From Bryobacterales bacterium (GTDB taxonomy: Bacteria; Acidobacteriota; Terriglobia; Bryobacterales; UBA6623), in NCBI GenBank assembly GCA_965261065.1, contig OZ253444.1, forward strand, positions 3,708,990 through 3,772,989: a stretch of 64,000 nt of DNA. The letters are read 5' to 3'. The translations under genes were made by a program, and so were the position numbers. Within the stretch, counting starts at the first letter, position 1. Each line of letters opens with the position of its first letter. The notes under the pieces were generated by a model. The model saw nothing but the letters and a program-made list of their open reading frames with translations. It was not told the DNA's origin and made no database searches. Shown here piece by piece: positions 1-64,000 of this stretch.

Positions 1-239
1 CACGACAGGACTTCCGAATGGACCCGCCACCGAACGGTTTTGCGGCTCGGAGAGCGTGTTTGTCGGACGCTTTGGCCGCCGCCACGCCGGGGTCGGCTCG
101 GGGGCCGGCGCGGAACGGTTTGCTAGGATAGAGGCGTCGCGCTGTTACCGGCTCATGTTTCCGGGCCGCGTGTGGTTCCCCATAGTTTTCAGTACTTTGG
201 CCCGACGGGGCGAAAGCCGCCTCATCGCATCCAACCGCC

Positions 240-1421
240 ATGAAAGTCTCCTACCTGGAGTGTTTTTCGGGCATCAGCGGCGACATGTTGCTGGGCGCAT
301 TGGTCGATGCCGGTGTCGATCCGGACACATTGCGCGGCGAGATCGCCAAGCTGCGGCTCGACGGCGTGGCGCTCGGGTTCGAGAAGTGTAGCCGGGCCGG
401 GATCGGCGGAACGAACCTGACTGTTGAGGTGGTGCACGACCACAGCCACCGCTCGCTGAGCCGGATCGAGGAGATCATCGGCGGGAGCACGCTGGTCGAC
501 CCGGTGAAAGAGCGATCGATCCGCATCTTTCGCCGCCTGGGCGAGGTCGAGGCGGCGATCCATCAAATCCCGATCGAGAAGGTCCACTTCCACGAGGTCG
601 GCGCGCTCGATTCGATCGTGGATATCGTCGGGGCATGCATCGGGTTCAATGAGCTGGGCATTGAGAAGATCTACTGCTCACCGCTCAATCTCGGGAGCGG
701 AACGGTCAAAGCCGCGCACGGCGTGATGCCGGTACCCGCGCCCGCCACCGCGGCGCTGGTCGAGGGCGTGCCCTCGTACTCGGAAGGACCGGCGGTGGAG
801 CTGACCACCCCGACGGGCGCGGCGATCGTGACGACCCTGGCGGCCGAGTTCGGCTCGATGCCGGCCATGAAGGTTTCGAGCATCGGCTACGGCGCCGGCG
901 ACCGGGATTTCGAGGGACGGGCCAACCTGGCGCGCGTGCTGGTCGGCGAAACGACCTCGGCGACAGAAACCACACAGGTGTACGTGATCGAGGCCAACGT
1001 CGATGACATGAGCCCGCAACTGGCCGGGTTCGCGCGCGAGCGGTTGCTCGAAGCCGGGGCGCTCGATGTGACGCTTGCGCCGGTCTACATGAAGAAAGAC
1101 CGGCCCGGCTTCCTCGTCTCGGTACTGGCGAAGCCCGAGGACCGCGAGAAACTCAGCGAAATGCTCTTTGCCGAAACGACAACACTCGGCGTCCGCATGT
1201 ACGCCGCTGAACGCCGCGTGCTGGAGCGCTCCTGGCGCACCGTTGAGACACCCTACGGCGAGGTGCGCATCAAGGTCGCCAGCGAGAACGGCACCGTGCG
1301 CAATTTCGCGCCCGAGTACGAGGATTGCCGCAAGCTGGCGCTCGATCGAAACGTCCCTTTGAAGGAAGTTCTGCAGCAGGCCAACTTCGCCTATCTGAAG
1401 CTCGGCAAGCCCCAAGTCTGA
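240..1421 (+). CDS. larC: LarC-family nickel insertion protein (DUF111)
   Basis: 393-aa ORF. N-terminus MKVSYLECFSGISGDMLLGALVDAGV and HFHEVGALDSIVDIVG match the family as I recall it. ATG start, TGA stop. Confidence 0.8.
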   Translation: MKVSYLECFSGISGDMLLGALVDAGVDPDTLRGEIAKLRLDGVALGFEKCSRAGIGGTNLTVEVVHDHSHRSLSRIEEIIGGSTLVDPVKERSIRIFRRLGEVEAAIHQIPIEKVHFHEVGALDSIVDIVGACIGFNELGIEKIYCSPLNLGSGTVKAAHGVMPVPAPATAALVEGVPSYSEGPAVELTTPTGAAIVTTLAAEFGSMPAMKVSSIGYGAGDRDFEGRANLARVLVGETTSATETTQVYVIEANVDDMSPQLAGFARERLLEAGALDVTLAPVYMKKDRPGFLVSVLAKPEDREKLSEMLFAETTTLGVRMYAAERRVLERSWRTVETPYGEVRIKVASENGTVRNFAPEYEDCRKLALDRNVPLKEVLQQANFAYLKLGKPQV

Positions 1422-1430
1422 CAAGCCGCA

Positions 1431-3467
1431 ATGAAGTATTACCTGACCACGCCGATCTATTACGTCAACGCGACGCCCCACATCGGTCACGCCTACACCA
1501 CCGCGGTGGCCGACACCATCAAGCGCTTCCGCGGCATGGTGGGGGATGAGGTTCATCTCACCACCGGCACCGACGAGCACGGCACGAACGTCGAGCGCTC
1601 GGCGCGCCGCGCCGGCTGGGAGCCCCAGCAGTTCGCCGACCGGGTTTCCGCAGCGTTTCGCGGCGAGTGGGACGAACTGGGATTCGAGTACGATTCCTTC
1701 CGCCGCACCACCGACCCCAAACACGCCAAGGCCGTCCAAGAGATCTTCACCCGCTGCCTCGACAACGGCGCCATCTACAAGGATTCCTACACCGGCAAGT
1801 ACCACGTCTCTGACGAGGCCTTCGTCACCGACGAGGAAGCCGCGCTCGCCGACCCCGACAAGATCATCACCATCACCGAAGAGAACTACTTCTTCCGGCT
1901 GTCGGCGTACCAAGACAAGCTCCTCGCGCTCTACCGCGAGCAACCCAACTTCATCCGGCCCGAGACGCGCCGCAACGAGGTGCTCTCGTTCGTCGAGGGC
2001 GGGCTGAAGGACCTCTCGGTGAGCCGCTCGAAGCTGAAGTGGGGCATCCCGCTGCCGAACGATCCCGAGCACGTTTTTTACGTTTGGTTCGACGCGCTCA
2101 CGACCTACATGAGCGCCATCGGCTACGGCGAGGAAGGCGAGCGCCGCGCGTTGTGGGAGAAGCTCTGGCCCGCCGACCTTCATCTCGTTGGCAAAGAGAT
2201 CCTGCGCTTTCACGCCGTCTACTGGCCGGCGTTCTTGATGGCCGCCGGCTTGCCGCTGCCGAAGCAGATCTACGCGCACGGCTGGCTCATCTTCCAGGGC
2301 GACAAGATGAGCAAGTCGAAGGGCAACATCGTGCGCGCGAAACCGATCGACCAGGTGGTCGGCATCGAGGGCCTGCGCTACTACCTGCTGCGCGACATCG
2401 TCTTCGGGCAAGACGGCAATTTCAGCTCCGAGGCGCTCGTCAAGCGCTACAACGCCGACCTGGCCAACGGGCTCGGCAATCTGGCCAGCCGCACTCTGTC
2501 GATGATTCACCGCTACTTCGCCGGCGAGATCCCCAAGCCGGCCGGCGACGACGATTTGGCCGGCCGCGCGGCGGAGACGATCGCCGCCACGCGTGCGCAC
2601 TTCGAGAACCTCGACTTCTCGCGCGGCCTGGAATGCGTGTGGGCGTTGATCGGGGCGGCCGACAAGTATATCGTCGAGCACAAGCCTTGGGTGTTGATCA
2701 AAGGCGAGGACGAGGCGTCGCAGGAGAAGCTGCGCACGGTCCTCTACAACGCCGCGGAGGTGTTGCGTATCGTTACGGCACTGGTCTATCCGGTGATGCC
2801 CAAATCGGCGGAGAAGATCTGGAGCCAACTCGGGCAAGGGGCGGCACTCGCCGACATGCGGCTCGACGATCTGCAATGGGGCCAACTCGCCGCGGGCACG
2901 AAGATCGGCGAGTCGGTAGCGGTCTTCCCGAGATTAGACGTAGAGGAGTCGGTAAAGAAGATGGAACAGTTGGAAGACGAAGCTCTCAAGGAGCAGGCCG
3001 CGATCATGGGCAAGCAGCCCGAGTCCGCCGCGGCGGCACCGGCCGCCGAATCCGCTGGGGTGGAGGCCACGGCCGCGGAGGTCGGCGCCGCGAAGGGAGG
3101 CAGGGTAGCGGGTGATGCCGCTGAGGCCGACGCCGCGCCCAAGATCGCGATCGACGACTTCGCCAAGGTCGAGATGCGGGTGGGCCAGGTGAAGACCGCC
3201 GAGAAGATCAAGAAGGCCGACAAGCTGCTGCACCTCACCGTCGACATCGGCGAGCCCGAGCCACGCTCCATCGTCGCCGGCATCGCCGAAGCCTACGACC
3301 CCGACACGCTCATCGGACGCAAGGTGGCCATCGTCGCCAATCTCAAGCCCCGCAAGCTGCGCGGTTTGGTCTCCGAAGGCATGATCGTTGCCGCCACCGG
3401 CGATGACGGCAAACCGAGCCTCGTCAGTTTCATCGAGGACGCCCCCATCGGCGCCCGCCTAAGCTAG
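1431..3467 (+). CDS. metG: Methionine--tRNA ligase with C-terminal EMAP-like tRNA-binding domain
   Basis: 678-aa ORF. Class I HIGH motif (ATPHIGHAYT) and KMSKS motif (KMSKSKGN). An Ala/Glu-rich linker precedes FAKVEMRVGQV...KPRKLRGLVSEGMI. Confidence 0.95.
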   Translation: MKYYLTTPIYYVNATPHIGHAYTTAVADTIKRFRGMVGDEVHLTTGTDEHGTNVERSARRAGWEPQQFADRVSAAFRGEWDELGFEYDSFRRTTDPKHAKAVQEIFTRCLDNGAIYKDSYTGKYHVSDEAFVTDEEAALADPDKIITITEENYFFRLSAYQDKLLALYREQPNFIRPETRRNEVLSFVEGGLKDLSVSRSKLKWGIPLPNDPEHVFYVWFDALTTYMSAIGYGEEGERRALWEKLWPADLHLVGKEILRFHAVYWPAFLMAAGLPLPKQIYAHGWLIFQGDKMSKSKGNIVRAKPIDQVVGIEGLRYYLLRDIVFGQDGNFSSEALVKRYNADLANGLGNLASRTLSMIHRYFAGEIPKPAGDDDLAGRAAETIAATRAHFENLDFSRGLECVWALIGAADKYIVEHKPWVLIKGEDEASQEKLRTVLYNAAEVLRIVTALVYPVMPKSAEKIWSQLGQGAALADMRLDDLQWGQLAAGTKIGESVAVFPRLDVEESVKKMEQLEDEALKEQAAIMGKQPESAAAAPAAESAGVEATAAEVGAAKGGRVAGDAAEADAAPKIAIDDFAKVEMRVGQVKTAEKIKKADKLLHLTVDIGEPEPRSIVAGIAEAYDPDTLIGRKVAIVANLKPRKLRGLVSEGMIVAATGDDGKPSLVSFIEDAPIGARLS

Positions 3468-3511
3468 CCGGCGCCAACGGCACAAGCACCAACCCGAGCG
3501 ACTGACGCGGC

Positions 3512-3532
3512 AACCGAGCCGTGACCGTCAGT
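3512..3532 (+). repeat. REP-like AACCGAGCCGTGACCGT repeat, short copy
   Basis: aaccgagccgtgaccgtcag lies just 3' of metG. The same core occurs at 11472, 22992 and, inverted, at 25342. Confidence 0.6.
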
Positions 3533-5152
3533 AACGTCTCAAGCCAAGCCTAGTTGAGAGGCCGTGTATTCGCCTTTTGAAGCGTTTACTGAACAGAGTT
3601 CGGGGCCCCTCGTCCTCCTCGTCCCGAAAAGGGCTCCGTCCCCTTTGGTTCCCCAGAAGCAGATCAACTCAACTCGGCTAGATAAAGAGTGGTCTTCAGA
3701 TGCCCAAAGACTGGCTGACTGGGCCATTCAGGGAGCGTTAGTATCCCCTGTTGATCCTCTACCAAACCTTCTCTGCACCGTATCGCCTTCCCCCCTTATC
3801 GCGACGCTTCCAACGGCCAACTCTTTCATAACTTCTTTATTTCCTGTACGATGCCCGTGTAAGATTGCGGCAGTGTGTCGCAATCCTAGAGAATTTACGG
3901 CAGCCGCAGCAGACCTTCCAGGCTGCTGCCCTCAGAGACCCTGCTCGCCGGCGGGTTGGCGGGTGCACCGTCTGCACATGGACCCGTGGTACATCGGGCA
4001 AGGGCTGAAGCGGGAGTGCCGGGTGCGGTGCACAGAGCAGGTGACGAGCGACTAGCTTTTTTTGTGGCGGTCGCGTGATCGGCCCGCCAGCAGCAATCGT
4101 GCGTAGATTTACTCTAAGGCGAGCGGGCTCTCTTCCTGACCAAAGCGATACGTGCCATTCGTAACCCTTCAGCTAACCCTGAGACACCCTCTATTTTATG
4201 GGGAAATCGCACTCCGCACCCGGACAGTCGAGGACGTTCGGACAGGCATCCCCGAGACAGGTTAGCACGGCGGTCTCATCGACCACGCGGCGACCATCCG
4301 ATGTCAGCAGCAGCTTGATGGTCTGCTTCTGCATGGCCTGCACGCTTTTCAGCCGTGCAGTATTCTCATCGACTGCCTCCTGAAGATCGGCGAGCAGGTC
4401 CTTGATCTCGTCATGTTGGACGATCATGTTCCCATCATGCGTTACCAGGTCGTCGTGCACCGTAATCGTATTTTCCCAGGCGGCCTCAATTTCTGCGCCG
4501 TCGATAACGCCGTCACAAAAGTCGAAGTCATCGATAATCGATTCGTCGGCCAAGACAAGCGCCGCGGTAATGGCAGCGGCAGCGCAGAACGGCGCATTCG
4601 TTCCCCCTCCTACTCCTGCGACGACGACGACGACGAGTGCTTCACAAGTGAAATTGGCCACGATGTCAGCCCCTTTTAAAACGATAAGCGCGATTCTAAA
4701 GCCAGCAACAACGTTTGCATCAGACCGCGGGGGTGGGCAAGCGGGTAAGCCGTAGGCCGGGGGATTCAGGGGTGAGAGGAAGACCGGCTCGGGACCGACC
4801 GCCTTGGGTTCCACACCGAGTGACGCCGCCTCGTCGGACGCGGGAGCTTCCAGAAGTTTCAGAGCCTCTAAGAGGAGCGGATGGTCAATCCCCATCGCCA
4901 GAGCTTTCACCTCTTCGTAAGTGAGATTTTCAATTTGCTCCCTAAGGTCAGACAGTTGACCCCGGGAAATCCCAGGTTCAACGCCACTGACTTCGTCGAT
5001 GGGGTACAGCACGATGAGCTGGTCGGTCAGGCGCAACAGGTCCGAACGCACTTCCTCTGGGTTGGTTGTGGGCCTGTTGAATAATCGGCTCCGGAGGGGC
5101 ACGGTCTGCGCTTGAGCCAGTAGGACTTGACCTGCACCCATCAATACGCAAA

Positions 5153-6183
5153 GCCGGGTATCCACTTGACTCAGGTGACCCCAACATCTTGTAGTTGGGC
5201 TCACAGCGTCGTAGCGTCCCAATCGGCGACGATCGAGCGGTACGGCGTCGGCTCCACCGCCATGGCCTGCTGCACAAGGCGGTAGAAGAGCTTGCTCCGA
5301 CTGCGTGATCTGCGCCGATTGAAGCGGAACACGAACTCGTCGAGATAGTAGTCCAGATGCTCGTGGCTGACCGCCCCCTGATGCGTGCCCAGCATCCAGC
5401 GCTTGAGTAGCGAGATCGCCAAGTGCACCCTCGGCAGTAGCTGCGAGGCCTGCTCGCGGCGGTTGTTAATCGAGATGATACGACGCTGGTAGTCCTTCTT
5501 CTTGAGCGGATCGTAGCCCGACCAGTTGTCGGTAACAACCACGCTGCCCGGCTCGACCGACTCCTCGACGAAGGGCATCAAACTGGCCGCCGAGGCGTTC
5601 TGAACGCGCTGCATGCGGATGCGCCCCAGCCCGGTGCCTCTCTCTTCCGCTGCGACTGCAATCAACGCTTTACGCTTGGTCTGCCGGCCGATTACCCCTT
5701 CTTCTTCAGCGCCCCAGTAGGTCTCATCGACCTCGACGAGGCCCGTCAATCGCTCCCGCCCCGGGCGCACCATCGCTCGCCTCAGCTTGTGCATCCAAGG
5801 CCAGGCGGTTTGGTAACTGCCCAGTCCCAGAACGCGCTGTAGACCCAGGGCGCTGGCCCCATTCTTCTGCGTGGTGATGGTCCACATCGCCCGGAACCAC
5901 AGCCGCAGCGGCTTGCGTGTGTCTTGAAAGATCGTGCCGGCGGTGACGGAGGTTTGCCGCCCGCAGCGAGCGCATTCGAACCACACTTTGCGCACCGGCC
6001 AAGCGCGCTCATGCCCACACCTTGGACAGCGGAAACCCTCTGGCCAGCGCAAGGCGAACAGATAGTCGCGGCAAGCCTCCTCGCTCGCAAAGTGAGACTC
6101 GAATTCGAGTTGGTCGCGCGGGTAATCCTCCACCAGGCCCTACACTACATCTTGGGGTCACCTGAGTCAAGTGGATACCCAGC
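5153..6183 (-). mobile_element. IS1595-family insertion sequence, copy 1 (1031 bp)
   Basis: Terminal inverted repeats GCCGGGTATCCACTTGACTCAGGTGACCCC and GGGGTCACCTGAGTCAAGTGGATACCCAGC. Perfect 8-bp TSD TACGCAAA at 5145-5152 and 6184-6191. Confidence 0.9.
5201..6133 (-). CDS. IS1595-family transposase (N-terminal zinc ribbon plus ISXO2-like DDE domain)
   Basis: 310-aa ORF. CxxC pairs (FRCPRCGH..., ECARCGRQ) are followed by a DDE-type region. Near-identical to 47314-48249. Confidence 0.88.
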   Translation of the reverse strand: MEDYPRDQLEFESHFASEEACRDYLFALRWPEGFRCPRCGHERAWPVRKVWFECARCGRQTSVTAGTIFQDTRKPLRLWFRAMWTITTQKNGASALGLQRVLGLGSYQTAWPWMHKLRRAMVRPGRERLTGLVEVDETYWGAEEEGVIGRQTKRKALIAVAAEERGTGLGRIRMQRVQNASAASLMPFVEESVEPGSVVVTDNWSGYDPLKKKDYQRRIISINNRREQASQLLPRVHLAISLLKRWMLGTHQGAVSHEHLDYYLDEFVFRFNRRRSRSRSKLFYRLVQQAMAVEPTPYRSIVADWDATTL

Positions 6184-6518
6184 TACGCAAAAACAGGCCA
6201 ATGTAGCAAACATTCGCACCGCTCTTATTCTCGTTGTCATCATCAGTTTTCCCTCCTCTGAGATTCGGCACTAAACCATACTGAAAGTTTTTTGATTCCG
6301 GTTCGCATCACGTGCATCTCCTCTTCTCTTACCTTGACTGGGTCGCAACAAGGGCCTACTGTCGACCCTCGCGCCGGCGGGGCGGCTTCGTTGAGCCAGC
6401 CCACCAGCCTAGGGTACCTGAAATCCCTGTTGCAGCAAGGTTCATTTTCGGCTGGTACTAGGGGTTCAGTACTTTTGGGGCTAGTAGGGTAGCGACCAGG
6501 GCCACCATGCACTAGAGT

Positions 6519-6560
6519 GGCAGTTCGGGGCAGTTCGGGGACAAAGCCCGAACTCGGTTT
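6519..6560 (+). repeat. GGCAGTTCGG decamer repeats plus hairpin (R-family copy R1)
   Basis: ggcagttcggggcagttcggggacaaagcccgaactcgg. Stem AGTTCGGG/CCCGAACT with loop GACAAAG. Confidence 0.75.
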
Positions 6561-6644
6561 GGCAAGGCGACCTCGCGACACTGCTCGATGTGGCCGATCG
6601 CTACGCAACGATTCCGCTGTGCAACATCCTCCTTCTTCCAGACC

Positions 6645-6810
6645 CAGTCACGGAATCCTCATCCCACAGAATCAACAACTTGCGGCTAAAAAGGGCGATT
6701 TCCCCAACCCCGTGCGATACCCTGAGACCGGGCGAGGGGAGCTTGACAACCCACCAATGCCATGATTGACAAAACGACCGAAAACCTTGCCAAACTGTGC
6801 CAAAAGGCCG
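6645..6810 (+). repeat. Degenerate short copy of the E-module (E-d)
   Basis: Begins CAGTCACGGAAT..CCTCATCC and ends CGAAAACCTTGCCAAACTGTGCCAAAAGG. These resemble the two ends of the modules at 24858 and 41535. The middle is not alignable by eye. Confidence 0.35.
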
Positions 6811-6840
6811 ACCAGCCGGCGAGAGGACACGAAAGAGGGG

Positions 6841-7240
6841 TCAGCCCTTCTTGCCTGGTCGAAAACCTATCTGGCGGTCGGACTTTGGCAGGGGCGGAGC
6901 CATCAGCTTTCGGATGGCGTCGAAGACGGCCTTGAACTGGACATCGTACTTGTTCTCCATCTGGTCAAGCTTGCGAGCCAGGTCCTTATGGTTGGCGAGC
7001 ATCTCGCGCAGGCGCACGAACGCCCGCATGATGGCGATGTTCACCTGAACGGCACGCTGGCTGCGCAAGACGCTGGAAAGCATTAGAATCCCGTGCTCGG
7101 TAAATGCCCAAGGGAGCTTCCGGCGACCGCCCCGACCGGTTTTTGATGTCACAATCCGTGACATTCAAAGATTCGAACTCGTGGTCGTCGAGATGGAACG
7201 CGAAATCTTCAGGGAAGCGGCCCGACCGAGTGAACTTGCG
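6841..7240 (-). pseudogene. ORF6N/KilA-N-like domain gene remnant (N-terminally truncated, frameshifted)
   Basis: Frame A (7240-7166) reads RKFTRSGRFPEDFAFHLDDHEFESL. Frame B (7164-6841) reads [51 protein letters not shown]. Together these form the conserved core of ORF6N-type proteins as I recall them. A stop sits immediately upstream at 7241-7243. Confidence 0.55.
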
Positions 7241-7245
7241 CTAGG

Positions 7246-8583
7246 ATGGAGCCGGACCTGCGGAAAGGAGCTCCTCCCATGCCTGCCTCGATGCCTGCTT
7301 CGATGCCCACCTCGTTCGATCGCCGTTTCTTCTTCAAATACGCCAGCGCGCTGCCCTTGCTCGGGTCGCTGGCGTTCGAAGGTTTCAAAGAGAAAGCCCT
7401 GGCCGCGGTGGGCAAGAGCGCCTCCGACAACATCTACACCCGCATCGGCGTCAAGCCCCTGATCAACGCCCGCGGCGTGTGGACCTACCTCAGCGGCACT
7501 CTGGAACTACCCGAAGTACGAGCCGCCAAAGAGCAAGCGGCGCATCACTACGTCGAAATCTTCGAGCTGCAACGCGCCGTAGGCAAGCGCCTCGCCGAGC
7601 TGTCGGGCGCCGAAGCCGGGATGGTCACCTCCGGCGCGGCCGGAGCGATGGCGGCGGCAACCGCGGCCTGCATTGCGGGCAACGACCCGGCCCGCATCTG
7701 GCAACTCCCCGACACCACGGGAATGAAGTACGAGGTCATCATGTTCCCCGGGCGGAACGCGTTCGACAGCGCCCTCCGCCTGGCCGGCGGCAAGCTGGTG
7801 CTGGCTCCGACGCTCGACGACATCCAACCGGCCATCAACGACAACACCGCAATGATCTACACCACCAGGGCCGGCGAGCAACTCGAAAAGGCACAGGCCA
7901 TCGCCACGCGCGCCAACGTGCCGTTGCTGCTCGACCAGGCGGCCGGCATCCCGCCGATCGACAGCATGCGCCTCTACGCCAAGATGGGCATCGACCTCTA
8001 CACCTTCAGCGGTGGCAAGGGGCTGCGCGGCCCGCAGTGCAGCGGCCTCTTATTCGGTCGCAAGGACTTGATCGACGCGGCGTTGGCCAACTACAACCCA
8101 TGGGAAGGGTCGGTCTGCCGTCCGATGAAGGTCGGCAAAGAGGAGATCATGGGTTGCCTGGCGGCTGTGGAGTGGTGGGTAAAGGCTGACCTCGGCAAGC
8201 TCGACCGGGAGTGGCGCGACCGGCTGACTCGCATCAAAAAGCTGGCCGAGTCCGTGCCTGGCGTCAAGGCCGAGATTTCAGAGCCCGAGGACCCCTATCG
8301 TAACCCGCGGGTCAAGATCAGTTGGGACGAGCAGGCCTGGGGCTTCACCATCGCCGATTGCGACCGCCAGTTGCGCGAAGGCGAGACGCGCATCGAGGTT
8401 CTTACGATCGACAACAATCCACCGCTGGTGCCCGCCGTGCGGGAGAAGGACTTGAAAATGCCCGCGCGCGCCGACGAAATGCACATCATCGCCCAAACGC
8501 TTCGGCCGGGCGATGACATGATCATCGGACGGCGGCTGCGCGAGATCCTCGGCAAGGCGCGCAAGAAGACCAAGAAGGCATGA
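7246..8583 (+). CDS. SelA-like PLP-dependent enzyme with twin-arginine signal
   Basis: 445-aa ORF. Tat motif FDRRFFFKY is followed by a hydrophobic stretch. INARGVWTYLSG and FSGGKGLRGPQ (candidate PLP lysine) resemble the SelA/DgaE fold family. Alternative ATG at 7279. Confidence 0.65.
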   Translation: MEPDLRKGAPPMPASMPASMPTSFDRRFFFKYASALPLLGSLAFEGFKEKALAAVGKSASDNIYTRIGVKPLINARGVWTYLSGTLELPEVRAAKEQAAHHYVEIFELQRAVGKRLAELSGAEAGMVTSGAAGAMAAATAACIAGNDPARIWQLPDTTGMKYEVIMFPGRNAFDSALRLAGGKLVLAPTLDDIQPAINDNTAMIYTTRAGEQLEKAQAIATRANVPLLLDQAAGIPPIDSMRLYAKMGIDLYTFSGGKGLRGPQCSGLLFGRKDLIDAALANYNPWEGSVCRPMKVGKEEIMGCLAAVEWWVKADLGKLDREWRDRLTRIKKLAESVPGVKAEISEPEDPYRNPRVKISWDEQAWGFTIADCDRQLREGETRIEVLTIDNNPPLVPAVREKDLKMPARADEMHIIAQTLRPGDDMIIGRRLREILGKARKKTKKA

Positions 8584-8924
8584 GGGTGGCCGCCCCCGGA
8601 AGCGAATTGGCTCTTGCTAAGGAAAGCAGCTAGCGAAGTCTGCGACTTCAAGCCGACGAGAGAGCGCCCCTGTGGTGTAAGCCTCCAGGCTTGCCGAGTC
8701 TCGATTCTTCGGGACTCAGGATGGCAAGTGACCGAGCAGCGGCTGTCGCTCGAGGACCTGAGAACCGAGGAATCGCTCAGTCGAGATCTCTGGGGGCAAA
8801 GGCTGGAGGCTTACGCCACACGCCCGCGCGGGCGCCTCTCTCAAAAATTGACACTCTGTTACGTTGTTACGTCCTTTAGACGATTCGCATCCGCAACACC
8901 ACGGCCGGAAAGAGCCCGCCCGCG

Positions 8925-9704
8925 TTGATCATCGACTCCCACTGCCATCTCGACGCCCACGGGTTCGACGAAGATCGCGACCAAGTCATCGCGCGGGCCC
9001 GCGAGGCCGGCGTGGAAGCGATGCTCACGATCGGCACCGGCGACGGCCCGCCGGACCTCGAGCCGGCCATCCGGTTGGCCCAGCGCTACCCTGAGGTCTA
9101 CGCCACGGTGGGCGTCCATCCGCACGATGCCAGCAAAGCGGATGGCGAGACGTTTCAACGTCTCGCGGAGTTGCTCGCGCACCCGAAGGTGTTGGCTCTG
9201 GGCGAGATTGGGCTCGACTATCACTACGACAACTCCCCCCGTGAGATCCAGCGTGACGTCTTCGTCCACCAGATGGATCTAGCGCGCGCTGCCGGCAAGC
9301 CGATCATCATCCATACCCGCGACGCCTGGGACGACACGATCGAGTTGCTTCGCGCGCACTGGCAAGAGGATGGGGGCATCATGCACTGTTTTTCCGGCGG
9401 TGACGAGGACGCGCGGCAGGTGCTCGATCTCGGGTTTCACATCTCCTACGCCGGGATTCTCACCTTCAACCGTTCCGCCGACGTCCGCGAGACTGCCGCG
9501 GGCCTGCCGCTCGACCGTCTCTTGGTCGAGACCGACGCTCCTTATCTGACTCCCGCTCCGCACCGCAAGATTAGCCGCAACGAGCCTCGTTTCGTGGTGG
9601 AAACGGCGTGCTGCCTGGCTGAAGCGAAGGGGCTCGATTACGAAACGCTCGCCCGGGCCACGAGCGCCAACTTTCGCCGGTTGTTCGATTTGCCACCGGC
9701 TTGA
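8925..9704 (+). CDS. tatD: TatD-family metal-dependent hydrolase
   Basis: 259-aa ORF. IIDSHCHLD, VGVHPHD, GEIGLDYHY and VETDAPYL motifs. Confidence 0.9.
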   Translation: MIIDSHCHLDAHGFDEDRDQVIARAREAGVEAMLTIGTGDGPPDLEPAIRLAQRYPEVYATVGVHPHDASKADGETFQRLAELLAHPKVLALGEIGLDYHYDNSPREIQRDVFVHQMDLARAAGKPIIIHTRDAWDDTIELLRAHWQEDGGIMHCFSGGDEDARQVLDLGFHISYAGILTFNRSADVRETAAGLPLDRLLVETDAPYLTPAPHRKISRNEPRFVVETACCLAEAKGLDYETLARATSANFRRLFDLPPA

Positions 9705-9776
9705 TGTACTCGGGCTTGATTGCCTGGGTGTGGTGGAGAGGTATACACTTAGTTTTTCACCCGCCCCTTCCACCGC

Positions 9777-10775
9777 ATGCCGACCCTCAAGACATCAACG
9801 ATGTCGCGCCGCGAGGTGCAAGCGCTCATCGCCGGCGACCTGAAGCGCGTCGAAAAGGCCATCGGCACCGACACGATCTGCTCGGTCGAGGCCGTCACAG
9901 CGATCAGTCATCACCTGCAGAAGAGCGGCGGCAAGCGGCTGCGGCCGGCACTGCTGCTGCTCTCGGCGGGGACGTGCGGGTACCGCGGCGACGCGGCGAT
10001 CCGGTTGGGGGCGGTCGTTGAGATCATTCACGCCGCCACGTTGGTGCATGACGATGTGATCGACAAGGCCGACGTGCGCCGCGGGCAGCCCTCGATCAAC
10101 CAGCGTTGGGGGAACCAGACCAGCGTCCTCGCCGGCGACTGGCTCTACATGCAGGCGTTCAATCTCGCCCTGCGCGAGAGGAACTTCTCGATCCTCGATC
10201 TGCTTATCGAGTTGACGCAGATGATGGTCGAGGGCGAGTTGATGCAGATGGACTGGGTCGGCCGCATCGACCTGACCGAAGACGAGCATCTCTCGCTCGT
10301 TCACCGCAAGACGGCCTATCTGTTCTCGGTATGCGCGCGCCTGGGAGCGATTCTCGCGGGAGTCGATCCCAAGCTGGAGCAACGGCTGGGCGACTACGGC
10401 TGGAACCTGGGCATGGCCTTCCAGTTGGTCGACGATCTGCTGGACTTTACGGCCACCGAAGACGTGCTGGGCAAGCCGGTAGGCAACGACCTGCGCGAAG
10501 GCAAGGTCACGCTGCCGATGATCCTGGCGCTGTCCGCATGCACGGCGGACGAACGCGGCCTAGTGCAGACCGTGATCCGAGACGAGGCGTATGACAACGT
10601 GCCGCTCGGCTCGATTCTGGCCTTGCTGGACAAGTACGGCGCCATCGAGACCGTGCGGCGCCGGGCGATCGACTACACCGAAACCGCTGCCGCCCAACTC
10701 GAGGATTTCCCGGAATCCAGCCACAAGCGCGCGCTCCTCGCCGTGACCGAGTGGGTCGTCGACCGCGATAGCTAG
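9777..10775 (+). CDS. Long-chain polyprenyl diphosphate synthase (IspB-like)
   Basis: 332-aa ORF. First DDxxD motif LVHDDVIDKADVRRG and second motif FQLVDDLLD. Confidence 0.88.
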   Translation: MPTLKTSTMSRREVQALIAGDLKRVEKAIGTDTICSVEAVTAISHHLQKSGGKRLRPALLLLSAGTCGYRGDAAIRLGAVVEIIHAATLVHDDVIDKADVRRGQPSINQRWGNQTSVLAGDWLYMQAFNLALRERNFSILDLLIELTQMMVEGELMQMDWVGRIDLTEDEHLSLVHRKTAYLFSVCARLGAILAGVDPKLEQRLGDYGWNLGMAFQLVDDLLDFTATEDVLGKPVGNDLREGKVTLPMILALSACTADERGLVQTVIRDEAYDNVPLGSILALLDKYGAIETVRRRAIDYTETAAAQLEDFPESSHKRALLAVTEWVVDRDS

Positions 10776-10879
10776 ACGCTACCTCGTTGCGACCCTGAAG
10801 GGCCGGCTACCACAGTCGCGCCAATGAGCAGCGCGGGCGCCTTCACAGCCTACGGCTCGCGCGACGCGGCCCGCGCCTC

Positions 10880-11470
10880 ATGACCGAAACCGAGATCAAG
10901 CTGCGCGTCGCCAACGTTTCCGCCATGCGCCGGCGTCTGCGGACTCTCGGCTGGCGCGTCTCCGAGCGGCGTCATCACGAGAGGAACCTCGTCTATGACC
11001 GCCGCAATCCTCCCTGGTTGGCCGCGGGGTACCTGCTTCGGATCCGCGAGGTAGGCAACCGGGTCTGGCTGACAGTGAAGCTGCCGATGGAGCCGGGCCG
11101 CCGGCACAAGGTGCGGGAGGAGTACGAGATCGAGACGCGCGACCGCGGCGTCGTGTCGAGCATCGTCGAGACGATGGAGTTCAAGCCTGTGTGGCGCTAC
11201 GAGAAGTATCGAACTGAGTTTCAGCGGCCCCGCGAAAAGGCCCAGGAAAAGGGCCCAGAAAAGGGCAAAGTCCTGCTGGACGAGACGCCGATCGGCGATC
11301 TACTGGAGCTAGAGGGTCCGCCCGCGTGGATTGACCGAACGGCGGCAAAGCTGGGTTTCCGCAAGGACGACTACATCACGCTGAGCTATCGGGGCCTTTT
11401 CGTCGAATACCGCCGCAGGCACACTGAGGTAGGCGACGATATGGTTTTTGATTCCAGGGCGCGACGGTAG
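10880..11470 (+). CDS. CYTH-domain protein (CyaB/class IV adenylate cyclase-like)
   Basis: 196-aa ORF starting MTETEIKLRV (ExExK signature), with a later LRIRE element. Confidence 0.7.
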   Translation: MTETEIKLRVANVSAMRRRLRTLGWRVSERRHHERNLVYDRRNPPWLAAGYLLRIREVGNRVWLTVKLPMEPGRRHKVREEYEIETRDRGVVSSIVETMEFKPVWRYEKYRTEFQRPREKAQEKGPEKGKVLLDETPIGDLLELEGPPAWIDRTAAKLGFRKDDYITLSYRGLFVEYRRRHTEVGDDMVFDSRARR

Positions 11471-11471
11471 G

Positions 11472-11510
11472 ACCGAGCCGTGACCGTAAGGGAGCGGTCC
11501 GGCGCAAACC
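11472..11510 (+). repeat. REP-like AACCGAGCCGTGACCGT repeat
   Basis: accgagccgtgaccgtaagggagcggtccggcgcaaacc sits between convergent genes. Confidence 0.65.
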
Positions 11511-11543
11511 CTGACGCCTCTCAAAGGCCTCTAGGCTACCGCC

Positions 11544-14024
11544 TCAATCCGTCTGCTCGGGACGCCACTGCGGTTTGTGATACCACTCCCGCAACACCGC
11601 GAGGGCTGGCTTGCCGATGGGGTTGTGCGTCGTGTCGAGCGCTCCGCCACGACCGTGGCTGGGCCACTTCCACCAGTAGAACCCCGCGAACCAAGGCTGT
11701 CCGCTGAACACCTCGAAGACGGCTCGGTAGCACTCGCTCTGGAGTTCCGGGTCGGGCGCGGCGCTGGGCTCCCTCCAGGGCTCGGCGGCTGCGGTGGTCA
11801 GCGACGGGTAGCCGATCTCGGTGAAGAGCACGGGCTTGCCGAACCGCTCCGCGACGGCGGCCATGCGGCCGACCAGCTCTTGCAGCCGGGGCGAGTGGGG
11901 CTCGGGCAGTGCGCCGTTCTCAGCCAGCGGGAAGTAAAAGTTCACGCCGGCGTAGTCCAACTTGTCCCAGAATGCGATACGCTCGAACTCCTCGTTCCAG
12001 TTGGCCGCGAACGTGATCGGGCCGCGGTAGACCCGCCGCACCGCGCGGATCAGCTCCCGCCAGGCATCCTCGTGGACACTCACGCCGTTCAACTCGTTGC
12101 CAATCGAGAACAACTCGACCTCGTAGAGCTCGGCCAGGCGGGCGTAGTGCAGAATCCAGCGCCGGTATTGCGCGAACCATTCGTCGAACTCCTCCCGCCG
12201 CTCGAAGCGGATGTCGCCGGTGAACGTGCCGCCCCACAGTTGCGGCTTGAGCATGATCTGAAGCCCCGCCGCCCGCGCCTGTTGCACGCTGCGAACCAGC
12301 CGCTCGTGGGTTTCCGAGAGGCGGAAACGAATCGTCGTCGTGCGAGGCGCACTGGTGGAGGCATAGGGGATCAGGGCGACTGTGTTTCCGCCCAGACTCC
12401 GGATCTTCTTGAGCTGGTCTTGCGCGGTGTCGGTGCCATATCCCCAACTCGTCGGGAACTCGTGGGTGAAGCTGACGCCGCGATGGTCTTGATGGGCGCC
12501 TCGACGCGTCGCCACACGACTAGCTTCTTCGCAGCCGTTCGCCGGGGTCAGCCAAGTGCGCCAGTCATCTTCGAGCGTCTCCCACGAGGGGGCCAAGGCT
12601 TCGGCGAAGGCATCCAGGCTCGCGATGCCGAGTGGCGCTCGGTACAACTTGTGCAGCACCGCGGTTCCTTGCGCCCGCATCAGAGACTCCACCCACGCGC
12701 CGCTCGTGGCGTCGCGCATCAGAGAAGACCGGTAGTCACCATCGACCGCAAGAATCTCGCGCAACGTGTAGGGCCGCTCCTCACACGCAATCTGTCGCGC
12801 GTAGCCGGTGAGGTCCCGGCCGAGGAAATCCCCGGCAGCGTAGCGAGCCATCGCCCTTCCGACGGCAGCCGACGCGGGCTCACCCCATTCGCTCGCCATC
12901 AACAGCACGGCCTCGCCCCGCGGGTCGGAGATCGTGCGGTCGGGTGCGAGGAAGTGATGCAGCGTGTCGGTGCCTTCAATCACATACGGGCTATCGTTGC
13001 GGCGCTCCGGCGCGAGGGACTGTTTACTCTCGGAGGTAACGTGCACGTAGGCGGTGCGGGGCTTTTGGGTCAGGGAGATGCCCAGGCGTCCGGCCAGCGC
13101 CTCCACGCGCTCGTCCGCCGCGGCGGCCCACTCCCGCTGCTGTTCCTCCGTGAACTGGCCGGGCTCGAAACGCAGATCCCAGTGCCGCGACTGCCGCGCC
13201 TCCAAAGCCTCCGCGCGGCGGTGGCGCACGATGTCCGGGTAGTACGTTAGACCCGCGTACGCGACGACGCCACTGAGCAGTACTCCCGTGCCACCCTTCC
13301 AGCCAGGCTGAAACACGCCGGTTGCTTGCCGGGCCTTCCATAGAACAGGCACGACGACGGTCAGGGCCAGCAGTGAGGGTGCGAACGGCCAACCGGCTCG
13401 CGACATCCCAAAAGCCAGCGGCGCGCCTCGCTGCAATAGATTGATGGCCACAACGGGTAGCACAATCCAGAGCAGAACCGCGAGACCACGCTTCCACATC
13501 GTCGGCTGCGTCGTCGGCGGTAGGTCGCCCGCCGCGCGGCTCAGCAACACGAAGGTCAACGGCACGAGGACCAGCAGAAACAGGATACCGGGCGCCGGCG
13601 CGCCCCAGCCTGGCGCAGCGACCACTTGGAATAGAGAACGCAGAGGGCCGCGTGCATAGAGGGCGAAGTAAACCGCGGCGTCAACGACGAAGAGCGCCAG
13701 CCAGAAGACCGTGAACGAGACCAGCAGTCGCCCCCAGCCCGTGAAGCGCCGCGAGAACCCGGGTGCAAATCGTAGTGCCAGAAGCCCAATGGCCATCGAC
13801 AGGGCCGCCAGCGCCGCCGCGCCCAGCGCACCCCTGCCCGCCGGGCCGAAGACATAGAAGCGTGGATTCAGCCCCCAGAGCTGGATGCCGTGAAACTCGG
13901 AGCCGGGCGTCAGCGCCATCAACAAGCGCGGCGCTTCCCACAGTACTCGGGCGAGCAGCAGCCCCAGGTAGCAGCAAGCGCCCGCTCCCAGCAGTTGGAA
14001 GAATCCACTGGCGAAGTACCGCAA
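11544..14024 (-). CDS. Polytopic membrane protein with C-terminal clan GH-A glycoside-hydrolase-like TIM barrel
   Basis: 826-aa ORF. The N-terminal ~270 aa are strongly hydrophobic. The C-terminal half has FSIGNELNG (acid/base NE) and LFTEIGYPS (nucleophile E) spaced as in GH5/GH113-type enzymes. Confidence 0.6.
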   Translation of the reverse strand: MRYFASGFFQLLGAGACCYLGLLLARVLWEAPRLLMALTPGSEFHGIQLWGLNPRFYVFGPAGRGALGAAALAALSMAIGLLALRFAPGFSRRFTGWGRLLVSFTVFWLALFVVDAAVYFALYARGPLRSLFQVVAAPGWGAPAPGILFLLVLVPLTFVLLSRAAGDLPPTTQPTMWKRGLAVLLWIVLPVVAINLLQRGAPLAFGMSRAGWPFAPSLLALTVVVPVLWKARQATGVFQPGWKGGTGVLLSGVVAYAGLTYYPDIVRHRRAEALEARQSRHWDLRFEPGQFTEEQQREWAAAADERVEALAGRLGISLTQKPRTAYVHVTSESKQSLAPERRNDSPYVIEGTDTLHHFLAPDRTISDPRGEAVLLMASEWGEPASAAVGRAMARYAAGDFLGRDLTGYARQIACEERPYTLREILAVDGDYRSSLMRDATSGAWVESLMRAQGTAVLHKLYRAPLGIASLDAFAEALAPSWETLEDDWRTWLTPANGCEEASRVATRRGAHQDHRGVSFTHEFPTSWGYGTDTAQDQLKKIRSLGGNTVALIPYASTSAPRTTTIRFRLSETHERLVRSVQQARAAGLQIMLKPQLWGGTFTGDIRFERREEFDEWFAQYRRWILHYARLAELYEVELFSIGNELNGVSVHEDAWRELIRAVRRVYRGPITFAANWNEEFERIAFWDKLDYAGVNFYFPLAENGALPEPHSPRLQELVGRMAAVAERFGKPVLFTEIGYPSLTTAAAEPWREPSAAPDPELQSECYRAVFEVFSGQPWFAGFYWWKWPSHGRGGALDTTHNPIGKPALAVLREWYHKPQWRPEQTD

Positions 14025-14078
14025 TGCTTCAGTCCCGGCGCCTACACTTGTGGCGTCTATTGTTCTGGAATCGCCGAA

Positions 14079-15527
14079 CTACGAAGCTTCCAGCGGCGCG
14101 GTTTGCGGCTCCCCCAGCCGGCACTCGGCGTGCAACGACCGAACCGCCTTCGGCAATGCATCTTTGGCGACCACGATGGCGATGGTCAACTCGCTCGATC
14201 CCTGGGCGATGGCAATGATGTTGATATCGTCGCGGGAGAGCGCTGTGAAGATCCTGCCCGCCAGGCCGGGCGTCCCTTTCATGCCCTCCCCGACGGCCGC
14301 CAACAGCCCCACGCTGTGGTCCACCTCAATCGGGTGAACGTACCCATGGGCCAGCTCCAGGGCGAGTTCTGACCGCAGGCTCTCCATCACCGTACTCAAC
14401 TCCTCGGTCCGGACCAGCATACAGAAGTTCTGGCGGAAGCTGGACCGCGTCAGCAGCAGCACCTCGACGTTCGCGCGGGCGGCGGCTTCGAGGGCCCGCG
14501 CCATCAGTTGCGCCCCCGACGTCGAGAGGTTCACCGCTTCGATCGAGATCAACGACACCGTCGCCAGCGACGTGATGGCCCGCGCGCCGTGCCCCGTGCT
14601 GATCCGGGGAACGATGTGCGTGCCGGGGAGATCGGGTTTGAAGCTGTTCTTGATCCACACCGGGATGCGTTTCTCTTCCAGCGGCGCCAGCGTGCGGGGA
14701 TGGAGCACCTTGGCCCCGTTGTAGGCCAGTTCGGCGGCCTCGTTGTAGGTCACTTCGTCCAAGACCCGCGCGTCGGGGACGACTCGAGGATCGCCGCTGA
14801 GGATACCGTCGACGTCCGTCCAGATCCACAGCTCGTCGGCATCGAGCACCGCCGCCAGAATGGCCGCGGAAAAATCCGAGCCGCCCCGTCCCAGCGTCGT
14901 CGGCCGCCCGTCGCGCGTCGCGCCGTTGAAGCCGGTCACGATCGGAACCTGTCCAGCCTCGATCAAAGGCAGCAGCTTGGTGCGCGCCTTCTCGCCCGTT
15001 TCCTCCATCAGCGGCGAGGCGCTGCCGAACTCGTCGTCGGTCACGATCAGCTCGACGCCGTTGACGGCGGCCGCGTCGATGCCGCGCGCGCACAACCGTT
15101 GGCTGCAAAGCAGAGCACAGAGCTTCTCGCCCGTCGGCACGGCTTCGTCTACCGATCGCAGCGGCCGCGCGCCCAACATCAACATGCCGCGCGCAATCCG
15201 CCCAAAGGCGTCGATGTGCTCGTTCACCTTTTGAGCCGTTCGCTCGCCGGGATCGGCTGGCAAGGTCTCAGCCGGCAACACCGAGCAAGCGTCGAGATGG
15301 CGTTCCCGAAGCGCAGCGAGTTGCGAGTCCACCGCCTCGGTGTCTCCGGCCTCGGCATGACGCAACGTATCGAGAAGGGCGTCGGTCACTTTCGACATCG
15401 CGGACACCACGACAACGAGACGATGCGTGCCGGCGTGCGAGGCTATGATGTCGGCGGCATCCGCGATACGCTCGGGCGAACCCACGCTGGTTCCCCCGAA
15501 CTTCATGACTAATAGCGGCTTCGGCAT
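14079..15527 (-). CDS. lysC: Aspartate kinase
   Basis: 482-aa ORF. MKFGGTSVG N-terminal kinase motif, VVVVSAM and GRGGSDFSAA, plus a C-terminal ACT-like region. Confidence 0.92.
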   Translation of the reverse strand: MPKPLLVMKFGGTSVGSPERIADAADIIASHAGTHRLVVVVSAMSKVTDALLDTLRHAEAGDTEAVDSQLAALRERHLDACSVLPAETLPADPGERTAQKVNEHIDAFGRIARGMLMLGARPLRSVDEAVPTGEKLCALLCSQRLCARGIDAAAVNGVELIVTDDEFGSASPLMEETGEKARTKLLPLIEAGQVPIVTGFNGATRDGRPTTLGRGGSDFSAAILAAVLDADELWIWTDVDGILSGDPRVVPDARVLDEVTYNEAAELAYNGAKVLHPRTLAPLEEKRIPVWIKNSFKPDLPGTHIVPRISTGHGARAITSLATVSLISIEAVNLSTSGAQLMARALEAAARANVEVLLLTRSSFRQNFCMLVRTEELSTVMESLRSELALELAHGYVHPIEVDHSVGLLAAVGEGMKGTPGLAGRIFTALSRDDINIIAIAQGSSELTIAIVVAKDALPKAVRSLHAECRLGEPQTAPLEAS

Positions 15528-15543
15528 TCCTAGCCCTCAAAAC

Positions 15544-17141
15544 TGTCAACGCCCAATAGAAATGTCCCCCTCGGTAGCTCGATAGAAGTGTCCCCTTGTG
15601 TTTCTTGTTCGTAGGAGAGATATCGTCGTCGTCGGGGCTGTGGAACTGTGGGAATCGCGTAGCGATTTCCAAGGGGCGGTGGGAAGGGTGGAAAACCATC
15701 CACCGCTCCTCGAACCCGGTACTGCTGCCTCGAGAGATTTTCCACGCTTTCCATCCGACCCGGCATTTCCACAGCCCTCTTATGTATTCGCAGCCCGTTT
15801 TTTCCGTAACACAGCTCGCCGCCAGGGGTGGTCCGCCGCCGGCTTGCGCCCGCCCTCCGGACGCTGCTGTGGTGCTGGTTTCGTCCGCAGCTGTGGCGTC
15901 GGCGTGGCGATCACGTCGTGCTCGATCTCGTGCCCGTCAAACCTCACCTGCAAGCTCTCATCGCGCCACTGTTGGACCGTCACCCGTGCCCCCGCCCCCA
16001 CGCCCTGGTTGCGTTTCGGCTTCAACTGCAAACAACGATTCTCGAAACGCACCACCCGGTCGTTGCTCACCACGCGTTCGTACTCGCAACAGAACACCCC
16101 TCGCAGCTCGGTGCCGCGGGGGAGCGCCTGGTGAAAGTCCGCTGCCGCCGCCGGCTCACAGGCGAAGCGCTCGTTGTGCTCGGCCAGGTACTCCTCGTCG
16201 AGATAACGGTTCGCCGCCTCGTACTCGACGATCCCGCGCAGCCGCATCTTCTTGATCAGGCGGTCTTGGTGCGTGCCGTGATGGCGCTCCACTCGGCCCT
16301 TGGCTTGCGGCGAGGAAGCCGCCATGATCGTAATGCCGAGCTTGGCACACATGCGCCCGAACTGCGTCTCGGGCTTGATGCCTGCCAGCGCTTCCCGCGA
16401 CGTCGGCTGGCGCTGGTAGACGTTTTTCCAGTCGCAGTACAACGCCTTGGGAACGCCGTGTTGACGCACCCAGGCTGCGAGCAGATCGGCCGCGGCCCAG
16501 GTCGTTTCCTGGTCCGAGAAACGGCACAGCGCCACACCGGTCGCGTCATCGACGAAGTTCATCAGACAGGCTTTCGGGCCGCGTTCTTCCAGCCAGTGGT
16601 GGTGCGAACCGTCGAGTTGAATCAGCTCGCCGAAGTGCGCTTTGCGTTGGCGCCGGGTGCGATGCGGTTGGCGCTTGCGACGGCGGCTCCACAGACCCGC
16701 GGCGAGCATCCAGCGCCGCAGTGTTTCGCGCGGCACTTCCAGGCCGTGGTCGGCTGCCAGATGTTCCGACGCCAGCGTCGGCCCGAAGCGCTCGTGCCCC
16801 TCGCCCGCATAGTTCTCGCGCACCAACTCGAGAACCTGCTGGCGTCGCTTCTGATCGGCTCGGTTCGAAGCACGGCCGACGTTACCGTGCACCAAAGCCT
16901 TGGCCCCGCCCGCACGGTAACGCTTCTTCAGACGCTTCGCATGGCGGTAGCTGACCTCCAGCAGCTCGGCGGCTTCGGTCAACTTCAGTTCTCCTCGTTT
17001 CACTCGGCTCAGCACTTCGCCGCGCCTCAACTCCTTGGCACTCATCCATGTCCTTCCCACTCTCGGCTCCTCCTTCGGAGCCTCAGAGTAGGGGACATTT
17101 CTATTGGGCGCTCAAGGGGACATTATCATTGGGCTTCAACA
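15544..17141 (-). mobile_element. ISNCY (IS1202-group-like) insertion sequence, copy A (1598 bp)
   Basis: Ends TGTCAACGCCCAATAGAAATGTCCCC and (reverse complement) TGTTGAAGCCCAATGATAATGTCCCC, with internal repeats of the CCCAATAGAAATGTCCCC motif. 16-bp TSD TCCTAGCCCTCAAAAC at 15528-15543 and 17142-17157. Confidence 0.88.
15780..17060 (-). CDS. ISNCY-family transposase (HTH plus rve integrase core)
   Basis: 426-aa ORF. N-terminal LTEAAELLEVSYRHAKRLKKRYRAGGAKALVHGNVGRASN, then a DDE region. GTG start preceded by GAAGGAGGAG. Confidence 0.85.
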   Translation of the reverse strand: MGRTWMSAKELRRGEVLSRVKRGELKLTEAAELLEVSYRHAKRLKKRYRAGGAKALVHGNVGRASNRADQKRRQQVLELVRENYAGEGHERFGPTLASEHLAADHGLEVPRETLRRWMLAAGLWSRRRKRQPHRTRRQRKAHFGELIQLDGSHHHWLEERGPKACLMNFVDDATGVALCRFSDQETTWAAADLLAAWVRQHGVPKALYCDWKNVYQRQPTSREALAGIKPETQFGRMCAKLGITIMAASSPQAKGRVERHHGTHQDRLIKKMRLRGIVEYEAANRYLDEEYLAEHNERFACEPAAAADFHQALPRGTELRGVFCCEYERVVSNDRVVRFENRCLQLKPKRNQGVGAGARVTVQQWRDESLQVRFDGHEIEHDVIATPTPQLRTKPAPQQRPEGGRKPAADHPWRRAVLRKKRAANT

Positions 17142-18907
17142 TCCTAGCCCTCAAAACTCTCATCGTACAGTAGAGTGCTGAGCCGGTCCGTGGCCCAGGG
17201 CGTCGGGCAGTGTCTCGGTTTCAACCCAACCCGGTCCATGTGCTTCCGGCGGCACTGAGGCAGCCGCCTTCAGGCCGGGGCGTCGTCGTTCCGTGTCGAG
17301 GTACGCGCGATGTGCACCTTTGCCGACTCCGGAGGGTAACCCAGATCCCGAAAAGCTCGGCCCTTGCTGGTTGTGAAAGCCTAATATGCCAAATCGGCGA
17401 GAATAGAAGCTGAGGGCCTTTCCGGCCTCGACCTCCCTTATGTGGCTTTCGCGGTTATGCCCGGGGTTCGTGTTGCTACTCCTCCTCTGGGGCCCGTCTG
17501 TATCGTGGCTACCCGCGGCGTCGAGCGAACACGAAGATCCGCTTCGCAGCGGCACCTACCGCGGGCGTATTCTCACCGAGCAGTTCCTGCATCGTCAGGC
17601 GGTCGGGCGCCGGGCGCAGCGCGCCAAGGCGGCGCTTTCACCCGAGCCTGCCGGCGTCATCCGACCCGACATGGGCGAGATCGCCGTGATTGACAGCGCC
17701 GACGGGGTGGTGATCGAGCCCAACCCGTTTGACTTGCAGGGCCGAAGTATCCACTTCGTGCCGGGCGGGGCGGGCTACACGGTGACCTCGGAAGGCCTCT
17801 CCCTCGACGAGCAGGCGCGCGACGGCGGGACGGCGATCGCCCTGGGCGACGACGATGCCGTAGCGGTCACGCTGCCGTTCCCGTTTCCGTTCTTCGGCGA
17901 GACGCACCATCAGATCTTCGTCCACTCGGACGGGAACGCGACGTTCGTGGAACCGGAGGCGTCAAGCAGCGCGCGATCGTTGTCGCGAGCTGTGAGCGGT
18001 CCGCCGCGGATCGCACCGTTTTTCTCCGATCTCGACCCCAGCCGGGTTGGCACGCCCATCACCACGTTCGCCACCTCGGATCGTTTCGTTGTCACCTGGG
18101 ACCGCGTCCCGCCGTTCACTTCCGGGAGCGTTGGGGCGCGGCAGACCTTCCAACTCACGCTGAGCAGCGACGGCCGGATTGAGTTCGACTTCGAAACCGT
18201 CACGTTGGCCTCAGTGGTTGTGGGCATCATGCCCGGACGCCTCGAAGGCGGCCAAACAGCGGTCGACCTCTCCCTAGACCTCGTTACACCGGTCGAAGGC
18301 GCTGTGGCGGAGATCTTCAGCCCGATACGCAGCCTCGACACGTTCGCGGTCGGGCAGAAGTTCTACCTCAACCACGACGACGCGTACGACTACCTGGTGC
18401 TGTTCAACAGTGTGTGGTTGCGGGTGGGTACAAGCGCTTTCGCCTTCCAGTTGAATGTGCGAAACGAGGTGACCGGCATCGGCGAGCTGCTGACGGGAAC
18501 CGAGACGGTGGATTTCGGCGAGCAGTTCGGCTCGCCGCGCCGCTTGCAGAGCTTCATGAACATGGGGCCGCTGAACAACTATCCGGCTACAACGACCGCG
18601 ATCATTCCGACGCTCGGCGAGAACACGACGCTATCGGTGATGACTCACGAAGCGGGACATCGGTTTCTGGCGTACGTCGAATTCCTCCACCCCGCCACCG
18701 GGCTGCCTTCCCCATCGCTGCTCGGCCGGCAGCAGGCGCACTGGAGCTTCTTCTTGAATACCGACGCATCGGTGGTTGAAGGTAACCGCATTGACGACCG
18801 CGGCGCACTGTTTCAATGCATAGGTAGTGGCAAAGAGGAATCCTCCCGGGGGCAAAATGCTGAGAGCGGCCACGCGGTCGGCTCAGAGCCAATCCCAGGA
18901 GGATTCC

Positions 18908-19936
18908 ATGCCAGAACTCTACTACATCGGACTCGATGTCCATAAGAAAAGCATCAGCTTCTGCATCAAAACCGGGGACGGAACGATCGTCCAGCGCGGT
19001 CAGGTCGCGGCCACTCGCGCCGCCCTGACCGCTTGGGCGTCAGCCCTCGAGCGCCCTTGGGTGGGCGCGCTCGAAGCCACCCTGTTTACCGGCTGGATTT
19101 ACGATCACCTCCAGCCCTTCGCCCAGGAACTGCAAGTCGCACACCCGGCCATGCTCAAGGCCATCGCCTGCGCCAAGAAGAAGAACGACCGTCTCGACGC
19201 CACCAAGATCAGTGACCTGCTGCGCTGCAACCTGCTGCCGCGCTGCTACGTGGCGCCGCCTGCCCTGCGCGAGTTGCGGCGCGTGCTGCGCTATCGCAAT
19301 CTGCTGCTGGGCGAAGCCGTCCGCATGAAGAACAAAATCAGCGGGCTACTGATGGAAGTGGGCGAACCCTACGATGCCCGGCGGCTGCACGGGCGCAACT
19401 ATTTCTACTCCTATCTCGACAGCCTGCGCGACACGCCCGAGTCGGTGATCGAGCTGCTCGCCATCACCCGCGGCAGCCTGGAAATGTTCGATCGTTTGCA
19501 GCAGGAGTTACTGCGCGGATTGCGGCGCCATCCGCTGTTGCGGGAACGCGTCGAGTTGCTGCAGTCGATTCGCGGCGTGGGGGAGGTGACGGCGTTGACC
19601 TGGGCGCTGGAGACCGTCGAGCCCGAGCGCTTCGGTTCGCTGGGCCAGGCGGTGAGTTACTGTGGGTTGTGTTCGGCACAGCGCGAGTCGGCCGGCAAGA
19701 CGCAGCGGGGACCGCTGTCGAAGCAGCGCAACAAGCATTTGCAGCGGGTGCTGATCGAGGCGGCGAAACTCGCGCCGCGCTGGAACCCGCAACTGCACGA
19801 CGTCCATGAGCGGGAGTTGACGCGCGGGTCTCGCAATCGCGCGACGTTGGCCGTGGCGCGCAAGTTGGTGGCGTATCTGCGGGCCGTGGACACCAGTGGC
19901 CGCACGTTCGTGCCGCGGGTTGCGGCCGAGGCGTAA
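18908..19936 (+). CDS. IS110-family transposase (DEDD N-terminal domain plus C-terminal Transposase_20-like domain)
   Basis: MPELYYIGLDVHKKSISFCI is the typical family N-terminus. RBS GGAGGA lies 6 nt upstream. C-terminal ...SIRGVGEVTALTWALE...CGLCSAQRESAGK. Confidence 0.88.
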   Translation: MPELYYIGLDVHKKSISFCIKTGDGTIVQRGQVAATRAALTAWASALERPWVGALEATLFTGWIYDHLQPFAQELQVAHPAMLKAIACAKKKNDRLDATKISDLLRCNLLPRCYVAPPALRELRRVLRYRNLLLGEAVRMKNKISGLLMEVGEPYDARRLHGRNYFYSYLDSLRDTPESVIELLAITRGSLEMFDRLQQELLRGLRRHPLLRERVELLQSIRGVGEVTALTWALETVEPERFGSLGQAVSYCGLCSAQRESAGKTQRGPLSKQRNKHLQRVLIEAAKLAPRWNPQLHDVHERELTRGSRNRATLAVARKLVAYLRAVDTSGRTFVPRVAAEA

Positions 19937-20337
19937 CGAGGAGAATTTGCTTTTTTTCTGTTAAAAGGAGAAACGAAGAGTTTCATCGACGCTGTGCGGT
20001 GTCACGAGCGGCCCGCCGGTACTCGCCTGTTGGGGACTACGCGAAGGAGTTTGCTGGGAGTTTCCTGGGAAATTTCTGATGCGTCCGTATCTCTGTTTCG
20101 AGGCCGGCGGGCCTGAAAACCCAAACTGAATCTTCCGCGACGGTCCCCCGGCCGGTACGGTGGGGCGACCCGATGCGCGCACATGGATGTCTGGTCACGT
20201 GACTCGTTGACCTTGCGACTTGATTCGCAAAAACGCTCGGGCTGCGAAGCGTCACTGCTGAAGACAACGCCCCCGCTGACGGGAGGATTCGGATGACTGC
20301 GTCCATCCTTGACAGATACCTATCATGGATGTCCCCT
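19937..20337 (+). ncRNA. Candidate bridge/seek RNA region of the IS1111-like element
   Basis: About 400 nt of non-coding DNA between the transposase stop and the inferred right end, with GC-rich hairpins (for example GGCCGGCGGGCC). By analogy only; no structural model was computed. Confidence 0.3.
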
Positions 20338-22034
20338 CGCTTCGAAACGGTAGGCACGGTCGAGGGCTACAGCGAGTTGGATCTTTATCTGATGGGCTTG
20401 CGCACGCCGGACGAAGTGACCCCGACGTTCCTCGTCGAGAACCCCCGCAACTTCGTGGGCGGCACACGTTCGGCGGCCAGCACACCGAGCACCGGTATCG
20501 GCTTCAACGGCGACCACACCGAAGTCAGCGTCGACATGGTGATCGGCGCGGAAGGCCGGCGGGTTCCCGACTCGACCGTCTCGCAGCGGCGTTTCAATTT
20601 CGCGTTCATTTTGCTGGTTGCCGTGGGCGCCGAACCTTCCGCGGCCGACCTCGCGAAGCTCGACCGCATCCGAACCGAATGGGAGCCCTTCTTCGAAGCC
20701 GCTATGGAAGATCGGGCGGCGGCCGAGACGACCCTGCGACGCATGCTGCACCTTTCGACTTGGCCCGCCTCGGGCGTGCTGCTCGGAGGAACTGGGAGCG
20801 CAACTCTTGACGTCGCGGCGGCTCCGCCGGCGGACCTCGACATCATGCTGTCCACCGATAACGGCGGCGTGACGGTCCCCGCGGTGGTGACGATTCCGCG
20901 CGGCGCGGCTTCGGTGTCGTTTCCCGTGGAGGGCGTCGCGGCGGGCGTCACCCTGCTAACGGCTCGGGCGGACGCCCCCGGCTTCGACACGGCGCAGGCG
21001 CGGGTCGAGGTGCGCGACGATCCCGGCACGTTGCGGCTCGACGTGGTCTCGGGCGGCGACCAGACCGGCGGACTGGGCGGTGACTTGACGGAGCCGGTGA
21101 CGCTTCGGGTGGTCGATGACAACCGGCTTCCCTACGCCGGCGTGGCCGTTCGATTGGAAACCGGCCGGGACGGCGTGGCGACCCCGGCCTTGGCGGTGAC
21201 GGACGAACGCGGGGAGGTGAGCATCGCCTGGCGGCTGGCAACCGAGGGCGAAAACAACAGCCTCATAGCCCGGCTCGACGCCGCGCCGTCGGTCCGTCTG
21301 GTCGTGCTTGCCCGAGCGGTCGGGCCGCAGCCGGTGTTTGCGGCCGATGCGGTGGTGAACGCCGCGGGTTTTAATCTTGGCCCCTCGGCGGTCAACGTGG
21401 CGATCTCGCCCGGCGGACTTGTCTCGATCTTCGGCGTGGGGCTGGCGATTGAAGAGGCGGTTGCGACAGCCTTCCCGCTGCCCACGGTGCTTGGGTCGAC
21501 CTCGGTGACGGTCAACGGCGTGCCGGCGCCGCTGCTGTTTGCCTCGCCCGGCCAGATCAATTTGCAGATCCTCTTCGGCGTGCTGGGGGACACCATCGAA
21601 ATCGTGATTTCGAACCCGGCCGGGATGAGCGACGCGATCATCATTCCGGTCGGGGCCGTGCAGCCGGGAATCTTCTTTGATCCTGCGACGGGCTTGGGCG
21701 CGATTGTCAACAACGATGACGGCACGGTGGTCTGGGAACGCCCGGCGCGCGCCGGCGGCATCGTCGTGATCTTCTGCACCGGCCTCGGCGCGGTCGACCC
21801 GGCGGGACAGACGGGCTTACCCGCCCCCACCGATCCACCGGCCGAGACGCTACTGCCGGTGGAAGTGCGGGTGGGCGGACGAGCGGGGACGGTGTTCTTC
21901 AGCGGCCTGGCGCCCTTCTTCGCGGGGCTCTATCAGGTCAACGTGATTCTGCCCGGCGACCTCCCCCCGGGCAGGTACGTGCTCGTCATCACCGTCGGCG
22001 GCCTCACCAGCAACGAAGTGTTCATCGATGTCGA

Positions 22035-22508
22035 GTGAGCACCAGCTACGATGAACGGATGCCTTTCTTCCGGCCGCAACTCCTTGCCGTAGGCGCCCTG
22101 GCCCCCGACTTCTCGTTGGCCGACGACGAAGGCCACGAGACGAAGCTGGCGGATCTTCGTGGGCGGCCGGTGGTGCTGGTCTTCTATCCGATGGACGAGA
22201 CGCCCCACTGCCGCACGCAGCTCTGCCAACTGCGAGATGGCTGGGCGGCGTTTGAAGGAAAAGGCGTGGCGGTCTTCGGGGTCAATCCGGGCAAGGCCGA
22301 GAGCCACCGGAAATTCCGGTCGCGCCATGACTTTCCGTTTCCGCTTCTCGTCGACGAGGGCAAGAGGGTCGCCGGGCTTTACGGAGCGGGCGGCGTCTTC
22401 ATCAAGCGCTGCGTCTATGGGATCGGCGCGGATGGCGCGATCGTTTTCGCCGAAGCGGGCATGCCCGCGCCCGAGAAGATCCTCGACGCCGTCGGTCGCG
22501 CCGGCTAG
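22035..22508 (+). CDS. bcp: Thiol peroxidase, Bcp/AhpC-TSA family
   Basis: 157-aa ORF. VLVFYPMDETPHCRTQLCQL contains the peroxidatic Cys context. The true start is possibly the ATG at 22062. Confidence 0.85.
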   Translation: MSTSYDERMPFFRPQLLAVGALAPDFSLADDEGHETKLADLRGRPVVLVFYPMDETPHCRTQLCQLRDGWAAFEGKGVAVFGVNPGKAESHRKFRSRHDFPFPLLVDEGKRVAGLYGAGGVFIKRCVYGIGADGAIVFAEAGMPAPEKILDAVGRAG

Positions 22509-22627
22509 AGGTACCGCGGGCCTCCTGGCCTGCAAGGTCGGAATCCTAATCCTTGCCGGCCTCTTCTCCCCCGATCTGAAGCGGTCCCTAGGAGCACCGC
22601 TGCCACCGTTCTCGCGCTGGACAGCAG

Positions 22628-22915
22628 CTATCGGCGGGGGCGGCGCGCCCGTGGCTTGACCGTGTCGTTCGACCGCGCTTCGTTGACGCGCAGTACCTTG
22701 TCGTCGATGGGAGCGCGGTTGAAGCGCTTGACCATGGCCTTGAGGTCGTCGTCGGAGGCGGCCTCGACGAAGGCGAAACCCTTCGACTCCTGGGTCTCGA
22801 AGTCGCGGATGACTTTCACGTCATCGTAGACAATCTGCTCACTATTGAGCCACTCTTCGATCTCTTCAGCGGTGACCCACGCCGGGAGATTACCCATGAA
22901 AACCGTCCGGCCCAT
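22628..22915 (-). CDS. RRM-type RNA-binding protein
   Basis: 95-aa ORF. RNP2-like VFMGNL and RNP1-like KGFAFVEA, with a basic C-terminal tail. Confidence 0.85.
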   Translation of the reverse strand: MGRTVFMGNLPAWVTAEEIEEWLNSEQIVYDDVKVIRDFETQESKGFAFVEAASDDDLKAMVKRFNRAPIDDKVLRVNEARSNDTVKPRARRPRR

Positions 22916-22991
22916 GCAGTTGGTCCTTGATTGGCGTTAACTGATTAGCCGCTATTATTCCAGGACTTGTGATGGAAAGCAATGCCCCGAA

Positions 22992-23095
22992 AACCGAGCC
23001 GTGACCGTCAGGGAGCGGTACGGCACGAACTCTCATTCCCCTCGGTAGTCTCTAGAACCGAACGGCATTCGGCCCAAGAATGTCCTGAAACCACT
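22992..23095 (+). repeat. REP-like AACCGAGCCGTGACCGT repeat joined to a partial copy of the foldback arm
   Basis: aaccgagccgtgaccgtcagggagcggtacggcacgaactc ... ctctagaaccgaacggcattcggcccaagaatg aligns by eye with the reverse complement of 25250-25385. Confidence 0.6.
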
Positions 23096-23191
23096 CAGCC
23101 CTAACCTGGCGCCCTTGAAGGAGGTCACCGAGGCAGTCCGTGGGCCGGCCATGACTGCCCGGAGTCGCTCCACTTTGCTACGATTCACGCG

Positions 23192-24616
23192 ATGAGAACG
23201 TCGCGTCGTAAATCTCCTGTAGCCATCTCTTTGCAGATTGCCTACACTCCGATTGCTTGCACTGTGCGTCGAACCTTCCGGTGGGCGATCCCGGCGCGCG
23301 GGCACGGCAAGCCGTGCCCCTACCTTTTGGCGGCGGCCCTGGCCTTGGCAAGTTGCGCGGGCCCCTGGGACGTCCCTGATGAGGCCGGCCCGCCTCTCAT
23401 CTCGATCGTCGGCGCCAAGCTTATCGACGGCAGCGGCGTCGAGCCCATCGCCGATTCGGTCGTGGTGATCGAAGGGACGCGGATTCGCTCGACGGGTTCC
23501 CGCGCCGATACGCCCGTGCCGAAGGGGTCCGAGATCGTCGACGGCATCGGCAAGACCGTCATCCCCGGCCTGGTCGAGCTGCACGCCCACTACTTCGGCG
23601 ACCGCGCGGAGATGGAGCGTCTGCTCAAGACGCAACTCCGCTTCGGCGTGACGACCACCCGCAGCATCGGCGCCGACAAGGACGAGCACCTGGCGGTGAT
23701 AGCCGACGCGCGCGCCGGGAGGGTTCCGTCGCCTCGCATCTTGACCGCCGGGCGTGGCTTCACGCATCCCGACGGCCACCCGGCTCAACTGCCCTTCGTG
23801 CGGCGGCCGGCGTCGGTGGACGAAGCGCGCGCGGGCGTCGACGAACTGGCCTCGCAGAAGGTCGACTTCATCAAGATGTGGGTGGAGTCGAAGAACGGCA
23901 CGCTGCCGAAGATCACCGAAGAGATGCGCGCGGCGATCGTCGAAGCGACCGGCAAGCGCCACATCCCGGTCGTGGCGCATGTTTTCGACGAGGCCGATCT
24001 ACGCCAGCTCTTGGACCTCGGCGTGCGCGACTTCCTGCATTCGATTCGCGATACCGAGATCGACGCCGCGTTGGTGGCGCGGTTGAAAGAGCAGAACGCC
24101 ACGTTCACGCCGACGCTGACCGTGGCCGAGCGCGCGTGGTATTTCGCCGAGCATCCCGAGGACTTGGACGACCCCGAGGTGCGGGCGTCGCTCAAGCCGG
24201 ATCTTCTCGAGGACATCCTCAAGCCCGAGACGCGCGAAGCGTTGCTGGCCGACCCCGCCCTCCCGCGCCTCAAGGCCGAATATGAGCGCGCCGAGCGTTT
24301 CGTCAAGGCGCTTTCGGAGGCGGGTGTGCGCGTGGGCGCTGGGTCCGACAGCGGGGCGGGGGTGATCCCGACCGGCTGGGGGACGCACCACGAGCTGCAA
24401 TTGCTGGTCGCTGCGGGCTTGAGCCCGATGCAAGCGGTCAAGGCCGCGACCGGCGACGCCGCCGAACTGCTGGCCGACGGCGAGAGCGACTACGGCACGA
24501 TCGTCGCGGGCAAGATCGCCGACCTGCTGGTGCTCGACGCCGATCCGCTCGACGACATCAGCAACACCCGCAAGATTGATCGAGTGATGCAGACCGGGAA
24601 GTGGCTTGAACGTTAA
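23192..24616 (+). CDS. Amidohydrolase-family metallo-hydrolase, probable lipoprotein
   Basis: 474-aa ORF. Lipobox-like LALASCAG, VIPGLVELHAHY (metal-binding HxH) and a C-terminal ADLLVLDADPL motif. Start uncertain. Confidence 0.8.
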   Translation: MRTSRRKSPVAISLQIAYTPIACTVRRTFRWAIPARGHGKPCPYLLAAALALASCAGPWDVPDEAGPPLISIVGAKLIDGSGVEPIADSVVVIEGTRIRSTGSRADTPVPKGSEIVDGIGKTVIPGLVELHAHYFGDRAEMERLLKTQLRFGVTTTRSIGADKDEHLAVIADARAGRVPSPRILTAGRGFTHPDGHPAQLPFVRRPASVDEARAGVDELASQKVDFIKMWVESKNGTLPKITEEMRAAIVEATGKRHIPVVAHVFDEADLRQLLDLGVRDFLHSIRDTEIDAALVARLKEQNATFTPTLTVAERAWYFAEHPEDLDDPEVRASLKPDLLEDILKPETREALLADPALPRLKAEYERAERFVKALSEAGVRVGAGSDSGAGVIPTGWGTHHELQLLVAAGLSPMQAVKAATGDAAELLADGESDYGTIVAGKIADLLVLDADPLDDISNTRKIDRVMQTGKWLER

Positions 24617-24677
24617 CGCAGCCCGTTCGCATGGCGAGCCAACCCTGAGATGCAAGGCCGCGATGACTGCCAAGGCA

Positions 24678-25322
24678 CTAGAACCGAGACAACGTTCGGT
24701 GTTCAAGAATCTTACCTGCTGAGAATAGGGCACTTACAGACCTCTTCCTTTAGAAACTCGAACCGAGAACGAAACCGAGCCCCGAACGCGAGTGAGGGGT
24801 AAATCCGCCCGAGTGCAAACCAGAACGCCCGTCCCACCTCCGGATTCCCACTCCCCGTCCTGGTCAGTCACAGAATTTCAAAAACAATTTCCCTCATCCT
24901 TTCAAACACTTACCCTCCAGCCACCCCGCCGCCCCGACCATCGGCCCTTACACTAGAAGCGAGGAAAGCGAACGGGAGATTCGTCGCCCCAACAGGACAG
25001 CCGGTGCAGCACTCCAACCCCAAACCCGGGTTCCCGATTCACGCCGTTGCTGTAAGAGGCGACCCACGACGTAGGAACCTAAAGGATATTTAAGATCTCC
25101 GCGAAAACCGCGACAAATCCTGACAAACCCTGCCAAATCCTGACACGCTTCGGAAGCGTCCGCCGGCCGGGGCTCTCAACCGTAATGGGCGGGCGGATTT
25201 ACCCCTCACTGGCGTTCGGGACTCCGTTCGGACACGGTGCGGGTTTCTAAAGGAAGAGGTCTGTTGGTGCGCGATTCTCAGCAGACGGGATTGTTGAACG
25301 ACGAACGTTGTGTCGGTTCTAG
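24678..25322. repeat. 645-bp foldback element: ~133-bp inverted arms around a 378-bp core
   Basis: Arm 24678-24811 and the reverse complement of 25190-25322 align end to end (ctagaaccgaGacaacgttcg... to ...gtgaggggtaaatccgcccg), roughly 80% identical by eye. Confidence 0.8.
24858..25147 (-). repeat. E-module copy a (~290 bp; candidate MITE or ncRNA gene)
   Basis: Shares long conserved blocks with 41535-41828: GTCACAGAaTTTCAAAAACAATTTCC, GACCATCGGCCCTTACACTAGAAGCGAGGAAAGC and AAACCGCGaCAAATCCTGaCA. Two 20-bp direct repeats sit at one terminus. Confidence 0.7.
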
Positions 25323-25341
25323 TACCTTCCGAGGGTCGCGG

Positions 25342-25383
25342 GAGTTCGTGCCGGACCGCTCCCTTACGGTCACGGCTCGGTTT
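25342..25383 (-). repeat. REP-like AACCGAGCCGTGACCGT repeat (inverted copy)
   Basis: The reverse complement reads aaaccgagccgtgaccgtaagggagcggtccggcacgaactcc. Confidence 0.65.
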
Positions 25384-25443
25384 CGGGGCGCCGGTGGTTT
25401 GAGCGGGTCAGTCGCTCTGAGGGGCGAGGGGCGCGGCATCGGC

Positions 25444-25449
25444 TATAAT
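25444..25449 (+). promoter_or_regulatory. Candidate -10 box upstream of the TIR gene
   Basis: Perfect TATAAT 66 nt upstream of the ATG at 25515 in otherwise GC-rich DNA. No convincing -35 box. Confidence 0.25.
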
Positions 25450-25514
25450 CGCAGCCAAGCGAAACGCGCGCCTATCCGCTGGAAATATGGCGGATTCGGC
25501 CGGCGCTTTGCGGC

Positions 25515-28466
25515 ATGGCAGGCGTACCCATGGCCGAGACCTTTACATACGATGTCTTCCTGAGCCACAACTCCGAGGACAAGGCCACGGTCCGCAAGCT
25601 CGCCCAGCGGCTCAAGAAAGACGGCCTGCGGGTCTGGTTCGACGAATGGGAGATCCAACCCGGCGACAGCATCGTCGGGAAGATCGACGAAGGGCTCGAA
25701 CACTCGCGCGTGCTGGTGTTGGCGATGTCGAAGGACGCGTTCGGCTCGGACTGGGTCACGCTCGAGCGCCACACCGCCCTGTTCCGCGACCCCGCCAACC
25801 GGGAGCGGCGCTTCATCCCCCTGCGGCTCGATGACGCCGAGATCAAGGGCACGCTGCGGTCGTTTGCGTATGTGGATTGGCGCAAGGCTGCCGCCAGGCA
25901 GTACCAGCGGTTTCTAGAAGCCCTCGGCCCTCGGACCGAGGAGACCACCGAGAAAGCCTCCAAGAGAGCCGCGCGCCGCACAAGAGTACGGAAGAGCGCC
26001 ATCCTGAAAGGCCACAGCGACAAGGTGTGGTCGGTGGCGGTGAGCGCGGACGGACGGCGGGCCGTCTCGGGATCGTGGGACCACGCGGTGAAGGTCTGGG
26101 ACCTGGAAAGCGGCGTCGCGCTGCACTCGCTCAGAGGCCACAGCGCCACAGTGTGGTCGGTGGCGATGAGCGCGGACGGGCAGCGAGCGATCTCGGGCTC
26201 GGTCAAGGTGTGGGACCTGGAAAGAGGCACCGCGGTGCACTCGCTCAAAGGCCACAGCGACTCTGTGTGGTCGGTGGCGATGAGCGCGGACGGGCAGCGA
26301 GCGGTCTCGGGCTCGGTCTCGGGCGCGATCAAGGTGTGGGACTTGGAAAGCGGGGCCGAACTGCACTCGCTCAAAGGCCACAGCAGTTCGGTGAATTCGG
26401 TGGCGGTGAGCGCGGACGGGCGGCGGGCGGTCTCGGGCTCGGCGGACCGAACGGTGAAGGTGTGGAACCTGGAAAGCAGGGCTGAGCTGCACTCGCTCGC
26501 AGGCCACAGCGGCGAGGTGATGTCGGTAGCAGTGAGCGCGGACGGGCGGCGGGCGGTCTCCGGTTCGGCTGACAACACGGTCCGAGTGTGGAACCTGGAG
26601 TCCTACCGTTGCGTGAGTGTCTTGGAAGGGCACACCGGCCAAGTCAAGGGCGTGGCCCTCACGCCTGATGGGCGTATCGCAGTCTCGGGCGGCGAAGACC
26701 GGACTGTGCGCATCTGGCAGCTCGGGCCGATCGACACACAGCGATCGGTCATCCGGAAACGGCCAAAAGACACCGAGGCTTACACCAATGCCAAGGTGCT
26801 GCTGGTCGGCGACAGCGGCGTCGGCAAGTCCGGCCTGGCCATGCGCCTCACCGAAGACACCTTCAAGCCCACCGAGTCCACCGACGCACATTGGGCCACG
26901 CGCCTGAAACTGCCCCACAAGTCGCCCCAGGGAACGGATCGCGAAATCTGGCTGTGGGACTTCGCCGGCCAGGCCGACTACCGCTTGATCCACCAGCTCT
27001 TCATGGATGAGACCGCGCTGGCCGCGTTGGTCTTCAATCCCCAGAGCGAAGATCCCTTTGAAGGGCTCGCTCAATGGAGCCGGGACCTGGAGCGGGCCGC
27101 GCGCCGCAAGTTCAACAGGCTTCTGGTCGCCGGACGCGTGGACCGCGGCGGGCTGATGATCAGCCGACGCCGCATCGAAGAATTCGCCAAGAGCCACGGC
27201 TTCGACGACTACCTCGAAACGAGCGCCAAGACCGGGCGGGGCTGTAAGGCCTTACAAAAGGCCATCATCGACCATATCGACTGGGAGAGCATCCCCTACA
27301 CGGCCTCCCCACGCATCTTCAAGCTATTGAAAGACGCGATTGTGGGGCTCCGTGATGAAGACGTGGTGCTGCTGCGCATGGTGGAGCTGAAGCAGCGGCT
27401 CGAGATGCAATTGCCTAAGGAGACCTTCACCATCGAGGAGCTGCGGGCCGTGGTCGGCCTGCTGGCTGGCCCGGGCCTCGTTTGGAAGCTTGAGTTCGGA
27501 GACTTCGTCCTGCTGCAGCCCGAGCGCATCAACTCCTACGCTGCCGCCGTGATCCGCTCGGTCCGCGCCCACACCGACGAGATCGGCGCCATCCTTGAAG
27601 AAAAAGTGCTCGGTGGCGACCTCGACTATCAGGACATGGCGCGCCTAGCGCCGGACGAGGAGGCCGTCGTCCTTCGGGCCATGCACCAGACGCTCGTTGA
27701 TCATGGCATTTGCCTGCGGGAGCCCACGGATGAGGGCATGCAACTTGTCTTCCCGTCTTACTTCAAGCGTGAGCGGCCCGAGTTGACCGGACACCCGGCT
27801 GTCTTCGTCAGCTACGAGCTCGTCGGCGCACTCGATGAGATCTACGCCACGCTGGTGGTTCGGTTGCACCAAACCAAGGCCTTTGACAATGACAAGCTCT
27901 GGCGCTTCGCCGCTGACTTCAAGACGCCTGCTGGCAAGACCGTTGGGTTGAAGATGACCAAGAAGGGCGAGGCGAAGGCGGAGATCGAAGTGTACTGCCA
28001 GCCCGGCATACCCGACGATACGAAAGTCACGTTCATCAAGTACGTCCACGAGCACTTGGAACTGCGGGGCGAAGACGTCGCACGGCTCCGGCACTATGTG
28101 TGCCCTCATTGTGCTACCCCCGTTGAGAACCGCAAGGTTGCCATGGAGCGCCTGGGCCGCGGGCTCAAACACATCCTCTGCGTAAGTTGTGAGAAGCGTG
28201 TCCCCCTGTGGGACCTGATCGAAGACAAATTCGCCTCCGAGAAATTCCGGGAACGTGTGCGCAAGATGCAAGAGCAGTCCCAGACCGGCATCGACAACGA
28301 AAGCCGCGAGCTGATTCTGGTTGGTCACGCCTTCGCCATCGCCGGCGAAGCAGGGCAGATCTTCCGGCAGACGTCGAACAGTGACTGGGGCATTGACGGC
28401 GAGATCGAGTTCAAGGACTACAAAGGGAAGGCCAGCGGCAAGCGTGTGTACCTGCAGCTCAAGTAG
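25515..28466 (+). CDS. TIR / WD40 / Roc GTPase / COR-like / zinc ribbon / DUF4365 (N-terminal part) multidomain protein
   Basis: 983 codons up to a TAG. TIR: YDVFLSHNSEDK...SDWVTLE (aa ~10-135). Six WD40 blades (aa ~164-403). Roc G1 GDSGVGKS, G3 DFAGQ and G5 TSAK (aa ~425-575). CPHC...CVSC (aa ~863-892). WGIDGEIEF...VYLQLK at the end. Confidence 0.85.
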   Translation: MAGVPMAETFTYDVFLSHNSEDKATVRKLAQRLKKDGLRVWFDEWEIQPGDSIVGKIDEGLEHSRVLVLAMSKDAFGSDWVTLERHTALFRDPANRERRFIPLRLDDAEIKGTLRSFAYVDWRKAAARQYQRFLEALGPRTEETTEKASKRAARRTRVRKSAILKGHSDKVWSVAVSADGRRAVSGSWDHAVKVWDLESGVALHSLRGHSATVWSVAMSADGQRAISGSVKVWDLERGTAVHSLKGHSDSVWSVAMSADGQRAVSGSVSGAIKVWDLESGAELHSLKGHSSSVNSVAVSADGRRAVSGSADRTVKVWNLESRAELHSLAGHSGEVMSVAVSADGRRAVSGSADNTVRVWNLESYRCVSVLEGHTGQVKGVALTPDGRIAVSGGEDRTVRIWQLGPIDTQRSVIRKRPKDTEAYTNAKVLLVGDSGVGKSGLAMRLTEDTFKPTESTDAHWATRLKLPHKSPQGTDREIWLWDFAGQADYRLIHQLFMDETALAALVFNPQSEDPFEGLAQWSRDLERAARRKFNRLLVAGRVDRGGLMISRRRIEEFAKSHGFDDYLETSAKTGRGCKALQKAIIDHIDWESIPYTASPRIFKLLKDAIVGLRDEDVVLLRMVELKQRLEMQLPKETFTIEELRAVVGLLAGPGLVWKLEFGDFVLLQPERINSYAAAVIRSVRAHTDEIGAILEEKVLGGDLDYQDMARLAPDEEAVVLRAMHQTLVDHGICLREPTDEGMQLVFPSYFKRERPELTGHPAVFVSYELVGALDEIYATLVVRLHQTKAFDNDKLWRFAADFKTPAGKTVGLKMTKKGEAKAEIEVYCQPGIPDDTKVTFIKYVHEHLELRGEDVARLRHYVCPHCATPVENRKVAMERLGRGLKHILCVSCEKRVPLWDLIEDKFASEKFRERVRKMQEQSQTGIDNESRELILVGHAFAIAGEAGQIFRQTSNSDWGIDGEIEFKDYKGKASGKRVYLQLK
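26004..26723 (+). repeat. Coding tandem repeats: five near-identical ~126-bp WD40 units plus one divergent unit
   Basis: Units start with ctSaaaggccacagc...gtgtggtcggtggcg. Unit 2 is 12 nt shorter (ISGS--VKVWDL). Differences cluster at a few codons per unit. Confidence 0.9.
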
Positions 28467-28745
28467 GGTGATTCGTATACCTACAAGCGTAAGAGAGACG
28501 ACGCCGAGATTTTCAGTGTCAAGAATCCGCGCCATGCCGACTACTGGCAGCAGCAGGCCTACCCGGTGATGCTCGTGATCCGCACGTCCGACAAAGACAT
28601 CCGTTGGATGGATGTGAGTGAGTACCTGCGGGAGAAAAGCAAAGGCCGCAAGACCACCGTTCGCCAAATCCCCTTCGACGGCGAGCCCTTCACGGCCCTC
28701 AGCCTTCAACTCATGCGCGACAAGCTGGTTCCGCGGCCGAAGTGA
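28467..28745 (+). other. In-frame continuation after the TAG that completes the DUF4365-like domain
   Basis: 92 further sense codons in the same frame (GDSYTYKRKRDDAEIFSVKNPRHADYWQQQAYPVMLVIRTSDKDIRWMDV...) ending at TGA 28743-28745. Confidence 0.7.
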
Positions 28746-29054
28746 GGATGTGCGGACCGCGTTGGGTGGAGGTTAGATTTCCTGCCACCTCTCCAGGGTG
28801 CCTGACCCTGTGGGGTTGCGTACCCCCGGCTGAAGCCGGAGGCTATTGTCCTGGGTCCACTTTGCGGACGAGAGTTGATCTGACCTGCGCCTACCACCTG
28901 GCCCTCGCTTGGGCGGCCTCGCCGAGCGACCGCGGCGAGGAGGCGAAGAAACTCTCGTTGCGCCGAACGAGTCTCCAGCAGGCCAGCCGGCCTTTGCCAA
29001 CTCCACACGACGCGATCTGCCCACACAACATTCCGCCGGCTTGCGATAGTTTTC

Positions 29055-30611
29055 CTACCGCCCCTTCGCGCGTCCACGCCGCCCCGTTTCCCACTCCTCC
29101 CACAAGCCCAGGAACTTCATCTGGTCATCGAGCTCGGTGTCACCGACCAACTCGTCGAGTTCCTTGCGCGAGAGGCGCTTGCCCAGTCGTTCAGCCCGGT
29201 CGGCAATGTTAAACACCGTCACCGCGGCGATGCCCACCTGGCTGCGCAGGTCGTTGAGGCGGACCTTGTCATAGGTGTCGGCGCTCGAATGGTAAATCGG
29301 CACGTACTCGGATGTGTCCTGAATGGCGATCAGCGTCGGCACCCCTTCCAGCAGAAAGTCGAAGTGATCACTGCCAAAGAACGCATCCGCGCTGTGAGCG
29401 TTGGCGCCGTGTCCCGAGACCGGCTCCATGGCCTCGACCAAACCGTTCTCGATGTCGCGCCGTCCGCCAAGCGAGTAACCCTTGATTTTGCCCACGCCCA
29501 TGTCGTGGACGATGACGGCGACGATGGAGTCCAACTCGTCGCGATGCGCCTGCACGTAGGCCTTCGATCCCAGCAAGCTCTGCTCCTCGCCGCTAAAGAG
29601 AACGAAGCGCACGGTGCGCCGGGGCCGCTGCTTGGCCGAAGCAAACAGGCGGGCCAACTCGATCACCAGCGCGACGTTGGCCCCGTTGTCGAGGCAGCCC
29701 GTGCCCAAGTCCCACGAATCGAGATGGGCGCCGACGATCACGATCTCCTCCGGCGCTTGGGCGCCGCGAACCTCGGCAATCACGTTGTGGGTTTCGAGCG
29801 GCCCGCCGGTCTTGTTAGGCAGCGCGAGGCGCATCTGCACCCGCTTCCCCCCGTCCAGCAGCCGCAGAATCCGCTCGGCGTCTTCGCGGGCAATCAGCGC
29901 CGTCGGCAACAGGTCGAGCCGGCCGTCGACAACGTTCACGTGCCGATAAAGCAGCCCGTTCGGCCGGTTCGACATAAACAACACCGCCGCCGCCTTCACC
30001 TCGGCGGCCTCGCGCAACGCGATCGTCGTGTCCCGCTGCTCGTTGGCGAGATCGAGAAACGTCTTCACGCGGTCGGATCGTACGAGAAGGATCTTGCCGC
30101 GTGCGCGATTACCCATGCGGCGGATGTATCCCCTTGAGCCGCTGCCGCCGTCGAGCACCTCGGCCCGCAGCCCGCCGCCTCGCGTGGCCGGCACCCAGGC
30201 CGACGATACTCCCTTGACGGGGAACCGCAACGGCGAGGTCACTTCGATACGCGTTTTACCCTCGCGCCAGGAGTTCGGGATCTTGAAGGCCTCGGTGTGG
30301 ACTTCGTCGACTCCGGCGCTGCGAAAGGCCTCGACCGCCCAATCCACGGCCCGCTGCATTCCCGGCGTGCCGGGCATTCTCGGCCCGATCTCATCGCAGA
30401 GAACGCCGAGGTTCTGCTTGAGGGAGTGTGACTCGGAAACGCGGCCCAGCAACGCATCCGCCGGCGCGCCCCCCGGCTCGGACCCTAGCGGTTGCGGCCC
30501 CGCGCCAAGCCCCAGCAGCACCGCCGCCACGAAGCCAACTCTCCATGGCCGATCACTCAACAAGTCTGGCCCAAGCACGGTCACCCCGTTATCTTCTGCT
30601 GCCGGAGCCAA
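29055..30611 (-). CDS. M28-family aminopeptidase with PA domain
   Basis: 518-aa ORF. VGAHLDSWDLGTGCLDNGANVA and FSGEEQSLLGS zinc-ligand contexts. Confidence 0.85.
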   Translation of the reverse strand: MAPAAEDNGVTVLGPDLLSDRPWRVGFVAAVLLGLGAGPQPLGSEPGGAPADALLGRVSESHSLKQNLGVLCDEIGPRMPGTPGMQRAVDWAVEAFRSAGVDEVHTEAFKIPNSWREGKTRIEVTSPLRFPVKGVSSAWVPATRGGGLRAEVLDGGSGSRGYIRRMGNRARGKILLVRSDRVKTFLDLANEQRDTTIALREAAEVKAAAVLFMSNRPNGLLYRHVNVVDGRLDLLPTALIAREDAERILRLLDGGKRVQMRLALPNKTGGPLETHNVIAEVRGAQAPEEIVIVGAHLDSWDLGTGCLDNGANVALVIELARLFASAKQRPRRTVRFVLFSGEEQSLLGSKAYVQAHRDELDSIVAVIVHDMGVGKIKGYSLGGRRDIENGLVEAMEPVSGHGANAHSADAFFGSDHFDFLLEGVPTLIAIQDTSEYVPIYHSSADTYDKVRLNDLRSQVGIAAVTVFNIADRAERLGKRLSRKELDELVGDTELDDQMKFLGLWEEWETGRRGRAKGR

Positions 30612-30708
30612 CTGTGTCTATAGCAGCCGTCGCCGGCACAGGGCCGCCGCCGGCCGTCTCTTGTTCCGCAAGATGGGGTCAAAGCCACCGTGATATCCTA
30701 GCCTCACT

Positions 30709-31590
30709 ATGGCCTTCTGTACAAACTGTGGTGGTCAACTGGCGGACAACGCCGTCTTCTGCGGATCTTGCGGCACCAATCAAGGCGCCAGCCCGGTGGC
30801 TGCCGCGCCCGCGGCGGTCGCCGAACCCATGGAGCCGGTCAGCTATAAGGTCGAGAGTGACAACCTGGAGATCGTGCGAGTCACGCTCAAGCCCGGCCAA
30901 GAGGTCTATGCCGAGGCGGGCAAGATGGTCTACAAGACCGCGAACGTCGAGTGGAAGACGCAGATGAGCGGCAGCGGCATCGGCGAAAAGCTATTCGGGG
31001 CGTTGAAGCGCAAGCTCACCGGCGAGTCGCTCTTCATGACGCACTTCAAGAGCACCTCCGGCGAGGGCGAGGTGGGCTTTGCCGGCGACTTCCCGGGCCG
31101 CGTCCAGGCGTTTGAGTTGGCCGCCGGACAGTCGGTTCTCGTCCAACGCGACGGGTTCATCCTTGCCGAGCGGACGGTCAGTCTCGATATCGCGTTCACC
31201 AAGAAGATCGGAGCGGGGTTGTTCGGCGGCGAAGGCTTCATCCTGCAGAAGCTGACAGGGCCGGGCGTCGCGTTCATACACGGTGGCGGTGACTTCGTGG
31301 AATTCGATCTCGGCCCGGGCGAAGTTCTTCAGGTCGATACGGGTTGCATCGTGGCCTTCAACGAGTCGGTGCACTACGACGTGCAATTCGCCGGGGGCAT
31401 TGCCACCAGCATCTTCGGCGGCGAGGGGCTGTTCCTGGCCACGATGACCGGGCCGGGCAAGGCGTACATCCAGACCATGACGCTCTCGAAATTGCGCCGC
31501 GAACTCGGTGGCGGCGTGGGCGGTCGGTCGGGCGGCGGTGAGGCCCATGGCCTGGGCGCGCTGACGAACATGTTCGGCAGCAACGATTGA
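30709..31590 (+). CDS. AIM24/TIGR00266-family protein with N-terminal zinc ribbon
   Basis: 293-aa ORF. CTNCGG...CGSCG, then LFGGEGFILQKLTGPG and IFGGEGLFLATMTGPGKAYIQ. Confidence 0.8.
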   Translation: MAFCTNCGGQLADNAVFCGSCGTNQGASPVAAAPAAVAEPMEPVSYKVESDNLEIVRVTLKPGQEVYAEAGKMVYKTANVEWKTQMSGSGIGEKLFGALKRKLTGESLFMTHFKSTSGEGEVGFAGDFPGRVQAFELAAGQSVLVQRDGFILAERTVSLDIAFTKKIGAGLFGGEGFILQKLTGPGVAFIHGGGDFVEFDLGPGEVLQVDTGCIVAFNESVHYDVQFAGGIATSIFGGEGLFLATMTGPGKAYIQTMTLSKLRRELGGGVGGRSGGGEAHGLGALTNMFGSND

Positions 31591-32122
31591 TTAGATCACT
31601 TGACCACGAATCTCACTGTGACCTCGGTCTACCGAGCCACACAGGAAGCGAGTCCGCAAAGCGGACGCAGGATAGTAGCCCACGGTGAAGCCGCTAGGCG
31701 GAACCGTGGGTTACGATACAAAATCACGAGAAGCCCTGAAGGGGCGCGGGAAAAACCGCGAGGCGGGGACGTCCGCCCAGCACCTCATCCCGCATACCAC
31801 CCGACCTCGTGCGAGTTTTACGAGAGATCCCCTGCTTCACACGCTCCAGTCAGTTGCCCACACCCCGCCCCCGGAATTATTCGGACCAATTCCGAACTAC
31901 CCGCACCGTAGACGGTGTGTCGCTCGCCGGTTCACGAACCAGAAACCGCCCGTCCGCCGAAACGTCGTACCTTCGCTGAAAGCTTCACCCAAAACCAAGC
32001 ACCAAGCGCGACGCGAAGCGTATGCGAAACCAGGTAGGCAGACCCGTCCAAGCCGGCCTGGCTCAACTCGCCGGCCGATAGCCACCCGTTGCCAATACCC
32101 AGACGCGAAAAGGGAAGCCAAC

Positions 32123-33294
32123 TCAAACGCGCAGGAAGATGCGCCGCTGGTAGAGCCAGTAGCACAGGTACCAAATCACCAGGAACACGGTACAAGTTTG
32201 CGCGACATCCGCCCAGGTTCCCAGGAAGTCGTACCCGAAGGTGAAGACGCCGACGGCCCGGTCGAGCCAGCCATGCAAGATCATATGCACGCCGTAGATG
32301 AAGATCGAGTTCATCCCGACGACGACTAAGGGGAACGTCACCTTCTTGAAACCCTTGATCTCGACCAGCCAGTAGAACCCCAACAGCATCAGCAGCACCC
32401 AGCCGGTGCTCGCGAACGTGAACGACGCCGTCCAGATGCGCTTGACCATCGGGTTGAAGGGCTCCAGCACAAACCCGGCGAGGAAACACACCACGATCGC
32501 GCCGGCCAGCACCTTCATGCGGTAGCGGTGGGTGTGCTCGCCGATCATCAAGTAGCCGGCCCAAACACCGGCCAGCGTGGTGACCGTGCTGCTCACAAAG
32601 TTGATCGTGACGTAGTAGCCGCTGTAGTTCAGGCCCAAGAAACCGTCGATCACGGTGCCGACGTTGTCCGCTTTTGAGAAGGCGCCTTCGGAGCCGGGAA
32701 ACAGCGCGAACAAGGCTCAATGCCCGGCCAGGATCAGCGCCGCCGCGATCGCCTGTCCGCGAAACGGCAGCTTCATGATCCAGAAGCACACCAGGTACGT
32801 CAGCGCGATCTGTGCAAGCACGTTGATCAACTGGAAGTTGAGTGCGCCGCGTCCGATCGAGATAAAGATCTGACTCAGCGCCAGCAACCAGAACACGCGC
32901 CACAGCATATGCTTCGTCAACTCATCCGACGACGCGCCGCGCGCCGTGCGGTTGCGGAAAGCGAACGGCATCGACAGCCCGACCATGAACATGAAGGCCG
33001 GCTGAATCAAGTCCCAGAAGACCATGCCCTCCCACTCGACATGGCGGAACTGGGCGGCGAGCCAGCCGAAGTTGGGGTCGCCTTCGAGCGAAGCTAGCCC
33101 AAAGCCGCGGGCCGCCAAGGTGATCATGATAAAGCCGCGAAAGGCGTCGAGCGAAATGAGCCGTTCGGGCTTTGGTTTGCGCTTCGGCTTGGGGTCCGAA
33201 CTGGGAGGCGCCGCGCTGGGCGACGTGTCGTCGGGACGAAGACGCTCGGTCCGCTCGACGGCCGGTGCGTGCGGCGGCGATACGGTAGTGGCCA
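32123..33294 (-). pseudogene. DUF5009/HGSNAT-like membrane acyltransferase with an in-frame TGA
   Basis: Two ORFs share the same frame (33294-32720 and 32716-32123), separated only by TGA at 32717-32719 (...ALILAGH*ALFALFPGS...). RLISLDAFRGF is the family-typical start of the membrane domain. Confidence 0.7.
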
Positions 33295-33352
33295 TCGATC
33301 CGGCTGGAGTGTAGCATAATCGTCGGACGCCCGAGACTGGCGCCTCAGGTCC

Positions 33353-34950
33353 TGTCAACGCCCAATAGAAATGTCCCCCTCGGTAGCTCGATAGAAGTGT
33401 CCCCTTGTGTTTCTTGTTCGTAGGAGAGATATCGTCGTCGTCGGGGCTGTGGAACTGTGGGAATCGCGTAGCGATTTCCAAGGGGCGGTGGGAAGGGTGG
33501 AAAACCATCCACCGCTCCTCGAACCCGGTACTGCTGCCTCGATAGATTTTCCACGCTTTCCATCCGACCCGGCATTTCCACAGCCCTCTTATGTATTCGC
33601 AGCCCGTTTTTTCCGTAACACAGCTCGCCGCCAGGGGTGGTCCGCCGCCGGCTTGCGCCCGCCCCCCGGACGCTGCTGTGGTGCTGGTTTCGTCCGCAGC
33701 TGTGGCGTCGGCGTGGCGATCACGTCGTGCTCGATCTCGTGCCCGTCAAACCTCACCTGCAAGCTCTCATCGCGCCACTGTTGGACCGTCACCCGTGCCC
33801 CCGCCCCCACGCCCTGGTTGCGTTTCGGCTTCAACTGCAAACAACGATTCTCGAAACGCACCACCCGGTCGTTGCTCACCACCCGTTCGTACTCGCAACA
33901 GAACACCCCTCGCAGCTCGGTGCCGCGGGGGAGCGCCTGGTGAAAGTCCGCTGCCGCCGCCGGCTCACAGGCGAAGCGCTCGTTGTGCTCGGCCAGGTAC
34001 TCCTCGTCGAGATAACGGTTCGCCGCCTCGTACTCGACGATCCCGCGCAGCCGCATCTTCTTGATCAGGCGGTCTTGGTGCGTGCCGTGATGGCGCTCCA
34101 CTCGGCCCTTGGCTTGCGGCGAGGAAGCCGCCATGATCGTAATGCCGAGCTTGGCACACATGCGCCCGAACTGCGTCTCGGGCTTGATGCCTGCCAGCGC
34201 TTCCCGCGACGTCGGCTGGCGCTGGTAGACGTTTTTCCAGTCGCAGTACAACGCCTTGGGAACGCCGTGTTGACGTACCCAGGCTGCGAGCAGATCGGCC
34301 GCGGCCCAGGTCGTTTCCTGGTCCGAGAAACGGCACAGCGCCACACCGGTCGCGTCATCGACGAAGTTCATCAGACAGGCTTTCGGGCCGCGTTCTTCCA
34401 GCCAGTGGTGGTGCGAACCGTCGAGTTGAATCAGCTCGCCGAAGTGCGCTTTGCGTTGGCGCCGGGTGCGATGCGGTTGGCGCTTGCGACGGCGGCTCCA
34501 CAGACCCGCGGCGAGCATCCAGCGCCGCAGTGTTTCGCGCGGCACTTCCAGGCCGTGGTCGGCTGCCAGATGTTCCGACGCCAGCGTCGGCCCGAAGCGC
34601 TCGTGCCCCTCGCCCGCATAGTTCTCGCGCACCAACTCGATAACCTGCTGGCGTCGCTTCTGATCGGCTCGGTTCGAAGCACGGCCGACGTTACCGTGCA
34701 CCAAAGCCTTGGCCCCGCCCGCACGGTAACGCTTCTTCAGACGCTTCGCATGGCGGTAGCTGACCTCCAGCAGCTCGGCGGCTTCGGTCAACTTCAGTTC
34801 CCCTCGTTTCACTCGGCTCAGCACTTCGCCGCGCCTCAACTCCTTGGCACTCATCCATGTCCTTCCCACTCTCGGCTCCTCCTTCGGAGCCTCAGAGTAG
34901 GGGACATTTCTATTGGGCGCTCAAGGGGACATTATCATTGGGCTTCAACA
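33353..34950 (-). mobile_element. ISNCY (IS1202-group-like) insertion sequence, copy B (1598 bp)
   Basis: Same ends as copy A. 16-bp TSD CTGGCGCCTCAGGTCC at 33337-33352 and 34951-34966. Confidence 0.88.
33589..34869 (-). CDS. ISNCY-family transposase
   Basis: 426 aa, differing from copy A at only a few residues (for example QQVIELV, RPGGGRKP). Confidence 0.85.
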   Translation of the reverse strand: MGRTWMSAKELRRGEVLSRVKRGELKLTEAAELLEVSYRHAKRLKKRYRAGGAKALVHGNVGRASNRADQKRRQQVIELVRENYAGEGHERFGPTLASEHLAADHGLEVPRETLRRWMLAAGLWSRRRKRQPHRTRRQRKAHFGELIQLDGSHHHWLEERGPKACLMNFVDDATGVALCRFSDQETTWAAADLLAAWVRQHGVPKALYCDWKNVYQRQPTSREALAGIKPETQFGRMCAKLGITIMAASSPQAKGRVERHHGTHQDRLIKKMRLRGIVEYEAANRYLDEEYLAEHNERFACEPAAAADFHQALPRGTELRGVFCCEYERVVSNDRVVRFENRCLQLKPKRNQGVGAGARVTVQQWRDESLQVRFDGHEIEHDVIATPTPQLRTKPAPQQRPGGGRKPAADHPWRRAVLRKKRAANT

Positions 34951-35145
34951 CTGGCGCCTCAGGTCCAAACCACGCTTCAGAGCCGCGGATGGAAATCCGC
35001 GGTCCGCGGACGTCAGCCCGCGTTGAGCCATCGCTTGAGACCCTACATACCCACATCCGCGCGCAACGCGCGAGCGCTGCACGCCCCGTCAGGGACATCC
35101 GAGCCGTTCTCCTGCTGACACTCCTGACACCCCGCCTAGCGAACC

Positions 35146-35955
35146 TTGGCCCACCGGGCCGATAATAGTGGCATGGCCGCATCGCGTCACCGGTTGGCTC
35201 TGAAGGTAACGGCGATCGCCGCCGCTTTCGCCGCGTCCCTCCTGCTCCCCGCCACAACCCTCGCGCAAGCCACCGACGCCGACCCCGAAGATCCCAAAAC
35301 AAAGGGTTGGCGCATCTTCACCGAAGCCCGCGAGGCGGCGGGCGCCGGCCCCGACGGGACGCCGCTCCGTGACTACACCTTCCAACTCCGCTCGACGGCC
35401 GTCACGCCCAAGGGCAAGGCCGAACGCCGCAGCAAGGGCTACTACCTGCATCCCCGCTTCGTGCGCCAGGAGATCGACGACCCGGTCGCCGGCGTGGTCG
35501 TCGTTATCTTCGACGGCAAGAAGCTCTGGCAGGTCGTGCCGGGCGACATCCGTTACATGCCGGCCGGCCTAGTCGACCGATACCGCAGCGAGCTCGACCG
35601 GTCCCACCTTCTCCTGCTGCCCCCGCCCCCCGAGGACACCATCTGGTTCCTGCGCCAAGAGGAAGTCGCCGGCCGCCTGGCCGACGTGATCGAGCTTCGC
35701 GACGTGGGCGGCCCTCCGGTGCGGCTGTTCGTCGACGTCGAGACGCGGGACGTGGTGAAGAAGATGTTCGTCGGCGACGTCCCTGACGGCGGCATGGCGC
35801 AAGTCGAGGAGTTCTACGCGAACTTCCAGGACGTCGGCGGGTACCGCTGGCCCTTCTACAAGAAGGTCGTCCGCAACGGCAAGACCGCGACCGAAAGCAT
35901 CACGCTCGACATGCAGGTCAACGTCGGCCTCACCGAGCGCAACATCCTACGCTAA
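35146..35955 (+). CDS. Secreted hypothetical protein
   Basis: 269-aa ORF. The likely start is ATG 35173 (MAASRHRLALKVTAIAAAFAASLLLPATTLAQA signal peptide). No family recognised. Confidence 0.6.
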   Translation: MAHRADNSGMAASRHRLALKVTAIAAAFAASLLLPATTLAQATDADPEDPKTKGWRIFTEAREAAGAGPDGTPLRDYTFQLRSTAVTPKGKAERRSKGYYLHPRFVRQEIDDPVAGVVVVIFDGKKLWQVVPGDIRYMPAGLVDRYRSELDRSHLLLLPPPPEDTIWFLRQEEVAGRLADVIELRDVGGPPVRLFVDVETRDVVKKMFVGDVPDGGMAQVEEFYANFQDVGGYRWPFYKKVVRNGKTATESITLDMQVNVGLTERNILR

Positions 35956-36143
35956 CGGTTGAATCTACCTGGACCTAGGTAACCCGGTGTAGGGGCGGAT
36001 CCCCGCGTCCGCCCGCTCGCCCACTCGACATGCAGGTCAACGTCGGCCTGACCGAGCGCAACATCCTACGCTAACGGTTGAATCTACGGGGACCTACGTA
36101 ACCCAGTGTAGGGGCGGATCCCCGCGTCCGCCCGCTCGCCCAC
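35905..36143 (+). repeat. 119-bp tandem duplication spanning the last 17 codons, the stop and 68 bp downstream of the preceding CDS
   Basis: Unit 1 (35905-36023) and unit 2 (36024-36143) differ at a handful of positions. Each contains the hairpin GGGCGGAtccccgcgTCCGCCC. Confidence 0.85.
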
Positions 36144-36229
36144 GATATCCCCGCCGTAATGATTCGGCTTCTCAGATTCGCAAACCGCGTACGACACGAC
36201 TCCCCTGCACACCCACCCGGCCCGGGTAT

Positions 36230-37596
36230 TAACCGGGCACATGGGTAACACATGATGCCAAGCACATAGGTAACACTTTGAGGCATAGAACATTTCTGGG
36301 AGGGAATGCTTTATGCCGTGGCAGGAGACCTGTGTGCGAGACGAGAGAACCCATTTTATCGTGGACTGGGAAAGAGACGAGGAGTCGATGGCCGAGCTGT
36401 GCCGGCGCTACTCGGTGAGCCGCAAGACCGGCTACAAATGGCTGCAGCGCTACCAGCAGCAGAGCTGGGAAGGTTTGCAGGACCACTCCCGGGCGCCGCA
36501 ACGCCATCCCGGTCAGACCGCGGCCGCGATCGAGCAAGAGATTCTCGCTCTGCGGGCGCAGCACAGTCGCTGGGGTGCGGTCACCTTGAGGGCGCGGCTG
36601 CAGCGAAGGCAGCCCGACGTGGCATGGCCGGCGGTGAGCACGATCGGAAATCTGCTGCGACGACACGGTCTGAGCGTGCCCCGACGACGCCGGCCCCGCG
36701 CCGCACCGACCCCGCTGCCGCTGACGCCAGGCAAGCAGCCCAACCAGGTTTGGTGCGCCGACTTCAAAGGCTGGTTTCGCACCCAAGACGGCCGGCGCTG
36801 CGATCCCTTAACGATCTCGGACGCGGCCAGCCGCTACCTGTTGCGGTGCCCGGCGGTGACGAAACCGAACGGGGACCATGTTCGGCCGTTGTTCGAGGCG
36901 ACGTTTCGAGAGTTTGGACTGCCGCGGGTGATGCGCACCGACAACGGGCCGCCGTTTGCGACCCTGGCGGTGCACGGGCTGGGGCGGCTGGCAGTGTGGT
37001 GGATCAAGTTGGGGATCTGTCCCGAGCGGATCGAGCCGGGACATCCGGAACAGAACGGGCGGCATGAGCGGATGCACCGTACGCTGAAGCAAGAGACCGC
37101 CGCGCCGCCAGCGGCGAATCTGCGAGCGCAGCAACGGGCGTTTGATGGCTTTCGCAGCGACTACAACGAGGAGCGACCGCACCAGGGACTGGAGTTGCGA
37201 ACCCCTGGTGAGTGTTATCACGGCGCGGCGCGGGCGTATCCGTCGCGGGTGGACAAGCCGGAGTATGCGGCGCCGATGCAGGTGCGGCGCGTGATGGATG
37301 GGCGGATTCGCTGGCGGCGTCAACGAGTGTTCGTCGGCAAGGGACTCAACGGGGAGCGGGTCGGGGTGGAGGAGATCGAGGAGGGCGTGTGGCGAGTGTG
37401 GTTTTCCTTTTATGAGTTGGGAGTATTCGAGGAACGAGAGCGGCGGTTGCGCCCGAGCAAGGGCCCAGCGGCGGGCCCTTCGTCCGGGGGTGGGACTTGA
37501 CTCTGGTCGCCCTCCGGGCTCCCTGCGTCAAGCCCCACCCCGGACGAAAAGTGTTACCTATGTGCTTGGCATAAAGTGTTACCCATGTCCCGGTCA
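36230..37596 (+). mobile_element. IS481-family insertion sequence (~1.37 kb)
   Basis: ~48-bp imperfect terminal inverted repeats (TAACCGGGCACATGGGTAACAC...AGGTAACACTT vs reverse complement TGACCGGGACATGGGTAACAC...AGGTAACACTT). TSD not resolved. Confidence 0.75.
36313..37500 (+). CDS. IS481-family transposase (HTH plus rve)
   Basis: 395-aa ORF. ELCRRYSVSRKTGYKWLQRY...DHSRAPQRHP, and a DDE core with MRTDNGPPF and HPEQNGRHERMHRTLK. Confidence 0.85.
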   Translation: MPWQETCVRDERTHFIVDWERDEESMAELCRRYSVSRKTGYKWLQRYQQQSWEGLQDHSRAPQRHPGQTAAAIEQEILALRAQHSRWGAVTLRARLQRRQPDVAWPAVSTIGNLLRRHGLSVPRRRRPRAAPTPLPLTPGKQPNQVWCADFKGWFRTQDGRRCDPLTISDAASRYLLRCPAVTKPNGDHVRPLFEATFREFGLPRVMRTDNGPPFATLAVHGLGRLAVWWIKLGICPERIEPGHPEQNGRHERMHRTLKQETAAPPAANLRAQQRAFDGFRSDYNEERPHQGLELRTPGECYHGAARAYPSRVDKPEYAAPMQVRRVMDGRIRWRRQRVFVGKGLNGERVGVEEIEEGVWRVWFSFYELGVFEERERRLRPSKGPAAGPSSGGGT

Positions 37597-38063
37597 GCAC
37601 ACCCGTAGGGGTGGACCGCTGCGGCCACCCATCAGCCGCCCGCCGGCAACGCCGCCCGACCCAACCGCCCGCGCTGGAACGGGCGCGCGGCATCAACCCC
37701 GCGAACTCTCACGGCACCCACCACGCCCTGGCCTAGCCGCGAAGCGGCGACCGGATGTGAGCCTGGGGTGACGCCGCCAGGCGGAACCCCAGGTAGCGAA
37801 CCTCTTGTGTCGAGAGCCCTGACAGGGCGATCCAAAAGCCTCGGCGGACCGAGCCGTGGTCGGTTCAATAGCTCTCCGTATCGCCCCGAACGAGTGTCGC
37901 CACCGCCGGCGCATGACTCGGGGGCCCTGGGGGCCCTCCCGAACTCTCGTTTTCACGAAATCCCGTGGGACGATCTGGCACTCCGCCGAGCGCGACGTAG
38001 CTCCTCTTCTTCCTCCGATTCCAGGGTAACAAGCGGGTGGAAGGGGTTTGACCCACGTCGAGC

Positions 38064-38111
38064 GGTAAGTGATTGAAAGGAAAGGGAATAAATACTTGAA
38101 AGATTCGTGAC
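38064..38111 (+). repeat. Terminal fragment of an E-module (E-c), inverted relative to copies a and b
   Basis: GGTAAGTGATTGAAAGGAAAGGGAATAAATACTTGAAAGATTCGTGAC resembles the reverse complement of the GTCACAGA... ends at 24858 and 41535. Weaker similarity extends back to ~38000. Confidence 0.45.
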
Positions 38112-38472
38112 TCAAATTGCGGTTCGTGGTGCGATGGCGAGACGGAGTCCCAGGGGAGGTGCCACGGATCATGGCAGTGCCCCGGAGCCCCGGAGCCGGG
38201 CGGAGACCGGATGGACTGGACCCCTACGGCGAGGCCAAGAAATTAGGGACGGGTTGCAGTTGACTGAAAAAGCATAGCGAATCCAGCCCAATGGGGGCAT
38301 GATCAAGTTAGCCGGGGAAGCGGAGGCGGGCTCTGCTGGAGAGCAACCCGCCAAGGAATACCCGGCCGCAGACTCATCGAAACGATGAGGGCGGGGTGTG
38401 CGCCTACTCAGGCCGCATCCCGCCTTGTGCTGCGCCATCGGATCGATAGATCTGCTCATGCCTTACGAAAAC

Positions 38473-39294
38473 TCAGGCGGCGTCAGCCGCCTCTTCCCAC
38501 AGCCGCTCATACTCTTGCGGCGGCCGGTAGCCCAGCGACGAATGCAATCGTGTGCGATTGTATTCCTGCTCAATATAAGCCCCGATCGCGGCCTGCGCCT
38601 GGGCCAAACTTTCATACTCGTTGCAGTTGACTTCCTCGCTTTTCAAAGTCTTGAAAAAGCTTTCCACGTACGCGTTGTCCTGCGGGCAGCCTTTGCGGCT
38701 CATCGATATCCTCGCGCCCGCTTGCCGCAGTGTGGCCACATAAGCTTCCGCAGCGTACTGCGAACCTTGATCGGAATGATGAATCCAACCCGGCGCCGGA
38801 CGCCGGCTGCTCAACGCTTGGTGCAGCGCCGCCAGCGGCAATTCGGTTTTCAGGTTCGGACCCACGGCCCAACCCACCACGCGCCGCGAATACACGTCCA
38901 ACACCACCGCCACATAGACGAAGTGGTTTCCCAATCGCACGTAGCTGAGATCCGAGCCCCACAGCTTGTTGGGGCCCGTGGGTTGGACCTCGCGCGTCAG
39001 GTTCTCGTAACACCGCAACGAGTGCTTCGAATCGGTCGTTTGCGGAACGGTGCGGCGACGTCGCCGCAAGAGATTCTCTTCGCGCATCACCCGCTGCACG
39101 CGCTTGCGATTGACCAGTAGCTTTTGACGGCGCACCTGTTGGGTCGTCCGCCGGGTGCCGTAGGCCGGATGGTCCAAGGCGGCCTGGACAATGGCCTGCC
39201 GCAGTTCCCCGACCGGCTCGCGGTCGGGTTTGCCCTGGCGGTAGAGGCTGGCTCGCGCCAGCCCGCTCAAGCGGCACAAATCGCGTGCGCTCAT
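38473..39294 (-). CDS. IS3-family OrfB (rve integrase core)
   Basis: 273 aa. WGSDLSYV, HHSDQGSQY and DNAYVESFFKTLKSE form the DDE context. ATGA overlap with orfA. Confidence 0.88.
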   Translation of the reverse strand: MSARDLCRLSGLARASLYRQGKPDREPVGELRQAIVQAALDHPAYGTRRTTQQVRRQKLLVNRKRVQRVMREENLLRRRRRTVPQTTDSKHSLRCYENLTREVQPTGPNKLWGSDLSYVRLGNHFVYVAVVLDVYSRRVVGWAVGPNLKTELPLAALHQALSSRRPAPGWIHHSDQGSQYAAEAYVATLRQAGARISMSRKGCPQDNAYVESFFKTLKSEEVNCNEYESLAQAQAAIGAYIEQEYNRTRLHSSLGYRPPQEYERLWEEAADAA

Positions 39295-39677
39295 GTTGCC
39301 TTGCCGTCTTGCGGCTCGTACTTCGTTAGCGACGCGCCGGTTCCACTGACGATGCTCGGCCGGCGCAGATCCTCGACACGCCGCAAGGCTGCGGACAAAA
39401 AATCAATCTCCATGGCCTGGCGGCCGACTTTGCGTTCCAGCTCCGCGAGACGGGCCTGGGCTTCGCGGCCGGGCTCGACGCGGGCGCTGCCGCCCGGACG
39501 CCGTCCAGCGCCGGGAAAAGCTCCCTCGACGCCGTAGCGCTCGACTTGTGCCAGCCAGTCGTAGAGCTTTTCGCGCTTCACCTCGAGCTCGCGTGCTAGA
39601 GCCGAGCCCGACTCGCCGGCTTCGAGCCGCCGGACGGCCGCCAGCTTGAACTCCTTCGTGAATCGTCTTCGAGACAA
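39291..39677 (-). CDS. IS3-family OrfA (HTH), separated from its RBS by the IS1380 insertion
   Basis: LSRRRFTKEFKLAAVRRLEAGES... with a TTG start at 39677-39675. The IS1380 TSD abuts the start codon. Confidence 0.7.
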   Translation of the reverse strand: MSRRRFTKEFKLAAVRRLEAGESGSALARELEVKREKLYDWLAQVERYGVEGAFPGAGRRPGGSARVEPGREAQARLAELERKVGRQAMEIDFLSAALRRVEDLRRPSIVSGTGASLTKYEPQDGKAT

Positions 39678-39682
39678 TTGAA

Positions 39683-41347
39683 CCCGCATTTTCAATTTGA
39701 TGTTTGACATCCCGACCTTCCAGCGGCCTTGAGCGTCTTTATTCATAGGGGCTAGAGACCGATGAGGACGCCATGGAGGCCAACACCCAATGGGTGAAAA
39801 ACAAACCAAGCCATTCCAGCTAAGTTTCAATGGACTTCTCAAAGTCGATTTCCAGGGATCGCACGTCACTTCCGACGGTGGCCTGATTTTGGTTCGCGAA
39901 CTGGACGAACGGCTCGGTCTCGGAGAACTGATTGACGAGCATCTCAGCGACTCCCGGCAAGGCACAAACAAGCAGTTCACGCTCGCTGATCTGTTGCGGC
40001 AGTCGGTTTACAGCCGACTCGCCGGCTACGAGGACCTCAACGACGCCGAGCGGGTTTCGATCGATCCGACGTTTCGGCTGATCGGTTCGCAGAAGATCTG
40101 GGATCGCGGTGCGGCCTTGACCTCGACGCTGCACGGCTTCGAGACGGAGATGCTGGCGAGCGAAGAGAACCTGCTGGGGCTGATGGCGCTGAACCGAGAG
40201 CTGGTCGGGCAAGCGGAAGCGTTCGACGACGCCGAGCGGGTCGTTCTGGACCTGGACTCCACCGAGAGTCCGGTCCATGGCCAACAGGAAGGCAGTGCCT
40301 ACAACGGACACTTCGAGTCGGTCTGCTACCACCCGTTGCTTTTGTTCAACGGTCATGGTGATTGCCTCGCTGCCAAGCTGCGTCCAGGCAACGTGCACAG
40401 CGCCGAGGACTGGGATGAGCTCTTGTTGCCGGAGATCGAGCGCCAACAGGCTGCGGGCAAGCAGGTCGCCTTCCGGGGCGATGCGGCCTTTGCGAAGCCG
40501 GAAGTTTATGAGGCTTCGGAGGAACGCGGAGTACAGTACGCCATTCGCATTCCGGCCAACAAGAGCTTGGAGCTGGAGATCGAAGACATCCTGTTTCGCC
40601 CGCCGGGAAGGCCTTCCCGCAAGCCCTTGGTGCGCTACAAGAGTTTTCGCTATCAGGCGGAGAGTTGGTCGCAGGCGAGGCGGATCGTCGCTAAGGTCGA
40701 GCATCACCAGGGCGAGCTGTTCCCGCGCGTCGGATTCATCGTGACGAGCATGAGCTTGCCGAGCCGCTCGGTGGTGCGCTTCTACAACAAGCGCGGCACG
40801 GCGGAACAGTGGATCAAGGAAGGCAAGCAGGCGACGCACTGGACGCGATTGTCGTGCCATCGATTTCGGGCCAACGAAGTGCGGTTGCAACTGAGCGTGC
40901 TGGCCTACAACCTGGGCAATCTTTGGCGGCGGCTGGGGCTTCCGCAGCGAATCAAGAGTTGGTCGCTGACGAGCTTGCAACACAGGTTGATGAAGACCGG
41001 CGGTCGGCTGGTCAAGCACGCGCGGTATTACTGGCTCTTATTGGCGGAGGGACATCTGAACCGGCGGCTGTTCGGCGACATGCTGCACAAGATCTGGGCG
41101 CTGCCGCTGCCGAGTGGGTAGCATTGCCGGAGTGAGGATCAACAGCTTTTGGCTCCAAAAGGTTTCGCAAGGAGCAGTGTCGGCCGGAGCGCCGTTCAAG
41201 CCGCTCAATCAACGACTGTGAGCGGTCGAACCAGCTCTGGCGACTACCAGCAGAGGTGATGTGCAGGGTTCAGCGTGAAAGGACGTGCTGTTCGGAGCGG
41301 AGCGGGTGTATACTGTGGCCGTGCCAGGGCCAAAATGGAAATCCTGG
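39683..41347 (+). mobile_element. IS1380-family insertion sequence, copy 1 (1665 bp), nested in IS3 copy 1
   Basis: Ends CCCGCATTTTCAATTTGATG and ...GCCAAAATGGAAATCCTGG. 5-bp TSD TTGAA at 39678-39682 and 41348-41352. Confidence 0.9.
39790..41121 (+). CDS. IS1380-family DDE transposase
   Basis: 443-aa ORF. VTSDGGLILVRELDERLGL...RLAGYEDLNDAE is the family-typical N-terminus. Confidence 0.88.
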   Translation: MGEKQTKPFQLSFNGLLKVDFQGSHVTSDGGLILVRELDERLGLGELIDEHLSDSRQGTNKQFTLADLLRQSVYSRLAGYEDLNDAERVSIDPTFRLIGSQKIWDRGAALTSTLHGFETEMLASEENLLGLMALNRELVGQAEAFDDAERVVLDLDSTESPVHGQQEGSAYNGHFESVCYHPLLLFNGHGDCLAAKLRPGNVHSAEDWDELLLPEIERQQAAGKQVAFRGDAAFAKPEVYEASEERGVQYAIRIPANKSLELEIEDILFRPPGRPSRKPLVRYKSFRYQAESWSQARRIVAKVEHHQGELFPRVGFIVTSMSLPSRSVVRFYNKRGTAEQWIKEGKQATHWTRLSCHRFRANEVRLQLSVLAYNLGNLWRRLGLPQRIKSWSLTSLQHRLMKTGGRLVKHARYYWLLLAEGHLNRRLFGDMLHKIWALPLPSG

Positions 41348-41416
41348 TTGAACCTCCTTCCCGTTCCCTGGTTCATTGTCCCTTCTTTCCTGGTCTCGCT
41401 TTTCGGGTCCATTCCA

Positions 41417-41463
41417 GTTCGGGGCGGTTCGGGACGTCGGTTCGGGGACAAAGCCCGAACTCA
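41417..41463 (+). repeat. R-family repeat R2 (half of an array split by IS3)
   Basis: gttcggggcggttcgggacgtcggttcggggacaaagcccgaactc. Confidence 0.7.
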
Positions 41464-41534
41464 ATGGAGAAGTCGTGGACAGGCTGCTGCTTTTGCCGCT
41501 GAGTCGAACGGCCCTTCCGGCCAAGCCTAGACCG

Positions 41535-41828
41535 TGCTCCCATCTGCCGGTCACAGACTTTCAAAAACAATTTCCTCCATCCTTTCAACTACTTACGTAG
41601 CCAGCCATCCCGCCGCCCGACCATCGGCCCTTACACTAGAAGCGAGGAAAGCTTACGGGCGATCATCGCCCAACAGGCACACAAGTGCAACACCACATTC
41701 CCAATCCAAGTCGCCCATCCGCACCGGTGCCGTACGAGGTGACCCATGGGTGAGGAATATAAAGAATCTTTAGAATCAATCCCAAAACCGCGCCAAATCC
41801 TGCCAGATCCTGCCAAATCCTGCCAGCT
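41535..41828 (-). repeat. E-module copy b
   Basis: See 24858-25147. The terminus carries TGGCAGGATTTGGCAGGATC and TGGCAGGATTTGGCGCGGTT direct repeats, then the AT-rich GATTGATTCTAAAGATTCTTTATATTCC. Confidence 0.7.
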
Positions 41829-42307
41829 CCAGCCGGGTCAACGAGCTCTCCGTGGCGTCCACCGGCAAGGAAGGGATTGGGTATGATTTCTTGGCCTCAG
41901 CAGCCCATGTGATTCGGGGCCTGGTCCGGCGTCTTCGAACACCGGTCCAGGCCCCGAATCAATAGGGGGTGTAGTGGGCGACGGGTCCCCGGGTTGGCAC
42001 CCGGGGCTAGCATTAAGGTGCCGCTGCGCGGCTTGGTATCCCGGACACGCAATCAATAGGGGTTCGCTGGGCGGTCGCTCCCCAGGTATTGACCGGGAAC
42101 ATGGATGCGCGGCTTCTCTTTCGCACAAAAACCGAGAGCAACTGGGCCCGCACGCGGGCGGGCGCAGGGGCCCGCCCCTACGCTATAGACTGAGCCGACC
42201 GGCCTACAAGCGCTTGCGCTTCGAGCGGCAGCCGCCCTGGTTCGGGGTTGGATACAATTCGGAGACAGTGGCGCGGGGGTCAGGCGTCCGCCGGCGGAGG
42301 GTACAGC

Positions 42308-43240
42308 ATGGGTGAGTCGAAGGGCGTTGCATACCAAAACGGGAACTACCTGCCGGTCGGGGAAGCGACCATTCCGATCCTCGACCCGGCGTTCACCAAG
42401 AGCGACGTCGTGTTCGACGTCGTCACCGTCTGGGACCGCAGCTTCTTCCGCCTCGACGATCACCTCACGCGCTTCCGCGCGTCGTGCGAGTACGTCCGCA
42501 TGACGCCGCCGTGTTCAGAGGACGAGATCAAGCACATCCTGGCACAGTGCGTCGAGCACGCCGGCTTCTCGGCGGCGATGGTCTACATGCTGTGCACGCG
42601 CGGACGCTACGGCGGCGGCATCGCTTTCGGCGACCCGCGCACCTGCGTGAATGGGTTCATGGCCTATTCGGTCCCCTATTACTGGGTCGTGCCGAAGGAC
42701 CGCATGGAGACCGGCGCGCATCTGTGGATCACCGAGACGCGCCGCGCGCCCGATGCCGCCATAAACCAGCGCGTCAAGAACTTCAACCGCATGGACCTGA
42801 CCCGCGCCCAGTTCGAGGCCTTCGACGCCGGCGCCGACGCGCCCGTGCTGCTCTCCACGGGCGGCTACCTCACCGAGGGGCCCGGCTTCAACGTGTGGAT
42901 CATCCGCAACGGCAAAGCGCTCACGCCGGGTGCCAACCTGCTCGAAGGCATCACGCGCCTCACCACGTTCGACCTCTGCCGGCAGATCGACCTCGACGCC
43001 GAAACCGCCGACCTCACGTTCGAAGATCTGGCCGGCGCGGACGAGGCGTTCCTGTCGTCATCCGGCGGCGGCCTCATCCCGATCACGCGCGTCAACGGCC
43101 GCACCATCGGCAACGGCAAGCCCGGGCCCACGTCGCGGCGGCTCGGCGACCTCTATTGGGAGAAGCGCGCCCAAGGCTGGCACGCTACCCCCATGGCCGA
43201 GTTGCTGGCCTTGCCGGAAGCCGCCGTCGTTTCCGGCTAG
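42308..43240 (+). CDS. Class IV (branched-chain/D-amino-acid) aminotransferase
   Basis: MGESKGVAYQNGNYLPVGEATIPILDPAFTKSDVVFD... and later GGYLTEGPGFNVW and LEGITR motifs. The ATG at 42308 is preferred over the longer ORF. Confidence 0.8.
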   Translation: MGESKGVAYQNGNYLPVGEATIPILDPAFTKSDVVFDVVTVWDRSFFRLDDHLTRFRASCEYVRMTPPCSEDEIKHILAQCVEHAGFSAAMVYMLCTRGRYGGGIAFGDPRTCVNGFMAYSVPYYWVVPKDRMETGAHLWITETRRAPDAAINQRVKNFNRMDLTRAQFEAFDAGADAPVLLSTGGYLTEGPGFNVWIIRNGKALTPGANLLEGITRLTTFDLCRQIDLDAETADLTFEDLAGADEAFLSSSGGGLIPITRVNGRTIGNGKPGPTSRRLGDLYWEKRAQGWHATPMAELLALPEAAVVSG

Positions 43241-43432
43241 ACCGTTCAGGGTAAACTGCTGCACTGCGGGCAACGAGGATTTGTTCTCGTTAGGTGGCGG
43301 TTTTACATCCAACAAAGTAGGGGCACGGCATGCGGTGCCCGGCGCCGTCGCGAACGGATGACTTGACCCGAACACGGGCACAGCATGCTGTGCCCCTACC
43401 TTTCGGTTCAGCAGAGGTAGAATCGCTCGCAG

Positions 43433-44386
<954 letters not shown>

Positions 44387-44392
44387 GCGGCC

Positions 44393-44827
44393 TTAGATCT
44401 GCCAGTTGACGGCGCGACGCGAGTGTTTCTCCTGCCGGCGGCGCACGAGGTCGGCGAACGTGGTTCCGTCGAGGACGCCTGAGAGCGCCTCATCGGCTCG
44501 CTGCCACAAGTCGGTGAAGGGCGAGTCGGCTGGGTGGCCGGCCTCGTCCTTGCGCTCGGCGGTGGAGAACGGGCCCTCGATATGGCGTAGCACGTCGCCG
44601 ACCGTAATGGCGTCGGCGGCACGGGCGAGGTAGTATCCGCCGCTGGCGCCGCGCCGCGAGCCCAGGAAGCCGCCTTGCTTGAGCTGCGAGAGGATCAGCT
44701 CCAGGAACTTCTGTGGGATCGACTGCCGCGAGGCGATCTCGGCGATCTTCACCGGCTCGGCGCTCGAGCGTGAACACAGCTCGAACACCGCCCGCAGCGC
44801 GTAATTCCCTTTGACCGAGACGTTCAT
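44393..44827 (-). CDS. Rrf2-family transcriptional regulator
   Basis: 144-aa ORF. VKGNYALRAVFEL...IAEIASRQSIPQKFLELILSQLKQGGFLGSRRGASGGYYLA. Confidence 0.9.
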   Translation of the reverse strand: MNVSVKGNYALRAVFELCSRSSAEPVKIAEIASRQSIPQKFLELILSQLKQGGFLGSRRGASGGYYLARAADAITVGDVLRHIEGPFSTAERKDEAGHPADSPFTDLWQRADEALSGVLDGTTFADLVRRRQEKHSRRAVNWQI

Positions 44828-44830
44828 CTG

Positions 44831-44855
44831 AATCTCTATTAAACCACTAGAGATT
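44831..44855. promoter_or_regulatory. Candidate Rrf2 operator (25-bp palindrome)
   Basis: AATCTCTAttaaaccacTAGAGATT lies 4 nt upstream of the Rrf2 start codon in an AT-rich patch. Confidence 0.3.
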
Positions 44856-44876
44856 AGGGCACTGCCGAGCCCGGCG

Positions 44877-45158
44877 TCAATCGGCGGGGCCGCGATTGGT
44901 GAATCGTGGATCGTGATTCGTGATTCGTGATTCGTGATCCGCCGACGGGGAGGCGGGGTCGGGTGGCGGGCGATCTGGCCGGTGCACGACGGGTTTGCCG
45001 ATTTCGGCCAAGTCGTTCTCGTCTAACGCATCTTTCGGCCCCCAGACCTCTACGTAGTGCCCGCGGTCCCAGAGGATGACGGCGGTGATCCGCGGCGGGC
45101 AGGCGATGCGCTCGGCACGTTGCACGCGGCGGAGAAGGGTGAGGTGTCGGTCTCTCAT
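44877..45158 (-). CDS. Small hypothetical protein, translationally coupled to the upstream HTH gene
   Basis: 93-aa ORF whose ATG overlaps the upstream TGA (ATGA at 45155-45158). The C-terminal 14 codons are encoded by a heptanucleotide tandem repeat. Confidence 0.4.
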   Translation of the reverse strand: MRDRHLTLLRRVQRAERIACPPRITAVILWDRGHYVEVWGPKDALDENDLAEIGKPVVHRPDRPPPDPASPSADHESRITNHDPRFTNRGPAD

Positions 45159-45577
45159 TCGTCGCCTCCCACCTGTCCTCCGGCGATGGCCTCTTCGATG
45201 CGGGTGAGGCGCTCTTCGATGTCCTCCAACTCGATGGCGCGGTAGGCGTAGTCGAGGTTGGTGCGGATCCCGCTGACGCGGCTCGCGGCGCTCGATTTGT
45301 CGTCGGCGATGATCTGCTGAAGCGAGTCGACCGAGCTGACGGCCATCTGTTGCAGGCGCGAGGTGGCCTGACCCAGCGCGTTGCGGCGGGCGGCATGCAG
45401 GCAGCGCCGGAAGTCTTCGTCTTCCCGCAGCCAGCGAAAAAGAGTCGTGCGGCCGACGTGCGCCGACTCGGCGGCCTCCTTGATGGTTCGTGTGGTCAAG
45501 AGCGCGCCGATGGCACGCATCTGGGCGTCCGAGAGTTTGTCGGATGCGTCTTTCGTGGTGTTGATTCGATTGGACAT
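45155..45577 (-). CDS. HTH-domain protein (phage terminase small-subunit-like / regulatory)
   Basis: 140 aa from MSNRINTTKD. ...TIKEAAESAHVGRTTLFRWLRED... is HTH-like. C-terminal coiled-coil-like acidic tail. Confidence 0.5.
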   Translation of the reverse strand: MSNRINTTKDASDKLSDAQMRAIGALLTTRTIKEAAESAHVGRTTLFRWLREDEDFRRCLHAARRNALGQATSRLQQMAVSSVDSLQQIIADDKSSAASRVSGIRTNLDYAYRAIELEDIEERLTRIEEAIAGGQVGGDE

Positions 45578-47265
45578 GGTAATGTTCTTTCGTGGCACGA
45601 TCTGGCACCGTGCCGGGCTTTGGGTTGGTGATCGTCTCCTCAATCTCACAGTAGCAAGCCGGTGAGTCGATCTCGACCCTCCCAGAGAGACAAGTGATTG
45701 ATTAGGGGTGAGTTAGGATGCTTTAGTTTTCTGTGATGAAAGTGTGTGTTTGCGGGAAATGGTGGGATTGAGCTTCTCTGGAGAGTGCCATCAGAAGAGT
45801 GCCAATGGGGTTGCGGCGGCGTGCGGGCGCAGGCGGCCCACCTCGACATGATGCCCGGGCTGGACGGAGTTCTGCTCTAGAATCTGGGTCAACAGGCTCC
45901 ACGGCAACGCCGGACCGCTGCCTGTCGCGGAAAGCCGGAAGCAAAAGGGACTTCGTGGCGGACCGCACGGAGGTACCGCCTCGCGGAAGCGCGCGGGTTC
46001 ACACCCGCGCCTCTGTCCGGGGGCCCCAATGGAAATCCTGGATCAGAGGCGCACCACTTGGCACGTCGCGACGTAGACGAAGGCTCTGCGGCAGTCCGCT
46101 CGGCCCGAACCAGAAGCGCTGTTGCTCGTGTTCTCTTTTTGCTCGGGCTCACAGTTTCTAGTGTTGCCCTCGGTCGTAGCCAGCCTCTGCAATGGTCACC
46201 GAGCGAGCTATCGATTGAGCTCGGTGGAACCAATTCGCTTGCGCAGAACCTGACCGCATCTCTTACTTCAACTGTCGCCGCCGATCGAGTCCACCTTGTC
46301 GTAACCGGAGAGATTCGATCCTGGGTCACAATAACCCCTGCCAAAGTTGGTCAAGTCGTACCTGGCAATCCTGCATTGATCTCAGTAGTTGTGGTGGCCC
46401 CGATTGACGTCCAGCCCGGGGAGTACACCGGATCCATTCAGGTGCGCAGCACTGGATCCGATCGTATTGGGTTGCCCGCGCCCTCGAGGTCAAGGTTGAG
46501 CACAAGCCGACTCCTAGGATCCTTGCCCATAAGGGTTCTGGTGGAGCCCGTCATTATCTCTGTCAATCCCGCTGTCGAGGTGTTGACGCCTGAAACCCTC
46601 ACCACTTTGATGACCACTAGCAACGGCCAGTTAGTGTTTTCTGAGTGGACTGATCAGCTGAATATGCTCGTTCCCGGCTCGATCGTTGTTCTGACTCCGT
46701 GCCCAGCGGCACCGAATGGGCTCCTGGGTAACGTGACGTCGGTCCAACTCCAGGACGGCCGCGGTGTGGTTGACATAGCTCCGGCAACACTAACGGATGT
46801 CTTCGATTTCGTATCGGTATCGATACGAAGTGGTCTGGTGCAAGCCAATCTCGTCGAGTTTAGGCCCCTGTTAGAGGGAGTCAGAATCAAATCCGCTCCG
46901 CACGCAGATGCTGCCCGGTCCGACGTACCCGAAAAACTGATTCAATTGGAATTGGACATCACAGATGTCGTTCTGTTTGATGCCGACGGGGACGAGAGTA
47001 CTTTAGGAGACCAGGTTCGCGCGGCAGGTTCTATCGCTGTGGAGCTGACCTATGATTTCGATTTGTATATTGCGAATGCGAGCCTAAAAACGTTGACTTT
47101 CGTAACTCACACCAGCCAGATGGCGCAGTTGAGCATCACGTCCGGCGTCGTAGGTGTCGTCGATGAAACGATTGAACTCGGTGAAATCTCGTTCTCACCT
47201 TTCCCGGTTCCGGGAGGATTGGGATTAATCTGGGTCACTCCCGAGCTGGTGCTGGAAACGGGAAT

Positions 47266-48296
47266 GCCGGGTATCCACTTGACTCAGGTGACCCCAACAT
47301 CTTGTAGTTGGGCTCACAGCGTCTTAGCGTCCCAATCGGCGACGATCGAGCGGTACGGCGTCGGCTCCACCGCCATGGCCTGCTGCACAAGGCGGTAGAA
47401 GAGCTTGCCCCGACTGCGTGATCTGCGCCGATTGAAGCGGAACACGAACTCGTCGAGATAGTAGTCCAGATGCTCGTGGCTGACCGCCCCCTGATGCGTG
47501 CCCAGCATCCAGCGCTTGAGTAGCGAGATCGCCAAGTGCACCCTCGGCAGTAGCTGCGAGGCCTGCTCGCGGCGGTTGTTAATCGAGATGATACGACGCT
47601 GGTAGTCCTTCTTCTTGAGCGGATCGTAGCCCGACCAGTTGTCGGTAACAACCACGCTGCCCGGCTCGACCGACTCCTCGACGAAGGGCATCAAACTGGC
47701 CGCCGAGGCGTTCTGAACGCGCTGCATGCGGATGCGCCCCAGCCCGGTGCCTCTCTCTTCCGCGGCGACTGCAATCAACGCTTTACGCTCGGTCTGCCGG
47801 CCGATTACCCCTTCTTCTTCAGCGCCCCAGTAGGTCTCATCGACCTCGACGAGGCCCGTCAATCGCTCCCGCCCCGGGCGCACCATCGCTCGCCTCAGCT
47901 TGTGCATCCAAGGCCAGGCGGTTTGGTAACTGCCCAGTCCCAGAACGCGCTGTAGACCCAGGGCGCTGGCCCCATTCTTCTGCGTGGTGATGGTCCACAT
48001 CGCCCGGAACCACAGCCGCAGCGGCTTGCGTGTGTCTTGAAAGATCGTGCCGGCGGTGACGGAGGTTTGCCGCCCGCAGCGAGCGCATTCGAACCACACT
48101 TTGCGCACCGGCCAAGCGCGCTCATGCCCACACCTTGGACAGCGGAAACCCTCTGGCCAGCGCAAGGCGAACAGATAGTCGCGGCAAGCCTCCTCGCTCG
48201 CAAAGTGAGACTCGAATTCGAGTTGGTCGCGCGGGTAATCCTCCACCAAGCCCTACACTACATCTTGGGGTCACCTGAGTCAAGTGGATACCCAGC
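47266..48296 (-). mobile_element. IS1595-family insertion sequence, copy 2 (1031 bp)
   Basis: Same inverted repeats as copy 1. Perfect 8-bp TSD ACGGGAAT at 47258-47265 and 48297-48304. Confidence 0.9.
47314..48249 (-). CDS. IS1595-family transposase
   Basis: 311 aa. Differs from copy 1 at about three residues (QTERKAL, SRSRGKL, DAKTL). Confidence 0.88.
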   Translation of the reverse strand: MVEDYPRDQLEFESHFASEEACRDYLFALRWPEGFRCPRCGHERAWPVRKVWFECARCGRQTSVTAGTIFQDTRKPLRLWFRAMWTITTQKNGASALGLQRVLGLGSYQTAWPWMHKLRRAMVRPGRERLTGLVEVDETYWGAEEEGVIGRQTERKALIAVAAEERGTGLGRIRMQRVQNASAASLMPFVEESVEPGSVVVTDNWSGYDPLKKKDYQRRIISINNRREQASQLLPRVHLAISLLKRWMLGTHQGAVSHEHLDYYLDEFVFRFNRRRSRSRGKLFYRLVQQAMAVEPTPYRSIVADWDAKTL

Positions 48297-48716
48297 ACGG
48301 GAATAACCGGCCTAGTCTCAGCACAGTTGGAAGTGTCCGCCTCTCAGCATGCTCTCTTCACGGCCGGGCTATCATTCGAGTCGGGAGTTTGGTCTCAGAT
48401 TGGAAATGTCGAGATTGGATTTGAGCACGACCCACCTCAGCTCACAGGTAAGTTGAACACTAAGGGATTCGCAGGGCCAGCGTTCAATTTGTTGGTAATG
48501 AACGTGGCTGGCCCGTTTTTGAATGCTCGGGGGTTCGTGGAACTAGCCGCTGAAATAGATCCGAATCCCCAGTGGATGCTGTATGGCGGGTTGGAGGCGA
48601 ACGGTGGTGTGCGCCTGGAGATCTTCGACAGGAAGATCGCAGATGTGGAGTTTCTGCTGCTCCGTCATCGTGAGTTACTGGCACAGGGCAACACAGTAGA
48701 GCCTCCCGACCTGATT

Positions 48717-49320
48717 TTGAGTCTGAGTGTTTCGCCATCAGGGCCGCTAAACAGGGAACCCGGGCAGACGGCAAGTTACACCGCGACAGTGACCTCGGGG
48801 GACAGCCCGGTGAGCGGGGCGTTGGTGCAGGTGAACGATCCGTTGTGCGGCTTCAGCGGCTTCATGCCGTCGACCAGCGGCAGCGGGCAGGCCAGCTACA
48901 GCTGCACGGTGCCGGGCGGGACTTCGAGCGGCAACCACACGATCACCTTCGGGCCGGCGACGAAGTCGGGCTTCTCGCAGAGCGGCACGCAGAACCGCAC
49001 GGTGAGCGTCTCGCAGGCAGCGCTGAGCCTGAGCGTGACGCCATCAGGGACGCTGAACAGGGAACCGGGGCAGACGGCAAGTTACACGGCGACAGTGACC
49101 TCGGGGGACAGCCCGGTGAGCGGGGCGCTCGTACAAGTGAACGATCCGTTGTGCGGCTTCAGCGGCTTCATGTCGTCGACCAACGGCAGCGGGCAGGCCA
49201 GCTACAGCTGCACAGTGCCGGGCGGGGCTTCCAGCAACTACACGATCACGTTCGGGCCGGCGACGAAGTCGGGCTTCTCGCAGAGCGGCACGCAGAACCG
49301 CACGGTGACGGCGGCGGTGC
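48717..49320 (+). repeat. Two tandem ~300-bp coding repeats (about 100-aa domain duplicated)
   Basis: LSLSV(S/T)PSG(P/T)LNREPGQTASYTATVTSGDSPVSGALVQVNDPLCGFSGFM...TITFGPATKSGFSQSGTQNRTV occurs twice, with a 306-nt period. Confidence 0.9.
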
Positions 49321-49634
49321 TGCCCTCACCGCAGATCGACAGCATGAACCCCAACCCGGTGCCGGGGTCAGCGGACGACCAACCGGTGTTGATCAACGGC
49401 AGCGGTTTTCAGAGCGGCGCGGGGCTGAAGGTGCGGGTGAACTGGCCCGGTGGGCAGACCGATCTACAAGGGCCGCAGGTGACCTGGCTGTCAGCGGGCC
49501 AGTTGCGCATCCTGATCAACGTGGGCACGGCGGCGGCGAACTGGACGGCCCAAGTCATCAACCCCGACGGGGAGCCCTCCAACGTGTTCAGCTTCTCCGT
49601 TACAAGTCCGTAAGGCATCAGCGTGCCAGCGCGA

Positions 49635-49696
49635 GGCAGTTTGGGGCAGTTTGGGGGCAGTTTGGGGACGGCAGTTTGGGGACAAGCCCGCACTCC
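49635..49696 (+). repeat. R-family repeat R3 (GGCAGTTTGG variant), cut by IS3 copy 2
   Basis: ggcagtttggggcagtttgggggcagtttggggacggcagtttggggacaagcccgcactcc. The remainder of the element is found inverted at 38170-38211. Confidence 0.7.
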
Positions 49697-49765
49697 TGGA
49701 ATGGACCCGAAAAGCGAGACCAGGAAAGAAGGGACAATGAACCAGGGAACGGGAAGGAGGTTCAA

Positions 49766-50152
49766 TTGTCTCGAAGACGATTCACGAAGGAGTTCAAGCT
49801 GGCGGCCGTCCGGCGGCTCGAAGCCGGCGAGTCGGGCTCGGCTCTAGCACGCGAGCTCGATGTGAAGCGCGAAAAGCTCTACGACTGGCTGGCACAAGTC
49901 GAGCGCTACGGCGTCGAGGGAGCTTTTCCCGGCGCTGGACGGCGTCCGGGCGGCAGCGCCCGCGTCGAGCCCGGCCGCGAAGCCCAGGCCCGTCTCGCGG
50001 AGCTGGAACGCAAAGTCGGCCGCCAGGCCATGGAGATTGATTTTTTGTCCGCAGCCTTGCGGCGTGGCGAGGATCTGCGCCGGCCGAGCATCGTCAGTGG
50101 AACCGGCGCGTCGCTAACGAAGTACGAGCCGCAAGGCGGCAAGGCAACATGA
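49766..50152 (+). CDS. IS3-family OrfA (HTH)
   Basis: TTG start 6 nt after GGAAGGAGG. LSRRRFTKEFKLAAVRRLEAGESGSALAREL... with a leucine-zipper-like C-terminus. Confidence 0.8.
   Translation: MSRRRFTKEFKLAAVRRLEAGESGSALARELDVKREKLYDWLAQVERYGVEGAFPGAGRRPGGSARVEPGREAQARLAELERKVGRQAMEIDFLSAALRRGEDLRRPSIVSGTGASLTKYEPQGGKAT
50041..50047 (+). other. Candidate -1 programmed frameshift heptamer T TTT TTG in orfA
   Basis: In the orfA zero frame this reads gaT TTT TTG. The -1 frame stays open from here to the orfB ATG and beyond, which would give an OrfAB fusion. Confidence 0.55.
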
Positions 50153-50970
50153 GCGCACGCGATTTGTGCCGCTTGAGCGGGCTGGCGCGAGCCAGCCTCT
50201 ACCGCCAGGGCAAACCCGACCGCGAGCCGGTCGGGGAACTGCGGCAGGCCATTGTCCAGGCCGCCTTGGACCATCCGGCCTACGGCACCCGGCGGACGAC
50301 CCAACAGGTGCGCCGTCAAAAGCTACTGGTCAATCGCAAGCGCGTGCAGCGGGTGATGCGCGAAGAGAATCTCTTGCGGCGACGTCGCCGCACCGTTCCG
50401 CAAACGACCGATTCGAAGCACTCGTTGCGGTGTTACGAGAACCTGACGCGCGAGGTCCAACCCACGGGTCCCAACAAGCTGTGGGGCTCGGATCTCAGCT
50501 ACGTGCGATTGGGAAACCACTTCGTCTATGTGGCGGTGGTGTTGGACGTGTATTCGCGGCGCGTGGTGGGTTGGGCCGTGGGTCCGAACCTGAAAACCGA
50601 ATTGCCGCTGGCGGCGCTGCACCAAGCGTTGAGCAGCCGGCGTCCGGCGCCGGGTTGGATTCATCATTCCGATCAAGGTTCGCAGTACGCTGCGGAAGCT
50701 TATGTGGCCACACTGCGGCAAGCGGGCGCGAGGATATCGATGAGCCGCAAAGGCTGCCCGCAGGACAACGCGTACGTGGAAAGCTTTTTCAAGACTTTGA
50801 AAAGCGAGGAAGTCAACTGCAACGAGTATGAAAGTTTGGCCCAGGCGCAGGCCGCGATCGGGGCTTATATTGAGCAGGAATACAATCGCACACGATTGCA
50901 TTCGTCGCTGGGCTACCGGCCGCCGCAAGAGTATGAGCGGCTGTGGGAAGAGGCGGCTGACGCCGCCTGA
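50149..50970 (+). CDS. IS3-family OrfB (rve integrase core)
   Basis: 273 aa, identical in ORF translation to 38473-39294. Confidence 0.88.
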   Translation: MSARDLCRLSGLARASLYRQGKPDREPVGELRQAIVQAALDHPAYGTRRTTQQVRRQKLLVNRKRVQRVMREENLLRRRRRTVPQTTDSKHSLRCYENLTREVQPTGPNKLWGSDLSYVRLGNHFVYVAVVLDVYSRRVVGWAVGPNLKTELPLAALHQALSSRRPAPGWIHHSDQGSQYAAEAYVATLRQAGARISMSRKGCPQDNAYVESFFKTLKSEEVNCNEYESLAQAQAAIGAYIEQEYNRTRLHSSLGYRPPQEYERLWEEAADAA

Positions 50971-51231
50971 GTTTTCGTAAGGCATGAGCAGATCTATCGA
51001 TCCGATGGCGCAGCACAAGGCGGGATGCGGCCTGAGTAGGCGCACACCCCGCCCTCATCGTTTCGATGAGTCTGCGGCCGGGTATTCCTTGGCGGGTTGC
51101 TCTCCAGCAGAGCCCGCCTCCGCTTCCCCGGCTAACTTGATCATGCCCCCATTGGGCTGGATTCGCTATGCTTTTTCAGTCAACTGCAACCCGTCCCTAA
51201 TTTCTTGGCCTCGCCGTAGGGGTCCAGTCCA

Positions 51232-51282
51232 AACGCCCCCCCCCCCCCCCGAACTGCTCGTCCCCGAACTGCCCCCGCCCCA
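51232..51282 (-). repeat. R-family repeat R4 (inverted orientation) with a C15 homopolymer
   Basis: aacg + C15 (51236-50) + gaactgctcgtccccgaactgcccccgcccc. This is the complement of CAGTTCGGGG units. Confidence 0.7.
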
Positions 51283-51291
51283 GCTACCCAC

Positions 51292-52662
51292 TCAGAACCC
51301 GGAAGAGTCACCTAAGAAAGCCGTGCGACCGCCTTCCTCATTGGACCAAATGACATCGCCCGGAAGGTAGACCCCAGATCTCAGGAAGAGGTACGCTGGA
51401 GAGCGGGCGATCTGCTTTCCCCGATCGAATTCAACGAGAATCACCGCATATATTGACTGAAGACCGAGACCTACCACGATCTGATTATCGAGCGGCTCTC
51501 GTGCAAGGCCGGTAGTCGGGTCAAGGAACTCCTCCAGGCCCTGGGCTCCCAGACGACAGTGGATCTCGAACCGATCGAGAGCTGTTTGGGAGTCGCATGG
51601 ACTCTGGGGATAGAACCGATCCGAGCCAACGATCGCACACACGACCGTTCCCTTTCGTCCCCGCTTTCCGCGTAGGACGAGTTCCTGCGGCGTCCTAGGC
51701 AGGTCTGCAGGGTCAAGTCTGGCCGTCACCTGTCTCAGCAGCAATGGACCAAGAGTGCCGTCCGGAGCCTGGAACCTGGGTAGATCGCGAGGCCAGCTAC
51801 GAAACGGAACCTCCGTCTCGTGCCCGGGCAATCCATAAGCCGCTTGAAGGAGCCTCAAAGCCTGTCTTGCTCGCGAGACGGTTTCCAGAGGGGATCGAGA
51901 GTCTACGGGCAGATCGAGCAATCCGTGAGGCAGGTTCGTGTCCGGCTCACAAACGACACCGACCGCAGCCGCAGCGAAGGCAGTCACACTACAGAAGGCC
52001 AGTACGAAGACTGTTTGCCTCTCCGGCCTGACCGACAGCACGCGCGGTGCCAGGGCAAATCGGAGCACGAGCCAGTTCGCTGGAAAATAGATGAACAGCG
52101 GGGGCAGTGCAGCCATCAACAGGTAATACGAGACCGGACTGACACTTGCAGGCGAAAGGCTGGCGAATCCGGCGCCGAATATCCAGTTGATGTTCTCCTC
52201 GGGTCTTGTGAACAGGTACGTCAGGAGGAGTACCGTGGCGGTCTGAACGGTCTGAAAAAGCCACCCATATCGAGAGGCGCCGAGCCGTAGAAGAGCCCAG
52301 ACAACGACGGGGAGCAGGAAGGTGTGCTGAAAGAAGGAGAGCGCTTTCTCATAAGGTGTGAGTTCACGGCTGAACATGTACGAGGTCGCGGAGAACGGCA
52401 TGCTTCCGAGAGTGAGATACGAGAGGAAATCGAATTGCCAAGCGAGATGATAGACGACCATACCGACGAACTGAGCCGTGAGAATCAGTCGACTACGCGC
52501 CAGTAGCCCAATGGCAGTGCCGAGGGTAGCGACATCACAGAGCCACAGCAACTGTCCGGCGCCGCGGCGAGTCCAGGCGACAGCAATGAGCAGCCAAGTC
52601 AAGCCTGTTAGGACCCCGAGCAGCTTCAGATCGTCGGCTAACGCGGGATGCACTCTCCCCAT
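51292..52662 (-). CDS. Polytopic membrane protein with soluble C-terminal domain, function unknown
   Basis: 456-aa ORF. The N-terminal ~250 aa have multiple hydrophobic segments. No family recognised. Confidence 0.55.
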   Translation of the reverse strand: MGRVHPALADDLKLLGVLTGLTWLLIAVAWTRRGAGQLLWLCDVATLGTAIGLLARSRLILTAQFVGMVVYHLAWQFDFLSYLTLGSMPFSATSYMFSRELTPYEKALSFFQHTFLLPVVVWALLRLGASRYGWLFQTVQTATVLLLTYLFTRPEENINWIFGAGFASLSPASVSPVSYYLLMAALPPLFIYFPANWLVLRFALAPRVLSVRPERQTVFVLAFCSVTAFAAAAVGVVCEPDTNLPHGLLDLPVDSRSPLETVSRARQALRLLQAAYGLPGHETEVPFRSWPRDLPRFQAPDGTLGPLLLRQVTARLDPADLPRTPQELVLRGKRGRKGTVVCAIVGSDRFYPQSPCDSQTALDRFEIHCRLGAQGLEEFLDPTTGLAREPLDNQIVVGLGLQSIYAVILVEFDRGKQIARSPAYLFLRSGVYLPGDVIWSNEEGGRTAFLGDSSGF

Positions 52663-52701
52663 AGCAAAAACACCGTTGACCGGGACCGTTTACACGTGAC
52701 C

Positions 52702-54274
52702 TGTTGAAGCCCAATGATAATGTCCCCTACTCTGAGGCTCCGAAGGAGGAGCCGAGAGTGGGAAGGACATGGATGAGTGCCAAGGAGTTGAAGCGCGGCG
52801 AAGTGCTGAGCCGAGTGAAACGAGGGGAACTGAAGTTGACCGAAGCCGCCGAGCTGCTGGAGGTCAGCTACCGCCATGCGAAGCGTCTGAAGAAGCGTTA
52901 CCGTGCGGGCGGGGCCAAGGCTTTGGTGCACGGTAACGTCGGCCGTGCTTCGAACCGAGCCGATCAGAAGCGACGCCAGCAGGTTCTCGAGTTGGTGCGC
53001 GAGAACTATGCGGGCGAGGGGCACGAGCGCTTCGGGCCGACGCTGGCGTCGGAACATCTGGCAGCCGACCACGGCCTGGAAGTGCCGCGCGAAACACTGC
53101 GGCGCTGGATGCTCGCCGCGGGTCTGTGGAGCCGCCGTCGCAAGCGCCAACCGCATCGCACCCGGCGCCAACGCAAAGCGCACTTCGGCGAGCTGATTCA
53201 ACTCGACGGTTCGCACCACCACTGGCTGGAAGAACGCGGTCCGAAAGCCTGTCTGATGAACTTCGTCGATGACGCGACCGGTGTGGCGCTGTGCCGTTTC
53301 TCGGACCAGGAAACGACCTGGGCCGCGGCCGATCTGCTCGCAGCCTGGGTACGTCAACACGGCGTTCCCAAGGCGTTGTACTGCGACTGGAAAAACGTCT
53401 ACCAGCGCCAGCCGACGTCGCGGGAAGCGCTGGCAGGCATCAAGCCCGAGACGCAGTTCGGGCGCATGTGTGCCAAGCTCGGCATTACGATCATGGCGGC
53501 TTCCTCGCCGCAAGCCAAGGGCCGAGTGGAGCGCCATCACGGCACGCACCAAGACCGCCTGATCAAGAAGATGCGGCTGCGCGGGATCGTCGAGTACGAG
53601 GCGGCGAACCGTTATCTCGACGAGGAGTACCTGGCCGAGCACAACGAGCGCTTCGCCTGTGAGCCGGCGGCGGGAGCGGGCTTTCACCAGGCGCTCCCCC
53701 GCGGCACCGAGCTGCGAGGGGTGTTCTGTTGCGAGTACGAACGCGTGGTGAGCAACGACCGGGTGGTGCGTTTCGAGAATCGTTGTTTGCAGTTGAAGCC
53801 GAAACGCAACCAGGGCGTGGGGGCGGGGGCACGGGTGACGGTCCAACAGTGGCGCGATGAGAGCTTGCAGGTGAGGTTTGACGGGCACGAGATCGAGCAC
53901 GACGTGATCGCCACGCCGACGCCACAGCTGCGGACGAAGCCAGCACCACAGCAGCGTCCGGGGGGCGGGCGCAAACCGGCGGCGGACCACCCCTGGCGGC
54001 GAGCTGTGTTACGGAAAAAACGGGCTGCGAATACATAAGAGGGCTGTGGAAATGCCGGGTCGGATGGAAAGCGTGGAAAATCTCTCGAGGCAGCAGTACC
54101 GGGTTCGAGGAGCGGTGGATGGTTTTCCACCCTTCCCACCGCCCCTTGGAAATCGCTACGCGATTCCCACAGTTCCACAGCCCCGACGACGACGATATCT
54201 CTCCTACGAACAAGAAACACAAGGGGACACTTCTATCGAGCTACCGAGGGGGACATTTCTATTGGGCGTTGACA
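52702..54274 (+). mobile_element. ISNCY (IS1202-group-like) insertion sequence, copy C (1573 bp; 25-bp internal deletion)
   Basis: Same ends. 16-bp TSD CCGTTTACACGTGACC at 52686-52701 and 54276-54291, with a possible 17th base A. Lacks one of the two subterminal CCCAATAGAAATGTCCCC units at the transposase-proximal end. Confidence 0.85.
52758..54038 (+). CDS. ISNCY-family transposase
   Basis: GTG start after GAAGGAGGAG. 426 aa, with a few substitutions relative to copies A and B (KELKRGE, AAGAGFHQ). Confidence 0.85.
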   Translation: MGRTWMSAKELKRGEVLSRVKRGELKLTEAAELLEVSYRHAKRLKKRYRAGGAKALVHGNVGRASNRADQKRRQQVLELVRENYAGEGHERFGPTLASEHLAADHGLEVPRETLRRWMLAAGLWSRRRKRQPHRTRRQRKAHFGELIQLDGSHHHWLEERGPKACLMNFVDDATGVALCRFSDQETTWAAADLLAAWVRQHGVPKALYCDWKNVYQRQPTSREALAGIKPETQFGRMCAKLGITIMAASSPQAKGRVERHHGTHQDRLIKKMRLRGIVEYEAANRYLDEEYLAEHNERFACEPAAGAGFHQALPRGTELRGVFCCEYERVVSNDRVVRFENRCLQLKPKRNQGVGAGARVTVQQWRDESLQVRFDGHEIEHDVIATPTPQLRTKPAPQQRPGGGRKPAADHPWRRAVLRKKRAANT

Positions 54275-54331
54275 ACCGTTTACACGTGACCGATTGAACC
54301 CGGCCGATTTAGAATACAATACCAGGCAGAG

Positions 54332-55276
54332 ATGCGGTCGATCCGGCTCTGGACGCTGGCGGCCCTCCTGACACTCGTACTGTCGGCGGTTTGGATGCAC
54401 GTACGGCGGACCGAGAGCAGGAGGCGAATCGCCGAAGAAACCCGTGCGCTTTCGGCGCTGAACTGGGTCTGTTATGCTCCGACGAACTACGATCCGAGAA
54501 TCGATCTCTACCCGACCAGTGCGGGAATCCGGAGTGACCTTGAGACAATACGGAGAACGGGTTTTGACGGCGTAATCACCTACGAGTGTGACGGCCCGCT
54601 GGAGCAGATCGCCGAGCTAGCCGGACAGGCGGGGTTAAAAGTGATTCAAGGAATCTGGGGACCTGCGGACCGACAGGAACTGGAAAAGGCCATGCAGTTG
54701 AAGAACAAGGTCGCAGCCTATTGCGTCGGAAACGAGGGCCTGGGTACCAGATACACAATCCGGGAACTGGACCAAGGGTTGACCTACCTCTCCAATCAAA
54801 CAGGTGTCCCGACCGCGGTATCGGAGCAAATCCACCTCTACTCTAGATACCCGGAACTAATCGACATGGGCGACTGGTTGTTCCCGATAGTGCACCCGCA
54901 TTTCGGCAACGCGAAATCGTTCGACCGTGCTGTTCACTGGCTGGACGCGACTACACGGCGTTTGGCGCAGAGCGCGCTGACTCGTGACCACCAGAAGGTT
55001 CTTTTTCTGAAAGAGGTAGGAATGCCGAGCGCCGGCGACACTGCGTATTCGGAATCGAGTCAGGCTCGATTTCTAGAGCACATTCTGGGGCGACACGGGC
55101 CTCCGTTCGCGCTGTTCGAGGCATTCGACCGCCGAGGATGGGAGTATGTTTCGCCTGTGGAACCGTATTGGGGGCTTTTTCACACCGACCGCTCACCGAA
55201 ACAGGCAGCGTTGTCTTTACGAAAGATCTTGACAGCGAGGAAGGCCGACCGACCGGGGAAAACAGCAGTTCCCTGA
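54332..55276 (+). CDS. GH17-like glycoside hydrolase (beta-1,3-glucanase/transglycosylase-like)
   Basis: 314-aa ORF with an N-terminal TM/signal anchor. CVGNEGL (acid/base) and FLKEVGMPSAG (nucleophile context, compare ESGWPS), then YWGLF. Confidence 0.6.
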   Translation: MRSIRLWTLAALLTLVLSAVWMHVRRTESRRRIAEETRALSALNWVCYAPTNYDPRIDLYPTSAGIRSDLETIRRTGFDGVITYECDGPLEQIAELAGQAGLKVIQGIWGPADRQELEKAMQLKNKVAAYCVGNEGLGTRYTIRELDQGLTYLSNQTGVPTAVSEQIHLYSRYPELIDMGDWLFPIVHPHFGNAKSFDRAVHWLDATTRRLAQSALTRDHQKVLFLKEVGMPSAGDTAYSESSQARFLEHILGRHGPPFALFEAFDRRGWEYVSPVEPYWGLFHTDRSPKQAALSLRKILTARKADRPGKTAVP

Positions 55277-55859
55277 CCGGCGCGAACCGAGGATGGAAGC
55301 GTTCTGGAAGGACAAGCGGGTGCTTGTGACCGGGGCCAACGGGTTCGTCGGAGCATGGGTAGCTAAAGCCCTGCTGCAGCGTGGGGCATTGGTAACGGCA
55401 TTAGTCCGCGATCGCGCACTCGGCGGACTGGGGCTACACGGGTTCGCGGACGAGGTGGTTTCCGTACAGGGCGACGTGACCGATGGGTTTTTGCTTGGAC
55501 GGATATTGAACGAGTATGAGATTGACACAGTGTTTCACCTCGCCGCGCAGTCGTTGGTTGCGATCGCTGCTAGGGGTCCGCTGTCGACCTTCGAATCGAA
55601 CATCCGCGGTACCTGGACAGTACTAGAGCAATGCCGGCTGACGGGCAACGTGAAGCGAATCATCGTCTCCACTTCGGATAAGGTATACGGCGACCAGGAA
55701 TCGGAAGGGGTAGCGGAGAATGCGCCGCTCATGGGCCTGTACCCGTACGACGCATCAAAGGTCTGTGCCGACGTGATCGCGCGGGCGTACGCAGTGTCAT
55801 TCGACCTGCCGGTGGCCGTGGTACGCTTCGCCAACATCTACGGCGGCGGTGATCTTAAC

Positions 55860-57524
55860 CCAGGATTTCCATTTTGGCACTGGCACGGCCACAGTATACA
55901 CCCGCTCCGCTCCGAACAGCACGTCCTTTCACGCTGAACCCTGCACATCACCTCTGCTGGTAGTCGCCAGAGCTGGTTCGACCGCTCACAGTCGTTGATT
56001 GAGCGGCTTGAACGGCGCTCCGGCCGACACTGCTCCTTGCGAAACCTTTTGGAGCCAAAAGCTGTTGATCCTCACTCCGGCAATGCTACCCACTCGGCAG
56101 CGGCAGCGCCCAGATCTTGTGCAGCATGTCGCCGAACAGCCGCCGGTTCAGATGTCCCTCCGCCAATAAGAGCCAGTAATACCGCGCGTGCTTGACCAGC
56201 CGACCGCCGGTCTTCATCAACCTGTGTTGCAAGCTCGTCAGCGACCAACTCTTGATTCGCTGCGGAAGCTCCAGCCGCCGCCAAAGATTGCCCAGGTTGT
56301 AGGCCAGCACGCTCAGTTGCAACCGCACTTCGTTGGCCCGAAATCGATGGCACGACAATCGCGTCCAGTGCGTCGCCTGCTTGCCTTCCTTGATCCACTG
56401 TTCCGCCGTGCCGCGCTTGTTGTAGAAGCGCACCACCGAGCGGCTCGGCAAGCTCATGCTCGTCACGATGAATCCGACGCGCGGGAACAGCTCGCCCTGG
56501 TGATGCTCGACCTTAGCGACGATCCGCCTCGCCTGCGACCAACTCTCCGCCTGATAGCGAAAACTCTTGTAGCGCACCAAGGGCTTGCGGGAAGGCCTTC
56601 CCGGCGGGCGAAACAGGATGTCTTCGATCTCCAGCTCCAAGCTCTTGTTGGCCGGAATGCGAATGGCGTACTGTACTCCGCGTTCCTCCGAAGCCTCATA
56701 AACTTCCGGCTTCGCAAAGGCCGCATCGCCCCGGAAGGCGACCTGCTTGCCCGCAGCCTGTTGGCGCTCGATCTCCGGCAACAAGAGCTCATCCCAGTCC
56801 TCGGCGCTGTGCACGTTGCCTGGACGCAGCTTGGCAGCGAGGCAATCACCATGACCGTTGAACAAAAGCAACGGGTGGTAGCAGACCGACTCGAAGTGTC
56901 CGTTGTAGGCACTGCCTTCCTGTTGGCCATGGACCGGACTCTCGGTGGAGTCCAGATCCAGAACGACCCGCTCGGCGTCGTCGAACGCTTCCGCTTGCCC
57001 GACCAGCTCTCGGTTCAGCGCCATCAGCCCCAGCAGGTTCTCTTCGCTCGCCAGCATCTCCGTCTCGAAGCCGTGCAGCGTCGAGGTCAAGGCCGCACCG
57101 CGATCCCAGATCTTCTGCGAACCGATCAGCCGAAACGTCGGATCGATCGAAACCCGCTCGGCGTCGTTGAGGTCCTCGTAGCCGGCGAGTCGGCTGTAAA
57201 CCGACTGCCGCAACAGATCAGCGAGCGTGAACTGCTTGTTTGTGCCTTGCCGGGAGTCGCTGAGATGCTCGTCAATCAGTTCTCCGAGACCGAGCCGTTC
57301 GTCCAGTTCGCGAACCAAAATCAGGCCACCGTCGGAAGTGACGTGCGATCCCTGGAAATCGACTTTGAGAAGTCCATTGAAACTTAGCTGGAATGGCTTG
57401 GTTTGTTTTTCACCCATTGGGTGTTGGCCTCCATGGCGTCCTCATCGGGCTCTAGCCCCTATGAATAAAGACGCTCAAGGCCGCTGGAAGGTCGGGATGT
57501 CAAACATCAAATTGAAAATGCGGG
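55860..57524 (-). mobile_element. IS1380-family insertion sequence, copy 2 (1665 bp)
   Basis: Same ends as copy 1. 5-bp TSD TTAAC at 55855-55859 and 57525-57529. Confidence 0.9.
56086..57417 (-). CDS. IS1380-family DDE transposase
   Basis: 443 aa, with one substitution relative to copy 1 in ORF translation (RRLELPQ). Confidence 0.88.
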   Translation of the reverse strand: MGEKQTKPFQLSFNGLLKVDFQGSHVTSDGGLILVRELDERLGLGELIDEHLSDSRQGTNKQFTLADLLRQSVYSRLAGYEDLNDAERVSIDPTFRLIGSQKIWDRGAALTSTLHGFETEMLASEENLLGLMALNRELVGQAEAFDDAERVVLDLDSTESPVHGQQEGSAYNGHFESVCYHPLLLFNGHGDCLAAKLRPGNVHSAEDWDELLLPEIERQQAAGKQVAFRGDAAFAKPEVYEASEERGVQYAIRIPANKSLELEIEDILFRPPGRPSRKPLVRYKSFRYQAESWSQARRIVAKVEHHQGELFPRVGFIVTSMSLPSRSVVRFYNKRGTAEQWIKEGKQATHWTRLSCHRFRANEVRLQLSVLAYNLGNLWRRLELPQRIKSWSLTSLQHRLMKTGGRLVKHARYYWLLLAEGHLNRRLFGDMLHKIWALPLPSG

Positions 57525-58359
57525 TTAACTACTCCCGTATCATTCCGTATGCGGTACGGAGCGTGTTGCTAGGACAGCCAGTACTGCTGCGGAGCGACGG
57601 GAGCCACCTGCGGGAGTACCTGTACGTGGGAGATGCAGTTTCGGCGTTCCTGGTGGCAGCATCGGGCTTGGATCGCGCCGAAGTCCGAGGTGGAGCATTC
57701 AATTTCGGCAGCGGGGAGGTGATAGACGCGCTAACGCTAGTTCGGCGGATTGCCAAGCTCGCCGGAAAGAATGGGCATCCTATCCAGACGGGCCAGGGAT
57801 CTGTGGCAGGCGAGATCCGGCGGCAGAGCCTGGACTCGAACAAGGCGGCGCGAGTTCTTGGATGGCATGCACGGGTACCCCTGGACAGTGGCCTACGAAC
57901 AACTATCGATTCGTATCGCCAGTATTTCGGAGCATGACCGAGTGGCCGCTGCAGCAACAGGCATACGACACGACTCCGCAGGCGAAGAGCTTTGGCGTTT
58001 GCGAAAGAACTTTGCGGACGACGCACTTTCCCTTGTCGTCTGGCTGGCCTTCGCGTGGGCGGTTTACACGTGGACCTTCCCGCTGACTGCACCAACATTT
58101 CCAGTACCGTATTTACTGTTCATTCTGTACTTCACCCGCCTACAGTTTCGTCTCCTCATGGTTCCGGTATGGGCCGCGAACACACTAAACCTGCTTTCGG
58201 AACGCCGAAAGATCCCATCAACTAATGGGTTGGGAGCCCCGCCGTTCCTCGTCTTCATTGCAGCCTACAAAGCTCAAGGGAGCATTGGCTCGGTGCTGGA
58301 AGCGCTGAAGCACCAAGACTATCCGGAGGACCGTTTTGAGGTGTACGTGGTTACTCAAG

Positions 58360-60026
58360 CCAGGATTTCCATTTTGGCCCTGGCACGGCCACAGTATACA
58401 CCCGCTCCGCTCCGAACAGCACGTCCTTTCACGCTGAACCCTGCACATCACCTCTGCTGGTAGTCGCCAGAGCTGGTTCGACCGCTCACAGTCGTTGATT
58501 GAGCGGCTTGAACGGCGCTCCGGCCGACACTGCTCCTTGCGAAACCTTTTGGAGCCAAAAGCTGTTGATCCTCACTCCGGCAATGCTACCCACTCGGCAG
58601 CGGCAGCGCCCAGATCTTGTGCAGCATGTCGCCGAACAGCCGCCGGTTCAGATGTGCCTCCGCCAATAAGAGCCAGTAATACCGCGCGTGCTTGACCAGC
58701 CGACCGCCGGTCTTCATCAACCTGTGTTGCAAGCTCGTCAGCGACCAACTCTTGATTCGCTGCGGAAGCCCCAGCCGCCGCCAAAGATTGCCCAGGTTGT
58801 AGGCCAGCACGCTCAGTTGCAACCGCACTTCGTTGGCCCGAAATCGATGGCACGACAATCGCGTCCAGTGCGTCGCCTGCTTGCCTTCCTTGATCCACTG
58901 TTCCGCCGTGCCGCGCTTGTTGTAGAAGCGCACCACCGAGCGGCTCGGCAAGCTCATGCTCGTCACGATGAATCCGACGCGCGGGAACAGCTCGCCCTGG
59001 TGATGCTCGACCTTAGCGACGATCCGCCTCGCCTGCGACCAACTCTCCGCCTGATAGCGAAAACTCTTGTAGCGCACCAAGGGCTTGCGGGAAGGCCTTC
59101 CCGGCGGGCGAAACAGGATGTCTTCGATCTCCAGCTCCAAGCTCTTGTTGGCCGGAATGCGAATGGCGTACTGTACTCCGCGTTCCTCCGAAGCCTCATA
59201 AACTTCCGGCTTCGCAAAGGCCGCATCGCCCCGGAAGGCGACCTGCTTGCCCGCAGCCTGTTGGCGCTCGATCTCCGGCAACAAGAGCTCATCCCAGTCC
59301 TCGGCGCTGTGCACGTTGCCTGGACGCAGCTTGGCAGCGAGGCAATCACCATGACCGTTGAACAAAAGCAACGGGTGGTAGCAGACCGACTCGAAGTGTC
59401 CGTTGTAGGCACTGCCTTCCTGTTGGCCATGGACCGGACTCTCGGTGGAGTCCAGATCCAGAACGACCCGCTCGGCGTCGTCGAACGCTTCCGCTTGCCC
59501 GACCAGCTCTCGGTTCAGCGCCATCAGCCCCAGCAGGTTCTCTTCGCTCGCCAGCATCTCCGTCTCGAAGCCGTGCAGCGTCGAGGTCAAGGCCGCACCG
59601 CGATCCCAGATCTTCTGCGAACCGATCAGCCGAAACGTCGGATCGATCGAAACCCGCTCGGCGTCGTTGAGGTCCTCGTAGCCGGCGAGTCGGCTGTAAA
59701 CCGACTGCCGCAACAGATCAGCGAGCGTGAACTGCTTGTTTGTGCCTTGCCGGGAGTCGCTGAGATGCTCGTCAATCAGTTCTCCGAGACCGAGCCGTTC
59801 GTCCAGTTCGCGAACCAAAATCAGGCCACCGTCGGAAGTGACGTGCGATCCCTGGAAATCGACTTTGAGAAGTCCATTGAAACTTAGCTGGAATGGCTTG
59901 GTTTGTTTTTTTCACCCATTGGGTGTTGGCCTCCATGGCGTCCTCATCGGGCTCTAGCCCCTATGAATAAAGACGCTCAAGGCCGCTGGAAGGTCGGGAT
60001 GTCAAACATCAAATTGAAAATGCGGG
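58360..60026 (-). mobile_element. IS1380-family insertion sequence, copy 3 (1667 bp)
   Basis: Same ends. 5-bp TSD TCAAG at 58355-58359 and 60027-60031. It is 2 nt longer because of T7 instead of T5 (plus strand) near 59905. Confidence 0.9.
58586..59919 (-). pseudogene. IS1380-family transposase, frameshifted near the N-terminus
   Basis: A5 to A7 in GGTGAAAAACAAACC disrupts codons 3-5. The remaining 410-aa ORF is otherwise near-identical to copies 1 and 2. Confidence 0.8.
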
Positions 60027-61850
60027 TCAAGAGGTCGAGAATACGGAGAAGTGGCAGAGGTACGAATGTGTCAAGGAAAGGATTGCGCTTGCTGTCGCCG
60101 GCCAGTGGGCCGAACAGGGAACTCCAGAAACCGAGATCCGTGTCCTGACAGAAATGCTGAAAAGAAGATGGATGCTCAAGCCGGATCCGGTCGTGGCACT
60201 GAGAGCGCTGGCCACAGCCTGCCTCTGTTTCGGAACGGGCAGGAGCAGAATAGCAGACCGGCTCGTCGAGGCGCTGATAGAGGAGTACTTCCAGCAGATT
60301 CATGAACGCAGAGATCCCCGAGACTTCCAGCAAGCATTGCGGCGCGCCGGCATCCAGCCAGCAGCGCGCCATCTCCGATGGCTGGAGTTCTGCGCTGAGG
60401 AATGCCTGGGGGCGGCGGACCGGGTTATCCAAGACTTCTCGCGTATCCTCAGGTTGCCTGCGGGCGTTACCCTCTTCCACGACCCGGCCAAGAGAGTGCG
60501 AACAGCATTGAGCCTTACCCGAGATCGCCCCGGTCTTGCCTACCGTTACTACTGCGTGCAGCGCGCGCTCAGAGGGCAGATGAGAGCATTCGTTTCAGCG
60601 GTAGAATCTGAACTAGGTGCCAATCTCCAGAGTGCGGTGCGGACGCGGGAATGGAACGAGCAGCTGAGGGCGGTTTATGACGCGTTGGAAGAAACTTGTC
60701 CGGAGGCAGTGGAGCGTACTGTGCGGAGAATTGGGCGACCTGGGTTTCACCACATTTGTCGAAAAAAGGTCGGGGGTGGCAAGCCGGAGTCTCTGAATAC
60801 AGCGTACTTTCACGTCCTCAAGGAGAATCCACTGGCCCTCGGAGAGCCAGGCCACGTCGTTGTGATTGATGCAGACTCTCTGCTACCCACTTCGTCACTG
60901 ACTGTCATGGCGGCAGAGATCCGAAATGACAGCGACCGAAACGTAATAAGACAGGTCGCTCCCCTCTCCACGTCGAATTACGCGGGAAACAACATCTTCG
61001 TGAAGATGATCAGCTGCCTAGACACGATCGGATCGATGGGTAAGTGGGCCAGGAACACCAGGACTCTCTCTCGAGTCGACCTTCCCGCCGGGTCAGGTCT
61101 CGTTATCCCAACAATGTTGCTGGAATACCTGAGACAGACGAAGGGAGCGCCATGGGAGGCGAGAACAATCACCGAAGACGCTCGTCTAGTGATCACGGAT
61201 TTTGGCCTGATGGACGGAGTGAGCCGGAAGACGAAATTTGTGCCGATCCACATGGTGGAGGCCGTGCCGTAGGCACAGAGCTTGTGGCAGGTATTCAAGC
61301 AGTACTGGGTGCAAAGGATGCGCTGGGCTAGTGGTGGACCGGATGAGGTTCTAGAAATCTTGAGGGCGTTCCGGGATGACAGGGTCTACGTGGAAAGCAA
61401 CAGGGATGACGGGGCCATTGTGTCACGGCGGCCCGGTTTGGCGCGACGGATTCAGATCCGCGGGCGCCAGCTTTGCTTATTGCTAAGCTGGCTCGGCGAC
61501 CACGTCTGGTGGGGTGCTGGATACGGGCTGGCACCCGTGGTGTGGTTCGCCTTCGCCTTTTTCCACATAACTCCCGTCCCCCTCAAGATGGTGGGTTTGT
61601 GTCTGCTGCTGGGAACACCAGCGTTGGTTATCTTCGGGCTGTTCAGGCGGTTTTCCTACTTTGTTCCGGACGGATTGAACCTGCCGGGCCTGTGTCGCCT
61701 TTACCTCGGCACGCTTGTATTCGCCTGGTTTCACACGTGGCCGATCATATACACGCACATTCTCTATCTCGTCGGACAGAAGGGCCGATTTCGGGTGTGG
61801 ACAACGACCGCGAAGCCTCGGTTCTGAGCGGTTGAGCGAGAGTTGAAGCC

Positions 61851-61925
61851 GGGGCAGTTCGGGGCAGTTCGGGGGGCAGTTCGGAAACTGGCAGTTCGGG
61901 GACAAAGCCCGAACTCGGTTCGGGG
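61851..61925 (+). repeat. R-family repeat R5 (intact: four decamer units plus hairpin)
   Basis: ggggcagttcggggcagttcggggggcagttcggaaactggcagttcggggacaaagcccgaactcggttcgggg. Confidence 0.8.
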
Positions 61926-61959
61926 TGGACGTTCGCGCGCGTGCTGGCATGAGGTCACC

Positions 61960-63563
61960 ATGGCGATCGACCACGATGCCACGACCAGAGAAGAGCTGCT
62001 CGAACTAGCAGCGCTACAGATCCGAACTTCCGTCCCGCCGACCTACCCCACCCGGTTCCGCGTTCTCGGCGATGCCGGCGAGTCCACCGAGGCAACCGTC
62101 GCTGTCTACTCGGAAGGAGGGCGCTTGGTCATCCCCGAGTCCGCCCTCGATTTCTCCGGGGGTGGGTTCCACTATACGGCCACCAAGTTCCGCAATCTCG
62201 TCAACGCGAAATACTGGCCCGGGGACCAAGGTTTCGACCGTGCCTTCTTCGTGCGAGGCGCTTTCGACGTGGACCTTCCGCCCGGCGAGTATCGCATCCT
62301 GGCCTCGAAGGGGCCGGAGTATGTTGCGGTGGACGATCGAGTCACTGTTGAAGATGCAGCCACTTCGCCCCACACCATTCGCCTCAAGCGATGGACCGAC
62401 ATGTCATCCCAGGGCTGGCACTCCGGCGACTGCCATATCCATTACGAACGCCTCGATCCCGCCGCTGACGAGCGCCTTCGTCTCTGGACGCAGGCGGAGG
62501 ACCTGCGCATGGGGAACATCCTCCGCATGGGAGATGCCCGGGAGACCTTCTTCGCGCAGCGTGCTTGGGGCAAGAAGGGGCGCGCCAACTGGCCTCGCCT
62601 GTCCCTCGTCCCCGGACAAGAGGACCCGCGCACCAGCGTTATCGGTCACACGATCAGCCTCAACCTGCCCCGGCCTATTCGCTTCGAACCGAGCTACTAC
62701 CTGTACGGCAAAGTCTTCGACGAAGTCCACCGTACCGGGGGCCTAACGGGGTACGCCCACGCTCATGACGGTCTCTTCTTGGTCGACCGCGATATGGCGA
62801 TCAGCATCGCGCGCGGCAAGGTCGACTTCGTCGAGATTTGCGAGTTTGGCAGGATCGGAGTCGACTTCTATTACGAGTTTCTCAACCTCGGCTTCCGTCT
62901 GACGGCTGCCGCGGGGAGCGACGTCCCCTGGGGTGCGCGCCAGGGAGCGACTGTCGGCGACTCGCGCGTCTACGCACACACCGGCGGCCCGTTCGACCCC
63001 GACGAGTGGTTCGGCGCGCTCAAGAACGGCCGCACCTTTGTGACCGTGGGGCCGATGCTCGAGTTCACGGTCGATGGCGAGCTACCTGGCGCGCGGATCA
63101 AGCGCGAAGCCGGAGACAAGCTGGCCATTCGGGCCAGAGGGCGGCCATCGGCGAGGCTCGCATCCCGTTCGAGCAACTCGAGATCGTCGCCAATGGCGAA
63201 GTCATCCACTCTTCCTCGCGCAAAGCGAAAGAGGGCACCATCGAACTGAACCTGCCGCTCGAACACGGCCTTTGGATCGCCGCGCGCACGATGAGCAACG
63301 GCCAAATCGGCGCTCACACTACGCCGATCTACGTCACGGTAGGTGACGACCCCCACTGGAACCGCGAGGAAGCGCCAAGGCTGGTCGAGAAACGGCTCAG
63401 AAGCCTGAACGAAGTCGAGCAACTCCTCGACACCGCCGGCGAGGGCATCGGCGACGGCCGCCAAGGCAACTGGGAGAATGCCACTGCTTTCCGCCAGGGA
63501 GCGGAGGAGCTGAGGTCGGCCATCAGCGAAGCCCGGCACGTCTACCGACAACTCATCCAGTAG
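61960..63563 (+). pseudogene. Metal-dependent hydrolase (PHP/CehA-McbA-like), frameshifted
   Basis: MAIDHDAT... with WHSGDCHIHYE and GYAHAHDG metal-ligand-like motifs. The reading frame switches near 63125-63150: ...GDKLAIRA in one frame, then AAIGEARIPFEQLEIVANGEVIHSS... to the stop at 63563 in another. Confidence 0.55.
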
Positions 63564-63801
63564 TTGATCGAACGGACGAGGTGGCGAAGTCCGCTGAAGT
63601 CGGGCTCTACAGTACCAACAAGAACCATGTTGGACGTTCGTTCTTGATGAAGCGCGTTCGCACGTAGGAATCGCACAATCCCGACGTGCCAAGGGCTCTG
63701 CCAACCTGCCTTCGGCGGGGGTCGCGGACGTGCGGCGAAGTGTGATAGAAAGAGTCCGCACGAGCATCGACTCATTGGTTTCTTACAGAACGGGAGAACT
63801 C

Positions 63802-64000
63802 ATGTCTGAGAAACGACCTGGAAACATCGCTGAGCGAACGCCACTCGCTGCAACACGCCGTGAACTCTTGCAGATAGGGAATGTGCTCGCTCTGCCGATG
63901 CTTTTCGGCGCCGCGAACGCCAAGGCGGCGCCGGGTCCGCTCACTCCCGGACCGGAGATCTACCAGTCCATCGGCGTGGAACCCGTCATCAACTGCCGCG
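63802..64000 (+). CDS. Second SelA-like PLP enzyme with Tat-like signal (5' partial; runs off the window)
   Basis: ATG after GGGAGA. MSEKRPGNIAERTPLAATRRELLQIGNVLALPMLFGAANAKA...IYQSIGVEPVINCR parallels NIYTRIGVKPLINAR of the 7246 gene. Confidence 0.6.
   Translation, partial: MSEKRPGNIAERTPLAATRRELLQIGNVLALPMLFGAANAKAAPGPLTPGPEIYQSIGVEPVINCR

Follow-up and report, generated by a model that had tools for sequence, protein, structure and literature searches.

Two near-identical IS3-family copies in opposite orientation stand about 8 kb apart at this locus, each bordered by triplets that match those of the other copy, which raises the question of whether the DNA between them has been inverted and, if so, by what mechanism. 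The window, i.e., the whole stretch of 64,000 nt analysed here (GCA_965261065.1, contig OZ253444.1, positions 3,708,990-3,772,989 of the forward strand), comes from a Bryobacterales bacterium of a sponge-associated, uncultured lineage (Acidobacteriota). Comparison with public near-identical contigs (99.3-99.96% to the window) leads us to conclude that the window is very probably a derived, inverted isomer that arose by homologous recombination between the two inverted copies.

A repeat search delimited the copies as two pairs of inverted arms, one of 1487 nt at 99% identity (38198-39684 and 49759-51245) and one of 70 nt at 100% (41348-41417 and 49696-49765). Copy 2 is intact, beginning with TGGAATGGACCC and ending with GGGTCCAGTCCA, and its terminal inverted repeats are imperfect, of the form TG...CA (TGGAATGGACCC against TGGACTGGACCC, 24/34 positions identical). 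Its orfB reaches 296.5 bits against the IS3-family model NF033516 (cutoff 160) and lies in the -1 frame relative to orfA (offset 386 nt), the two ORFs overlapping by ATGA; a search for slippery heptamers of the A6G, A7 or similar type returned none within 49697-51231. Copy 1 is interrupted by an IS1380-family element, which goes unmentioned in an earlier, sequence-only reading of this DNA; the overlap at its target is TTGAACC (69 + 1473 = 1535 + 7). The two IS3 copies differ at four positions, all of them in the 1473-bp right-hand part, and the 69 bp of the left end are identical.

Table. Features of the locus in window coordinates
Feature	Position	Strand	Remarks
GGA (TCC in IS orientation), "B" target duplication copy	38209-38211		adjoins copy 1 right end
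IS3 copy 1 overall, interrupted by IS1380-family element	38212-41416	-	repeat search, end reading
IS3 copy 1, right-hand 1473 bp	38212-39684	-	IS positions 63-1535; repeats, SNP table
IS3 copy 1 orfB	38473-39294		within right-hand part
IS1380-family element inside IS3 copy 1	39685-41347	+	1663 bp; DDE_Tnp_1_4; NF033539, 364 bits
IS1380-family transposase	39790-41121	+	
IS3 copy 1, left-end 69 bp	41348-41416	-	IRL TGGAATGGACCC; repeats, end reading
GTT (AAC in IS orientation), "A" target duplication copy	41417-41419		adjoins copy 1 left end
R-array remnant and hairpin	41417-41465		tail and hairpin of the orphan R array
Inverted segment	41417-49696		8280 bp; opposite orientation in L001-L004, L030, L035, L037
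Class IV aminotransferase (Aminotran_4)	42308-43240	+	Pfam
cysK	43433-44386	-	NCBIfam TIGR01139, 433 bits
Rrf2 regulator	44393-44827	-	profile match
Two small ORFs	44877-45158 and 45155-45577	-	
Repeat-rich secreted/surface-type gene, two parts	46541-47398 and 48498-49613	+	
IS1595-family element	~47265-48297		splits the surface-type gene
R array and hairpin	49637-49696		
TCC, second "B" target duplication copy	49694-49696		adjoins copy 2 left end
IS3-family copy 2, intact	49697-51231	+	1535 bp; repeat search, end reading, NF033516
IS3 copy 2 orfA	49763-50152	+	HTH_Tnp_1
IS3 copy 2 orfB	50149-50970	+	rve, rve_3, HTH_21 (Pfam)
AAC, second "A" target duplication copy	51232-51234		adjoins copy 2 right end
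Orphan R-array head	51232-51275	-	C15 tract and two CCCCGAACTG units
456-aa gene	51292-52662	-	R-array head directly 3' of the gene

Read in the orientation of the element, copy 1 is preceded by CCCCGAAC and followed by TCCGGTCTCC (AAC and TCC), and copy 2 is preceded by GCACTCC and followed by AACGCCCC (TCC and AAC). Reading of the ends thus bore out the exact pattern of swapped flanks from which the sequence-only reading had deduced an inversion, and the flank strings that it quoted, including AACG-C15-GAACTG, are all present as written. Reciprocal exchange of target-site duplications is the textbook hallmark of IS-mediated inversion; taken alone, swapped triplets are compatible with both homologous recombination and intramolecular replicative transposition.

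The opposite isomer was found in close relatives. All related contigs that were recovered, six contigs from six assemblies, have the orientation opposite to that of the window. One of them, a 1.14-Mb contig recovered under four labels (L003, L001, L036 and L038; ERZ25071132) and 99.5-99.96% identical to the window, carries the un-inverted allele with the same two repeats: both flanks are collinear with the window (35055-38211 and 51232-55990), and the interval from 51231 to 38212 is reversed. In L003 each IS3 copy lies between identical triplets, AAC/AAC for one and TCC/TCC for the other, and the "A" copy holds the IS1380-family element at the identical site, from which it follows that this insertion predates the inversion. 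The other contigs (L002, L004, L030, L035 and L037) have the L003 arrangement wherever they extend across a junction: L002 shows the left junction as in L003, with TCC/TCC, and L004 and L035 carry the A copy of IS3 with AAC/AAC and without IS1380, L004 also lacking the IS1595-family element. The deduction of an inversion from the letters of the window was therefore correct.

The two ancestral junctions could be read in these contigs. The sequence-only reading had re-paired the right flanks of the two copies into one R array, and in L003, L004 and L035 the head and tail of this array are indeed contiguous save for the A copy of IS3. It had also joined the left flanks, and this second junction is real. 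Site B is free of IS3 in L030, L035 and L037: position 38211 is followed immediately by 49696 in reverse complement, the two sides overlapping by 3 bp (GGA). The 46-nt sequence predicted for this junction, 38190-38211 and then 49670-49693 in reverse complement, is found without mismatch in L035; L037 and L030 each differ from it by one SNP. The suggestion that this join recreates a hairpin-tail layout is weak, the hairpin being already complete to the left of the insertion point. Empty B has a single GGA and occupied B has GGA on each side, which sets the IS3 target-site duplication at 3 bp. Junction A was seen only with IS3 in place (AAC/AAC, in L003, L004 and L035), and a pattern search over all loci fetched returned no empty A site. 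Logan contigs of four runs compared with 37500-52000, and of four runs (three of them the same, one new) compared with 51232-51520, were fragmented at every IS and at the poly-C tract, and contained no isomer-specific joins and no empty A site. Being broken at the IS copies, Logan contigs cannot discriminate between the isomers.

Sister-species sequences (L006/L034 and L032) are without these IS3 copies and have window 62011-64000, together with a 554-aa gene (start near 63802), on the aminotransferase side; their order matches L003 and not the window. A search of genome contigs with the aminotransferase gave 22 loci, of which only the closest, L006 (95%), has DNA of the window flanks; the remaining loci have just the aminotransferase gene in common with the window. 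A "450-aa" ORF in L007 was rejected as a sign of synteny, being an antisense frame of an ISNCY element. Since the related contigs and the sister species keep the opposite order, the window represents the derived state, in keeping with the earlier proposal that the segment lies opposite to its ancestral orientation; the synteny comparison that had been suggested as a check yielded no relative with the orientation of the window.

These observations suggest the following order of events. An IS3-family element would have entered an AAC triplet ("A") by ordinary transposition, inside the array of decamer repeats that lies 3' of the 456-aa gene, and a second copy, in opposite orientation, would then have entered a TCC triplet ("B") just past the hairpin that follows the surface-protein gene; both insertions would have duplicated 3 bp. 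Copy A would subsequently have received an IS1380-family element 69 bp from its left end. Finally, in the window's lineage, a single reciprocal homologous crossover between the inverted copies, in the element's right-hand half (IS positions 774-1535), would have flipped the 8.3 kb between them. Each hybrid copy would thereby combine the left flank of one parental copy with the right flank of the other parental copy.

SNP linkage between the copies fits such an exchange. IS position 773 has a derived C in the A copies of L004 and L003 and in window copy 1, and the common T in the B copies of L003 and L002 and in window copy 2. Window copy 1 is the copy that retains the AAC left flank and IS1380, and because C stays linked to both, the crossover would be placed to the right of position 773, within IS3 positions 774-1535 (approximately window 38212-38973), a placement that depends on this one informative SNP. 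Position 223, with A in the B copies of L003 and L002 and G in window copy 2, departs from what a simple exchange would leave, unless only the L002/L003 lineage underwent the change. Three SNPs are private to the window, at positions 165 and 371 in copy 2 and at 440 in copy 1.

Could the same arrangement have arisen in other ways? In a one-step intramolecular replicative transposition in trans, an attack of copy A on the TCC site of its own chromosome would generate both the inverted second copy and the inversion, and L003 would be the outcome of a later flip-back by homologous recombination. Genomes with one copy and B unoccupied (L030, L035 and L037) are a possible starting state for this route, and an identical end product, with inverted copies bracketing an inverted segment and duplications paired across the copies, has been described for IS26 and Tn4401 (He et al. 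2015, PMC4471558). However, the transposase here belongs to the IS3 family, not to IS6 or Tn3, and thus not to the families that act through Shapiro intermediates or cointegrates; IS3-family elements use copy-out/paste-in transposition via a figure-of-eight and a minicircle (PMC3219604, PMC7780238), a route that yields simple insertions and inverts nothing between donor and target. The route would need the extra flip-back step for L003 and L002, and L003 instead displays a two-copy state with matched duplications. Moreover, the A lineage already has the derived C at position 773 in L004, and a copy replicated from A should have it too, whereas window copy 2 has T, so that the copies are not replicas at this position; this argument is not decisive, depending as it does on the state of the B site in L004. 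We consider one-step replicative inversion highly improbable.

A second concern is the assembly itself. The inverted state was recovered in a single sequence, the window, and the arrangement rests on one assembly; the source might really be of the L003 type, or hold both orientations, with the IS3 repeats mis-threaded in the consensus. The window stands alone against six contigs from six assemblies, segments bounded by inverted repeats are classic sites of orientation errors, and the samples are strain-rich metagenomes with many variants. On the other hand, the repeats are short (1.5 and 3.2 kb), the related contigs reach 1.1-2.2 Mb, a size suggesting long, accurate reads that span such repeats, and the error would have to be made consistently at both IS copies; the private SNPs of both window copies and the coherent linkage at position 773 also argue against it, and we judge an artefact of this kind to be very unlikely. 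Independent insertions with a crosswise coincidence of triplets would be favored by the shortness of the triplets and by the GC-rich, repeat-rich sequence around both sites. Yet a random triplet match in the window has p = 0.0197 and both reciprocal matches by chance p ~4e-4, and the opposite isomer and an empty B site are directly observed. Arrival of the IS3-segment-IS3 block as one unit, a composite transposon, was rejected because the B copy alone is missing in L030, L035 and L037 and the outer flanks form no duplication. Coincidence or joint arrival can thus be given next to no weight. A programmed invertible switch is not supported either: no recombinase that might serve as a site-specific invertase, of the serine or tyrosine type, was found in the interval from 36 to 54 kb, whose ORFs are all DDE transposases or housekeeping genes, and the borders are whole IS copies rather than short specific inverted repeats. 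Homologous recombination, for which the host's RecA-type machinery would be the probable agent, is the favored cause of the inversion.

The inversion is likely to be neutral, since neither a gene nor an operon is cut and both breakpoints lie within IS copies that were already present; with no gene broken, no functional effect is predicted. The gene content assigned to the segment by the sequence-only reading held for the aminotransferase, cysK and Rrf2 genes. Its "HTH pair" is weak, with an HTH_Tnp_1_2 match below cutoff for the 140-aa ORF and no profile match for the 93-aa ORF, and its "surface-protein gene" has no significant Pfam match and is split by the IS1595-family element. Outside the segment, an exact-protein look-up of a 159-aa ORF (37693-38172) returned no record. 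GC skew of the segment against its flanks was uninformative at the present scale and IS density.

Mechanistically, this is a textbook IS-driven rearrangement, here IS3-mediated, and not a new one. It shares with known cases the two near-identical inverted copies, the swapped 3-bp duplications, the matched-duplication isomer in close relatives and the breakpoints inside the IS; it differs in nothing mechanistic, but in its small size (8.3 kb), its setting in uncultured sponge-associated Bryobacterales and the interruption of one recombining copy by another IS, so that no more than 1473 bp of homology are usable. A study of sponge symbionts (PMC11410982) refers to IS elements but not to inversions.

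With regard to target choice, both IS3 insertions lie in or adjoin "R" elements, decamer arrays with a hairpin that follow stop codons. IS3-family elements of the IS1397/ISKpn1 type target repetitive extragenic palindromes. The likeness differs from that precedent in comprising two informative sites only, at positions that are not equivalent (A inside the decamer array, B after the hairpin), and a third IS3 copy (L035, 538-2074) does not lie in an obvious R element. It is tempting to speculate that single populations of the sponge symbiont contain both orientations and switch back and forth between them, the IS3-bounded segment acting as a reversible flip-flop, and that IS3 prefers gene-following R elements and so seeds invertible segments genome-wide; this combined proposal is unlikely on present evidence.

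The value of the locus lies in the completeness of its record rather than in its mechanism. Public metagenome contigs capture four stages, from one copy with an empty second site through two matched copies and the inverted isomer of the window to deletion derivatives, a natural time series of IS-driven remodelling in a Bryobacterales lineage undergoing IS expansion. Swapped duplications in raw sequence can, as here, reliably predict inversions, and the region is one in which same-species MAG assemblies will legitimately differ in structure.

A repeat search of 36000-53500 returned two inverted-repeat pairs, 38198-39684 / 49759-51245 (1487 nt, 99 %) and 41348-41417 / 49696-49765 (70 nt, 100 %), which, once the element ends were read, proved to be a single element in two copies. 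Its predicted products and ends assign it to the IS3 family: orfA has an HTH_Tnp_1 domain, orfB lies in the -1 frame and has an rve domain (NF033516 score of 296 bits vs a cutoff of 160), and the terminal repeats are TG…CA; an A6G slippery site was sought in the element and none was found. Copy 1 is interrupted by an IS1380-family element (NF033539, 364 bits), and its parts sum to 69 + 1473 = 1535 + 7, so that TTGAACC stands on either side of the insert. Copies 1 and 2 mismatch at four positions, all within the 1473-bp part. Read in IS orientation, copy 1 is preceded by …CCCCGAAC and followed by TCCGGTCTCC…, and copy 2 stands between …GCCCGCACTCC and AACGCCCC…. Neither has a 3-bp duplication of its own; the left triplet of each is the right triplet of the other. 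The sequence-only reading had described this swap, and the sequence on either side of both copies bears it out as stated; the interruption of copy 1 was all that its observation had omitted.

Mobile and repeat elements in the window
Feature	Position	Strand	Remarks
IS1595-family elements (two)	about 47265-48297; 5150-6199		
ISNCY-family elements (three)	15544-17141; 33353-34950; 52709-54274		
IS481-family element	about 36225-37601		
IS1380 elements (three)	39685-41347; 55860-57526; 58355-60027		first one in IS3 copy 1
IS3 copy 1, interrupted	38212-41416	-	1663-bp insert at 39685-41347
IS3 copy 2, intact	49697-51231	+	1535 bp; first bases TGGAATGGACCC, last bases GGGTCCAGTCCA
R element	6521-6560	+	decamer array
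R element	41417-41465 (array at 41415)	+	hairpin and three units; adjoins IS3 copy 1
R element	49637-49696	+	array and hairpin
Two bare R units	51247 and 51262 (51247-51275)	-	after 456-aa gene, without hairpin
R element	61855-61925	+	decamer array

From the swap it had been argued that recombination inverted the segment 41417-49696. Exact-protein look-ups (456-aa protein, CysK, Rrf2 regulator and the 371-aa C-terminal surface-protein product) led us to relatives, which we aligned to the window by blastn; they are long metagenome contigs, 99.3-99.96 % identical to it. One contig, L003/L001/L036/L038 (ERZ25071132, 1.14 Mb), is collinear with window 35055-38211 and 51232-62653 and, between these flanks, runs in reverse from window 51231 down to 38212. 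The left IS3 of L003 is uninterrupted and has TCC/TCC flanks, and the right one has AAC/AAC flanks and an IS1380 insertion identical in site to that of window copy 1; with its reversed segment and matched duplications, this contig is exactly the re-paired genome that had been predicted. The left junction and orientation are the same in L002/L028 (ERZ25068966). At the AAC triplet (site A), L004 (ERZ25069191) and L035 (ERZ28763718) have an AAC/AAC-flanked IS3 without IS1380, with the reverse complement of 41417… on one side and 51232… on the other. At the TCC triplet (site B), IS3 is absent from L035, L037 (ERZ25766727) and L030 (ERZ26167216), where window 38211 directly meets 49696 in reverse complement, the two overlapping by 3 bp; a window-built 46-mer (38190-38211 joined to 49670-49693 in reverse complement) has a perfect match in L035 and matches with one SNP in both L037 and L030. 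This junction is an empty target site and is proof of the 3-bp duplication as well as of the ancestral adjacency. A sister species (Bryobacterales MAG L006, CBDEGI010000003.1, 95 % identical; also L032 and L034) lacks IS3 at the locus and has window 62011-64000 and a 554-aa Cys_Met_Meta_PP gene on the aminotransferase side, in agreement with L003 and not with the window. All six independent assemblies and this outgroup show the opposite orientation at the junctions each covers; the window orientation is derived, which supports the inversion.

The best explanation, and in our view a highly probable one, is homologous recombination between the inverted IS3 copies, which would flip the segment between them; one IS3 copy would have given way to two with matched duplications and then to the flipped window state, and every event so required is present as a state in the data. 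Swapped flanks would also arise by one-step intramolecular replicative transposition in trans, as IS26 and Tn4401 leave the identical pattern (PMC4471558), possibly starting from a one-copy genome like L035. We consider this very unlikely, however, since the IS3 family is described in PMC3219604 and PMC7780238 as transposing instead by copy-out/paste-in through a figure-of-eight and a minicircle, since L003 would require an additional flip-back step, and since window copy 2 lacks the A-lineage allele at position 773. It is also improbable that the window assembly took a wrong path through the repeats or that the population is mixed. Logan contigs end at each IS and fit either orientation. Chance was rejected outright as the origin of the swapped flanks, given the empty B site and a p of about 4e-4 for both cross-matches (from the triplet frequencies of the window), as were arrival as a composite transposon and a site-specific invertase.

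Ten aligned IS3 copies suggest where the proposed homologous recombination would have taken place. Position 773 carries the common T in the A copies of L030, L035 and L037, a third copy on L035, the B copies of L003 and L002, and window copy 2, and a derived C in the A copies of L004 and L003 and in window copy 1. Three A-copy features meet in the latter, which has AAC as its left flank, the IS1380 inserted at position 69 and a C at 773, and despite these its right flank is B's TCC; by this linkage a reciprocal crossover would lie somewhere from position 774 to the right end, an interval that we infer from few markers. Position 223 (A in the B copies of L003 and L002, G in window copy 2) fits the exchange only if the L002/L003 lineage acquired the change once it had split off. 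Both breakpoints lie within IS copies already standing between neighbouring genes, and thus no gene or operon was disrupted. The inversion reversed the direction of about 8.3 kb within the chromosome, and with it that of the aminotransferase gene, cysK, the Rrf2 regulator, both small ORFs and the surface-protein gene split by IS1595. GC skew of the segment is uninformative at this scale, and we predict no phenotype. Mechanism and diagnostic signature alike are textbook matter, and the new instances are the IS3 element and its host, an uncultured sponge-associated Bryobacterales; the value lies in the successive states of the rearrangement, all kept in public assemblies.

R elements consist of 2-5 tandem decamers, (CAGTTYGGGG)n, followed by an 8-bp hairpin, AGTTCGGG-GACAAAG-CCCGAACT, with GACAAAG as its loop. 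The arrays at 49637 and 51262 start some 13-25 nt past a stop codon, oriented as the gene, and an ORF ends shortly upstream of that at 61855; the family has a REP-like or terminator-like appearance. Strains differ in the number and sequence of the units (site B, L030 vs the window). The claim that IS3 split one array at site A is reasonable, the pieces 51247-51275 and 41417-41465 being parted by IS3-A alone in L003, L004 and L035, but no empty A site was found among the related contigs. At site B the re-paired join is proven, but the argument that it recreates the layout of intact R elements is weak because the hairpin is already complete left of the insertion. Each IS3 insertion falls inside or next to an R element, a hint of target preference.

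The IS load of the window is very high, with five families represented (IS1595 x2, ISNCY x3, IS481, IS1380 x3, IS3 x2). Most of these copies occur in some near-identical contigs and are missing from others (L002-L004, L030, L035, L037), a patchiness that points to an ongoing IS expansion in this sponge-associated lineage. A later deletion ending in IS1380 copies has cost L002 (13040-15539) the right-hand portion of IS3-A together with window 51232-55859, its IS1380-in-IS3 being joined to the stretch after the 55860 copy. In L030 (14927) and L037 (14935) the right end of IS3-A meets window 54866, and 51232-54865, including the 456-aa gene, is gone through an IS-adjacent deletion. A 450-aa ORF at 52638-53990 (-) runs antisense to the ISNCY transposase gene 52704-54038 (+) and was rejected as a gene; its apparent synteny match on contig L007 is misleading.

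The repeat-rich secreted/surface-type gene (46541-47398 + 48498-49613) is variable in length and repeatedly interrupted: the window, L002 and L003 share an IS1595 interruption, while L035 has an IS1380 elsewhere in the gene. A 295-bp C-terminal unit (49301-49595) occurs singly in the window, in two copies in L035 (gene at 4207-8770) and in five in L037 (3421-5996), and about 303 bp of the gene are duplicated internally (48718-49005 / 49024-49308, 92 %). The C tract beside the right end of IS3-A (window 51236-51250) runs to 15 residues in the window, to 23 in L003 (16179 onward) and about 21 in L035 (14950 onward), and is interrupted in L004; this variation may be true slippage or a sequencing artefact, and the tract also splits short-read contigs. 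The B copy of L003 (3158-4690) has single-base deletions at IS positions 222 and 864 that break the orfA/orfB frames (gene calls of 147 and 76 aa, orfA uncalled), which would reflect either an inactivated copy or assembly errors. Compared with window 41610-41738, L004 6370-6626 shows an apparent tandem duplication of about 129 bp of the intergenic DNA that separates the aminotransferase gene from the R hairpin.
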